A stretch of 64,000 nucleotides of DNA, taken from contig CALWZW010000001.1 in the NCBI GenBank assembly GCA_944386135.1, positions 86,811 through 150,810 on the forward strand, read 5' to 3'. This document shows positions 1 to 64,000 of the stretch, in pieces (positions within the stretch are counted from its first letter, which is position 1; every line of letters starts with the position of its first letter). This stretch comes from an uncultured Clostridia bacterium. Its GTDB lineage: Bacteria; Bacillota; Clostridia; TANB77; CAG-508. The position numbers and the translations under genes were made by a program. The notes beneath the pieces are model-generated. The model was not told the origin of the DNA and ran no database searches. It saw only the letters and a program-made list of their open reading frames with translations.

Positions 1-62
1 AGTCTTGAAAATTGCCGTAGGTTAATAGCCTACCGTGGGTTCGAATCCCACCCTCTGCGCCA
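1..62 (+). tRNA. tRNA-Ser(TGA), 5' end cut by the window edge
   Basis: Anticodon loop cttgaaa, long variable arm, T-arm ggttcgaatcc, 3' gcgcca; aligns with the complete tRNA-Ser at 620-712. Confidence 0.6.
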
Positions 63-232
63 ATCAAAGATATGATTTTAACAATCATATCTTATTTTAT
101 TGTATAGGAAAAATCGATGTTTTCGAAAGTTATTAATAAAAGATTAATTTTACTATATAATAAAAATCTCCAGTTTTCTGGAGATTTTATATAATATTTA
201 AAATATATTAAGTTATTAATGTACTCATGCTT

Positions 233-493
233 CTATAGAGTACTAAGAATAGCAGCTGCATTAAAGATAGAATAAATACCATAAATAATACTTATAATAC
301 CCATTATAAGACCTGCAATAGCAAATCCTTTGCCTTTACCTGTTGATTTAACTTTAGATAAACCTACAGCTGAAAGGATAGTTCCGATAAGTCATACAAT
401 ACCACCAAAGTTTATAAATAATGAGCATATAGAAACAACAAAGCCAGCTATTGCAAGACCATTAGATGATTGATTAGAATTATTTTCTTCCAT
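233..493 (-). pseudogene. DUF4190-like small membrane protein with an in-frame TGA (codon 34, + strand 392-394)
   Basis: RBS aaggaga + ATG at 493; reads MEENNSNQSSNGLAIAGFVVSICSLFINFGGIV*LIGTILSAVGLSKVKSTGKGKGFAIAGLIMG... in one frame with a single internal TGA. Confidence 0.4.
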
Positions 494-576
494 AACTTAT
501 CTCCTTTTATTTAAATTTATACTATTATAATAACAGTAAATTCGACATTTGTCAAATGTTTTAAAAAATAATATAA

Positions 577-605
577 TTGACGTATATAAATATATGTATT
601 ATAAT
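577..605 (+). promoter_or_regulatory. sigma70-like promoter (TTGACG-17-TATAAT) upstream of tRNA-Ser(CGA)
   Basis: Consensus hexamers with 17-bp spacer, ~15 nt before the tRNA. Confidence 0.5.
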
Positions 606-619
606 AAATTAATATTCAT

Positions 620-712
620 GGAGAGTTGTCTGAGTTCGGTTTAAAGTACCAGTCTCGAAAACTGGAGTAGGTTAATAACTTACCGTGGGTTCAAATCCCA
701 CACTCTCCGCCA
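620..712 (+). tRNA. tRNA-Ser(CGA)
   Basis: Acceptor ggagagt/actctcc + gCCA, anticodon stem ccagt/actgg, loop ctCGAaa, long variable arm. Confidence 0.9.
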
Positions 713-776
713 GTAAAATACAGATAAATATATATAAGTTTTTTTCAAAATATATATAAGATTTTTTCAAAATTGG

Positions 777-805
777 TTGACTAAAGGCAAAAAATATATT
801 ATAAT
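777..805 (+). promoter_or_regulatory. sigma70-like promoter (TTGACT-17-TATAAT) upstream of tRNA-Ser(GCT)
   Basis: Consensus hexamers, 17-bp spacer. Confidence 0.45.
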
Positions 806-866
806 GATATAGCGTTTGAGGGACTTTTTTAGTAATTGATGAAAGTTCTTTAAAGAAATTAAATAA

Positions 867-959
867 GTAGGTGTACCCAAGTGGTTGAAGGGGACGGTTT
901 GCTAAACCGTTAGGGTTGCGTAAGTGGCCGCGAGGGTTCAAATCCCTCCACCTACGCCA
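867..959 (+). tRNA. tRNA-Ser(GCT)
   Basis: Acceptor gtaggtg/cacctac + gCCA, anticodon loop ttGCTaa, long variable arm, T-loop ggttcaaatcc. Confidence 0.9.
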
Positions 960-1001
960 AAATAAGAAATCCATTTAGAAATTTTTCTAAGTGGATTTTT
1001 T
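939..1001 (+). repeat. Direct repeat copy 1 (last 21 nt of tRNA-Ser(GCT) plus its terminator hairpin); putative attL
   Basis: 63 nt, ~94% identical to 1682-1744. Confidence 0.7.
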
Positions 1002-1033
1002 CTAAGGCAGATTAAAAAATATTATTAAAAACA

Positions 1034-1062
1034 TTGACTATGTATCAATATTTTGATAAAAT
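1034..1062 (+). promoter_or_regulatory. Putative promoter (TTGACT-17-TAAAAT) for the phd-relE module
   Basis: -35/-10 hexamers ~30 nt upstream of the RBS ggaggtg. Confidence 0.4.
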
Positions 1063-1092
1063 ATGTATATAATATTAACGGAGGTGCTTACT

Positions 1093-1347
1093 ATGCCAAT
1101 TATTAGACCAAGTTCTGATTTAAGAAATAATTACAATGAAATTTCTACAATTTGTCATCAAACAAATAGTCCAGTATATATTACAAAAAATGGTGCCGGA
1201 GATTTAGCAGTAATGAGCATTGAATTATATGAGCTTTTAACAGATAAGCATATATTATACAAAGAATTAGAAAAAGGAATAAGCTCATTAGAAAAAGGAG
1301 AAAAATTTTCTGAAGAAGAAGTATATGAAGAATTAAATAAAATATAG
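1093..1347 (+). CDS. Type II antitoxin, Phd/YefM family
   Basis: MPIIRPSSDLRNNYNEISTI...VYITKNGAGDLAVMSIELYELL matches the Phd/YefM fold; RBS ggaggtg; 15 nt before the toxin gene. Confidence 0.8.
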   Translation: MPIIRPSSDLRNNYNEISTICHQTNSPVYITKNGAGDLAVMSIELYELLTDKHILYKELEKGISSLEKGEKFSEEEVYEELNKI

Positions 1348-1362
1348 AAAGAGGGTTTATTT

Positions 1363-1671
1363 GTGAAAAAATACAATATAGAATATTCAAAAGAAGCAAA
1401 AGAAGATTTAATAAGAATAAAGCAATATATAAAATATAATTTACAAGAGCCAGAAACAGCAAATAAACTAATCTCTAAAATAAGAATGTCAATAAAAACT
1501 TTGAAGGATATCCCCGAAATACAGGCAATTATTGATGATGATATAATAAGAAAACTTGAAATAAGAAAGTTGATAGTAGATAATTATATTGTATTTTATA
1601 GAATAAAAAATGATAGTATTGAAATTGTTAGAATTATGTATGGAAGAAGAAATTGGATAAATTTATTATAA
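1363..1671 (+). CDS. Type II toxin, RelE/ParE family
   Basis: 102 aa, GTG start, ...IVRIMYGRRNW C-terminus typical of RelE/ParE; operonic with the upstream antitoxin. Confidence 0.8.
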   Translation: MKKYNIEYSKEAKEDLIRIKQYIKYNLQEPETANKLISKIRMSIKTLKDIPEIQAIIDDDIIRKLEIRKLIVDNYIVFYRIKNDSIEIVRIMYGRRNWINLL

Positions 1672-1681
1672 TAAGATAAAA

Positions 1682-1744
1682 CAAATCCTTCCACCTATGT
1701 CAAAATAAGAAATCCATTTAGAAATTTTTCTAAGTGGATTTTTT
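1682..1744 (+). repeat. Direct repeat copy 2 (degenerate tRNA-Ser 3' end plus hairpin); putative attR
   Basis: caaatccttccacctatgtcaaaataagaaatccatttagaaatttttctaagtggatttttt vs copy 1. Confidence 0.7.
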
Positions 1745-2109
1745 TTAAGAAAATAAATAATTATAAAAATTAAATAAATAAAATACAATATAATTTATAA
1801 AAATAATAATAAATTAATATGAAAATTATAAAAAAGAAAAACAATTATAAATTAAAATATTAATAAAAAATTATATAATTAAAATTAAATAAAAATTTAT
1901 TATTTAATACTAATAAAACAAAATAATTAATAGAAAAAATATATAAATTTATATAAAAAGTAAAAAATAAAAATAAATATTTAGTCATTAAAATAAAAAA
2001 TAAAATTTTGAAAATATAATTAAGAAAAAATAGAGAAATAAAATAAAAATTATAGCAATTTTATATAGAAGAGGGTATAATCTGACTGATTTTTTTAAAG
2101 TAAATAATA

Positions 2110-2740
2110 GAATTACAAAAAGTGTAAACTAGAAAAAAAGGAAAGAATATCATAAATGATAAAAATAAATGTACCAATTTTAAAAAAAATTCTTTGAGAA
2201 AAAAACTGAAATTTTGAAAAAAGTGAAAGTCTAAATAGCAGAAAATCCCTAATAAAAATTAAAGCAATGTGGATAACTTTTTGGATAAAATTGGAAGAAA
2301 AATGAATCAAGAAGAGCATAACTTATCATAAAAAACATCTTAGAAATGAAAGATAAGATGACAACATTTAAGAGGATAATAAAATCAAAATAACACACTT
2401 ATGTAAACAACAGAAAAACAAAGATATTTAATGAAAAATAAGAAAAATATTTTAAAATTTATATAAAAAAATATATTATAATAAAGAAATAATAAAAAAT
2501 TTATAAAAATAAAGTGAAAAAATTTATTTATTTTATAAATTAAATAAATAAAAATCAAGATATAATAAAATAAAAATATTATATAAATAAAATAAAAGAT
2601 AAAATTTAAGAAAAAAATAATAATAAAAAATATTTTATAAAAAATTATAATAATAAAAATTAAAATAATAAAAAATATAATATAAAAAATTATTTAATAA
2701 AATAAAAAGACACATGACAAAAAAGCAAAAATAATTTTTA
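2110..2740. repeat. Long AT-rich repeat unit A (diverged copy) with a DnaA-box pair
   Basis: Shares gtgtaaac..., the core aaatagcagaaaatccctaataaaaatNaaagcaatgtggataactttttggataaaa, cacttatgtaaacaa and the terminal cacatgacaaaaaa with units B and C; tgtggataa at 2268-2276 is the reverse complement of TTATCCACA. Confidence 0.6.
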
Positions 2741-3689
2741 TAAAATAAAACAAAAAATATAAAATAAGTTTTATAAAAAATTATAAATAATAATAAAAAA
2801 TAAAAGTAAAAATTTTTAATAATAAAATTATATTATTAAATTCCAAAAATCAAAAAACAAAAAAATAATTATATTAGAAGAATATATAAAATGAAATAAT
2901 AAATAAAATTAATAAGAAATAAGAAATATGAAAAATAAAAATAAATATAAAAATAAATATAAATATAAATATAAATGGCTAATCTATAGGCTAGAAACGG
3001 CAACAAATAAAGATCCTAAAAATAAATAAAAAGTTTTGCAAAATAAATATAATATTTTATTATATAAGAAATTAACAAAATAATAAAAAAAGTTAATAAA
3101 AAATAAACAATGTTTTAAATAATATCCGATAAATTATTTAATTTAAAATATAAAAAAATTATTAAAAGATTTTATAAAAATTATAAAAATGAAAAATATA
3201 AAATTAATTTAATAAAAAATAAAAGTATTTGTTATTAAATTAAAAGATTAGAAAATTATATAACAAAAAATAATTTATTAAATAAGAATATGAAAAAAAT
3301 AAATGTTATAATAAAAAATGATAATAGAAAAAATAAAAGTGAAAAAAATTTATAAAAGAAAATTATCATTAAAAATTAAATTCAAAAAATAATAAAAATT
3401 TTTTGACGAAATATTAATGAGAACAAAAAAAGAAAATTAATAAATTGAAAAATTAAAATTTAATTAATTGAAAATTAGAAAATAAAAATACTAAATTTTT
3501 AAATACAAAATTAAAATGAGATATAAAAAAGTATAAAAAGATAATTTAAAATATTTAAAATTTAAGAAAATATTTATAAAAATATAACAATAAAAAAAGT
3601 AAAAAGAAAAAATAAAAATTATGAGAACTTTATAGAAAAATCAGGTTAATCTGAATAACTTTTTCTAAGAGAAAAAATCTAAAACAAAA

Positions 3690-4412
3690 AAATGTAAACC
3701 ATAAAAAAAGAAAAAGTTATCACAAAAGAAAGTAACAGCAAGATTGAGTTTGATGAGATGTCTTAAAGGACTCTTTTTAAAATTTTGAAAGAGGTATAAG
3801 CTTAAATAGCAGAAAATCCCTAATAAAAATGAAAACAATGTGGATAACTTTTTGGATAAAACTGGAAGAAAAATAGAGAAAAAATGATAAAAATCATTAC
3901 AAAAAGAGTATGATAGAGAGAAAATAAGAGGACAAAATAAGGAAGATGAGGAAGACAAAATAATACACTTATGTAAACAATGAAAAAATTAAGAATCTGA
4001 TAAAAGATGAAGCAAAAATTTTAGAAATTTATATAAAAACTAATACTTAAGTAAAAAGATATAACAAAAAAAATAGTAAAATAAATTAAAAAATATATAT
4101 GTTTTATAAAATAAAGAAATAAAAATTAGAAATTATTAAAAATATTTTATAAAAATAAAATTGTAAAATAGAAAAATATAATATAAAAAAAGAAGTATAA
4201 AAATAAAAAAGAAAATAATAAAAATAAAATCAAATAAATTAATTTTAAAAATATAAAAAAAGAATTAGTAAAAAATTTTTATAAAAATTATATAAATAAA
4301 AATTATAAAATTAATATAATAAAAAAATAAATTAAAAATTTTAAAAGTTTATAAAAAAATATTTAATAAAAACACATGACAAAAAAACAAAAATATTTTT
4401 TTAAAAATAAAA
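3690..4412. repeat. Long AT-rich repeat unit B with a DnaA-box pair
   Basis: About 95% identical to unit C over ~700 bp; tgtggataa at 3839-3847 followed by ttggataaaa. Confidence 0.7.
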
Positions 4413-4799
4413 TAAAAAATTTATGAAAAGAAAAAAATAATTATCAAATAAATTTTATAATAAAAAAATAATGATATAAAAAATAAAATTAAAATTTTTT
4501 TATAGAGAAAAATTTTTAAAATAAAAATTAAATTTTAGAATAAAAAAATTTTATAGAATATTAATAAAATAAAAATTAGAAAAGTGAAATTAAAAAAAGA
4601 AAAAATATATAATTAAATATTTATATATGAAATTAAAATGAGCTAAAAAATAATAAAAATAAGATAAATTTTTATAATAAAAACTTTAAAAATAGATTCG
4701 AAAAAATCTAATGAGAAAAGAATAAAGAATATAGTAAATTTATATAAAAGTTTAGTCTAATCCGAGAGATTTTTTTAGAAGCAAAAGAATAGAAAAGTA

Positions 4800-5500
4800 A
4801 AAAGTGTAAACCAAATAGAAAGAAGAAAACGACATAAAAACCAGAAATAAGTAGAGAGGCTTATGTAAGAAGATAAGAAAAGTAAGTTTTGAAATTTTGG
4901 AAAGACTAAAAGCTTAAACATCAAAAAATCCCTAATAAAAATGAAAGCAATGTGGATAACTTTTTGGATAAAACTGGAAGAAAAATAAAGGAAAAATGAT
5001 AAAAATCATTACAAAAAGAGTATGATAGAGAGAAAATAAGAGGACAAAATAGGGAAGATGCGGAAGACAAAATAATACACTTATGTAAACAATGAAAAAA
5101 TTAAGAATCTGATGAAAGATGAAGCAAAAATTTTAGAAATTTATATAAAAACTAATACTTAAGTAAAAAGATATAACAAGAAAATAGTAAAATAAACTAA
5201 AAAATATATATGTTTTATAAAATAAAGAAATAAAAATTAGAAATTATTAAAAATATTTTATAAAAATAAAATTGTAAAATAGAAAAATATAATATAAAAA
5301 AAGAAGTATAAAAATAAAAAAGAAAATAATAAAAATAAAATCAAATAAATTAATTTTAAAAAATATAAAAAAAGAATTAGTAAAAAAATTTTTATAAAAT
5401 TATATAAATAAAAATTATAAAATTAATATAATAAAAAAATAAATTAAAAAATTTATAAAAAAATATTTAATAAAACACATGACAAAAAATAAAATATAAA
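4800..5500. repeat. Long AT-rich repeat unit C with a DnaA-box pair
   Basis: Near-identical to unit B; tgtggataa at 4951-4959. Confidence 0.7.
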
Positions 5501-5623
5501 ATAAATTTAAAATTAAAATTCTAATATTAAATAAAAAATATTTTAAACTATTTAATTTAATATTTATAAAAATAAATAAAAATAAACCAAAGAAAAGTTT
5601 TTTCTAAGGTTTATTTCTATTCA

Positions 5624-8600
5624 TTATTTTGTAATTAATTCTTTTTCTGCTTTTTCATCAACAATATTTTTATCAATGTCTTGTCTTGCTAAATTATCTT
5701 TTGCAACAGTCATTAACAACTTTAATCTATTAGTTTGGTTTGCTTCACTAGCACCAGGATCATAATCAACAGGAGAAATGTTTGCGTCAGGATATTTAGA
5801 ACGTATAGTTTTTATTACTCCTTTTCCAACAACGTGATTTGGAAGACATGCAAAAGGCTGAACACAAACAATATTTGGAATATCATTTTCTATGTATTCT
5901 ATCATTTCTGCAGTCAAAAACCAACCTTCTCCAGTTTGATTACCTATAGATAAAATATCTTTTACTTTATCTTCCAAATGCCAAATATCACATGGTGGTA
6001 AATAATTTTTTGAAGAGTTTGATAATGCTATTCTTAAATCTTTTTCAAAAATGTCTATTAACTTTAAAGCAAATTTAAATAATTTTGCTTTTGTTTTATC
6101 TGTATTAAGTAAAGTGTTAAATGTTATTTTATGAGTTGCCATAAACTTAACAAATCCCATAAAATCTGGCATTATAACTTCAGCACCTTCTCTTTCCAAT
6201 ACATCTATAACGAAATTATTTCCGAAAGGATGATATTTTATTAAAATTTCTCCAACAATACCAACTTTAGGTTTTTTAATAGATGTATCTAATTCAATTT
6301 TTTCAAAGTCATTAACCATATCGTAGATACTTTGCTTAAATTGTTTTGAATTAGACTTTTGCACTAAAGTTTTACATTTTTCCATCCAAGTATCATATAC
6401 TTTTTGCGTTTCACCCTTGTTTACTTCATAAGCTCTATTTTTTAACAATAATTTTTGAAGTAAATCACCATATACTACAGATTTTAATAATTTTTCAATT
6501 AATGGAATTGTAATTTTAAATCCAGGATTTTTTTCCATACCTACAATATTAAATGATATTACAGGAACTTGAGGAAAACCAGCATCTTTTAAAGCTTTTC
6601 TTATAAATCCTATGTAATTTGTTGCTCTACAACCGCCACCTGTTTGAGACATAATAAGAGCAGTTTTATTTACATCATATTCTCCAGATTGAAGAGCTTC
6701 AATCATTTGTCCAGTTGTTAAAATTGATGGATAACATGCATCATTATTTACATACTTAAGTCCAGTTTCAACTGTCTTCTGTGTACATTTATCAAGTAGT
6801 TTTACGTTATAGCCACAAGAGTTTACGGCTGACTCTAATAGTTCAAAATGTATAGGAGCCATTTGAGGAATAAGTATAGTATAATCTTTTCTCATTTCCT
6901 TAGTGAAAGGAACTTTATGTATATCATACTCACCTTTAGGTATAGCACAAGAAGAAGTTCCCTCTTTCTTCTTTTTTTCAAGACGCTTATTTATACTTGC
7001 AAGTAATGACCTAATACGTATACGTACAGCACCTAAGTTATTTACTTCATCAATTTTTATAAGAGTATACATTTTATCGTAACTTGATAATATTTCTTCA
7101 ACTTGGTCAGTTGTTACAGCATCGACACCACAGCCAAAAGAGTTAAGTTGAACAAGTTCTAAGTTATCATGAGTTCCAACAAATTCTGCAGCAGAATATA
7201 ATCTACTATGAAATACCCATTGATCAACAACTCTTAAAGGTCTTTTGACATTTACATCTTTTGCAACAGAATCTTCTGTTAAAACACAAAGCCCAAGACT
7301 TGTGATTAGTGTATCTATACCATGATTAATTTCTGAGTCTACATGGTATGGACGACCTGCAAGAACAATTCCTTTCAAATCATGTTCTTCCATATAAGCT
7401 AATGCTTCTTTAGCCTTATCCCTAATATCTTGTTTGCATTTTTGATATTCTTCTTCAGCTGCTTTTGCAGCTTCTGTTAATTCTTTCTTATTAAAATTAT
7501 ACTCTGCAAATTCATCTAATTCTAATACTTTTGCGACTAAATTTTTAGTATCAAAAGGTAAGAAAGGATTAATAAATTTAATGTTTTTAATTTCCTCAAC
7601 ATTATTTTTTATAACTTCTGAATAAGAAATAACAATAGGACAGTTGTATTTATTATCAGCATCTTTATTTTCCTTTCTAGAATATGGCATACAAGGATAA
7701 AATATAGTTTTTATTCCAGCATTTATTAGACTTACAACATGACCATGAGAAAGTTTTGCAGGATAGCATACTGACTCAGAAGGCATAGATTCCATACCTT
7801 TTTCGTAAGTTTTTCTAGTACTTTTTTCAGAAATTATAACCCTAAATCCAAGTTTAGTGAAGAAAGTAAACCAGAAAGGATAATCTTCATACATATTTAA
7901 AACTCTTGGAATTCCTATAACTCCTCTAGGAGCTTTTTCAATAGGTAAAGGTTCATAGCCAAAAATTCTTTCTGCCTTGTATTTTACTAGATTAGGTAAT
8001 TCAGACTTGCCTGTAACAATACCAGCTCCACGTTCGCAACGATTACCTGAAATATGAGTTTTTCCATTGTTAAATCTATTTATAGTTAATTGACAATGAT
8101 TTTCGCAACCATTACATCTTGTGTGAGTTACTTTAATATCTAACTTATCAATTTCCTCTAAAGTAGCAAGAGTTGAAGTATATTCCATGTCCAAATTTGC
8201 TTCATATTGTTCTTTACTTAAAAGAGCAACACCATAAGCACCCATAAGTCCAGCTATATCCGGTCTAACAACTTCTTTTCCGACTATAAGCTCAAAACTA
8301 CGAAGAACAGCATCATTGTAAAAAGTACCACCTTGAACAACGATATGATCACCTAAAGTTTCTGGATCTCTAATTTTCATAACCTTTTGAATAGCGTTTT
8401 TAATTACTGAAATAGAAAGTCCAGCAGAAATATCCCCAACAGAATATCCCTCTTTTTGTGATTGCTTAATCTTAGAATTCATAAAAACTGTACATCTAGA
8501 ACCTAAATCTACAGGGTGTCTAGCTGTTAATGCCTCATTTACAAACTCTTCAATAGAAAGATTTAAGCTTTTAGCGAAAGTCTCTATAAAAGAACCACAA

Positions 8601-9949
8601 CCAGAAGAACAAGCCTCATTAAGCATTATATTATCGATAGACCCATTTTTTAATTTTATGTATTTCATGTCTTGACCACCGATGTCCACAATACTTGTAA
8701 CATTGGGCATAAATTCAGAAGCAGCTCTATAATGAGCGATTGTTTCAATTTCATTTAAGTCAACATTTAAAGCTGTCTGAATCAACTTTTCACCATAACC
8801 TGTAACTCCTGCATAACGTATTTTAGCACCATTTGGCAAAATACTATAAACTTCTTTTAACATATCTATTACACTTTTTAAAGGATCTCCCTCATTGTTT
8901 CTATAAATAGAATAAAGAAGAGCTCCTTCATTATCAATTATTGCAAGTTTTGTAGTAGTAGAACCTGCATCAATACCGATAAAACAATCACCAGAGAAAT
9001 TCTTTAAATCTCTTCTTTTAACCTTTGCTTTAGAATGACGTTTCTTAAATTCATCGTATTCTGCATCAATTGAAAATAAAGGAGGTAAAGGTTCAGTAGT
9101 AGTATCTTTAGAATTCCTTAACACTTCAATTTTACTCTTTAATTTTTGTACAGAAATAGGATTTCTATTTAAAGAATCTAGAGCAGCACCTTTTGCTACT
9201 AAAAGATGTGCATCATCAGGTACTATTGTTTCTTCTGGAGTTAAGTTCAAAGTTTCAACAAAACGTTTTCTTAGCTCAGACAAGTAGTTTAGAGGACCAC
9301 CTAAAAAAGCAATATTTCCACGTATTGGTCTACCACAAGCAAGTCCACTAATAGTTTGATTTACAACTGCTTGAAAAATTGAAACTGCAATATCAGACTT
9401 AGCAGCACCTTCATTTATAAGAGGTTGCACATCAGTTTTGGCAAAAACTCCACAACGAGAAGCTATAGGGTATATTGTAGTATAATTTTTAGCAAGTTCG
9501 TTTAGTCCAGCAGTATCAGTATGTAAAAGGCTTGCCATTTGGTCCAAGAAAGCACCTGTTCCTCCAGCACAAGTTCCATTCATACGTTGCTCTACAAATT
9601 TATCAAAATAAATTATTTTTGCATCTTCTCCACCAAGCTCTATGACAACATCAGTTTGAGGAATATACTTTTCAACAGCACGTTTACAAGAAACAACTTC
9701 TTGGATAAAAGGTACATCTAAGAAATTAGCTGCAGACATTGCACCAGAACCTGTTAATGCAATAGTAAATTCATTATTTGGATAAGCCTCTGCAAGCTCA
9801 TTTAACACCTTACATATAGTATTTTTAGTATCAGAAAAATGTCTTTCATAAGATGTATATATAGTTTCTAAATTATCATTCATAACAACAATTTTTACAG
9901 TGGTTGAACCAACATCTAATCCAACATGTAATAATTTTTCATTACTCAT
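5624..9949 (-). CDS. Fused CoA-substrate-specific enzyme activase: two BadF/BadG/BcrA/BcrD-type ATPase domains plus a 2-hydroxyacyl-CoA dehydratase D-component-like domain (1441 aa)
   Basis: Two acetate/sugar-kinase-fold ATPase motifs (LHVGLDVGSTTVKIVV; CFIGIDAGSTTTKLAII), Cys-rich C-terminal domain (CNGCENHCQ), uninterrupted ORF. Confidence 0.8.
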   Translation of the reverse strand: MSNEKLLHVGLDVGSTTVKIVVMNDNLETIYTSYERHFSDTKNTICKVLNELAEAYPNNEFTIALTGSGAMSAANFLDVPFIQEVVSCKRAVEKYIPQTDVVIELGGEDAKIIYFDKFVEQRMNGTCAGGTGAFLDQMASLLHTDTAGLNELAKNYTTIYPIASRCGVFAKTDVQPLINEGAAKSDIAVSIFQAVVNQTISGLACGRPIRGNIAFLGGPLNYLSELRKRFVETLNLTPEETIVPDDAHLLVAKGAALDSLNRNPISVQKLKSKIEVLRNSKDTTTEPLPPLFSIDAEYDEFKKRHSKAKVKRRDLKNFSGDCFIGIDAGSTTTKLAIIDNEGALLYSIYRNNEGDPLKSVIDMLKEVYSILPNGAKIRYAGVTGYGEKLIQTALNVDLNEIETIAHYRAASEFMPNVTSIVDIGGQDMKYIKLKNGSIDNIMLNEACSSGCGSFIETFAKSLNLSIEEFVNEALTARHPVDLGSRCTVFMNSKIKQSQKEGYSVGDISAGLSISVIKNAIQKVMKIRDPETLGDHIVVQGGTFYNDAVLRSFELIVGKEVVRPDIAGLMGAYGVALLSKEQYEANLDMEYTSTLATLEEIDKLDIKVTHTRCNGCENHCQLTINRFNNGKTHISGNRCERGAGIVTGKSELPNLVKYKAERIFGYEPLPIEKAPRGVIGIPRVLNMYEDYPFWFTFFTKLGFRVIISEKSTRKTYEKGMESMPSESVCYPAKLSHGHVVSLINAGIKTIFYPCMPYSRKENKDADNKYNCPIVISYSEVIKNNVEEIKNIKFINPFLPFDTKNLVAKVLELDEFAEYNFNKKELTEAAKAAEEEYQKCKQDIRDKAKEALAYMEEHDLKGIVLAGRPYHVDSEINHGIDTLITSLGLCVLTEDSVAKDVNVKRPLRVVDQWVFHSRLYSAAEFVGTHDNLELVQLNSFGCGVDAVTTDQVEEILSSYDKMYTLIKIDEVNNLGAVRIRIRSLLASINKRLEKKKKEGTSSCAIPKGEYDIHKVPFTKEMRKDYTILIPQMAPIHFELLESAVNSCGYNVKLLDKCTQKTVETGLKYVNNDACYPSILTTGQMIEALQSGEYDVNKTALIMSQTGGGCRATNYIGFIRKALKDAGFPQVPVISFNIVGMEKNPGFKITIPLIEKLLKSVVYGDLLQKLLLKNRAYEVNKGETQKVYDTWMEKCKTLVQKSNSKQFKQSIYDMVNDFEKIELDTSIKKPKVGIVGEILIKYHPFGNNFVIDVLEREGAEVIMPDFMGFVKFMATHKITFNTLLNTDKTKAKLFKFALKLIDIFEKDLRIALSNSSKNYLPPCDIWHLEDKVKDILSIGNQTGEGWFLTAEMIEYIENDIPNIVCVQPFACLPNHVVGKGVIKTIRSKYPDANISPVDYDPGASEANQTNRLKLLMTVAKDNLARQDIDKNIVDEKAEKELITK

Positions 9950-10181
9950 ATAAATATCTCCTTAAATCTAAATATATTAATGCATTATTATTGTATACGC
10001 AAATCATGAATTTGTCAATGTAAAAAAAGACCATATATTGTCCAAAAGGATGTATAAATAAGGAAAAAAATCATATGAAAAGTAGTCGAAACATAAGAAA
10101 ATTAAATTTAATAAAAATTTATACATAATTTGTCCGACCAGTAAATATATTTTAGTATGATTTTTTTAGGTGGAGGCAAAT

Positions 10182-10742
10182 ATGAAGAAGAAAAAAATAT
10201 TAATTATAATAGTTTTAATTATACTTTTACTAATTATTGGAGTATTAGTTTATTTAAAAATAAAAAAAGATAGTGAAATAGCTATAGAAACAGAAATAAC
10301 TCCGGTTGAAGAAATAACAGAAGAACAAGAAAGACAAACAATGATTTCATTGTATTATACAAGTACTGATAATAACACATTAATTCCAGAAGCAAGAAGA
10401 ATAGATGTAAAAGAATTAGTAGAAAATCCATATAAAACTTTAGTAGAACTTTTAATAGAAAAACCAAAAAATGAAAAATTATTAAGTAGTATTCCAGAAG
10501 GAACAAAAGTAAACAATGCGAGTTTGAAAAATGGTATTGTAGAACTTGATTTATCAAAAGAATTCATAGAGAATCAAACTGGAGATATAGAAAAAGCAAA
10601 ACTTAGTATTTATTCAATAGTAAATACACTTACAGAATTAAATGAAGTAAATGCTGTAAAAATATTAATAGATGGAGAAGAAAATAAAAAATTCAGTAAT
10701 ATTGATTTAAAATTAGAAGGAACGTATGTAAGACAAGATTAA
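10182..10742 (+). CDS. GerMN-domain sporulation/germination lipoprotein-like protein
   Basis: N-terminal TM anchor, then ISLYYTSTDNNTLIPEARRIDV...NAVKILIDGEEN typical of GerM/GerMN; ATG at 10182 with RBS ggtggagg preferred over the GTG at 10170. Confidence 0.65.
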   Translation: MKKKKILIIIVLIILLLIIGVLVYLKIKKDSEIAIETEITPVEEITEEQERQTMISLYYTSTDNNTLIPEARRIDVKELVENPYKTLVELLIEKPKNEKLLSSIPEGTKVNNASLKNGIVELDLSKEFIENQTGDIEKAKLSIYSIVNTLTELNEVNAVKILIDGEENKKFSNIDLKLEGTYVRQD

Positions 10743-11012
10743 TTTCTAAACAGTTTATATAGCTTTACATATTTTATAAAATGCTTATAATTAATAAGAA
10801 AATTCTCAACTTCATTTAAAGAAGTAAGAGTATTTTCTTTTTTTTGTTTAAAATCTAATTTATTTTTATTAGTATTTTTATTTTTGCAATTTCCTCTTGA
10901 ATAAAATAAATTATTTTCCATATAGCCTCCATAGAAAAAGGTGTTTCAATTTATAAAAAAATATTGTATAATAAATAATATGAATGTTATAAAAACAATG
11001 TGAATATATAAT

Positions 11013-11762
11013 TTGAAAAGGATTGATATGGAATTAAAAGAAGAAGAAAGAATAGACGACTTACAATTAAATAATTTAAAAATAATACAAAATCCAAAAT
11101 GGTTTTGTTTTGGAATAGATAGTGTAATTCTATCTGATTTTGCAAAAGAAATACATAAAAATAGTAAAATATTAGATTTAGGAACAGGAACTGGAATTTT
11201 AGCAATTCTTTTATCGGAAAAAGTTAAAGAATCAAAAATAGTAGGAATAGAAGTTCAAAAAGAAGTAGCAGAAATGGCAACAAGAAGCGTTGGATTAAAT
11301 AACTTGGAAGATAGAATAGAAATAATAAATACTAATGTAAAACAAATAACTTATTCCGAAGAATTTAATGCAGTAGTAACAAATCCACCATATAAAGAAA
11401 AAGACACAGGACTAATAAACGAGAATAATGTAAAATTAATATCAAGACATGAAATAAATGGAACTTTAGAAGACTTTATAAAAGCAGCAAGTAAAGCCTT
11501 AAAAGATAAAGGGTCAATGTACATGGTAAATAGACCAGAAAGAATAGTTGATATATTTGAACATTGTAGAAAATATAAGTTAGAACCAAAAAAGTTACAA
11601 TTTGTTTATTCAAAAATAGGAGGAAAACCAACATTAATTTTAGTAAAAGCAACTAAAAATGCAAATAAATATTTAAAAGTAGAAAAGCCGTTATACATAT
11701 ATAAGGAAGATGGAAAGTATATGGATGAAATTTTAAAAATATATAGAAAGGATGAAAAATAA
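11013..11762 (+). CDS. tRNA1(Val) A37 N6-methyltransferase-like SAM-dependent methyltransferase (TrmN6/YfiC family)
   Basis: LDLGTGTGILAI SAM motif and NPPY motif; sits beside rsmI as in many Firmicutes. Confidence 0.7.
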   Translation: MKRIDMELKEEERIDDLQLNNLKIIQNPKWFCFGIDSVILSDFAKEIHKNSKILDLGTGTGILAILLSEKVKESKIVGIEVQKEVAEMATRSVGLNNLEDRIEIINTNVKQITYSEEFNAVVTNPPYKEKDTGLINENNVKLISRHEINGTLEDFIKAASKALKDKGSMYMVNRPERIVDIFEHCRKYKLEPKKLQFVYSKIGGKPTLILVKATKNANKYLKVEKPLYIYKEDGKYMDEILKIYRKDEK

Positions 11763-11764
11763 AA

Positions 11765-12581
11765 ATGCAAGGAAAAATATACTTAGTTGCAACACCAATT
11801 GGAAATCTAGAAGATATTACTTTAAGAGCAATTAGAATATTAAAAGAAGTAGATATAATTGTAGCTGAAGACACAAGACAAACATTAAAACTATTAAATC
11901 ATTTTGAAATATCAAAACAAATGATAAGCTACCATAGACATAGCTCAGAAGAAAAGAAAAAAGAAATAATAGAAAAAGTAAAAGAAGGAAAAAATATAGC
12001 ATTAGTTTCTGATGCAGGAACACCAGTAATTTCAGATCCAGGAGAAGAAATAGTACAAACAGCATTAGAAAAACAAATAGAAGTTATCCCAATACCAGGA
12101 CCATGTGCACTAATTGCAGCATTAATTACATCAGGTATAGATGCAAAAGAATTCTTATTTTTAGGCTTTTTGCCATTGAATAAAAAAATAAGAAAAGAAA
12201 AATTAAATATAATAAAAGATTCAAAACAGACTACAATATTATATGAAGCACCACATAAATTAACACAAACATTAGAAGACTTACAAGAAATTACAAATTC
12301 AAGAAAAATAGTATTAGCAAGAGAAATAACAAAAATTCATGAGGAATATATTACAGGGACAGCAAAAGAACTTGTTGAAAAAATAAAAGAACCAAAAGGA
12401 GAATTTGTAATAGTAATAGAAAAAAATAATGAACAAGAAGAAAATATATTTGAAAATATGAGCTTAGACGAACATTATAAATACTATGAAAATCTTCGGA
12501 TATGACAAAAAAGAAATAATAAAAAAGATAGCAAAAGATAAAAAAGTAAAAAAAGATGAAATATATAAAAAATTCATATAA
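11765..12581 (+). CDS. rsmI: 16S rRNA (cytidine1402-2'-O)-methyltransferase RsmI, broken by a +1 frameshift at 12497 (cttCGGAtat)
   Basis: MQGKIYLVATPIGNLEDIT... tetrapyrrole-methylase fold; zero frame stops at 12505, but skipping C12497 gives LGYDKKEIIKKIAKDKKVKKDEIYKKFI*, the usual RsmI C-terminus. Confidence 0.8.
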
Positions 12582-12603
12582 AACTATAAATTTATATACC
12601 AAA

Positions 12604-12632
12604 AAGGTGCACATAAAAATGCACCTTTTTTA
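12604..12632. terminator. Bidirectional rho-independent terminator between the convergent rsmI and abrB-like genes
   Basis: ggtgcacataaaaatgcacc hairpin flanked by A- and T-runs. Confidence 0.5.
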
Positions 12633-12887
12633 TTTAGAATCTTTTAATTCTGCAATTTTATTTTTGCATTTGGAACAGATTAAGTTATCGTTATATAGAA
12701 ATAAATCTTTGCTACTTCCACAAAAAATACAGTTTGGATTATATTTTTTTAATATAATAGAAGAACCGTCAACAAATATTTCTAAAGGGTCTTTCTCTTG
12801 TATACCTAATTTATTTCTAAGTTCCATAGGAATAACAATTCTACCCAACTCATCAACTTTTCTGATTATGCCAGTTGACTTTATCAT
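12630..12887 (-). CDS. AbrB/MazE-family (SpoVT/AbrB domain) regulator with a C-terminal CxxC...CxxC zinc-ribbon
   Basis: MIKSTGIIRKVDELGRIVIPMELRNKLGI matches the AbrB N-domain; C-terminus CIFCGSS...CSKCKNK. Confidence 0.7.
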   Translation of the reverse strand: MIKSTGIIRKVDELGRIVIPMELRNKLGIQEKDPLEIFVDGSSIILKKYNPNCIFCGSSKDLFLYNDNLICSKCKNKIAELKDSK

Positions 12888-13487
12888 AATATTCCTCCTT
12901 TTGTAATAATATAAAGTTACTTTCCTTAATCAAATTATATATTAATATATTTTAGTTAATCATAACATAAACTATCGTAATAATCAACAAAAATTTATAA
13001 CTAATTAATAAGAATTACAGGAGTTTAAAACTCCTGTAAAGTTAGATATATAACTCCATTCGGAGGTTTAAGATTGTAGAGGCTGTCCTTCGCAATAAAA
13101 TGGGGGCCGCGAAGAAAAGAACATAAAACTTTCAGACCTCTACAAGAATAAAGGCATCGTAAAATATGAATGTATTAATTATAAGTATAAAGATACTATT
13201 AAAAATACAAACATTAATAAACTAATAATACATTTGGAAAATATTTTAGATAAAAAATAAAATATAATCGAAAATTAATATTATTTGAATAATAAAATTA
13301 CGAAATGCAAACTAAAAAAATTTGCATAAACAAATATGTACAGCCCAAGAAAATTAGAGCTAATTACTCTGGAAATTTTTAAAAAATTCCAATTCCCATG
13401 TAATAAAGATAGAGTGAATCTCTAAAATGATAAAATTAATTACCATAAATATAATATCTCACAAAACTATAAAAGTCAAGAAAAACA

Positions 13488-14029
13488 TTACGACATAAAC
13501 TGACAAAAAGCGACAGATGTAATTATTCCGAATAAATTCACTTATAAGAGAAGCAATTAAAACAAACCTTATTTTTTTTATACCAACAGCACTTGTGTAA
13601 ATAGCAATAGTGTAAAGAGTAGTTTCTGTAGAACCCATAATAGTAGAAGCAATTAAACCGAGAAAGAGTATCAACCCCGTAAGTTTCCATTATATTCATT
13701 GCAACAGCAGTTGAAGCACTACCAGAAATTGGACGAACTAAAATTAGTGGCAATAATTCTGAGGGAATTTTAAAAACATTAAGAAAAGGAGAAAAAATGC
13801 TCCCTAATAAATTGAATATACCAGAGTTTTCAAGCATACTAATTGCCAAAAATAATGCAATAAGAGTTGGAAAAATTTTAATAACAGTATTTATTCCTTC
13901 TTTACAACCCACTAAAAAACTATCAAAAACTTTAATTTTTTCAGATAAACCATAAGATATTATAAAAAATATAACAAAAGGTACAGCTGTAATCGAAATA
14001 TAATTAATAACTTCCAAAGAAACCTCCAT
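13488..14029 (-). CDS. spmB: Spore maturation protein B (SpmB), two +1 frameshifts (extra bases at + strand ~13660 and 13530; sense tctCGGTtta and attCGGAata)
   Basis: ...RPISGSASTAVAMNIMETYGVD / FLGLIASTIMGSTETTLYTIAIYTSAVGIKKIRFVLIASLISEFI / GIITSVAFCQFMS* joined across three frames matches the SpmB nucleoside-recognition domain. Confidence 0.7.
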
Positions 14030-14608
14030 TTATTTTCCAATTTTAATAAAAAATTTAACTGCTAAAACTCCAGCAACGGCAGCACATATGCTAGAAAGCC
14101 AAACAGGAAGAATAATAGCAGTTGGATTTGTAGAATTTAAAGAACTTCTTATAGCAATAATTGTTGTAGGAATAATCTGAAGAGAAGCAGTATTAAGTAA
14201 AATAAGCATAGCCATAGAATTGCTGATAGTATTTTTACATTTATTTTTTTCCTGAAGAGATTCCATAGCGCTTATGCCCAATGGGGTTGCAGCATTTCCA
14301 AGACCTAACATATTAGCAACAATATTCAAAGAGATTTTATTATAGCTTTCATCATTTTTTTTTATTTCAGGAAATAAAAATCTAATTAAAGGAGTTAAAA
14401 ATTTAGTTATTTTTTGTGAAAGAGAACTATTTTCTGCAATTTTCATAATTCCACACCATAAGGTAACAGTACCAAAAAAAGTGAGAGTAAGTTCAACAGC
14501 AGACTTACAAGACTCAAAAACACCATTATTTATATTTTCAATATTTCCTGTAAATAAAGCATAAACACAGGAAAGTATTATAAAAATAGGCCAAATAAAA
14601 TTTAACAT
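14030..14608 (-). CDS. spmA: Spore maturation protein A (SpmA)
   Basis: MLNFIWPIFIILSCVYALFTGNIENINNGVFESCKSAVELTLT... nucleoside-recognition domain; ATG at 14608 with RBS aaaggagtt; stop abuts the spmB start. Confidence 0.8.
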   Translation of the reverse strand: MLNFIWPIFIILSCVYALFTGNIENINNGVFESCKSAVELTLTFFGTVTLWCGIMKIAENSSLSQKITKFLTPLIRFLFPEIKKNDESYNKISLNIVANMLGLGNAATPLGISAMESLQEKNKCKNTISNSMAMLILLNTASLQIIPTTIIAIRSSLNSTNPTAIILPVWLSSICAAVAGVLAVKFFIKIGK

Positions 14609-14739
14609 ATAAAACTCCTTTAAAAAAATATATATGAAGAAGTATATAAATATATGCAAAAACGTTAACATAAAACTTGAAATAGAACTAAAAAAATGGT
14701 AAAATAATAAATGGTAATAAAAAGAAAGAAGGAACAATA

Positions 14740-17178
14740 ATGAAAAAAATAGAAGAAACGAGAGTAAGAGATATATTAAATAAAATTGGAATTAATTTAT
14801 CGGATAGAGATGTACAAGTGATATTAAAAAATGATACAAAAGCAATAGATAGATTTGAAGAAATAAAAAAAACAAAAAGATATGGCGAAAAAATGAACTC
14901 AAAAATAAGTTTTGGACTAGCAGTAATAGATATATTTGAAGAATATGAAGATAAAATGAATAAAGAATATCTTGTACTACTTACACTATATAATGTACAA
15001 AAAACATTAGAAGAACAAGGAGAAAAACTAACTCCCGAAGAAATTAGAGAAGCAAGAAGATACATAAAAAATGCTATAGAGCTTATTGGAAATAGAAATT
15101 TTGACATAGTAGACTTAAACTTTGATGAAAAATTACACAAAATAATGAACTTAAGAGTAATAAATTCAATAGAATTAATAAGATGCATACAAAATAAAAG
15201 AAAATTATCTAGTATGGATAAACCAAGTAAAAAACAAGCTGAAAGAATTGAAGAAATACATGAATCGATAGGACTTGAAAACCTAGCACAAGTTCTTACA
15301 GTAGATGATATAAAAAAAGTAATTAGTATAAGTAGAGAAGTAGGACAAGGAATTTTTGAACAAATATCATGGAACTCTATTGAAATGTTTAAGAAAGCAC
15401 ATCCAGAAATAGCAGTATATGAATTAGGAAAAGTAGGACATTTGACTAAAGAATTCCAAAGAGCAGTATTAAATAGCAAAGAATATAATGAAGCGGTAGT
15501 AGACGCACTTATGAGAAATTGCAAATACATAGACATTGATAAATTACTATTATTAGCAAGCTATAGAATTGTTAGTACAATAAAAGAAAACGGGGCGGAA
15601 TCAATAAGAATATCAAAAAATACAGAAGAAGGTAGAGAAAGAGAAAGCAAAGAAGAAACGTTAATAATAATAGAAGACCTTGTAAAAGGAATGTATGAAA
15701 GGACAAAAAAAGGAACAACAATTGAAGCAGAAGAGAATGAAACAGACAAAAAAGTAGAATATTCCAAAGAAGAACTAAAAAAAGATGTAATGAGATTTAG
15801 AGGAGGAAGGTACATAAGCGAAGAAGAGTCTAAAGAACTAAGAAAAAGATTATTAGATAATGAAACAAATTTAATGGAAGCAGATGAAGATGTGTTAAGA
15901 ACAATAGATTTTGAAGAAGGAGATGCCATAAAATTACTTACAAATTCAGAAGAAAACATAATTTATTTAATTAATGCAGGAGCAATTGAGAAGGCCGACA
16001 TGGCAGGTATATTAAAACTAAGAGACAAATGTTCTGAAAGATTATTTGCAAAAATACAAGAAAAAGGATTATTAAATTATGAACAAATAATAAGACTTTT
16101 TCAAAAAGGAATATTAGGTCCAGAGAATTTAGCACAAATAGAAAATGAAGAAGAAATAGAAGAAATAAAAAAATATGCGAGAGAAAACGTAAGAAAATTA
16201 TATGAAAATATTTCAAATAGAGAACAAACCCCAACACCAGAAGAGCTAAAACAAGTTAATAGATATTCAAATCTATATAAACTATTAAATATAACAGGAA
16301 AAACAGAAGAAGAAATAAAAGAAACATCAAATGAATTGATTAGTTCATTTGAAGAAAGCATAAGCAACGAAATACTAGAAAGATTATATCAATATGGGCT
16401 TATAACACTTGATTCAGCAGCAGATTGGGGAGTAGACTTAACCGAAATGCTTGCACATAATAGCATAAAACCGACAGACTTAAAAGATTTATACCATAAA
16501 CAAATAATAACAATAGAAGCAATAAAAGATGTAATAATAAATGGAAATTTAGACTATGAAGAAAAACTAGACTTAATATATAGTACATTTGACGGAGAAA
16601 GTGAAGAAGAATATCAAATAAGAGAAGAGCTAGTTGACCTTTTAGGAATAAGCAAAGGACATAAAGAAGAAACAGAAAAAACAGGAAGAACAAAAAGTGG
16701 AGAAAATACTGCAAAAGTAAGAACATATATAACAGACCCACACGCAAGATGGAAATTAATATCATTATTAGATAAAGAATACTCTAAAAAATTTTTACCA
16801 ACAGGAATAGAAATTACAGACGGACATAGAGTATTTTTACTTCCAAACCAGGAAAAAGTTGTAATTGAAAAAATGCATGAAAAACGACAAGGAAAAAAGG
16901 TAAGTGCATACGGAAGCGCAACTTACATAATGGAAGCAGACGAATTCTTCAAAAACATAGATAATATAATTATTGAAGGAAAAGTAAATAGAACAGCACT
17001 TAGAGAGATTTCAGAAGCAAGTCAAGCAACAAAAATAATACATAGTAAATCATGGGGAGAAGCAATAAAAAGATATTTTGAAATAAATGAAGAAAATGAG
17101 AGATATACACAAGAAGAAATAGAAGAAATAAATACAGCAATAAAAAATGTAGAAGCTTCTAGGAAGGAAAGAAAATAA
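14740..17178 (+). CDS. Hypothetical 812-aa highly charged (Glu/Lys-rich) protein, no family recognised
   Basis: Long uninterrupted ORF with RBS gaaggaa; no TM segment, no P-loop; stop overlaps the next gene. Confidence 0.65.
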   Translation: MKKIEETRVRDILNKIGINLSDRDVQVILKNDTKAIDRFEEIKKTKRYGEKMNSKISFGLAVIDIFEEYEDKMNKEYLVLLTLYNVQKTLEEQGEKLTPEEIREARRYIKNAIELIGNRNFDIVDLNFDEKLHKIMNLRVINSIELIRCIQNKRKLSSMDKPSKKQAERIEEIHESIGLENLAQVLTVDDIKKVISISREVGQGIFEQISWNSIEMFKKAHPEIAVYELGKVGHLTKEFQRAVLNSKEYNEAVVDALMRNCKYIDIDKLLLLASYRIVSTIKENGAESIRISKNTEEGRERESKEETLIIIEDLVKGMYERTKKGTTIEAEENETDKKVEYSKEELKKDVMRFRGGRYISEEESKELRKRLLDNETNLMEADEDVLRTIDFEEGDAIKLLTNSEENIIYLINAGAIEKADMAGILKLRDKCSERLFAKIQEKGLLNYEQIIRLFQKGILGPENLAQIENEEEIEEIKKYARENVRKLYENISNREQTPTPEELKQVNRYSNLYKLLNITGKTEEEIKETSNELISSFEESISNEILERLYQYGLITLDSAADWGVDLTEMLAHNSIKPTDLKDLYHKQIITIEAIKDVIINGNLDYEEKLDLIYSTFDGESEEEYQIREELVDLLGISKGHKEETEKTGRTKSGENTAKVRTYITDPHARWKLISLLDKEYSKKFLPTGIEITDGHRVFLLPNQEKVVIEKMHEKRQGKKVSAYGSATYIMEADEFFKNIDNIIIEGKVNRTALREISEASQATKIIHSKSWGEAIKRYFEINEENERYTQEEIEEINTAIKNVEASRKERK

Positions 17179-17179
17179 T

Positions 17180-17923
17180 ATGCAAAAAATATTATATGAT
17201 GCAATGTTTAGTAAAATTCAAAAAGAAATAATTGCAAATAAAGAAGAAATAGAAAAATTAGAAAAAATAGACTCAAAATATTGTAAAATAGAAATCAATA
17301 TAGAAAAACTTATAAAAATTATAGAATATTATAAAATAAAAAAAATAAAAAACGAAAATAAAAAAATATTAATTTATTGTAATGGAAATCCATACATAGT
17401 ATTAAACATTGCAATGATAGCAATAACAAACAATCTATCAATAAAAATAAATATAGACGATACTATGCTAGGAGTAAATAAATATCTTTTAGAGATAATA
17501 AATAGAACATTAGAAAAAAATGAATTAAAAACAAAATTAGAATTATTTAATAAAGAAGAAAACGACGAAAAGATAATTTTTATTGATAGAATAAACGACT
17601 TTAATACTATTAAAACTAAGAATAAAAAATATATTCCATATGAAAGTATAGATGTATACTCAGAAGAAAGCGAATATGAAGAATTATTTGAAAAAATATA
17701 TGACTATGCAATAAACATGAATATAGATATAGACATATTTGATGATGAAGGAATAGAAAGCATGTTAAAATATGGAACAGGAAAAAATAAATTAATATTA
17801 ACAAACAACAAAGAAATAATAAATAAATATTCAGAAAAAAACATTTATATTAATGAAAACCCATTTAAAAGAGAAAAAATTATATTTGATGAAAACACAG
17901 TAAAAGAAATAAGTAGTTATTAA
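17180..17923 (+). CDS. Hypothetical 247-aa protein, translationally coupled to the 812-aa gene
   Basis: ATG at 17180 overlaps the upstream stop; K/N/E-rich, no recognisable domain. Confidence 0.6.
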   Translation: MQKILYDAMFSKIQKEIIANKEEIEKLEKIDSKYCKIEINIEKLIKIIEYYKIKKIKNENKKILIYCNGNPYIVLNIAMIAITNNLSIKINIDDTMLGVNKYLLEIINRTLEKNELKTKLELFNKEENDEKIIFIDRINDFNTIKTKNKKYIPYESIDVYSEESEYEELFEKIYDYAINMNIDIDIFDDEGIESMLKYGTGKNKLILTNNKEIINKYSEKNIYINENPFKREKIIFDENTVKEISSY

Positions 17924-18028
17924 TTTTGAGTCCAAAACGACCAGATTTATTATAACATTGAAAAAATCAATAAAAAATGGTATAATATAAATGTACGCAG
18001 ACTTTTTTGAACAGAAAGGAGTACCAAT

Positions 18029-18229
18029 ATGTGGATAGCCATATTTATTGTGCTACTAGTAATCTACATATTCTGGCGGTTCGCATGGGCAATCGTCGAG
18101 CCCATATTCACATTCGTGTATGAAACAATAGTCGACTTGCTCATGGGACTCGGGTTATCCTACAACGGCGCGAGAGCGTTCATATCGGTAATGGCAATTT
18201 TTGTCATCATGATAATTGTACTCTCGTAA
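18029..18229 (+). CDS. Small two-helix hydrophobic peptide (66 aa) on a locally GC-rich (~45%) cassette
   Basis: Extended -10 promoter ttgaaa-N18-tggtataat, RBS aaaggag, C-ending codons atypical for the region, contains an in-frame CGG, followed by a strong terminator. Confidence 0.4.
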   Translation: MWIAIFIVLLVIYIFWRFAWAIVEPIFTFVYETIVDLLMGLGLSYNGARAFISVMAIFVIMIIVLS

Positions 18230-18230
18230 A

Positions 18231-18276
18231 AATCACAGGGGCATTTGCTGCTAAAGCAATTGCCCCTGTGATTTTT
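18231..18276. terminator. Rho-independent terminator
   Basis: aaatcacaggggcatttgctgctaaagcaattgcccctgtgattttt, GC-rich stem plus T-run. Confidence 0.6.
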
Positions 18277-18354
18277 ACTATACAATAAATTTGAGCTATA
18301 TTTATGGTGAAACAACTTTTCTTAAACAAAAAAATGGCCTATAGCCATTTTCAC

Positions 18355-18431
<77 letters not shown>

Positions 18432-18546
18432 AAAATTAACGCTCAATTATAATAACACAAAAATCCAATATTGTCAATGATTTTTGCAAAAAAACTTATA
18501 TAAACACTAAGTCAATAACAAAATTAAATTTGCTATATCAATTTTA

Positions 18547-18873
18547 TTATTGATCAGATGAATATTTAGCTATAGGACGAATCACATTATACATTAACTC
18601 TGCTACATCATCAGAACTATTTGAAACCATTCTATTTATTTTACCAACAAAATTAGAGTGAGTAGAATCACCAAATAAAATATAATCGCATGAATAACCG
18701 GTTTTAGAAGAGATTATCATTAATGTGTCTATACTCATAGATTTATCGCCTCTTTCAATCTGACTTAAAAATGAGGAAGATATGTCTATTAATTCAGCAA
18801 ACTGTTCTCTAGTCAAAGACAAAGATTCTCTAATAGTCCTTATTCTGTTTCCAATCATAATATCATCTTTCAT
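18547..18873 (-). CDS. XRE-family helix-turn-helix transcriptional regulator
   Basis: MKDDIMIGNRIRTIRESLSLTREQFAELIDISSSFLSQIERGDKSMSIDTLMIIS is a Cro/C1-type HTH. Confidence 0.7.
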   Translation of the reverse strand: MKDDIMIGNRIRTIRESLSLTREQFAELIDISSSFLSQIERGDKSMSIDTLMIISSKTGYSCDYILFGDSTHSNFVGKINRMVSNSSDDVAELMYNVIRPIAKYSSDQ

Positions 18874-19169
18874 ATAAAATTCCCCCATTTAATAATAATG
18901 AAAGTTAAAAGTTACTAATAAAATTATATAAACACTAAAAACAAAATGCCAAACACTTATAAGGTAAAAGAAACACACTCTAAAAGTGCAAAATTTTAAT
19001 TATTATAACAGAAAAAATAGAAAAAAATTAAATTAATAAAAATAATGTAAAAAAATATCATGAAAACTAAGCTTCCGTATATAAAATTGTAAATTTTATG
19101 TGAAAATATTGCAATTATAAAAAACTAATGATAATATTATAACGATTATGAAAAAAGGAGGAGAAACAC

Positions 19170-20249
19170 TTGATTAAAGTAGAAAATGTAACTAAAAAAT
19201 ATGGCAGTCATACCGCCATAGATAACATAAGCTTTGAAATCAAAGAAGGAGAGATTGTTGGATTCTTAGGCCCAAATGGAGCAGGAAAAACTACAACAAT
19301 GAGTATTATTACGGGATATATAGAACCAAATAGTGGACATGTTGAAATAAGCGGATATAATGTAAGCAAAAAAGCAAGAAAAGCAAAAAGAGAAATTGGA
19401 TATATGCCTGAAACAACACCATTATATAATGAATTAACTCCAAAAGAATTTATTAATTACATGGCAGAATTAAAAAGTGTGCCAAGAAAAGAAAGAAAAG
19501 CAGAAGTAGAAAGAGTCATAAAAGCAGTAAATATAGACGATGTACAAAATAAATTAATAAGAAATCTTTCAAGAGGATACAGACAACGTGTAAGTTTAGC
19601 AGGAGCATTAGTTGGAAATCCAAAAGTTTTAATATTGGACGAGCCAACAGTAGGATTAGATCCTAAGCAAGTTACACAAATAAGAAGTTTAATAAAGTCA
19701 CTCGGAAAAGACCATACAGTAATACTAAGTTCTCATATATTATCAGAAGTAAGCCAAATATGTGAAAAAGTTATAATAATAAATAAAGGAAAACTTGTTG
19801 CAATAGATACTCCAGAGAATTTAGAGAAAAAAGAAGCAGGAGAAAATACATTGCTTGTAACTGTTGAAGATCCAGAAGGAAAGATAAATGATACAGTAAA
19901 AGCAATGGCAAATGTAAGAGATATAAAACTCGTAAAAGAAATTCCAGATGGAACAAAACAATATAGTATATTCGCAAGAGGAGATAAAGATATAAGAAAA
20001 GATATATTTGCAAATTTTGCCAAATGCGGAATAACAATATTTGAATTAAAGAAAGCTGAAATTAGTTTAGAAGATGCATTTATAGATTTAATAGATAATC
20101 AAAAAGAAGAAAAGAGTAAAACAAAAGAAGAAATAAAAAAAGAAAAACAAGAACAAAAAGAAAAAAATAAAAAAGATAAAGAAAACAAAAAGGCAGAAAA
20201 AAATAAAGAAAAAGAAAATAAGAAAAAAGAAAAAGGAGGGGATAAATAA
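19170..20249 (+). CDS. ABC transporter ATP-binding protein with a K/E-rich C-terminal tail
   Basis: Walker A GPNGAGKTT, signature LSRGYRQR, Walker B ILILDEP; TTG start after RBS aaaggagg. Confidence 0.85.
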   Translation: MIKVENVTKKYGSHTAIDNISFEIKEGEIVGFLGPNGAGKTTTMSIITGYIEPNSGHVEISGYNVSKKARKAKREIGYMPETTPLYNELTPKEFINYMAELKSVPRKERKAEVERVIKAVNIDDVQNKLIRNLSRGYRQRVSLAGALVGNPKVLILDEPTVGLDPKQVTQIRSLIKSLGKDHTVILSSHILSEVSQICEKVIIINKGKLVAIDTPENLEKKEAGENTLLVTVEDPEGKINDTVKAMANVRDIKLVKEIPDGTKQYSIFARGDKDIRKDIFANFAKCGITIFELKKAEISLEDAFIDLIDNQKEEKSKTKEEIKKEKQEQKEKNKKDKENKKAEKNKEKENKKKEKGGDK

Positions 20250-20935
20250 TGTGGGCAATAATAAAAAAAGAAGTTAAAAGTTATTTTTTATCTCCAGTAG
20301 GATATGTATTTATAGGTTCATTTTTACTTATGTCTAGCTTCTTTTTCTACATGTATACATATACAAGTGGAAGCGTAGAGTATTCAAGCTTATTCTATTA
20401 CACAACTGAATTATTAACATTTACAATAGCACTTTTAACAATGGGAGCTTTTGCAGCAGAAAGAAAAAATGGAACAGAAACTTTACTTTTAACATCACCA
20501 AGAAGTATAACAAGTATAGTATTAGGAAAATTTTTAGCAGCATTAGTTGTAATTATAATCACAGAAGTATTTTCACTAATGTATTATGCAATACTTTGTT
20601 ACTTCGCAGGGGGAATTACAGGAGTAAGTGAAAGTATATCAACACTAATAGGATTTATTCTAATTGCAATGTCATATATAGCATTTGGATTATTTATATC
20701 AAGCCTAACAGAAAACCAAATAATTGCAGGAGTTGCAACAATAGTAGTATTAACTATAAGCTGGTTTTTACCAAATTTATCTGAAAGCTTGTATATACTA
20801 TCTCCAATAAACTTATTCCAAAAATACCCAGAAGGAATAATTGCAGCAAGAGAATCTATTACATTAATAACATTAACAATAATGTTCTTATTACTTACAA
20901 TAGTAGTAATGCAAAGAAGAAAGAATCTAAAATAG
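20249..20935 (+). CDS. ABC-2 family transporter permease
   Basis: Six predicted TM helices, start overlaps the ATPase stop (GldF-like). Confidence 0.75.
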   Translation: MWAIIKKEVKSYFLSPVGYVFIGSFLLMSSFFFYMYTYTSGSVEYSSLFYYTTELLTFTIALLTMGAFAAERKNGTETLLLTSPRSITSIVLGKFLAALVVIIITEVFSLMYYAILCYFAGGITGVSESISTLIGFILIAMSYIAFGLFISSLTENQIIAGVATIVVLTISWFLPNLSESLYILSPINLFQKYPEGIIAARESITLITLTIMFLLLTIVVMQRRKNLK

Positions 20936-20953
20936 AAGAGGTGAGAAAAGTAA

Positions 20954-22417
20954 GTGAAAAAGATTAAAAATATATTTGAAAGTATAAAATTAAAATGGTT
21001 AAGAGATACAGGTTTAACAATACTTCTTATAGCAATTATCATAGTTGCATTTGTTGGAATAAATATAGGAGTAGAAGCACTTAATTTAACAGATATAGAC
21101 TTAACCACAGAACAACTATATACATTGACAGATGAGTCAAAAGAAATAATAGCAAAAATACCAGCAGAAGACAAAATAGAAATTTATTTGTTTGATTATC
21201 CAGAAAATAGTAGTGTAGTCGATTTAGTAAAACAATATATGAAAGTAAGCGACAGTATAAGTATGGAAGTAACAACAACATCAGATAGAGCAGACATAGC
21301 TTCAAAATACAATGTATTAGATGGTTCTTATACTATATTAATAGTATCAGGAGATAAATACAAAATGTTCACAAATTATGACTTATATGTAGTTGACTAT
21401 AACACAAGGACTTCAACTGACATAACAGAACAAAGATTAACTAATTCAATAATTGCAGTTTCATCAATAGGAGAGACAACACCAATATATGTTTTAACAG
21501 GACATGATGAATATGGAATAGATACACACCTTACAACGCTAAAAACATATCTAGAACTTGAAAATTATGAATTAAAAGAATTAGATTTATTAGTAACAGA
21601 CAAAGTACCAGATGACTGCTCAGCATTAATAATAGCTACACCACAAAAAGACTTTACAGAACTTGAAGCAAATAAAATAAAAGATTATATAAATAATGGC
21701 GGAAACATCCTTTGGATGACTGAACCATTTTCAATGACAGAAGAATATCCAAACATACAATCAATATTAGATTTATATGGGGTAACAATTGACCAATCAG
21801 GAATAGCGATAGAACAAGATACATCTAGAATGGTAATGCAAAGTCCTGACTTAATAATACCAACAATAGAAAGCTCAGAACTTGCAGGAGAACTTACATC
21901 AGAAGGAACAGTATTATTGCTAGATGCATCAAGACTAAATTTTGTAGATGATGAGAAACTAGAAGAATTAGGAGTTACTAAAACAGACTTACTTACAACT
22001 TCAGATAGTGCATTCTTTAGACAAGATATGTCTATAACCACAATAACACCAGAAGAAGGAGAAACAGTTGGAAAGATGGTTGTAGGTGCTGAATTAGATA
22101 AAAAGATTAATGATGAGACAACATCAAAATTAGTGGTATATGCAAATAATTTATTTGCAACAGACTATCCAATTTCAGTAGCATCACAAACAGTTCCAGC
22201 AGTAAGTTTATATAATAACCTTGACTTAGTAATAAACTCAGTTTCATATATAGCTGAAAATGAAGATCAGATATCAATTAGAAAGAGCCAAGAAATTACA
22301 TTTTATACAGCAACAGAAGAACAAAATAGAGTAGTAATGGCAATAATATTTGGAGTACCAGTTCTAATTGTTATATTAGGAATAGTAGTATGGCAACTAA
22401 GAAGAAGAAAAAAATAA
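20954..22417 (+). CDS. GldG-like ABC-transporter-associated auxiliary protein
   Basis: N- and C-terminal TM anchors around a large extracytoplasmic domain; third gene of the ABC operon, GTG start. Confidence 0.65.
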   Translation: MKKIKNIFESIKLKWLRDTGLTILLIAIIIVAFVGINIGVEALNLTDIDLTTEQLYTLTDESKEIIAKIPAEDKIEIYLFDYPENSSVVDLVKQYMKVSDSISMEVTTTSDRADIASKYNVLDGSYTILIVSGDKYKMFTNYDLYVVDYNTRTSTDITEQRLTNSIIAVSSIGETTPIYVLTGHDEYGIDTHLTTLKTYLELENYELKELDLLVTDKVPDDCSALIIATPQKDFTELEANKIKDYINNGGNILWMTEPFSMTEEYPNIQSILDLYGVTIDQSGIAIEQDTSRMVMQSPDLIIPTIESSELAGELTSEGTVLLLDASRLNFVDDEKLEELGVTKTDLLTTSDSAFFRQDMSITTITPEEGETVGKMVVGAELDKKINDETTSKLVVYANNLFATDYPISVASQTVPAVSLYNNLDLVINSVSYIAENEDQISIRKSQEITFYTATEEQNRVVMAIIFGVPVLIVILGIVVWQLRRRKK

Positions 22418-22465
22418 ACATATAATAAAAAGCCCCTCATAAAATAATTATGAGGGGTTTATATT

Positions 22466-23479
22466 ATGAAGATTTTAAGCTGTGTATTTGTAATTATCGG
22501 AATAATAATAGGAGCAGGTTTTGCATCAGGAAAAGAAATATATACATTTTTTTTCATATATGGACCAAAAGGAATAATAGGACTTGTGGTTTCATCGGCA
22601 ATATTAGGATATATAATTTATAAAACACTAAAAATAATAAAAAAATACGATATAAGTTCATACGACGAACTATTAAAAAAGATTATTACAAAAAAGCAAA
22701 GAAAAAATATCGATATAGAATTAATACTAAATTTTATAATTAATCTATTTTTACTTATTACATTTTTTATAATGTGTGCAGGATTCACAGCATATTTCAA
22801 ACAAGAATTTCAGATAAACGAAATATATTCAAGTATAGCTATGGCAATAATCTCATATATAATTTTAAACAAAAATATTAAGGGCATATTCCTGTTAAAT
22901 TCAATATTAATGCCATTAATAATTATTATTTTAAGCATATTAGGATTAAAAAGTATCGGAATAACAGGAAATTTCGGAACAACAATAAACAATAATATGT
23001 GGCTACCTAAAGCAATACTCTATGCAAGCTACAACTCTATTACACTTGTTTCTTTATTAATCCCAATAAAAAAATATATTGAAAATAAAAAAGATATATT
23101 AAAAATTGCAAGTATTAGTACAGTAATAATAATTATACTTGCAATGATAATAGTATTACTTTTACTAAAAATAAATATCAATATTAGTAAAATAGAACTT
23201 CCAGCAGTGTACTCAAGCGGGCTTTTTGGAAAAGGATATCAGTATTTATATGGAATAATAATATTAGGAGCAATAATGACAACATCTATATCATCCGCTT
23301 TTGGATTCTTAAATAATATAACAAAAGATGAAAAAAGGTATAAATTAATTAATAAAATGATTTGTATTGCTTCAATTTTTATATCTTTATTTGGATTTTC
23401 AAATTTAGTAAATAATATATACCCGATATTTGGAGTTCTAGGATTAGTACAATTAATTTTAATTATAAAATGCAAATAA
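22466..23479 (+). CDS. Polytopic membrane protein, YkvI / amino-acid-permease-like family
   Basis: ~10 TM helices, GAGFASGKE motif near the N-terminus. Confidence 0.5.
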   Translation: MKILSCVFVIIGIIIGAGFASGKEIYTFFFIYGPKGIIGLVVSSAILGYIIYKTLKIIKKYDISSYDELLKKIITKKQRKNIDIELILNFIINLFLLITFFIMCAGFTAYFKQEFQINEIYSSIAMAIISYIILNKNIKGIFLLNSILMPLIIIILSILGLKSIGITGNFGTTINNNMWLPKAILYASYNSITLVSLLIPIKKYIENKKDILKIASISTVIIIILAMIIVLLLLKININISKIELPAVYSSGLFGKGYQYLYGIIILGAIMTTSISSAFGFLNNITKDEKRYKLINKMICIASIFISLFGFSNLVNNIYPIFGVLGLVQLILIIKCK

Positions 23480-23543
23480 CTTGTAATAATTGATAAAATA
23501 TTATAAAATACAGGAGTAGAATAGTATAAAGAAAGGGTTACTT

Positions 23544-24714
23544 ATGAAAATTTTGAAGTTCAAAGGAAAAATGTCATTAAAAAATAAAATATTAATAGTC
23601 ATTGCAATATTAATAGTTATCGCAGGAATTAGCGTAGGTGTAATATATGCAGTAAACGAAGAAGCAAGAAACTGGATAAATATAAACATATTAAGAAAAG
23701 AAATAACAGAAGAAGATGTGGCAACAATACAGCTTGATGTGGATAAAACACAATACATATATGCCTATGATAAATATATAACTATACTTTGCAATGGAAA
23801 ATTAGAGATGTACAATGGATATGGATCAAAAGATTATGAATTAGATGTAAATGTAAGTAATCCAATATTTGATACAAGTGGTTCATATCTTCTAATAGCA
23901 GAAAATAGCGGACAAAACGTATATTTAATATCTGAACGGAAAAATAGTGTGGCAAAATAAAGTAGAAGGAAATATAAAAAAAATAAATGTAAATAAAAAC
24001 GGCATTGTATCAATAATAACAGAAGGAACAAGCTATAAAAGCGTAATAATTACATTTGATAAAAACGGAAAAGAACTATTTAAAACATATTTAGCATCAA
24101 CAATTGCTGTCGCATCAGATATATCAGTAGATGGAAAATATCTAGCAATAGCAGAAGTAAGTATTGGAGGAGCGGTAGTAGAATCAAGTATAAAAGTTAT
24201 AGAAATTGAAAAAGCCACACAGGGAGATACAACAAATTCTGTCATATATAAATATAACGCTGACTCTAATAAAATAATAACAGATATCAAATATCAAGAA
24301 AAAGGACAACTAGTATGTATGTATGATAATGAAATACATATTGTTGACCAAGGAACAGATAATAAAGTACTAGAATTTGACCAAAATACACAAATTGCAG
24401 ATATAAACTTAAAAAGTTATACATTAAGAGCAGAAGAAATATCAACAGGATTATTTAGTGCTAAAACAGATATTATACTAACAAATATATTAACAAATGC
24501 AGAGACAACCTATACAATAGAAAGTGCAATAAGAAATGTAGTTTGTTATGAAGAGGTAGCAGCAATAAATTTAGGAACAGAAGTACATCTAATAAACTTA
24601 AATGGATGGCTTGAAAAGAAATATACATCAACACAAGAAACAAAAGATATAGTACTAGGAAATTCTGTTGCTGGAATTGTTTATAGGGATAGGATTAAGA
24701 TTATTACTTTTTAG
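23544..24714 (+). CDS. Hypothetical membrane-anchored protein (~389 aa), broken by a +1 frameshift at 23937 (gaaCGGAaaa)
   Basis: N-terminal TM; ORFs 23544-23960 and 23947-24714 join as ...YLISEGKIVWQNKVEGN... when C23937 is skipped. Confidence 0.55.
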
Positions 24715-24751
24715 AACTGATTTGTGCCTTGAGGAAGGAATGTGATTAAAA

Positions 24752-25413
24752 ATGATTGCAGATATTGTAGTTATAGCAATAATGCTACTTTGTGTATTCT
24801 TAGGATATCAAAAAGGACTAATTGGAGTTGCAGTAAAAATATTGGGATTTATTGCGGCATTAATTATTGCTTTGATATTATATACGCCTGTTTCAAATTA
24901 CATAATAAATAATACAAATATTGTAACTAATATACAAGAAGCGATAGAAGGCAAAATAAATAGTGAAGAGAAAAATAGCAAAGAGAATATAATTCAAACA
25001 GAAAATATGATAGAACAAGAAAATTTAACAAAAGAAATGGAAAAATACGTAGAAAACTATACAAATGAAATAAAAGAAGAAGGAACAAAATATATATCAT
25101 CAGGAATAGCAGTAGCCATTGTAAGAGTACGGAACATGGATAGGATTATTTATAATTGCAAGAATAATAATGATATTTATAAAAATATTTGCAAGCATAA
25201 TAGAAAAAATACCAATAATAAAACAATTTAACAAAGCACGGAGGAATAATATATGGAATATTAGAAGGATTCATAATAATTTATGTAATACTTGCAATAA
25301 TCAATTTATCAGAACCAATGATAGGAGAAAATCAAGTGATAAAAACAATTGGCGAATCATATATATGTAAGACGATGTATGAAAATAATATAATAATAAA
25401 GATGATATTGTGA
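24752..25413 (+). CDS. cvpA: CvpA-family (colicin V production) membrane protein, two +1 frameshifts at 25130 (gtaCGGAaca) and 25239 (gcaCGGAgga)
   Basis: MIADIVVIAIMLLCVFLGYQKGLIG...; corrected reading gives ...AIVRVGTWIGLFIIARIIMIFIKIFASIIEKIPIIKQFNKAGGIIYGILEGFIIIYVILAIINL... Confidence 0.65.
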
Positions 25414-25415
25414 TT

Positions 25416-25650
25416 GTGTCAAAGGGACGAACCAACAAACGACACAATTTTCGCCTACCTTTTGGAGTAATATTTCTAATTTTATTGTTCCTTGCTGGCC
25501 TCGCCACTCACCTATGGTCATTTCCACTCGGGGAGCCTCACTGCGCGTCACTTCAAAAATTAGAAATATTACTCCAAAACGGCTAAATATAGTATTATCA
25601 TTTTTCTATATTTGTGTCGTTTGTTGGTTCGTCCCTTTGACACAATCCAA
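25416..25650. repeat. Nested palindromic GC-rich element (MITE-like, family 1)
   Basis: 31-nt outer IR gtgtcaaagggacgaaccaacaaacgacaca / tgtgtcgtttgttggttcgtccctttgacac, inner IR ttttggagtaatatttctaatttt / aaaattagaaatattactccaaaa around a ~70-nt GC-rich core; core ~85% identical to 60286-60400 in the opposite orientation. Confidence 0.7.
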
Positions 25651-25700
25651 AAAAGGAACTATTAAATTTTAAATAGTTCCCTTTATTTTACTTAATTTCT

Positions 25701-26853
25701 CTATTTCCTATGTTTTGGTTTCTTTTTCCCGCCAAATTTATAACGATTTTTTTTCTTTTTCTTACAATTTCTAAAAATAAATAATAAAGCAAGTAAAATA
25801 GCAATAACTGCAATTATTTTAGATAAACCACGTAGAAAATTATAATCAGTACTATTTTCTTCAGAATTAGCTTGAGCTGCTTCAGCAGAAGCTAACTCTG
25901 CTAATTTTTTTTCTTTTTCCTGTTGCAAATTTTTATAGTATGCTGTATAATTATCAAAAGCAAAATCAAATAATGTTTTACAATCTATATATTTTTCTCT
26001 AAGTACACCATCTATGTACCCAGCTCCCAAAACAACAATAATAAATTCAACATCATCTTTTTTTGCACTTGCAACTAAACAATCTTTTGAAGGATTGGTA
26101 TATCCAGTTTTTATTCCAGTTGCATACTCATAATAGTAATTCTTAAAGCTAGGATTTAGAAGAGAATTAGAAAGAGTAAAAGTTCTATCTTCTTTTGGGT
26201 AAGCATCTGTACTTGGAAGCGTATAAGAAGTAGTTGTAACAATCTTTCTAAAAGTATCTATATTCATAGCATATCTTGCAATCAAAGACAAATCATAAGC
26301 GGTAGTATAATGATTTTCATCATGAACTCCACTAGGATTCATAAAATGAGAATTTTTACAACCAATTTCTGCAGCCTTTTCATTCATTAAATCAGCAAAA
26401 CCAGAAATCGATCCAGCAACATGTTCTGCAAGAACATTTGCAGCATCATTTGCAGAAGGAATTAGCATTGTGTATAATAAATCCTCAACGCGTAGCTTTT
26501 CTCCGAACCTGTATGTTAGAAGTTGTATAAGTTGCAGGAACAGCATTAAGAGCTGTAGAACTTACTGTCGCAATTTCATTCAAATCACAGCTTTCTAAAA
26601 CAATTATAGCCGAAAGTATTTTAGTAGTACTAGCAGGATACATTTTTTCATAAGCATTTTTCTCATATAAAATATCGCCAGTTTCTTTTTCAATCATCAA
26701 AATACAATCAGAATAAATTGTTAAGTCATTAATATCTGGTTGATTAACTTCAGATTCAACTTCAACAGTTGTATTTTCTAAAATCTGACTTGCAAAACAT
26801 ACATTGCTAAACATCATAGATAAAATTATAATACAAATAAAAAACTTTTTCAT
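25701..26853 (-). CDS. D-alanyl-D-alanine carboxypeptidase (serine-type, PBP5/DacB-like), +1 frameshift at + strand 26505 (sense gttCGGAgaa)
   Basis: Signal peptide, PASTTK (SxxK) active-site motif, SAND (SxN) motif; ORFs 26485-26853 and 25701-26546 join as ...TSNIQVGEKLRVEDLLYTMLIPSANDAANV. Confidence 0.8.
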
Positions 26854-26934
26854 AATATATTAATATATCATAGACTGTAAACAATAATCAAGATTTTGCT
26901 TAAAAAAAATAAAATTTAAAGGAGAGAAAATAAA

Positions 26935-27582
26935 ATGGAAATGTTAAATCAAAAACAAAAAACAATATTAATCATAATAATTGCAATTGCAGTGATCGTT
27001 ATAGGATATTATTATCTTAATAGTACTAAAGAAATATATAATTACAGTGAAGTAGAAAACATAGTAGAAGAAGATATAGAAAATGAAGTGGTAAAGGAAG
27101 AAATAGAAGAAGAGGATGAAGAAATTGTTGTACACGTAGCTGGAGCGGTAAAAAGAAATGGGATAGTCAAAGTTGCTCCAAATTCTAGAATAGATGATGT
27201 AATCGAAGCAGCAGGCGGAATTACTGAAAGAGCAGATTTATCAAATGTAAATCTTGCGTATATTGTATCTGACGGGCAGAAAATTTACATTCCAAGTCTT
27301 GATGAAAGGGATACAGAAAGCAAAATTAATACTATAATTACAGAAGGGGCGGGAATAGCTATAGTAGGTGAAAATGATGGACAAGGTGAAGATTTAGTAA
27401 ATATAAATAAAGCAAGTCTCACAGAACTTATAACTATTCCAGGAATAGGAGAAGCACTAGGTTCCAGAATTATAGAATATAGAACTACAGTTGGCAGTTT
27501 TAAAACTATAGAAGACATTAAAAATGTCTCAGGCATAGGAGATGCAAAATTTAATACAATGAAAAAATATATTACTGTTTAA
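26935..27582 (+). CDS. comEA: ComEA-like competence protein (SLBB plus helix-hairpin-helix DNA-binding domains)
   Basis: N-terminal TM, VVHVAGAVKRNGIVKV (SLBB), C-terminal INKASLTELITIPGIGEALGSRIIEYR...FKTIEDIKNVSGIGDAKF (HhH). Confidence 0.75.
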   Translation: MEMLNQKQKTILIIIIAIAVIVIGYYYLNSTKEIYNYSEVENIVEEDIENEVVKEEIEEEDEEIVVHVAGAVKRNGIVKVAPNSRIDDVIEAAGGITERADLSNVNLAYIVSDGQKIYIPSLDERDTESKINTIITEGAGIAIVGENDGQGEDLVNINKASLTELITIPGIGEALGSRIIEYRTTVGSFKTIEDIKNVSGIGDAKFNTMKKYITV

Positions 27583-28426
27583 TTGCATTGTATACATCAT
27601 CTATAATGTAATCAGGAGTAGAAGCACCAGCCATAATTCCAATATTTTCAAAAGTTTTAACAAAATCCAAATCCAAATCTTCTTTTGTTTGGATATGAAC
27701 GACATTTTTACAATTTTTGAGAGCAACTTCATATAATTTTTTTGTGTTAGAACTATTCTTTCCACCAATAATTATCATTAAATCAACTTTAGAAGACAGC
27801 TCCTCAGTCTCAAGCTGTCTAAGACTGGTAGCATTACAAATACTTTTTTCGATATGTATATTATAATCAGGAGCTAAAATATCTGAAATAATAGAAGTCA
27901 TTTCATCAAATAAACTTAAACTAAAGGTGGTTTGAGAAATAATCAATAAATCTTTTAAACCACTTGATTTAAAAGAAAGTATAGCATTATCAATATCTTC
28001 TTTAGACTCAAGTAAATAAGAATTATTTCCACAAAAACTAAAAGTTCCGATTGTTTCTGGGTGATTTTTTATTCCAAATAAAAAGATAAAATAATTATCT
28101 TTAGAAAAATCTTCTACTTGTTTATGAATTCTTAGAACTTTAGGACATGTCAAATCAACTAGCTTGATTTTTCTAATTTTTGCTGTTTCATAAATATTTT
28201 TACTAATTCCATGAGCACGAATAATAACTTTATTTTCGGCCTCATCAATAGAATCAATCACCCTAAGTCCTTTGCTTTCTAATGAATCAACAACTTGTTT
28301 ATTATGAATAAGTTCACCTAAACAATCAACAGTTCCATTAGTTTTATTTAGCTCCTCCTCAGTCTTATTTATAGTATATTTCACTCCAGCGCAGAAACCA
28401 CTATTCTTTCCAATAATAATATTCAT
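27572..28426 (-). CDS. ispH: 4-hydroxy-3-methylbut-2-enyl diphosphate reductase IspH/LytB
   Basis: GFCAGVKYTI...LGELIHN...DLTCPKV...ATSLRQ conserved Cys and motif layout of IspH. Confidence 0.85.
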   Translation of the reverse strand: MNIIIGKNSGFCAGVKYTINKTEEELNKTNGTVDCLGELIHNKQVVDSLESKGLRVIDSIDEAENKVIIRAHGISKNIYETAKIRKIKLVDLTCPKVLRIHKQVEDFSKDNYFIFLFGIKNHPETIGTFSFCGNNSYLLESKEDIDNAILSFKSSGLKDLLIISQTTFSLSLFDEMTSIISDILAPDYNIHIEKSICNATSLRQLETEELSSKVDLMIIIGGKNSSNTKKLYEVALKNCKNVVHIQTKEDLDLDFVKTFENIGIMAGASTPDYIIDDVYNAIKQ

Positions 28427-28577
28427 AAATATTTTCGACCTTTCTAAGTTAAAATCAATATAATTATAAGTTAACTAAAATATAGTTGTCAAGAATTAAA
28501 AGTTTAATGTTGATTTCAAGAAATAAAAATAGTATAATAAAAATATATCTAACTTTATGAAAAGGAGACGATGTTAC

Positions 28578-28793
28578 ATGGAAGAAAACAAAAAAGAAGT
28601 AAACCAAGAACGTGTAAAAATATATGATAAAGATATGTACATAAGCCAAGAAAAATTAAGAACTATAGTACTAATAATATTAGTATTTTTAATAGGATTT
28701 ATTGCAGGATATTTTTCAAGAGACGTAATAGGAGAAAATATAGAAAGTGCAAATTCTGCAAATGTTGCATATAGTATGGAAGGACAAAAATAA
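28578..28793 (+). CDS. Small single-TM protein (71 aa)
   Basis: RBS aaaggaga, hydrophobic IVLIILVFLIGFIAGYF segment, then a hairpin terminator. Confidence 0.35.
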   Translation: MEENKKEVNQERVKIYDKDMYISQEKLRTIVLIILVFLIGFIAGYFSRDVIGENIESANSANVAYSMEGQK

Positions 28794-29054
28794 AAAAGAG
28801 GTATGTTATTTTAATCACAAATTATTTTTAGTGTGAGCTACAATTTGCCAAAGGGCAAAAATCAAGCTTTTTGTTTGTGTGCAAAAATAATTAAGCATAA
28901 TACAATTCTTTAATATAAAATTTGGTAATAATAAACATAAAGATAGCATATAATAATAGTATAAAAAATAAAAATACAGAAGAAATCAACAAAAATTAAA
29001 AAAAATATTGACAAATAAGACAAAATAGATATATAATATAAGAGTTAGAGATAT

Positions 29055-29130
29055 CGCGGGGTGGAGCAGTTGGCAGCTCGTTGGGCTCATAACCCAAAGG
29101 TCGAAGGTTCGAGTCCTTCTCCCGCAACCA
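29055..29130 (+). tRNA. tRNA-fMet (initiator, anticodon CAT)
   Basis: C1-A72 mismatch, three G-C pairs in the anticodon stem (tgggctCATaaccca), T-loop ggttcgagtcc, CCA end; TTGACA-17-TATAAT promoter upstream, terminator downstream. Confidence 0.85.
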
Positions 29131-29292
29131 ATTTTGAGGCTTTAAGCCTCTTTTTTTTTGGCATAAAAAAGTATGTGTACTACAGGTACACATACAGGTA
29201 AACAATATAACACATCCCGAATGAGAGTACATTGTTTAATGTAACTATATAATAGCACATTTTTTAGTTCTGTCAAATAATTTTTATTTTTC

Positions 29293-30306
29293 CTAAATTT
29301 GCAAACTAAATTCACCATTATTTCTTTTTTCTTTATAAACTCTGTATAAAGTCTTAACAGGAGCTCTACTAGCATCAACATCCAATGTTAACATATAAAA
29401 TATAGCTTTATTATAATTATCTAGCTTGCTAGTCAAACTCTCACCATATTCTTTGATGATTTCTTCTAATAACTTATAATTTTCTTTATATTTTGTAAAT
29501 ACTTCATCTAAATCGAAGGCTGAAATTATGCTGTAAACCCATATCATATTTATCAAATAATTATAAGCATTATATTCTTCTATTTCAGGGTATTTACCTT
29601 TTAAATATAGATATTTATCATAAATTACTTCTAGATAATCTGTGTAAGTCTTATAATTCCTAACTCCAACAATACTGTCATCTCTTCTTAAATAATAGTA
29701 TTTAGGCTCTTCTAATAAAGTAACTTTATTAGCTCTTTCAAATAATAACAAAGTAGTTGCAATATCTTCAAAGTTCTTTCCAGTTGGAAATTCTAATCCA
29801 TCAAATAATTCTCTTTTAAATAACTTATTCCATGCATAACTTTGAATTTTTGAGTCAATCAACAATTCTTTCATAGCCTCTAACTTAGTCATATTTTCAA
29901 GCTCTTTAGAATCTCTTACACCAATTAATTTGTTGTTATATATTTCATAAAAAGAAACTATAGAAATATCAGAATTATTATCTTCCATTAAATCACATAA
30001 AGTTTCAAACATATCATCAGCAATATAATCATCACTGTCTACAAAACCTATATAATCTCCTTTTGCAATTTTCAAAGCAGAATTTCTAGCATCAGATAGT
30101 CCACCGTTTGGCTTATGAATAACCTTTATTCTATCATCTTTTTTTGCAAATTCATCACACATTTTTCCAGAAGAATCTGTAGAACCATCATCAACAAGCA
30201 TAATTTCTAAATTTTTATAAGTTTGATTAACTATACTGCTTACACACTTTTCTAAATATTTTTCTACGTTATAGACTGGAACTATAACACTTATTAATTT
30301 TGACAT
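29293..30306 (-). CDS. Family 2 glycosyltransferase
   Basis: SVIVPVYNVEKYLEKCVSSI...LVDDGSTD...VDSDD GT-A motifs. Confidence 0.8.
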   Translation of the reverse strand: MSKLISVIVPVYNVEKYLEKCVSSIVNQTYKNLEIMLVDDGSTDSSGKMCDEFAKKDDRIKVIHKPNGGLSDARNSALKIAKGDYIGFVDSDDYIADDMFETLCDLMEDNNSDISIVSFYEIYNNKLIGVRDSKELENMTKLEAMKELLIDSKIQSYAWNKLFKRELFDGLEFPTGKNFEDIATTLLLFERANKVTLLEEPKYYYLRRDDSIVGVRNYKTYTDYLEVIYDKYLYLKGKYPEIEEYNAYNYLINMIWVYSIISAFDLDEVFTKYKENYKLLEEIIKEYGESLTSKLDNYNKAIFYMLTLDVDASRAPVKTLYRVYKEKRNNGEFSLQI

Positions 30307-30527
30307 AATGTTCTCCTTTTAATTAAAAATATATTAAATTATATAATAATACAATAATAAATTCAAGATATAAAAGAAATATTTGACATAATTATTATTA
30401 GGAAAATAAAAGTAATATTGAATATTTTACATAATTATGATATACTTTACAAAGATTAAAATATGAATTTAAAATTACAAAATTCGCATAACTGTTTACT
30501 AGAATATGAAAATAATTGGAGGATAAA

Positions 30528-31247
30528 ATGCAACAATTACAACAAATACTAAGTTATATGAGAAAAGCAATAAATGATTATGACATGATACAAGACGGAG
30601 ATAAAATAGCAGTTGCATTCTCAGGAGGAAAAGACTCAACAGCAATGCTTATGGGATTTAAAAATTTACAAAGATTTTTTCCAAAAAAATTTGAACTTAT
30701 TGCAATAAGTATAGACCCAGGATTTGAATTCTTTGATAGAAGCATACTTGAAAAAACTTGTGAAGAATTAGATGTAAAATTATTCATAGAAGAAAGCCAT
30801 GCAAAAGAGATAGTATTTGATATAAGGAAAGAGAAAAATCCATGCTCATTATGCGCAAATATAAGAAGAGGAATATTAAATTCAGTAGTAAAAAGAGAAG
30901 GATGCAACAAAATAGCATTAGGACATAATGAAGATGATGTATTAGAAACATTTTTACTTAATCTTTTTTATGCAGGAAATATATCAACATTTGCACCAGT
31001 AAGTTATATGGATAGATCAAAAGTGACTCTAATAAGACCATTAATATATGCCCCAGAAAAAGATATAAAAAAGTTTATAAATAAAAACAATATAAAAATA
31101 ATGCCAAAGAATTGCCCAATGGACGGAGTATCAAAAAGAGAAGACATAAAAAAGCTTATACATAATTTAAGTTTAGATATACCAATGCTAAAAGCAAATC
31201 TTTATGGAGCGATAAAAAGAGGAAATATAAAAGGCTGGCATGAATAG
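30528..31247 (+). CDS. PP-loop ATPase, TtcA-like tRNA 2-thiocytidine synthetase family
   Basis: SGGKDS PP-loop, conserved Cys pairs (CSLCANIRRG; KNCPMDG); ATG 30528 after RBS ggagg. Confidence 0.7.
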   Translation: MQQLQQILSYMRKAINDYDMIQDGDKIAVAFSGGKDSTAMLMGFKNLQRFFPKKFELIAISIDPGFEFFDRSILEKTCEELDVKLFIEESHAKEIVFDIRKEKNPCSLCANIRRGILNSVVKREGCNKIALGHNEDDVLETFLLNLFYAGNISTFAPVSYMDRSKVTLIRPLIYAPEKDIKKFINKNNIKIMPKNCPMDGVSKREDIKKLIHNLSLDIPMLKANLYGAIKRGNIKGWHE

Positions 31248-31321
31248 ATTTGGTCATTTTAGATGCGTTCCCAACGGCAAAAAATAACTCCTAGAAAAAG
31301 TTCTAGGGGTTATTTTTTTAT

Positions 31322-32191
31322 CTATATATCTAATCCTTTTAAGAATTTTATAAAAGGATCTCTAAGCTCAGGTCTATTTAAAGTTTCATCAACAGCAGCC
31401 ATAACAAAACCTAATTTATCTCCAGAATCAAATCTTTTGCTCTTATAATCATAAGCATAGACACCTTCTTTAGTACCTACCATAGCATTATAAGCATCAG
31501 TTACTTGAATTTCTCCACCTTTTCCAGGTTTTGTTTGAGCCAAGTAATCAAAGATTTCAGGCATAAGTACATGTCTATCAGAAATAGCTAAATTTGATTT
31601 TGTTTCTTCAATTTGAGGTTTTTCTTGTAACTTTTCAGCTTTATAGAAGCCTTCAGCTATTTGAACACCAGAAACATTACCATATTTAGGAACATCTTTC
31701 CAATCAACCTTTTCAACACCTATTACTGAACCACCACATTGTTCATGCTTTTCAATAATTTCTTTTAAGCAAGGTTTTTCACCATGGAAAACAACATCAC
31801 CATAAAGAATAGCAAAAGGTTCATTTCCGATTATATCTTTAGCCTGATAAATTGCATGTCCCAATCCCTTAGCACCACCAGATTGTTCAATGAAGTGTAT
31901 TTTTGCACCTCTTGACAAGTTAGTAACTTGAGGGATAAATTTTTCCTTTCCTCTTTCAATTAAGAATTCTTTAAGCTCATTATCTTCTGTAAAATAATCT
32001 TGCACAACGTCTTTCTTTCTTCCAATTACCATGACAATTTCTTCAATACCAGAATCTACGGCTTCATCAACAATATATTGAATAATAGGTTTATCCAAAA
32101 TTGTAAGCATACACTTTGGAATAGCCTTACATGCAGGTAAAAATCTTGTTGCAAAACCGGCAATTGGTATAACTGCTTTTCTTACGCTCAT
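31322..32191 (-). CDS. galU: UTP--glucose-1-phosphate uridylyltransferase GalU
   Basis: KAVIPIAGFATRFLPACKAIPKCML..., nucleotidyltransferase fold. Confidence 0.85.
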   Translation of the reverse strand: MSVRKAVIPIAGFATRFLPACKAIPKCMLTILDKPIIQYIVDEAVDSGIEEIVMVIGRKKDVVQDYFTEDNELKEFLIERGKEKFIPQVTNLSRGAKIHFIEQSGGAKGLGHAIYQAKDIIGNEPFAILYGDVVFHGEKPCLKEIIEKHEQCGGSVIGVEKVDWKDVPKYGNVSGVQIAEGFYKAEKLQEKPQIEETKSNLAISDRHVLMPEIFDYLAQTKPGKGGEIQVTDAYNAMVGTKEGVYAYDYKSKRFDSGDKLGFVMAAVDETLNRPELRDPFIKFLKGLDI

Positions 32192-32324
32192 TGTGTATTT
32201 CCTCCTTTTAAGGTAAAATTACCTATATATATGCCCATATTGTATACTATATAATTGATTTCGTCAATACCTAAAAAACATGATTTTTGAGACATGATGT
32301 AAAAAGAAGTAAAATTTTTGCGAA

Positions 32325-32455
32325 TGGGGACGCTTTTGGTCGTTGGGGACGCATCTAAAATGACCGGATTTTTTTATTAAAGTTAAATTCAAATATTTTA
32401 TCTAAAAATCCGGTCATTTTAGATGCGTCCCCAACGACCAAAAAAAGCTTGTGTT
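32325..32455. repeat. REP-like palindromic element (family 2), full copy
   Basis: ggtcgttggggacgcatctaaaatgaccggattt ... aaatccggtcattttagatgcgtccccaacgacc, perfect ~35-bp arms around a 35-nt loop; related copy at 56455-56580 in the opposite orientation. Confidence 0.7.
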
Positions 32456-32489
32456 TTTCAATTTAATATAGTATAATAAAAAGTCGTAT

Positions 32490-32565
<76 letters not shown>

Positions 32566-32650
32566 AAGAAAAAGCCCTACATTGTTGAATTCTTAAAACT
32601 TTGTAGAGCTTTATTTGTTAAGATTTTGAGCTTAAAATGGAAGGAATAAT

Positions 32651-33289
32651 ATGAAAAACACATTAATAGTAACAGGAGGAAAAACATCTAAAGAATTTAT
32701 AAAAAAAATTATAAATAACAATAAAATAGACAAAATAATTGCAGCAGACAAAGGACTTGAAATATTAGACCAAATAAAAGTATCTCCAGATTATATAATA
32801 GGAGATTTTGATTCAATAAATAAAAATATATTAGAAAAATATGAAGAAACAGAAATTATAAAATTAAATCCGGAAAAAGATTTTACAGATACAGATATGG
32901 CATTAAAACTTGCAATAAAACTAAAAAGTGAAGAAATATATATTTTAGGAGCATTAGGAAATAGAATAGACCATGTAATTTCCAATATACACATATTAAA
33001 ACAATCCATAGATAATAACATAAAATGCAAAATATTAGATGAAAATAACGAAATACAGCTAATACATAAAGGAACATACAAAGTCGAAAAAGCAGGATAC
33101 AAATATATATCATTAATACCATTAACAACAAAGGCAGAAGGAATTACCCTAAAAGGACTAAAATATCCATTAAATAATGCAACATTAAGGATTGGAGAGA
33201 GCTTAGGAATAAGTAATGAAATATTAGAAAATGTTGCTATGATAAAAGTAGAAAAAGGAATATTAATAATGATAAAATCTAATGATTAG
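32651..33289 (+). CDS. thiN: Thiamine pyrophosphokinase
   Basis: LIVTGG...AADKGLE...IIGDFDS...GALGNRIDH motifs of the TPK catalytic domain. Confidence 0.8.
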   Translation: MKNTLIVTGGKTSKEFIKKIINNNKIDKIIAADKGLEILDQIKVSPDYIIGDFDSINKNILEKYEETEIIKLNPEKDFTDTDMALKLAIKLKSEEIYILGALGNRIDHVISNIHILKQSIDNNIKCKILDENNEIQLIHKGTYKVEKAGYKYISLIPLTTKAEGITLKGLKYPLNNATLRIGESLGISNEILENVAMIKVEKGILIMIKSND

Positions 33290-33383
33290 AAATATTGTAT
33301 AACATTGACAAAAAGCATGATAAAGTATATTATAATAAATAAAAAGATAGACAAGGAGTAGATAAGTTATAGAAGAAAAATTT

Positions 33384-33845
33384 ATGCAAGAAGCGCTAAA
33401 AGAAGCAAAAAAAGCATATAAAAAACTAGAAGTACCGGTTGGAGCAGTAATTACAAAAAGTGGAGAAATAATTGCTAGAGCACATAATTTAAAAGAAACG
33501 AAAAAAGACACAACAAAACATGCAGAAATTATTGCAATACAAAAAGCAAGTAAGAAATTAAATGCATGGAGGCTTGAAGAATGTGAAATGTATATAACAT
33601 TAGAACCATGCACAATGTGTGCAGGAGCAATAATAAATTCAAGAATAAAAAAAGTATATATAGGAACAATGGATCCTAAAACAGGAGCATGTGGCTCTGT
33701 CTTAAATTTATTTGAAGACTACAAATTTAATCATAAAGTAGAATACGAAACAGGTATAATGCAAAAAGAATGTGAAAAAATTTTAAAAGACTTTTTTAAA
33801 GAACTAAGAAATCAAAAAAGTTTATCTAAAAAACAAAGAAAGTAG
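33384..33845 (+). CDS. tadA: tRNA-specific adenosine deaminase TadA
   Basis: HAEIIAI and TLEPCTMCAGAI zinc-binding deaminase motifs. Confidence 0.85.
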   Translation: MQEALKEAKKAYKKLEVPVGAVITKSGEIIARAHNLKETKKDTTKHAEIIAIQKASKKLNAWRLEECEMYITLEPCTMCAGAIINSRIKKVYIGTMDPKTGACGSVLNLFEDYKFNHKVEYETGIMQKECEKILKDFFKELRNQKSLSKKQRK

Positions 33846-33853
33846 AGGTAATT

Positions 33854-34598
33854 ATGGAATATTTGAATAAAAAGCTAAAAAAAATAATAAGCTTTTTTGT
33901 AGTAATATTTATAATAGTCCTTGTAGTAACAATTATTTGCCTTCTAATGCTCAAATATGAAGTCGAAGGAGAAAATAATATGCCTTTCGAACTATCACAG
34001 ATGGTTGTAGTAAGCACTGCAGAAGGAATAGATACCGAAGGAGAAAATACTTGGAATTTTGAGCTAGTACAAAATAATGATATATATATAAATATTGCAA
34101 AAAACAAAAACTATAAACAAACAGAAATAATAAAAAACATAACTATTGATAATTTTGTAATAAATAGTCAGCCAGTAAAAGGAAATCTAGTAATATATAG
34201 ACCAAGTAGTGATGAAAATAAAACATATGAATATAAAGAAGAATACATAGTAAGTGATAGTTTAACATATAAAGGAGAAGAAACAACAAATTTAAAAGAA
34301 CTAAATTTAGCAAACCAGGGAGGAGTAATATCATTAAGATATACAATAGAAAATTTGCGGAACATATTCATCAGAGGATGCAGAAATAATACATGATGGA
34401 ACAATACTCTCAAAAGTGGGAATTAGCTATGAAGATATAAAATGTAATGTATCATTTGACCTAACAATAGAACTTGTAGATGATACAAAATTTACAGGAA
34501 CTATAACACTAGACTTACCAACAGGAAATATAGTAAATGCAGGCACTTCTAACTATGAAAAAACAGATTTTTCAGACGTAATTTTCAAAAGAAATTAA
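33854..34598 (+). CDS. Hypothetical membrane-anchored protein (~247 aa), broken by a +1 frameshift at 34358 (ttgCGGAaca)
   Basis: N-terminal TM; ORFs 33854-34396 and 34416-34598 join as ...IENLGTYSSEDAEIIHDGTILSKVGISYEDIKC... when C34358 is skipped. Confidence 0.5.
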
Positions 34599-34642
34599 AA
34601 AAATCTTGTAAAAATAAAAAAAACATTATATAATATGAAACG

Positions 34643-34797
34643 GAATTGAAATCCTACTATGAGATAAAAATAAATCTAACTTTTGCGTGGAGAGTAATTT
34701 TCAATAAAAATTTACGAATCTCGTCAGGTCCGGAAGGAAGCAGCGATAAGTAGAACCTTTTATGTGAAAGTTACTTTCCACGGAAAAGTTAGATTTA
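34643..34797 (+). ncRNA. ffs: Signal recognition particle RNA (short 4.5S type, ffs)
   Basis: Conserved domain IV motif gtcaggtccggaaggaagcagc; terminal helix aatctaacttttgcgtgg / ccacggaaaagttagatt; TTGTAA-17-TATAAT promoter at ~34605; canonical position just upstream of dnaX. Confidence 0.65.
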
Positions 34798-34819
34798 ATA
34801 TTAAGGGAGGAAGGCAAAA

Positions 34820-36507
34820 GTGGCATATACAGCATTATATAGAAAATTTAGACCAAAAACATTTAGTGAGATAGTTGGACAAGACCATGTAATACAAACA
34901 CTTAAAAATCAGATAAAATCAGGAAGAATAGGACATGCATATCTTTTAACAGGAGGAAGAGGCACAGGAAAAACATCAACAGCAAAGATACTTGCAAGAG
35001 CAATAAATTGCCTAAATCCACAAGATGGAGAACCATGCAATGAATGCGAAATTTGTAAAGCAAACTTAGAACGGAACTCTAACAGATATAGTAGAAATGG
35101 ATGCAGCGTCAAACAATAGTGTAGAAGACATAAGAAATATAAAAGAAAAAATAAATTTCCTACCAACACTTGCAAAGTATAGAGTATATATAATAGATGA
35201 AGTTCACATGCTTTCTACTGGTGCATTTAATGCGCTACTTAAAACCCTTGAAGAGCCACCAGAACATGTAAAATTTATACTAGCAACAACAGAGCCACAA
35301 AAATTACTAACAACAATACTTTCAAGATGTCAAAGATTTGATTTTAAGAAAATATCAAACGAAGACTTAATAAAAAGAATGAAAATAGTATGTAAGGAAA
35401 GTAATATACAAATAACAGAACCGGCATTAAATCTAATCGCAACATTATCAGAAGGAGCAGCAAGAGATGCACTAAGTATACTAGAAAGATGCTTACAAGA
35501 CCGGAGAAACAAATATAGATGAAAACAAGATAAAAGACTTAGTTGGAATACCAAAATTTGTCTATGTACACAATATAATAAAAGGAATCATAGATAAAGA
35601 TGTAGAAGCTTCATTAAAGGCAATGAATGAAGTATTAGATGAAGGAAAAGATTTAGGAAATTTTTTATGGGAAATGATAAAACATACAAAAGATATACTT
35701 ATGTATAAAGTAAGCAAAATAGCAGAAATATACAATGAAGAAGAAATCAAAGAAATTTCACAAATTTCAGAAAAAGTATCAAAAGAAGAGCTAATAAATA
35801 TAATATATAGATTATCAGAATTAGAAAATAAAATGAAATGGTCTTCACAAAAAACTATAATATTTGAAACAGAAATTATAAAACTATGTATGAAACAAGG
35901 TACAAAATCTCTGGAAGAAAGAGTAGAAAAATTAGAAAAACTAATATCAGAAGGAATAAAAATAAGTACAACTAATGCACCTAATAATCAACAAGTAGCA
36001 AGACCAAGATATGAAACACAAACGAACAATACAAATAATACATATGTAGAATCACCTAAGATAGAACCAAAAAAAATACAAGAGAAAAAAGAAGAACCCA
36101 AAAAAGAATTTAAACCATCAGTAAATCTTTCAGAAGGAAATATAATTACAAACTGGCCAAATGTGTTAAACGATTTGAAGAAACAAGGAAAAGTAATATT
36201 ATATGCTAATTTAGTTAACACAGAAGCGGTAGAAATAAATGACATGACAGTTGGAATTAGATTTAATAGTGGTCTTAATTCATTCAGAAAAGAATTATTA
36301 CAAAAACCAGAAAATATGAGTGTTATAACAAAAGAAGTTTCAATAGTATGTGGAAAACCAATGCAAATAAAATTAGAAGATGCAAGTGGAAGTAAAAAAA
36401 TCACACCACAACCACAAGTAAAAGTAGAACCAGTACTAGAAGAAAATAATAAAGAAGAAGACATATTAGAGTCATTAGACATACCAATAAATTTTATAGA
36501 AGAATAA
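34820..36507 (+). CDS. dnaX: DNA polymerase III subunit gamma/tau DnaX, two +1 frameshifts at 35072 (gaaCGGAact) and 35502 (gacCGGAgaa)
   Basis: GRGTGKTS Walker A, CxxCxxC zinc module, then corrected ...[26 protein letters not shown]...[10 protein letters not shown] (AAA+ box) ...[23 protein letters not shown]... continuous with ORF 35623-36507. Confidence 0.85.
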
Positions 36508-36520
36508 GGAGGAAATTATA

Positions 36521-36862
36521 ATGGCAAAAAGAGGAGGATTCCCAGGAGGAGCAAGCTTTGGAGGAATGAACATTAATAAACTAATGAAAGAAGCAAAAAA
36601 AATGCAAGAAGATATGGAAAAATCACAAGAAGAATTAACAGCAAGAGAATTTGAAGCAACAGCTGGTGGAGGAGCAGTAAGTGTAAAGGTAAGCGGAGCA
36701 AAAGAAATAAAAGAAATAAAAATACAAAAAGATGTAGTCGACCCAGACGATGTAGAAATGCTTCAAGACCTAATATTAACATGTGTAAATGAAGCACTAA
36801 AAAAAGTTGATATAGCACAAAGCGCAAGCCTAGGGAAATATAATATTCCAGGACTAATGTAA
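36521..36862 (+). CDS. ybaB: Nucleoid-associated protein YbaB/EbfC
   Basis: MNINKLMKEAKKMQEDMEKSQEEL...GGGAVSVKVSG; canonical dnaX-ybaB-recR order. Confidence 0.85.
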   Translation: MAKRGGFPGGASFGGMNINKLMKEAKKMQEDMEKSQEELTAREFEATAGGGAVSVKVSGAKEIKEIKIQKDVVDPDDVEMLQDLILTCVNEALKKVDIAQSASLGKYNIPGLM

Positions 36863-37018
36863 AAAGGAATTATAATGTCAGAATAAAAAGAAACGAGTAT
36901 TACTAGGCGGACGAATTCAAAATGAATGAGACGTACTTTTTGTACGTTGATTTCATTTTGAATGACGTCCAACAACGTAAGACGAAGTTTATTTTTATTC
37001 TTAGAAAGGATATGAAAC

Positions 37019-37621
37019 ATGTCATATTACTCACCATCAATAGAGAAACTAATAGAAGGCTTTGAAAAACTACCAAGCATAGGACATAAAACAGCAATTA
37101 GATTAGCATTTCACATACTAGATGCAAGTGATGAGGAAGTAACAGAATTTATAAATTCAATAACTAATGCAAAAGCAAATTTAAAATATTGTTCACAATG
37201 TTTTAATATTTCTGACACAGACCCATGCCCAATATGTTCAAGCCCTAAGAGAGACAAGACAACAATATGTGTTGTAGAAGATGTAAAAGATGTAATTGCA
37301 ATGGAGAGAACACATGAATTTAAAGGAGTATATCATGTGCTTCATGGATCAATATCGCCAATGAATGGAATAGGACCAGACGAAATAAAAATAAAGGAAT
37401 TATTGAAAAGAATACAAGAAAATAAAGAAATAAAAGAAATAATTGTAGCAACAAACCCTAGAGTAGAAGGAGAAGCAACCGCAATGTACATTTCAAAAAT
37501 ATTAAAACCACTAGGAGTTAAAGTTACAAGAATAGCACACGGAATACCTGTTGGCGGAGACTTAGAATACACAGACGAAATAACTTTGACAAAAGCACTA
37601 GAAGGAAGACATGAATTTTAA
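37019..37621 (+). CDS. recR: Recombination protein RecR
   Basis: [24 protein letters not shown] (HhH), [18 protein letters not shown] zinc finger, Toprim domain. Confidence 0.9.
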
Positions 37622-37801
37622 AAAACAAGAGAAAACGAGAGGAAATAAAAGGAAATCAAAGAAAACAAAAGAAAAAAGGATGTTTTTGGTACATACAAAA
37701 ATTGAATAAATATCCTATTTAATGTAAAATCTAATAGTAGACTGAAAGCATATTATCCGTAGAATAAAACCAGATTTAAAAAGGAGTGCTAAAGATAATA
37801 T

Positions 37802-38777
37802 ATGAGAAAATTTATAATTGGTTTAAGGACAAGTATAAAAATTCTTGCGTTGTTTATAGTTAGTTGTTTAATTGTATTTACAATAGTAATATGCATATAT
37901 AAACCAATATATAGTGTGTCACTTAATGGAGAAATGATTGGATATAGTCAAGATAAAGCAGAGCTCCAATCAAGAATATTAGATTATATAGAAAATGGTG
38001 ATGGAGATAATGTCGCCTTTGTACAAATAGATGAAATGCCAGAATATAACCTATGCTTTTTAAAAAGAGGAATAGAAACAAATGACGAAGAAATATTCCA
38101 AAAAGTTATAGCTGGAGGAGAAACTTATTATAAATATTATGCACTAGCCTTAAATAATGAAGAAAAATTATATGTAGCTACATTCGAAGAAGCTGAAGAA
38201 GTAGTAAACGGACTAAAAGAAAAAAATAGTAATAATGTAGATAGCTTATCAATAGTAGAAAAATATGTGGCAGAAGAGAAAGAACTTACAGATACAGAAA
38301 CAGCAATATCAAATTTATACGAAGAAAAGAAAATTGTAGTAGCAACAACAAAAAGTAGTAGCGGTGGCGTAAAAAAATCAAAAGCTCGGAAGTGGATATA
38401 AAGAAATCGGAATTAGTTTTATAAAACCAGTTTCAGCAACAGTAACATCAAGATTTGGTTCTAGATGGGGAAGTACACATAAAGGAATAGACTTTGGAGC
38501 AAAAACAGGAACATCAATAAAAGCAGCAGCATCAGGAACAGTAACTTATGCTGGATGGAACAGTGGAGGATTTGGATATTTAGTAATTATTTCTCATGGA
38601 AATGGAGTACAAACATATTATGCACATTGTAGTTCAATACTTACAAAAGTTGGAGAATATGTATCTCAAGGAGATGTAATTGCAAAAGTAGGAAACACAG
38701 GAAGATCTACAGGTCCACACTTACACTTTGAAATAAGAGTAAATGATGTATCATATAACCCAGAATATTATCTATAA
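37802..38777 (+). CDS. Membrane-anchored M23-family metallopeptidase, +1 frameshift at 38387 (gctCGGAagt)
   Basis: N-terminal TM; downstream frame carries the full LytM/M23 domain (HKGIDFGAKTGTSIKAAASGTV...GNTGRSTGPHLHFEIRV); zero frame stops at 38401; skipping C38387 gives ...KSKAGSGYKEIGISFIKPVSATVTSRFGSRWG... Confidence 0.7.
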
Positions 38778-38858
38778 AATAAAAACAAGGTACAAAAAAT
38801 GTGCCTTGTTTTTATTTTTGAAGTATGATAAAATCGGATAAGAAAAAGGAGAAAAACA

Positions 38859-39982
38859 ATGAAAGCATTAATTTTTTATGCAACTTATGGAGGGGGACAC
38901 CTAAGTGCAGCAATGGCAATAAAAGAAGCAATAATAAACGAACATCCAGAAACAGAAGTAGAAATGATAGACTGTATGGAATACATAAATAAAGTCATAA
39001 ATAAATTAACAACAAAAGCATATTCAGGAATGGCAAAAAAAGCACCATGGGTATGGGGAAAAGTGTATACACATTCAAATAGAGGAATAATGTCTGGTTT
39101 AACCAAAAATTCAAATAGAATATTTGCATTAAAATTAAAAAATCTAATAAGAAAAATAAAACCAGATATTATAATATCCACTCACCCATTTGCAACTCAA
39201 ATGTGTGCATTTTTAAAAAAACATAAAAAAATCAATATAAAAATTGCAAATATACTTACAGATTTTGAAATACATGAACAATGGCTAGTAAAAAATGAAT
39301 ACATAGATTACTTCTTTATATCAAATGAACATATGAAAGAAGAATTAATAAATCATGGAATAAATGAAGAAAAGATATTTGTAACAGGAATACCAATATC
39401 ACAAAAATTTTCGAAAAAATACAACAAAGAAGAAACTTTAAAAGAATTTGGATTAAAAGAAAGTAAAAAAACAGTTTTATTTTTTGCAGGAGGAAAATAT
39501 GGATTAGCCAAAAAAAATGTTTATGATTTTATCGAAATATTAGCACGAGACATAAAAAATGTACAGGTAGTTGCAATATCAGGAAAAAATGAAAAAATAT
39601 TTAATAAATTTAAAGAAATTGTAGAAAAATATAAAGCACAAGAAAAAATAAAAGTAATAGAATTTACAGAAAAAGTAGCTCCGCTTATGAGTATATCAGA
39701 CTTAGTTATAACAAAACCACGGAGGAATAACAAGTTCTGAAAGTTTAGCAATGCGGAGTACCAATAGTCGCAATAAATCCTATACCAGGTCAAGAAGAAC
39801 AAAACGCAGAATATTTAGAAAAAAATAAACTTGCAATTTGGATAAGAAAAAATGATAATATAGAAGAAAAACTAAAAGAAATATTAAATGATGACCAAAA
39901 ATTAGAACAAATAAAGGAAAATACTATAAAATTTGGCAAATCTAATGCAGCTAAAAACATATGTGAAATAATATTAAAATAA
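38859..39982 (+). CDS. MGDG-synthase-family glycosyltransferase (UgtP / processive diacylglycerol glucosyltransferase-like), two +1 frameshifts at 39720 (ccaCGGAgga) and 39754 (atgCGGAgta)
   Basis: YATYGGGHLSAAMAIKEAI N-terminus; corrected C-terminus ...LVITKPGGITSSESLAMGVPIVAINPIPGQEEQNAEYLEKNKLAIW... is the canonical GT-B C-terminal motif; hairpin terminator after the stop. Confidence 0.7.
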
Positions 39983-40075
39983 TGCACCAAAAAAGGTGCA
40001 TTTTTTGTATAAATTTCCAAAAAATATACAAAATATAAGTAAGCAGAAGTTTTAAGAAAGGAATGATTTTAAAAA

Positions 40076-41464
40076 ATGGAAAATATAAAAACAAAATTTA
40101 AAGATTGGAAAAATCGTTTAAAAGATAGGCATATGTTTACAATAGTAATGATTATTGTAGCTTTATTAGCCATAGTCATAGCTCTGGGAATTTATACTTA
40201 TCAGAAACAAAGAGAATATAGAATAGCCTCAGAAAATGAATACAATATGGCATTTTATGAACTTGTAAATTACATGGAGCAAGTAGAAACTTATCTTGCA
40301 AAGTCTACAATAACATCAACAGCAGAGCATGGTGCAAAAACTCTTTCAAACGTATGGAGTGAAGCCAATTTAGCAGAAGTATATTTATCACAAATGCCAA
40401 TAAATAACGAAGGACTATCAAATGCACAAAAGTTTTTAAACCAAGTTAGTGACTACAGTTATACATTGTCGATGAAAACAATGGCAGGAGAAGACTTAAC
40501 AGATGAAGAACTAAGCAATTTAGAAAGTATGCACAAATATGCAGTTGGACTTAAAGATACATTAAACCAATTAGCAAATGAAATAAATGAAGGAACAATA
40601 AGTTGGGGAGAACTTACTAAAGAGGGAACAAAAGCATTTGCACAACAAGTAAGTAATATGTCTACAGATAGCTTTGGAAATATAGAATCAACATTTGATG
40701 ATTACACAGGACTAATTTACGATGGAGCATTTTCAGAACATATGACAAATCCTGAAAGAAGAGGATTAACAGGAGAAGATATTGATGAAAATGCAGCAAA
40801 AGAAGTAGTAAAACAATTTTTAGGAGTTGAAGATGGCAATATATCAAGTAATGGACTATCAGAAAACGGAAATATAGATGCTTACAATTTTATAGTAAAT
40901 GTCAACGACAACACAAAAAGCATTTCGATTTCAAAAAAAGGTGGACACATAGTATATATGAACAGTTATAGAGAAATTAATGAAGAAAAAATCACACCAG
41001 AAGAAGCAATAGAAATAGGAAAAAACTTTTTGAAAGAAAAAGGATATGACTCAATGGATAACACATACTATTTAAAACAAGAAGGAAGTATAGTAATAAA
41101 TTATGCGTATAGACAAGACGATGTAACAGTATATCCAGACTTAATAAAACTAAAAATTGCATTAGATAATGGAGAAATACTAGGAATGGAATCAGCAGGA
41201 TATTTAAACTGTCATACAGAAAGAGAAATTTCACAAAATATAATTTCAGCAGAACAAGCAAAAGAAAAATTAAACCCTAGAATAGAAATTGAAAGCCAAG
41301 ACTTAGCAATTATTCCAACAGAATACAATACAGAAATATTATGTTGGGAATTTACAGGAAAAACAGCAGACAACGAATTTTTAGTATATATAAACGCAGA
41401 AACAGGAAAAGAAGAAGATATATTAATGATAGTAAATACACCAAACGGAACACTGACAACTTAA
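40076..41464 (+). CDS. ypeB: Germination protein YpeB-like (PepSY domains)
   Basis: N-terminal TM, conserved central region, C-terminal PepSY-like repeats; spore-gene context. Confidence 0.65.
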   Translation: MENIKTKFKDWKNRLKDRHMFTIVMIIVALLAIVIALGIYTYQKQREYRIASENEYNMAFYELVNYMEQVETYLAKSTITSTAEHGAKTLSNVWSEANLAEVYLSQMPINNEGLSNAQKFLNQVSDYSYTLSMKTMAGEDLTDEELSNLESMHKYAVGLKDTLNQLANEINEGTISWGELTKEGTKAFAQQVSNMSTDSFGNIESTFDDYTGLIYDGAFSEHMTNPERRGLTGEDIDENAAKEVVKQFLGVEDGNISSNGLSENGNIDAYNFIVNVNDNTKSISISKKGGHIVYMNSYREINEEKITPEEAIEIGKNFLKEKGYDSMDNTYYLKQEGSIVINYAYRQDDVTVYPDLIKLKIALDNGEILGMESAGYLNCHTEREISQNIISAEQAKEKLNPRIEIESQDLAIIPTEYNTEILCWEFTGKTADNEFLVYINAETGKEEDILMIVNTPNGTLTT

Positions 41465-41547
41465 AAATTTCAAAAAATTACAAAGAGTTAAATTTATAAA
41501 AATGGAGACTATATAATTATCTCTAAATAATTAGGAGGTAATTATAA

Positions 41548-41721
41548 ATGAGTAAAAATAAAAGTTTAATGTCAGAAAATTTAAAAGAAGAAATAGCAAA
41601 GGAATTAGGAGTATATGATACAGTAAAACAAGAAGGAGGATGGGGAAACGTATCTTCTAAAACTTGTGGAAATATAGTAACAAAAGCAATAGAAATAGCA
41701 AATAGAAGTGTAGAAAGATAG
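41548..41721 (+). CDS. Small acid-soluble spore protein, alpha/beta type (57 aa)
   Basis: MSKNKSLMSENLKEEIAKELGVYDTVKQEGGWGNVSSKTCGNIVTKAIEIANRSVER; RBS taggaggt; below the ORF-track length cut-off. Confidence 0.75.
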   Translation: MSKNKSLMSENLKEEIAKELGVYDTVKQEGGWGNVSSKTCGNIVTKAIEIANRSVER

Positions 41722-41744
41722 GTATAGAAAATTTAATTTTTATA

Positions 41745-41895
41745 AAAAGAAAATGAACTATTGAATTTTTACGTTTTCCTTGCTGGTGCAGACTTCAAGT
41801 TAATTTATAGGAAGTCTGCACCACTCGCCGTCGCTTTTAGCTCCGTTAATCGCTGCGCGGATAAACTTAAAATTAAATAGTTCATTTTCTTTATG
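41745..41895. repeat. Nested palindromic GC-rich element (MITE-like, family 1, diverged member)
   Basis: Outer IR aagaaaatgaactattgaattttt / aaattaaatagttcattttctt around ttccttgctggtgcagacttc...gaagtctgcaccactcgccgtcgc...ctgcgcgg; shares ttccttgctgg, cactcgcc and ctgcgcg blocks with the 25416-25650 element. Confidence 0.55.
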
Positions 41896-42003
41896 TTAAA
41901 ATTTAATAAGAATTAGATATTTTTTGTAATGGTTGGTCAGTTGCCTTGACTTAGAAATGTAGAAATGATAATCTAGTATCGAAAACTAGATTGGAGGAAA
42001 AAT

Positions 42004-43056
42004 ATGGAAGGAATTAAAGTTGGAAACAAAAAGTCAAAATACCCTATAATCCAAGGAGGAATGGGAGTTGGTGTTTCATTGCATAAATTAGCAGGAAATG
42101 TTAGTAAAGAAGGAGGAATTGGCATAATATCAACAGCTGATATTGGATATCAAGAAGAAGATTTTGCTAAAAATCCACTAGAAGCAAACCTAAAAGCAAT
42201 AGAAAAAGAAATAAAAATGGCAAGAGAGATAGCTGGAGAAGATAAAATATTAGGGGTTAATATTATGGTAGCAATGAACCATTACAAAGAAATAGCAACA
42301 GAATGTGTAAAAAATAAAATCGACTTGATAATTTCAGGAGCAGGAATTCCAAAAGAATTGCCTGAATACATAAAAGGCTCTAGTACAAAAATTGCTCCAA
42401 TAGTATCATCACTAAGATGCTGTAAATTAATAGTAAAACATTGGATAAAAAAATACAACTATATTCCAGACATGATTGTAATAGAAGGACCACAAGCAGG
42501 AGGACACCTAGGATTTAAAAAAGAAGAATTAAATGACAAGAATAACAACTTAGAAGAAATAACAAAAGAAGTAGTAGAATATATAAAAGAAGTAGAACAA
42601 GAATATAAAAAAGAAATTCCAGTAATTGCAGCAGGAGGAATTTGGGATAAAAACGATATACAAAAATACTTAAAACTTGGAGCAAGTGGAGTTCAAATGG
42701 CAACCAGATTTGTTGCAACTTATGAATGCGATGCTTCAGACGAGTTTAAAAAAGCATACATAAATGCAAAAGAAGAAGATATAAAAATAATAAATAGCCC
42801 TGTTGGAATGCCAGGAAGAGCAATTTATAATAATTTTATTAAACAAACGGAAAAAGGAAAAGCTAAAATTGAAAAATGCTATAATTGTATAAAGACTTGT
42901 AACCCAGCCGAAACACCATATTGCATAACAAGAGCATTAGTTAATGCAGTTAAAGGAAACATGGAAAATGCATTGGTATTTTGCGGAAAAAATGTAGACA
43001 AAGTAAAAGAAATAGTATCAGTACATGATTTAATACAAGAACTTACAGCAAATTAA
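42004..43056 (+). CDS. NAD(P)H-dependent flavin oxidoreductase (nitronate monooxygenase / FabK-like family)
   Basis: PIIQGGMGVGVS...GGIGIISTA...VIEGPQAGGHLG...AAGGIWD TIM-barrel FMN motifs; hairpin terminator follows. Confidence 0.75.
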   Translation: MEGIKVGNKKSKYPIIQGGMGVGVSLHKLAGNVSKEGGIGIISTADIGYQEEDFAKNPLEANLKAIEKEIKMAREIAGEDKILGVNIMVAMNHYKEIATECVKNKIDLIISGAGIPKELPEYIKGSSTKIAPIVSSLRCCKLIVKHWIKKYNYIPDMIVIEGPQAGGHLGFKKEELNDKNNNLEEITKEVVEYIKEVEQEYKKEIPVIAAGGIWDKNDIQKYLKLGASGVQMATRFVATYECDASDEFKKAYINAKEEDIKIINSPVGMPGRAIYNNFIKQTEKGKAKIEKCYNCIKTCNPAETPYCITRALVNAVKGNMENALVFCGKNVDKVKEIVSVHDLIQELTAN

Positions 43057-43119
43057 AAATAAATTGCGAATTGGACACTTCTGGTTGCTCAGAAGTGTCT
43101 CATTTGCAAGCTTAATGTC

Positions 43120-43317
43120 CTAATTTTTAATAATTAAATCAGAAATAGAACAATTTAAAACATTGGTTAATATATCTAATTCAGAAAAACTAATATTTTT
43201 TGCCTTACCATTATAAAGTTGATTAACTCTAGGATAATTCAAACCAGTCCTTTTTTGTAATTCATATCTACTTAGATTCTTTTCATCTAATATTTCTTTT
43301 AATTTTAAACAAACCAT
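43120..43317 (-). CDS. XRE-family HTH regulator (65 aa)
   Basis: MVCLKLKEILDEKNLSRYELQKRTGLNYPRVNQLYNGKAK; ATG at 43317 after RBS aaggtga. Confidence 0.65.
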   Translation of the reverse strand: MVCLKLKEILDEKNLSRYELQKRTGLNYPRVNQLYNGKAKNISFSELDILTNVLNCSISDLIIKN

Positions 43318-43459
43318 TAATATCACCTTAAAACATTATAAAATTTATAATATAAATAAAATAACTAACAAAACACATATTAGAAAATATATCATATAAA
43401 ATATATGCTATATAATATTGCATAAATAAAAAAGTTATGTTATAGTTATACTGAAAATT

Positions 43460-43705
43460 TTAAGTTTCATCTATATTATCAATATCAAATAAGCTATCAT
43501 TGTAAAACTCTGAAAGAGTCATATTGAGTCCATATGCAATAAAAAATATAGTATGAGCGTTTGGATATTTAGACCTACCATTCAAAACACTACGAATTAC
43601 TGATTCATCTAACCCACTTTTTAACGCTAATTGATATGGGTTTTCAATATGCTTTTCTTTCATTAAATTATTAATTCTTTTAATAATAGCGTCTGATATT
43701 GTCAT
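43460..43705 (-). CDS. XRE-family HTH regulator (81 aa)
   Basis: IKRINNLMKEKHIENPYQLALKSGLDESVIRSVLNGRSKYP; RBS aaaggata. Confidence 0.65.
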   Translation of the reverse strand: MTISDAIIKRINNLMKEKHIENPYQLALKSGLDESVIRSVLNGRSKYPNAHTIFFIAYGLNMTLSEFYNDSLFDIDNIDET

Positions 43706-43857
43706 AATAATGTTATCCTTTCGAATTCATATATTTATAGGATAACAAATTTTTATAAAGAATATTCGGACAAATGTACGAATAAAACCAAAGAAGGTTG
43801 TCAATGGGGATGTGCTCCAATTGGCAAAAACTAAAATAAAAAAGGAGGAATTTACAA

Positions 43858-45834
43858 ATGAAACACAAAGAAAAACAAATCAAACAAGAAGGAGGAATTA
43901 CACTTATTGCGCTAATTATCACAATAATAGTGCTAGTAATCTTAGCAGCGGTTACGCTAAACTCAATATTTGGAAACAACATAATAGAAATAGCAACAAA
44001 TGGGGCAATAAACTATGCAGAGGAGCAACAAAAAGAGTTAGGAATGCTAAATGATGTAAGCGACTTACTTGGAGAAGTAACAGGAGATACAGATAGACCA
44101 ATGATGCCAAGTATTACTTTAGATGGAACGAAGGGAAATAATGATATATTTACAAGTAATGTAACAGTAGAGATAAGCATAAATAGAGGAATAGAACAAA
44201 CAGGAGTAATAAAATTACATTATCAAATAAATGACGGGGAAGAGCAAATAACAGAAGAAGATGTAAGCCTAGAAATAGATACAGAAGGAACAACAAAAAT
44301 AATAGTATGGGCAGAAAATGAAAGAGGAAATATATCAGATAAACAAGAAATAAGCTTTACAATAAATAAGACAGCTCCAAGTAATCCAACTATTAGCTTA
44401 GCTGGAACAGAAGGAGAAAACGGATATTATATAACTAATATAGGAGTTATAATAAATGCAGGAGATACAAGTAATGTAGCAAGTATAAAATACAAAGTAG
44501 AAGGAGCAAACCCAATTCAAGAGACAGAAGTACAAGGAGCAAATGCTACATTTGATATAACACAAGACGGAACAAGTACAATAACTGCATATATAATAAA
44601 TAATGCAGGACTCACATCAGAAACAATAACAAAAGAAGTAAATAAAGACGAGGCAGGTCCTAGCACAGCGACAATTGCACTTTCAGGAGAAGCAGAAGAA
44701 ACGAGTATCACAGTAAATGCAAATGGAGAAGACGCGACATCTGGAATTGCAAGTTATTCTTTCCAATACAGTACAAAAAGTAGCGAAGACGGATTTACGA
44801 CAAAAGAAGAAGTAAAAAACACATCAACCTCATGTACATATACATACCAAGACTTAACATCAGATACGACATATTATTTAAGAGTAGTTGTAAAAGATAG
44901 AGCAGGAAAAACAACAGAAAGTTTAGCAGTAACTGTGAGAACAAAGACAGCAGAACTGAACTTTGGAGAGATGACAGAAGAAGAAATAAATGAAGAAATA
45001 GGAAAATATGTAGATTATACACCAACATATGGAAATTTTAGTGAACATACAAATTCTAATTATTCTGGTTCATCAGAAAATTCATCTGTTTCAACGGATA
45101 CAAGTATTAAATGGGAGATACTATCAGTAGGAAATAATATATTAACACTAATATCAGATAAAGCAGTAAATTCAAATTTCACATTGTATGGATATAATGG
45201 ATACAACAATGGAGTGCTATTATTAAATAATGCATGTAAAGCAATGTATAGCAATAGTAGCTTAGGAGCAGAAGGAAGAAGTTTAAATATAGATGATATA
45301 GAAACTGTTTCAAGTTATTCAGGCACTAGTTTGGATGAGGAAAAGCCATTGCCAATAGGATATAGATATTATCCTAATATATATAGATATGAAGAAACAG
45401 GGGCACCACACGGAACCTATGGAGAATATGGAAAGTTTGGCTTAAGTGAACAAGAAAATTATATAACAGGATATACATATGGTTCGACTTCATTTAAAGG
45501 AAAATCTACAAGTTATAATTATACAATGTCAACAACATATATGAGCGAAAAATATGTAACACTATTTAGTTCTTCTACGCCAACTTGGGTTGCTTCACGA
45601 TGTATGTTCTATGGAGGATGGTTTGTATTTTCTGTATTTTATATAGATAATAATGAAGTAAATTTTAGTGAGTTATATTTCTCAGACAATGGAACTGGTT
45701 CTGAAAGTGGACCTTCTCTTTATGGCGAAAGTTATGCGCTTCGCCCTGTTGTTGAAATTGACTTAACTAAGGTTAATATTGGACTAACTGGAGATGGCTC
45801 AAGTACTTCTCCATATAGCATCGAGGTAAAATAA
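43858..45834 (+). CDS. Large surface protein with a prepilin-like N-terminus (KQEGG-ITLIALIITIIVLVILAAV) and Ig/FN3-like repeats; paralog 1
   Basis: 658 aa; N-terminal ~120 aa and C-terminal ~200 aa (NGVLLLNNACKAMYSNSSLGA...YALRPVVEIDLTKVNIGLTGDGSSTSPYSIEVK) conserved with 56593-58536; same RBS block aaaaaggaggaatttacaaatgaaacacaaag. Confidence 0.6.
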   Translation: MKHKEKQIKQEGGITLIALIITIIVLVILAAVTLNSIFGNNIIEIATNGAINYAEEQQKELGMLNDVSDLLGEVTGDTDRPMMPSITLDGTKGNNDIFTSNVTVEISINRGIEQTGVIKLHYQINDGEEQITEEDVSLEIDTEGTTKIIVWAENERGNISDKQEISFTINKTAPSNPTISLAGTEGENGYYITNIGVIINAGDTSNVASIKYKVEGANPIQETEVQGANATFDITQDGTSTITAYIINNAGLTSETITKEVNKDEAGPSTATIALSGEAEETSITVNANGEDATSGIASYSFQYSTKSSEDGFTTKEEVKNTSTSCTYTYQDLTSDTTYYLRVVVKDRAGKTTESLAVTVRTKTAELNFGEMTEEEINEEIGKYVDYTPTYGNFSEHTNSNYSGSSENSSVSTDTSIKWEILSVGNNILTLISDKAVNSNFTLYGYNGYNNGVLLLNNACKAMYSNSSLGAEGRSLNIDDIETVSSYSGTSLDEEKPLPIGYRYYPNIYRYEETGAPHGTYGEYGKFGLSEQENYITGYTYGSTSFKGKSTSYNYTMSTTYMSEKYVTLFSSSTPTWVASRCMFYGGWFVFSVFYIDNNEVNFSELYFSDNGTGSESGPSLYGESYALRPVVEIDLTKVNIGLTGDGSSTSPYSIEVK

Positions 45835-45951
45835 AGATACCTTTTGATTATGAAAAAATAAAAGTTGGAGTTTTTACTCCAACTTTTATGTGTTTTCTAA
45901 AAGAATACACACTAACAAATGGTAATATTTACTATATTAATAAATAAAATT

Positions 45952-46785
45952 TTATAATCTATTTATCTCTTCTTCTGAAAGACCAGTAATCTCTATGATA
46001 GAAGAAATGTCTATTCCTTTTTCTTTCATTTTCTTAGCAATTTCTTTAGCCTTTTTATTTTCTCCAATACTTCTTTCTGTATTTAATAAATATCTATAAG
46101 ATTCTTCCATATCAATTAGATGTTCCATTGCTTCATCGTGACTTATTTCTTCTAGTTTATCATGAGCTTTTTTTATAGCTACATTTTCTTTCATAATATT
46201 TTTCACCTCTTCCGACTCTGGATTTTCTAAAAACTTTAACCACTCTAATAATTTATTATTCTTCAAGCTTTTTTCATTCATCTTAGGTAATATTATTATA
46301 TAAATTTCCAAGTACTCAGTCAATATTTTTTGCCTATTTTCTTCTTCTATTATTTTCCATTTTGTAAAACAATTTAATTCTTTTAAAGAGTCAGCTTCAA
46401 AATCTGTTATAAGTATTGAAATAGTCTTTTTCAAATTACTGTAATCTTTCCCCTTGTGGATAGTCTTAGCAAAAGTTTTAGCCCAATAATATAGTAATCT
46501 TTCTAATATGTATTCTTGTTTTGCAACTTGAATTTCTATGTCACAGTATTCTTTATTATCTATTTCCACTATGACATCTAGTATACCCAATTTATCTAAC
46601 ATTTTTGTCCTTCTTAAAATAGGATTTTTACTTAAATCAACATCAGTGATTTTTTTCATTAGAATTGTTTCTAAGAAACTCTTAGTTATTTCTTCGCTTC
46701 CTTCTTCACCAAATAGAACTTGAAATACAATGTCATTTTTTGGAGATAACATTATATTTTTGTGTGTTTCGTTATTTTTTACCAT
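45952..46785 (-). CDS. Rpn-family recombination-promoting nuclease / putative transposase (PD-(D/E)XK, YhgA-like)
   Basis: N-terminal DIVFQVLFGEEGSEEITKSFLETIL plus D...E.Q nuclease core and helical C-terminal tail typical of TIGR01784-like proteins. Confidence 0.65.
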   Translation of the reverse strand: MVKNNETHKNIMLSPKNDIVFQVLFGEEGSEEITKSFLETILMKKITDVDLSKNPILRRTKMLDKLGILDVIVEIDNKEYCDIEIQVAKQEYILERLLYYWAKTFAKTIHKGKDYSNLKKTISILITDFEADSLKELNCFTKWKIIEEENRQKILTEYLEIYIIILPKMNEKSLKNNKLLEWLKFLENPESEEVKNIMKENVAIKKAHDKLEEISHDEAMEHLIDMEESYRYLLNTERSIGENKKAKEIAKKMKEKGIDISSIIEITGLSEEEINRL

Positions 46786-47197
46786 AAATTAGTCCTTTCA
46801 ATATTAAATATTTAAGTTTTAATAGGAGAACTTATAACCCAATAATAAATCCCTCCTTATATAGTAAATTTAATAACTGTATGAAAAACAAATTTATTAA
46901 AATATTTGGATATTTTTATCAGAAAATAATAATAGACGAAAAAATATGAATTATAATAAAAAAGATGAAAATTAAGATAAAAAATAGTAAAAACAAATTT
47001 TAAAATAATTTTGGAAATTTTTTAGAAAAATATTAATTATTATAATGAATAAAATATCAATGATACAATTATTATACTATACTTATACCATATAATGAAA
47101 AAACTTGCAATAGAATTAGACCAATTGGTTTTGTATATTGCTAAGAAACTAAATTTGTGATAATATAACTTAAATTTACAATTAAAGGAGAAACACA

Positions 47198-47458
47198 ATG
47201 CAAGAGTTAAAAATACATGGAATTTATAGGCATTTCAAAGGAGATTATTACATAGTAGAAGGTGTCGGAATACACAGTGAAACAAAAGAAAAATATGTAA
47301 TATATAGAGGCTTATATGGAGAAAATGAACTATATATAAGACCTTATGATATGTTTTTATCAAAAGTAGATAAACAAAAATATCCAAAAGTAGAACAAGA
47401 ATACAGATTCGAACTTCAAGAAATTAATAGTATAGCTAAAGATTTTAAGGGAGAGTAA
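47198..47458 (+). CDS. DUF1653 domain protein
   Basis: YRHFKGDYYIVEGVGIHSETKEKYVIYRGLYGENELYIRP core motif. Confidence 0.65.
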   Translation: MQELKIHGIYRHFKGDYYIVEGVGIHSETKEKYVIYRGLYGENELYIRPYDMFLSKVDKQKYPKVEQEYRFELQEINSIAKDFKGE

Positions 47459-47459
47459 A

Positions 47460-48342
47460 ATGAACAAAATATGCACAATATGCCCACATAATTGCAAAAT
47501 AGATAGAAGTATAAACATAGGAAGATGCAAGGCAGGAGATAAAGTAGAAATAGGAGGAGTAAGCCTTCACAAATTCGAAGAACCATGTATAAGCGGAAAA
47601 TATGGCTCTGGAACAGTGTTCTTTTCAAAATGTAATTTAAACTGCGTATTCTGTCAAAACTATGAAATTAGTAACCTTGGAAATGGAAGAAAGATAGAAA
47701 TAGAAGAACTTAGTAATATTTTCCTAAAACAGCAAGAAAACAATGCAGAAAATATAAACTTAGTTAGTCCAACAATTTATGCAGACAAGATAGTACAAGC
47801 AATAAAAATAGCAAGAAACAAAGGACTAAGCTTGCCAATAATATATAACACAAATCGGATATGAAAAAGTAGAAACATTAAAAAAATTAGAAGGGTACAT
47901 TGATGTATACTTACCAGATTTAAAATATTATTATGACGAACTTGGACTAAAATATTCTAAAGTAAATAATTATTTTAATATAGCAACTAATGCAATAAAA
48001 GAAATGTACAGGCAAGTTGGTAGTCCTAAATTTGATGAAAATGGAATGATAAAAAAGGGACTAATAATAAGGCACTTAGTACTTCCAAATAATATTGATA
48101 ACACACAAAAAGTATTAAAATGGATAAAAGAAAATATCGATGAAGAAGTATATGTAAGTGTTATGACACAATACTTTCCTACATACAAAGCAAATGAGTA
48201 TGAGGAAATAAACAGAAAAATAAGCAAAGAAGAATATGATGAAATAGAAAACTACATATATGAACTTGGAATAGAAAATGGATATATGCAAGATTATCCA
48301 GAAGAAAATGAAGAACAATACGTTCCAAAGTGGGAATATTAA
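47460..48342 (+). CDS. Radical SAM protein (PflA-like activating-enzyme family), +1 frameshift at 47856 (aatCGGAtat)
   Basis: N-terminal Cys cluster and CNLNCVFCQN (CxxxCxxC); ORFs 47460-47864 and 48004-48342 join as ...IIYNTNGYEKVETLKKLEGYIDVYLPDLKYYYDELGLKYS... when C47856 is skipped. Confidence 0.7.
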
Positions 48343-48403
48343 TTAGACTAACATAACAAGAAGTAACTATATTAAATTTTTCAAATTATTTTATCCCTAA
48401 GGC

Positions 48404-48433
48404 TTGACAATTATTAAAAGTACATGCTATAAT
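48404..48433 (+). promoter_or_regulatory. Near-consensus sigma70 promoter (TTGACA-18-TATAAT) with a ~210-nt leader upstream of rpoB
   Basis: cttgacaattattaaaagtacatgctataat. Confidence 0.5.
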
Positions 48434-48644
48434 AATTAACTGTATTAAAATCGATAAATGTATTCAATTCTAAAAAAAGAGGAATTAAAATATGCCACTT
48501 TAGCTAGGGAAAATCTATTTTGAAGCGATAAATTTTTTCTAACATAAATGTATATTTTAAGAAGGACTTTTTTTAGAAAAAATATTAAATTCAATTTTTT
48601 TTCTAAAGCTTCACAAATTAAAAATTAAGGAGTGAAAACAATCC

Positions 48645-51600
48645 ATGAAAGACATTAAACATGAAAAATGCGTACGTAAAACGTTCGCAAAAATTGGTGA
48701 CAGCATTGAAATGCCAAATTTCATCAAAGTACAAAAAGACTCTTATGAATGGTTTTTAAAAGAAGGATTAGGAGAAGTATTAAAAGATATATCTCCAATA
48801 GTAGACTATTCAGGAAACTTAGTACTTGAATTCTTTGATTATTACATGGAAGACAAAACAAAATATTCATTAGAAGAAACAAAAGAAAGAGATGCTACAT
48901 ACTCTGCAAGACTACATGTAAAAGTAAGACTAATAAATAGAGAAACAGGAGAAATCAAAGAACAAGAAATTTATTTAGGCGATTTCCCTATAATGACAGA
49001 TAGCGGAACATTCGTAATAAACGGTGCAGAAAGAGTTATAGTAAGCCAATTAGTACGTTCACCAGGATGCTATTATGCAGCAGACTTTGATAGAACAGGA
49101 AAGAAAATATTTACATCTACAGTAATGCCAATAAGAGGAGCATGGATAGAATACGAAACAGATTCAAACGACGTATTCTATGCAAGAGTAGACAGAACAA
49201 GAAGACTACCTGTTACAACACTACTTAGAGCAATTGGATTAACAACAGATGAACAAATAACAGAATTATTTGGCGAAGATGAAAAAATATTAGCAACATT
49301 ACAAAAAGATACAGTAAAAACTCAAGATGAAGCTTTAATAGAAATATATAAGAAATTAAGACCAGGAGAATTACCATCAGTAGATGCAGCAAGAAACCTA
49401 TTCAATGGATTATTCTTTGATGAAAGAAGATATGACCTAGCAAAAGTAGGAAGATATAAATTTAACAAAAAACTAAGTCTAGCAACTAGAATTGAAAACA
49501 AAATAGCATTCGAAGATATTATTGATGAAGAAACAGGAGAACTTTTAGTTTCAAAAGACACAATAATAACAAAAGAAATGGCACGTAAGATTCAAGATGC
49601 TGGAATAAATATTGTTAATGTAAAAGTAGAAGACAAGAAAGTTAGAGTTATAGGAAATGGAACTGTAGATATCCATAATGTTGTTTCTATAGACTTAAGT
49701 GACTTGAATATTAAGGAAGAAGTTAATTATTCAGTACTTAAACACATACTAGAAACAACCGAAGAAAAAGACCTAAAAAAAGCAATAGAAGAAAATATGA
49801 ACGACCTAATTCCAAAGCATATAACAACAGAAGATATGATAGCTTCTGTAAGTTATTTACTAAACTTAGCTCATGGACTAGGAACAGTAGACGATATTGA
49901 CCACTTGGGAAACAGACGTATAAGAAGTGTTGGAGAACTTTTACAAAATCAATTCAGAATAGGATTAACAAGACTTGAAAGAGTTGTAAGAGAGAGAATG
50001 ACTATTCAAGACTTAGATGTTGTAACACCACAAACATTAATCAACACAAAACCTATAACATCTTCAATAAGAGAATTCTTTGGAAGTTCACAACTTTCAC
50101 AATTTATGGATCAAACAAACCCATTATCAGAACTAACACATAAAAGAAGAATATCAGCATTAGGACCAGGAGGACTTTCAAGAGAAAGAGCAGGATTCGA
50201 AGTAAGAGACGTTCACTATACACACTATGGAAGATTATGCCCTATTGAATCTCCAGAAGGACCAAACATAGGACTAATCTCAGCACTATCTTCATTCGCT
50301 ATAATCAATGAATATGGATTCATTGAAACACCATATAGAAAAATAGACCCAGAAACACATAAAGTAACAGACGAAATAGTATATATGGCAGCTTATGATG
50401 AAGACGGACACATCATAGCACAAGCAAATGAACCAATAGGAGAAGACGGAAAATTCATAAATAAAAAAATAAAAGTTAGATACTTAGACGAAGTAACAGA
50501 AGTATCAGCTGATAGAGTAGACTATATGGATGTATCTCCAAAACAATTAGTTTCAGTTGGAGCAGCCATGATACCATTTTTGGAGCATGACGACGCAAAC
50601 CGTGCACTAATGGGAGCAAACATGCAACGTCAAGCAGTTCCTCTAATGATAACAGACTCACCAATAGTAGGAACAGGAATAGAATACAAAGCTGCAAAAG
50701 ACTCTGGAATAATGATACTTGCAAAATCTGACGGTGTAATAAAGAAAGTTACAGGAGACGAAATTACACTAGAAACAACTAAAGGAGAAATCGAGACATA
50801 TAAACTACGTAAATTCAAGAGAACAAATGGTGGAACATGTATAAACCAAAAACCAATAGTAGTAAAAGGCGAAAAAGTTAAAGCAGGAGATGTTATAGCA
50901 GATGGACCTTCTACACAAAATGGAGAAATGGCGCTTGGTAAAAACGTAATAATAGCATTCACAACTTGGGAAGGATACAACTATGAGGATGCTATACTAT
51001 TAAGTGAAAGACTAGTAAAAGAAGATGTATATACATCAATACACATTGAAGAATACGAATGCGACTGTCGTGACACAAAACTTGGTTCAGAAGAAATTAC
51101 AAGAGACATACCAAATGTTGGTGAAGACGGATTAAAAGACCTAGATGAAAATGGAATAATAAGAATAGGTGCAGAAGTTAGACCAGGAGATATTCTAGTT
51201 GGAAAAGTTACTCCAAAAGGAGAAACAGAACTTACAGCAGAAGAAAGATTACTTCGTGCAATCTTTGGAGAAAAAGCAAGAGAAGTAAGAGATACATCAC
51301 TTCGTGTACCACATGGAGAATCAGGAACAATAGTAGATGTAAAAGTATTTACAAGGGACAACTCAGACGAATTAGGCCCTGGCGTAAATCAAGTAATTAG
51401 ATGCTATATTGCTCAAAAGAGAAAGATATCTGTAGGAGATAAAATGGCTGGACGTCACGGAAACAAAGGTGTAGTATCAAGAATATTACCAGTTGAAGAT
51501 ATGCCATTCATGCCAGACGGAACTCCAGTAGATGTCGTACTTAACCCATTAGGTGTTCCTTCACGTATGAACTTAGGTCAAGTTCTAGAAGTACACTTAG

Positions 51601-52403
51601 GAGCAGCAGCAAAAGCATTAGGATATAAAGTTGCAACACCAGTATTTGACGGTGCAACAGAGGAAGAAATTGTTGAATTATTAAAACAAGCAGGAAGACA
51701 ACCAAATGGAAAAACAATTCTTTATGATGGAAGAACAGGAGAACCATTTGATAAGCCAATAACAGTTGGTGTAATGTATATGTTAAAACTACACCACTTA
51801 GTAGATGATAAGATTCATGCTCGTTCAACAGGACCATACTCATTAGTTACACAACAACCTCTAGGAGGAAAAGCACAATTTGGTGGACAAAGATTTGGAG
51901 AAATGGAAGTTTGGGCACTAGAAGCTTATGGAGCATCACATACTCTACAAGAAATGCTAACTGTAAAATCAGACGACGTTGTAGGAAGAATAAAGACATA
52001 TGAAGCAATTGTAAAAGGCGAAAATATCCCAGAACCAGGAGTACCAGCAGGATTTAAAGTATTAATAAAAGAACTACAAAGCTTAGGACTAGATGTAAGA
52101 CTATATTCACAAGACAACAAAGAACTTGAACTTAAAGAGAATATAGACGAAGGAATAGACTTCAATCTAGAAAGAGAGCAAAAAGATAAAATGCAACTTG
52201 AAGAAGACGAATTGGCAGAAGGATATGAAGAAGAAACACTAGATGATGATGAACTCCTAGACGAAGATGAGATATTTGATGACGAAGACGTAATAAATGA
52301 TGATGAATTATTAGATAATGACGATATGATGGATAGCGATGAAATATTTGACAATGATTTAGCAGAAGACAATATAGAAAACAATGAAGACACAATTGAA
52401 TAA
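48645..52403 (+). CDS. rpoB: DNA-directed RNA polymerase subunit beta
   Basis: 1252 aa, collinear with RpoB; acidic D/E-rich C-terminal extension; no internal frameshift. Confidence 0.97.
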
Positions 52404-52584
52404 TTTTTTCTAAATTTATGAAATAGACAAGAAGGAATTGTACAGCAGTGGATTATTTTATAGAAAATAGAAAAGAGCATAATCGAAAGTAATAGTAAAT
52501 AGTGAAAAGTGAATAGTTAAAATAACAACTATTCACAATTCACCGTTATACTGTTCACTATATTAGTTATAGGGGGTCTAAATT

Positions 52585-64000: not shown

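Follow-up and report, generated by a model that had tools for sequence, protein, structure and literature searches.

We analysed a 64,000-nucleotide stretch of DNA (the window) from an uncultured Clostridia bacterium of a low-GC lineage. A non-coding block near its start lies between a cluster of tRNA-Ser genes and a long convergent gene, and contains three homologous units, each with a module of short ordered motifs around a perfect DnaA box. The features of this region are as follows.

1-959, + strand: tRNA-Ser cluster, the origin-side border of the block (ARAGORN, Rfam), with a tRNA 3′ part at 1-59, tRNA-Ser(CGA) at 620-712 and tRNA-Ser(GCT) at 867-959
939-1749, + strand: small insert between 68-nt direct repeats, not part of the array, with phd/yefM at 1093-1347 and parE at 1363-1671 (Pfam PhdYeFM_antitox and ParE_toxin on the identical L001 genes)
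1750-5620, + strand: ultra-AT-rich, A-skewed non-coding block with the tandem array (composition, ORF scan, 99.9% identity to L001)
2124-2408, + strand: unit A module (motif positions in the sequence), with E1 GTAAAC at 2124-2129, CCCTA at 2247-2251, DnaA box TGTGGATAA at 2268-2276, second box TTTGGATAA at 2280-2288 and E3 CTTATGTAAAC at 2398-2408
3694-3978, + strand: unit B module (motif positions in the sequence), with E1 at 3694-3699, CCCTA at 3818-3822, DnaA box at 3839-3847, second box at 3851-3859 and E3 CTTATGTAAAC at 3968-3978
4806-5090, + strand: unit C module (motif positions in the sequence), with E1 at 4806-4811, CCCTA at 4930-4934, DnaA box at 4951-4959, second box at 4963-4971 and E3 CTTATGTAAAC at 5080-5090
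2711-2724, 4373-4386 and 5476-5489, + strand: unit-end motif CACATGACAAAAAA
5624-9949, - strand: convergent gene for a 1441-aa BcrAD_BadFG + DUF2229 protein (2-hydroxyacyl-CoA dehydratase/activase-like), the far-side border of the block

The direct repeats at 939-1006 and 1682-1749 comprise the tRNA-Ser(GCT) 3′ end and its terminator and are 94% identical, so the tRNA-Ser 3′-end duplication described in the original prediction is real; this att-like repeat flanks only the toxin-antitoxin insert, which is missing from relatives. The statement that no dnaA or dnaN lies nearby proved misleading. The gene series gidA-parA-parB-DUF4446 is directly upstream of the window (seen in L001, of the same species and 99.9% identical), with the end of parB ~0.6 kb before the window start. 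In L030, L032 and L034 the order is dnaN-dnaA, rpmH-rnpA-yidD-yidC-jag-mnmE-gidA-(parA)-parB-DUF4446-tRNA-Ser-block; in such syntenic relatives dnaA is 7.4 kb upstream of parB, and dnaA and a canonical oriC with (TAG)5-6 DnaA-trios lie ~9-11 kb upstream. L030, L034, L044 and L046 have the same three tRNA-Ser genes after parB-DUF4446, and the 1441-aa gene borders the block in all relatives too. Genes in this neighbourhood are decaying in the clade: gidA, mnmE and parA are fragmented, and the L030 lineage, whose array is among the two longest, no longer has parA.

The block (1750-5620) is composed of 59.8% A, 28.0% T, 8.2% G and 4.1% C; its measured A+T content of 87.8%, with A at 60% against T at 28%, matches the roughly 90% A+T and strong A bias expected. 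Purines make up 68% of its + strand, its GC per kb is 0.12-0.15 and its AT skew is +0.36. As anticipated, it contains no credible ORF, with none of at least 40 aa on the + strand and merely short low-complexity ones on the - strand. The corresponding block of L001, an independent metagenome contig, is 99.9% identical. The modules are set in slippage-like A-rich filler: the spacers repeat loosely every ~7 nt, as slippage typically produces, and a clean 10.5-bp signal of A-tract helical phasing is absent from them.

Repeat comparison confirmed the three long homologous units. Units B and C are 92% identical in a gapped global alignment of ~710 nt and 94% identical ungapped over 300 nt, at a period of 1111-1112 nt, close to the ~95% and ~1.1 kb first reported; unit A is indeed diverged (80-82% gapped and 61% ungapped against B/C). 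A 26-mer, CAATGTGGATAACTTTTTGGATAAAA, has exact copies starting at 2265, 3836 and 4948, nowhere else in the 64 kb and in none of the shuffles, and TTATCCACA occurs four times in the window against 0.73 expected, three of these inside units. Each unit has TGTGGATAA, a 3-nt gap and then TTTGGATAA, which has one mismatch and starts 12 bp after the first box. Of the DnaA-box pair originally described, the perfect box in each unit therefore stands, but the second box in register is TTTGGATAA, and the gap is 3 nt rather than 4. The supposed terminator-like ctga..ttttttt at the unit starts has no hairpin, and a scan of 900-6000 gave 0 terminator-like sites.

We found the block to be syntenic in six related species, with a span of 2.0-10.8 kb, always flanked by the tRNA-Ser cluster on one side and the 1441-aa gene on the other. 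Its copy number varies widely. The window species has 3 units in 3.9 kb, L044 has 2 in 2.0 kb and L046 has 2 in ~2 kb; L030+L035 has 5 over 10.8 kb, L034+L036 has 6 over 10.7 kb, and L032 has at least 1 in a block of at least 8.2 kb. Three outgroups carry ordinary genes in the interval (patatin, EAL, rrf2-nifS-nifU-mnmA) and 0 units; an nhmmer profile of the module likewise matched only perfect-box units and nothing in the outgroups. Four-fold sites are near saturation: comparing the window with the relatives that carry units gives an identity of 0.56-0.60 at these sites, where base composition by itself would give 0.50. Unit cores are 48-53% identical between species, and units resemble each other more within than between genomes.

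Against this divergence, the perfect box TGTGGATAA is present in 19 of 19 units in all six species and in one orientation. CCSTA-N16-TGTGGATAAC is equally kept in 19 of 19, placing CCSTA exactly 21 bp, or two helical turns, upstream of the box, which in the modules reads TGTGGATAAC(TTTTT). Further out are E1 (GTAAAC/GTAAC), ~145-186 nt upstream of the box, and E3 (ATTATGT), ~109-132 nt downstream; one degenerate unit of the 19 lacks E1 and has the E3 variant TTTATAT. The whole module takes up ~300 bp of each 0.85-1.9 kb repeat; strong boxes are spaced 867-1894 bp apart; TGACAAA recurs in the blocks of five of the six species. An unbiased 7-mer screen ranked TGTGGAT, GTGGATA, GGATAAC and ATGTGGA first, and DnaA boxes are the block's most strongly conserved feature across the six species. 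In the relatives' 21-37 kb origin-region loci, perfect consensus boxes are confined to the units, while oriC has one-mismatch boxes; no enrichment of one-mismatch boxes was found in the blocks. These are consensus boxes in non-coding DNA outside oriC, and their perfect retention in 19 of 19 units while neutral sites approach saturation indicates selection.

The second DnaA-like box is specific to the window species; relatives have not conserved it. A genome scan with the window's 21-mer box pair, a pattern very specific to the window species, hit 25 unrelated genomes in varied contexts (hemE-priA, upstream of dnaN), none from this clade, so the pair is a recurrent, generic DnaA-box arrangement. 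A metagenome scan for CCCTAR-N16-TGTGGATAACTTTTT, in a collection without this clade's arrays, returned five unrelated chance matches.

Spacer lengths within the module vary in ~10-bp steps. Box-to-E3 distances fall at 109, 117-121 and 129-132 nt, with the two units of L046 differing by exactly 10 nt, and E1-to-box distances fall at 144-147, 153-156, 178 and 186 nt. Circular concentration at a 10-11 bp period was R=0.85 and R=0.80 (p ~0.005 and 0.013 against a uniform null), statistics that rest on about seven partly non-independent values for motifs picked after inspection. Taken together, the invariant box, its invariant 21-nt offset from CCSTA and the ~10-bp spacer quanta point to purifying selection at the DNA level, and the fixed partner motif points to a co-factor.

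The units share with oriC and its basal unwinding system a consensus DnaA box (a direct pair in the window) beside very AT-rich DNA near dnaA, and an origin was among the functions first proposed for the block. We rejected this role as unsupported: relatives have a canonical, trio-bearing oriC in the dnaA-dnaN spacer, and the skew turns there. The cumulative GC-skew curve rises through the block with no skew switch; in L030 its minimum is at dnaA-dnaN, where gene orientation also flips. In the oriC spacers of L030, L032 and L034, (TAG)5-6 abuts the boxes, whereas in the units the 18 nt before the box do not resemble trios and are not conserved between species. Nor do the units contain a box cluster: they have one perfect box per 0.85-1.9 kb, joined by a one-mismatch neighbour in the window species only, and the L030 block has no further boxes at up to one mismatch. 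A DnaA-binding regulatory locus outside oriC, too, would be expected to hold at least three boxes within 1 kb or less, close enough for a DnaA oligomer, and the array does not; the sole direct pair (3-bp gap) is that of the window species.

We weighed what else the block might be. One reading treats each unit as a DnaA-regulated transcription unit, with the box as operator of an unstructured purine-rich ncRNA or a tiny peptide. The order and orientation of the motifs are fixed, and the + strand, at 65-68% purine with A about twice T, resembles this genome's mRNAs; the window box overlaps a 12-codon ORF, MWITFWIKLEEK, whose copies among the units show one synonymous change and three different stop codons; and unit cores of the L034 species are higher in G+C, with ORF remnants of 55-68 aa. 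However, we rejected both sets of ORFs as genes, as relatives do not keep the short one (in L030 units the frame opens with GTG, meets a stop after 5 codons and lacks a ribosome-binding site) and the L034 remnants are frameshifted between copies and match no Pfam or PHROG family. There is no conserved sigma-70-type promoter, promoter-like sites being at shuffle level, and there are 0 terminators; reading CCSTA-N16-TGTGGATAAC as an alternative-sigma site gave nothing convincing by eye. We rejected a structured RNA gene, and with it a structured form of the long ncRNA family suggested at the outset: RNAalifold on 14 units from six species gave 0 pairs and 0 kcal/mol, + strand folds scored z = -1.0 and -1.5, and Rfam returned nothing at E ≤1 (window) or ≤0.1 (relatives). 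Conservation between species is confined to three short islands, which does not fit a functional RNA or peptide, and we regard transcription of this kind as unlikely. We consider it very improbable that the block serves as an accessory origin or has a structural part in the origin domain, for instance as an unwinding or supercoil sink, or as a platform for loading or anchoring nucleoid or segregation proteins, with DnaA just one ligand among others. Such a role would suit 2-11 kb at 5-15% G+C, which melts and bends far more easily than its surroundings, as well as the phased flanking motifs, the TCC[CG]TAAG motifs that are conserved in the canonical oriC spacers and resemble the partner motif, and the loss of parA alongside a long array in the L030 lineage. 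Against it stand the lack of adjoining trios and of a box cluster, the switch of skew and gene orientation at dnaA rather than at the block, the spacers' lack of clean 10.5-bp A-tract phasing, and the blocks' content of 0 parS and Noc-binding sites.

Two further explanations were considered. Neutral or selfish satellite DNA, expanded through slippage and unequal crossing-over where an AT-biased part of the genome is decaying, and sharing its motifs through concerted evolution, would agree with the real genes in the outgroup interval, the gene decay nearby, the widely varying copy number and period, the ~7-nt spacer quasi-period and the greater likeness of units within a genome than between genomes. 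Concerted evolution, though, homogenises within a genome, not across six species with near-saturated four-fold sites, and the invariant box, invariant 21-nt offset and ~10-bp spacer quanta also argue against it. A plain satellite array, one of the alternatives suggested earlier, leaves invariant motifs at fixed, helically phased spacings unexplained, and seems to us unlikely. The units could instead be amplified origin relics of a small element that integrated at tRNA-Ser and lost its rep and integrase genes. The array adjoins a tRNA-Ser that serves as an active integration site in the window (the 68-nt att-like duplication around the toxin-antitoxin pair), and many theta-plasmid and phage origins pair a DnaA box with an adjoining AT-rich region. 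DnaA boxes also occur in iteron-type origins of plasmids and phages, such as P1 oriR, F oriS and pSC101, which have 1-2 boxes at an AT-rich edge together with further ordered protein-binding motifs. The window E3, TTATGTAAAC, equals the XerD arm of B. subtilis dif. This is only half-site-like, however: an Xer/dif-type site, as in IMEX arrays, is 28 bp long with two 11-bp arms and a 6-bp centre, and no full dif-like site was found in the units at up to 8 mismatches to B. subtilis dif. Unlike iteron-type origins, the units stand in tandem at a single chromosomal locus, with no rep gene, iteron family or plasmid or phage similarity detected. We found no remnants of rep, integrase or other genes, no tRNA-end repeats at the unit boundaries, no Pfam match in the block and no similarity among 72,556 plasmids, 50,697 phages and IMG/VR contigs. 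One would expect a mobile origin to turn up in different settings rather than at a single syntenic locus in six species, and relics would not hold motifs perfect while neutral sites saturate; such an ancestry is quite improbable.

Known DnaA-binding loci outside oriC offer closer parallels. E. coli datA is ~1 kb long with five boxes, needs IHF, promotes DnaA-ATP hydrolysis and acts after its own replication (PMC5295017). Like the array, it lies in non-coding chromosomal DNA away from oriC and carries consensus DnaA boxes. E. coli loci of this class have an accessory architectural site for IHF or Fis; the architecture-setting factor of datA, IHF, has a putative counterpart in the partner motif at a fixed 21 bp. 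It differs in being single-copy, with five clustered boxes 470 kb from oriC; the strong boxes of the array come singly, one to each 0.85-1.9 kb repeat, and its 2-6 tandem repeats extend over 2-11 kb. The array is 88-90% A+T, lies ~10 kb from oriC and has no sequence homology to datA. To our knowledge, Firmicutes lack IHF. In B. subtilis, deletion of six DnaA-box clusters caused early initiation, with position-dependent rescue; these clusters act with Soj/Spo0J and are termed oriC-proximal in the title of Okumura et al. 2012 (PMC3245932). Like the array, they are intergenic DnaA-box loci of a Firmicute, and their effect on initiation depends on position; unlike it, they are short multi-box groups, some regulating neighbour genes, with no tandem kilobase repeats, ultra-AT-rich composition or ordered partner motifs.

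Our preferred reading, which we hold tentatively and at somewhat less than even confidence, sees the block as a tandem array, specific to this lineage and close to the origin, of modules that bind proteins at the DNA level, each built around a consensus DnaA box. The boxes are real and conserved in six species, and the locus is ~10 kb from oriC; the best available reading is thus probably a locus of the datA type that binds DnaA outside the origin, as the original prediction had envisaged. From the sequence we infer that DnaA would bind the strong box of every unit, with one or more partner proteins on the flanking motifs, presumably on the same helix face given the fixed, ~10-bp-quantised spacings. 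Because the array is ~10 kb from oriC on the leading-strand side, it would be duplicated seconds after initiation. The duplicated array could then sequester or inactivate DnaA and so restrain re-initiation, by analogy with what is shown for datA and proposed for the B. subtilis clusters, although the direction of the effect could be datA-like or DARS-like. The number of boxes counts against this: the array has 2-6 strong boxes per genome over kilobases, whereas known titration or regulatory loci have 3-9 boxes in 1 kb or less. DnaA binding alone also does not account for the upkeep of ~300 bp of motifs in a set order, or of the kilobases of A-rich spacer, and the strong A-over-T skew of a supposedly untranscribed block falls outside what a DnaA array would explain.

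A bolder possibility, on which we would place little weight, is that the array represents a new class of cis-acting chromosome element, a functional origin-side 'satellite'. Each repeat would assemble DnaA in phase with one or two putative sequence-specific proteins (at CCSTA, GTAAAC and ATTATGT). The number of repeats would fix the threshold for initiation or give the origin domain its organisation, in a lineage of reduced-genome Clostridia from which other functions linked to the origin, Soj/ParA for example, are being lost.

Loci that bind DnaA away from oriC have been worked out in E. coli and, to some extent, in B. subtilis; the timing of initiation is still to be explained for most bacteria, above all for uncultured, reduced-genome Clostridia. 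The locus described here would be a natural experiment, in which consensus boxes at one syntenic site number 2-6 among close relatives and zero in outgroups. The relation of array copy number to replication dynamics, and the binding of DnaA and its partner, are directly testable predictions; the array may also show that kilobase-scale, nearly gene-free tandem repeats can persist under selection in a small bacterial genome.

A made up 59.8% of the block at window positions 1750-5620 and T 28.0%, with G at 8.2% and C at 4.1%; its G+C per kb was 0.12-0.15, and it held no + strand ORF of at least 40 aa. Alignments bore out the three repeats that had been predicted in it: the homologous units B and C, which repeat at 1111-1112 nt, were 92% identical when aligned with gaps, and unit A was 80-82% identical to both. 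Every window unit contains CAATGTGGATAACTTTTTGGATAAAA, absent from the rest of the 64 kb, and each has, as described from the sequence, one perfect DnaA box paired with a one-mismatch box; the second box is TTTGGATAA, 3 nt after the first. The window has four copies of TTATCCACA, where 0.73 would be expected; the fourth perfect box is probably a chance occurrence. Unit B alone carries AAAAAGTTATCACA (3712-3725), which repeats TGTG(G)ATAACTTTTT (3839-3853) in inverted orientation ~115 nt upstream of the box; this copy was found neither in units A and C nor in relatives.

Features of the window
939-1006 and 1682-1749: direct repeat, 68 nt, 94% identical; tRNA-Ser(GCT) 3' end and terminator
2268: perfect DnaA box TGTGGATAA, unit A
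3839: perfect DnaA box, unit B
4951: perfect DnaA box, unit C
23738-23746: fourth perfect DnaA box, inside a DUF5711-family ORF
34688-34783: small SRP RNA
48645-56118: + strand, rpoB (1252 aa) and rpoC (1177 aa), both ~45 kb beyond the block

A metagenome contig of the same species (L001), 99.9% identical to the window, extends it upstream through DUF4446, parB, parA and a fragmented gidA. Relatives were fetched via ParB, and their parB-centred loci were then joined to loci centred on the 1441-aa BcrAD/DUF2229 gene, which is convergent with the block. Gene order in three species was dnaN< dnaA< (orientation flip) rpmH> rnpA> yidD> yidC> jag> mnmE> gidA> (parA>) parB> DUF4446> three tRNA-Ser> (<, - strand; >, + strand), followed by many kb without a called gene.

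Block size and unit number
Window: 3.9 kb, G+C ~12%, 3 units
L030 species: 10.8 kb, G+C 5-17%, 5 units
L034 species: 10.7 kb, 6 units
L044: 2.0 kb, 2 units
L046/L047: ~2 kb, 2 units
L032: at least 8.2 kb, at least 1 unit

Three outgroups are syntenic, with a 1441-aa protein 80-82% identical; their block interval is filled by patatin, EAL or rrf2-nifS-nifU-mnmA genes (the last in L043), and units and perfect boxes were absent from all three. The locus is conserved and specific to this lineage, on a distribution limited to nine loci from exact-protein look-up because a metagenome pattern scan gave chance matches only and a genome-collection scan with the window-specific 21-mer TGTGGATAACTTTTTGGATAA returned none from this clade. 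This exact 21-mer, the window box pair, matched 25 unrelated genomes (L003-L027), far more than roughly estimated for a 21-mer of random sequence (well below one match in the collection), so two direct boxes 3 bp apart form a DnaA site design that recurs. Among its contexts are the Pelistega hemE-priA spacer, a position lying upstream of dnaN in a MAG of the Peptococcaceae and a spacer that is conserved among Litoricola-like Gammaproteobacteria. The EAL-domain gene of outgroup L042 (17281-18444) has a G+C of only 10-17% along much of its length, and may be undergoing decay where the ingroup has the array.

Loci in same-species and related contigs
L030 968-1284; L032 1208-1525; L034 1333-1636: canonical oriC, dnaA-dnaN spacer
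L001 22405-24297; L030 6985-8864; L034 7137-9038; L046 19142-22448; L032 5507-6873: gene decay (gidA/mnmE)

The original prediction considered an origin role and noted no dnaA or dnaN nearby; in relatives, the dnaA-dnaN origin precedes the block by ~9-11 kb. The cumulative GC skew minimum in L030 falls at dnaA-dnaN, and the dnaA-dnaN spacers of L030, L032 and L034 run from an AT-rich stretch through (TAG)5-6 to abutting TGTGAATTG and TGTGGAAAA, a layout that is a DnaA-trio unwinding module; together these place the true origin there instead of in the block. That the block may be an accessory origin or an architectural element likewise drew no support from skew, trios, parS or Noc sites. The window lies in one replichore, on its leading-strand side, and the SRP RNA and rpoB/rpoC orientation is consistent with a single co-oriented replichore leaving oriC. 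The relatives' oriC boxes are all one-mismatch variants, with zero perfect consensus; perfect boxes are confined to the units within their 21-37 kb origin-region loci.

In the flanking gene, four-fold degenerate positions were 56-60% identical between the window and unit-bearing relatives, near the 50% expected from composition; neutral DNA is thus nearly randomised. In line with this, unit cores were only 48-53% identical between species. TGTGGATAA was kept on a single strand in 19 of 19 units from six species (CTTTTT flank in 17), with CCCTA, or CCGTA in L032, exactly 21 nt 5' of every box. E1 (GTAAAC or GTAAC) lies 144-186 nt upstream of the box, with no match in the degenerate unit M030_15913. 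The distance from the box to the downstream E3 is 109-132 nt; its sequence is ATTATGT, with the variants CTTATGT in the window and TTTATAT in M030_15913. An unbiased 7-mer screen of the six blocks ranked box 7-mers top, then TGACAAA and TTATGTA/ATTATGT; the window's second box was not kept in other species. Purifying selection has conserved the features shared by the units, all at a single syntenic site ~10 kb from oriC.

TCC[CG]TAAG is kept at three oriC-spacer positions in three species (L030 1059, 1202, 2748; L034 1422, 1565, 3162; L032 1300, 1443, 2977). Its similarity to CCCTAR/CCGTAA, the partner motif 21 nt upstream of unit boxes, suggests as a possible candidate an origin-region binding protein common to both. 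In the block of L032, a more distant relative (15122-20636), ~14 + strand copies of TTG[TA]CA[AG]AAA[AG], mostly TTGTCAAAAAG, are spaced ~100 or 205 nt apart within three G+C-richer stretches; the window unit-end motif CACATGACAAAAAA resembles them.

Box-to-E3 distances fell into classes of 109, 117-121 and 129-132 nt, differing by exactly 10 nt between L046 units, and E1-to-box distances were 144-147, 153-156, 178 and 186 nt. Circular concentrations at a 10-11 bp period were 0.85 and 0.80 (p ~0.005 and 0.013 versus a uniform null); with about seven partly non-independent values and motifs picked after inspection, we take the phasing as suggestive of proteins needing one helix face.

A family of long non-coding RNAs, also proposed originally, fails in its structured form: RNAalifold predicted zero base pairs across 14 units from six species, + strand single-sequence folds had no added stability over shuffles (z = -1.5, L034, 741 nt; -1.0, window, 361 nt), and no Rfam family matched the units. 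ORF remnants in L034 units carry frameshifts between copies and matched no Pfam or PHROG family. The unit may be a DnaA-controlled, unstructured A-rich transcript, but conservation is limited to three short islands, promoter-like sites in window 900-6000 showed no excess over shuffles, and the same interval yielded no terminator-like hairpin, removing the terminator-like unit starts once described. Neutral satellite DNA would account for the filler and copy-number flux, yet leaves the invariant motifs without explanation. Inter-module spacers, whose A-runs recur at a ~7-nt quasi-period without clean 10.5-bp phasing, look like slippage products.

The array may also be what remains of an element that entered the chromosome at tRNA-Ser, which fits the adjoining att-like duplication, itself real as predicted. 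Its 68-nt repeats enclose a phd/yefM-parE toxin-antitoxin pair (insert 1007-1681; 0.74 kb), an insert absent at the tRNA in L030, L034, L044 and L046. Against a relic stand the lack of any gene remnant, unit-end repeat, dif-like site or plasmid or phage relative, and the restriction of units to this locus. TTATGTAAAC within E3 (window 2399-2408, 3969-3978, 5081-5090), often preceded by ATAA-N5, matches the XerD-side arm of B. subtilis dif; no full 28-bp dif-like site occurs in the units.

Nearby, several independent assemblies have mnmG/gidA in 3-4 fragments. L032 and L046 have a split mnmE, L030 and L031 have no parA, and the unit-bearing clade lacks rsmG. Outgroups retain intact gidA-rsmG. 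The pattern looks like lineage loss of the xm5s2U34 tRNA-modification pathway.

The best-supported reading of the sequence is that the block is a putative tandem array of DnaA-binding nucleoprotein modules close to the origin. DnaA would bind the unit boxes and at least one further protein the partner motifs. E. coli datA (~1 kb, five boxes) promotes DnaA-ATP hydrolysis in an IHF-dependent manner (PMC5295017). In B. subtilis, Okumura et al. proposed that six DnaA-box clusters sequester or inactivate DnaA; deleting all six caused early initiation, rescue was position-dependent, and the clusters interacted genetically with soj and spo0J (PMC3245932). The chief weak point of this reading is that boxes are clustered in those loci, a defining feature, whereas the strong boxes here are 0.87-1.9 kb apart and number only 2-6 per genome, so we file the array as one that may work like such loci, not as a member. 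Replicated seconds after initiation, the array would sequester or inactivate DnaA, as proposed by likeness to those loci, although its effect could equally be DARS-like in sign.
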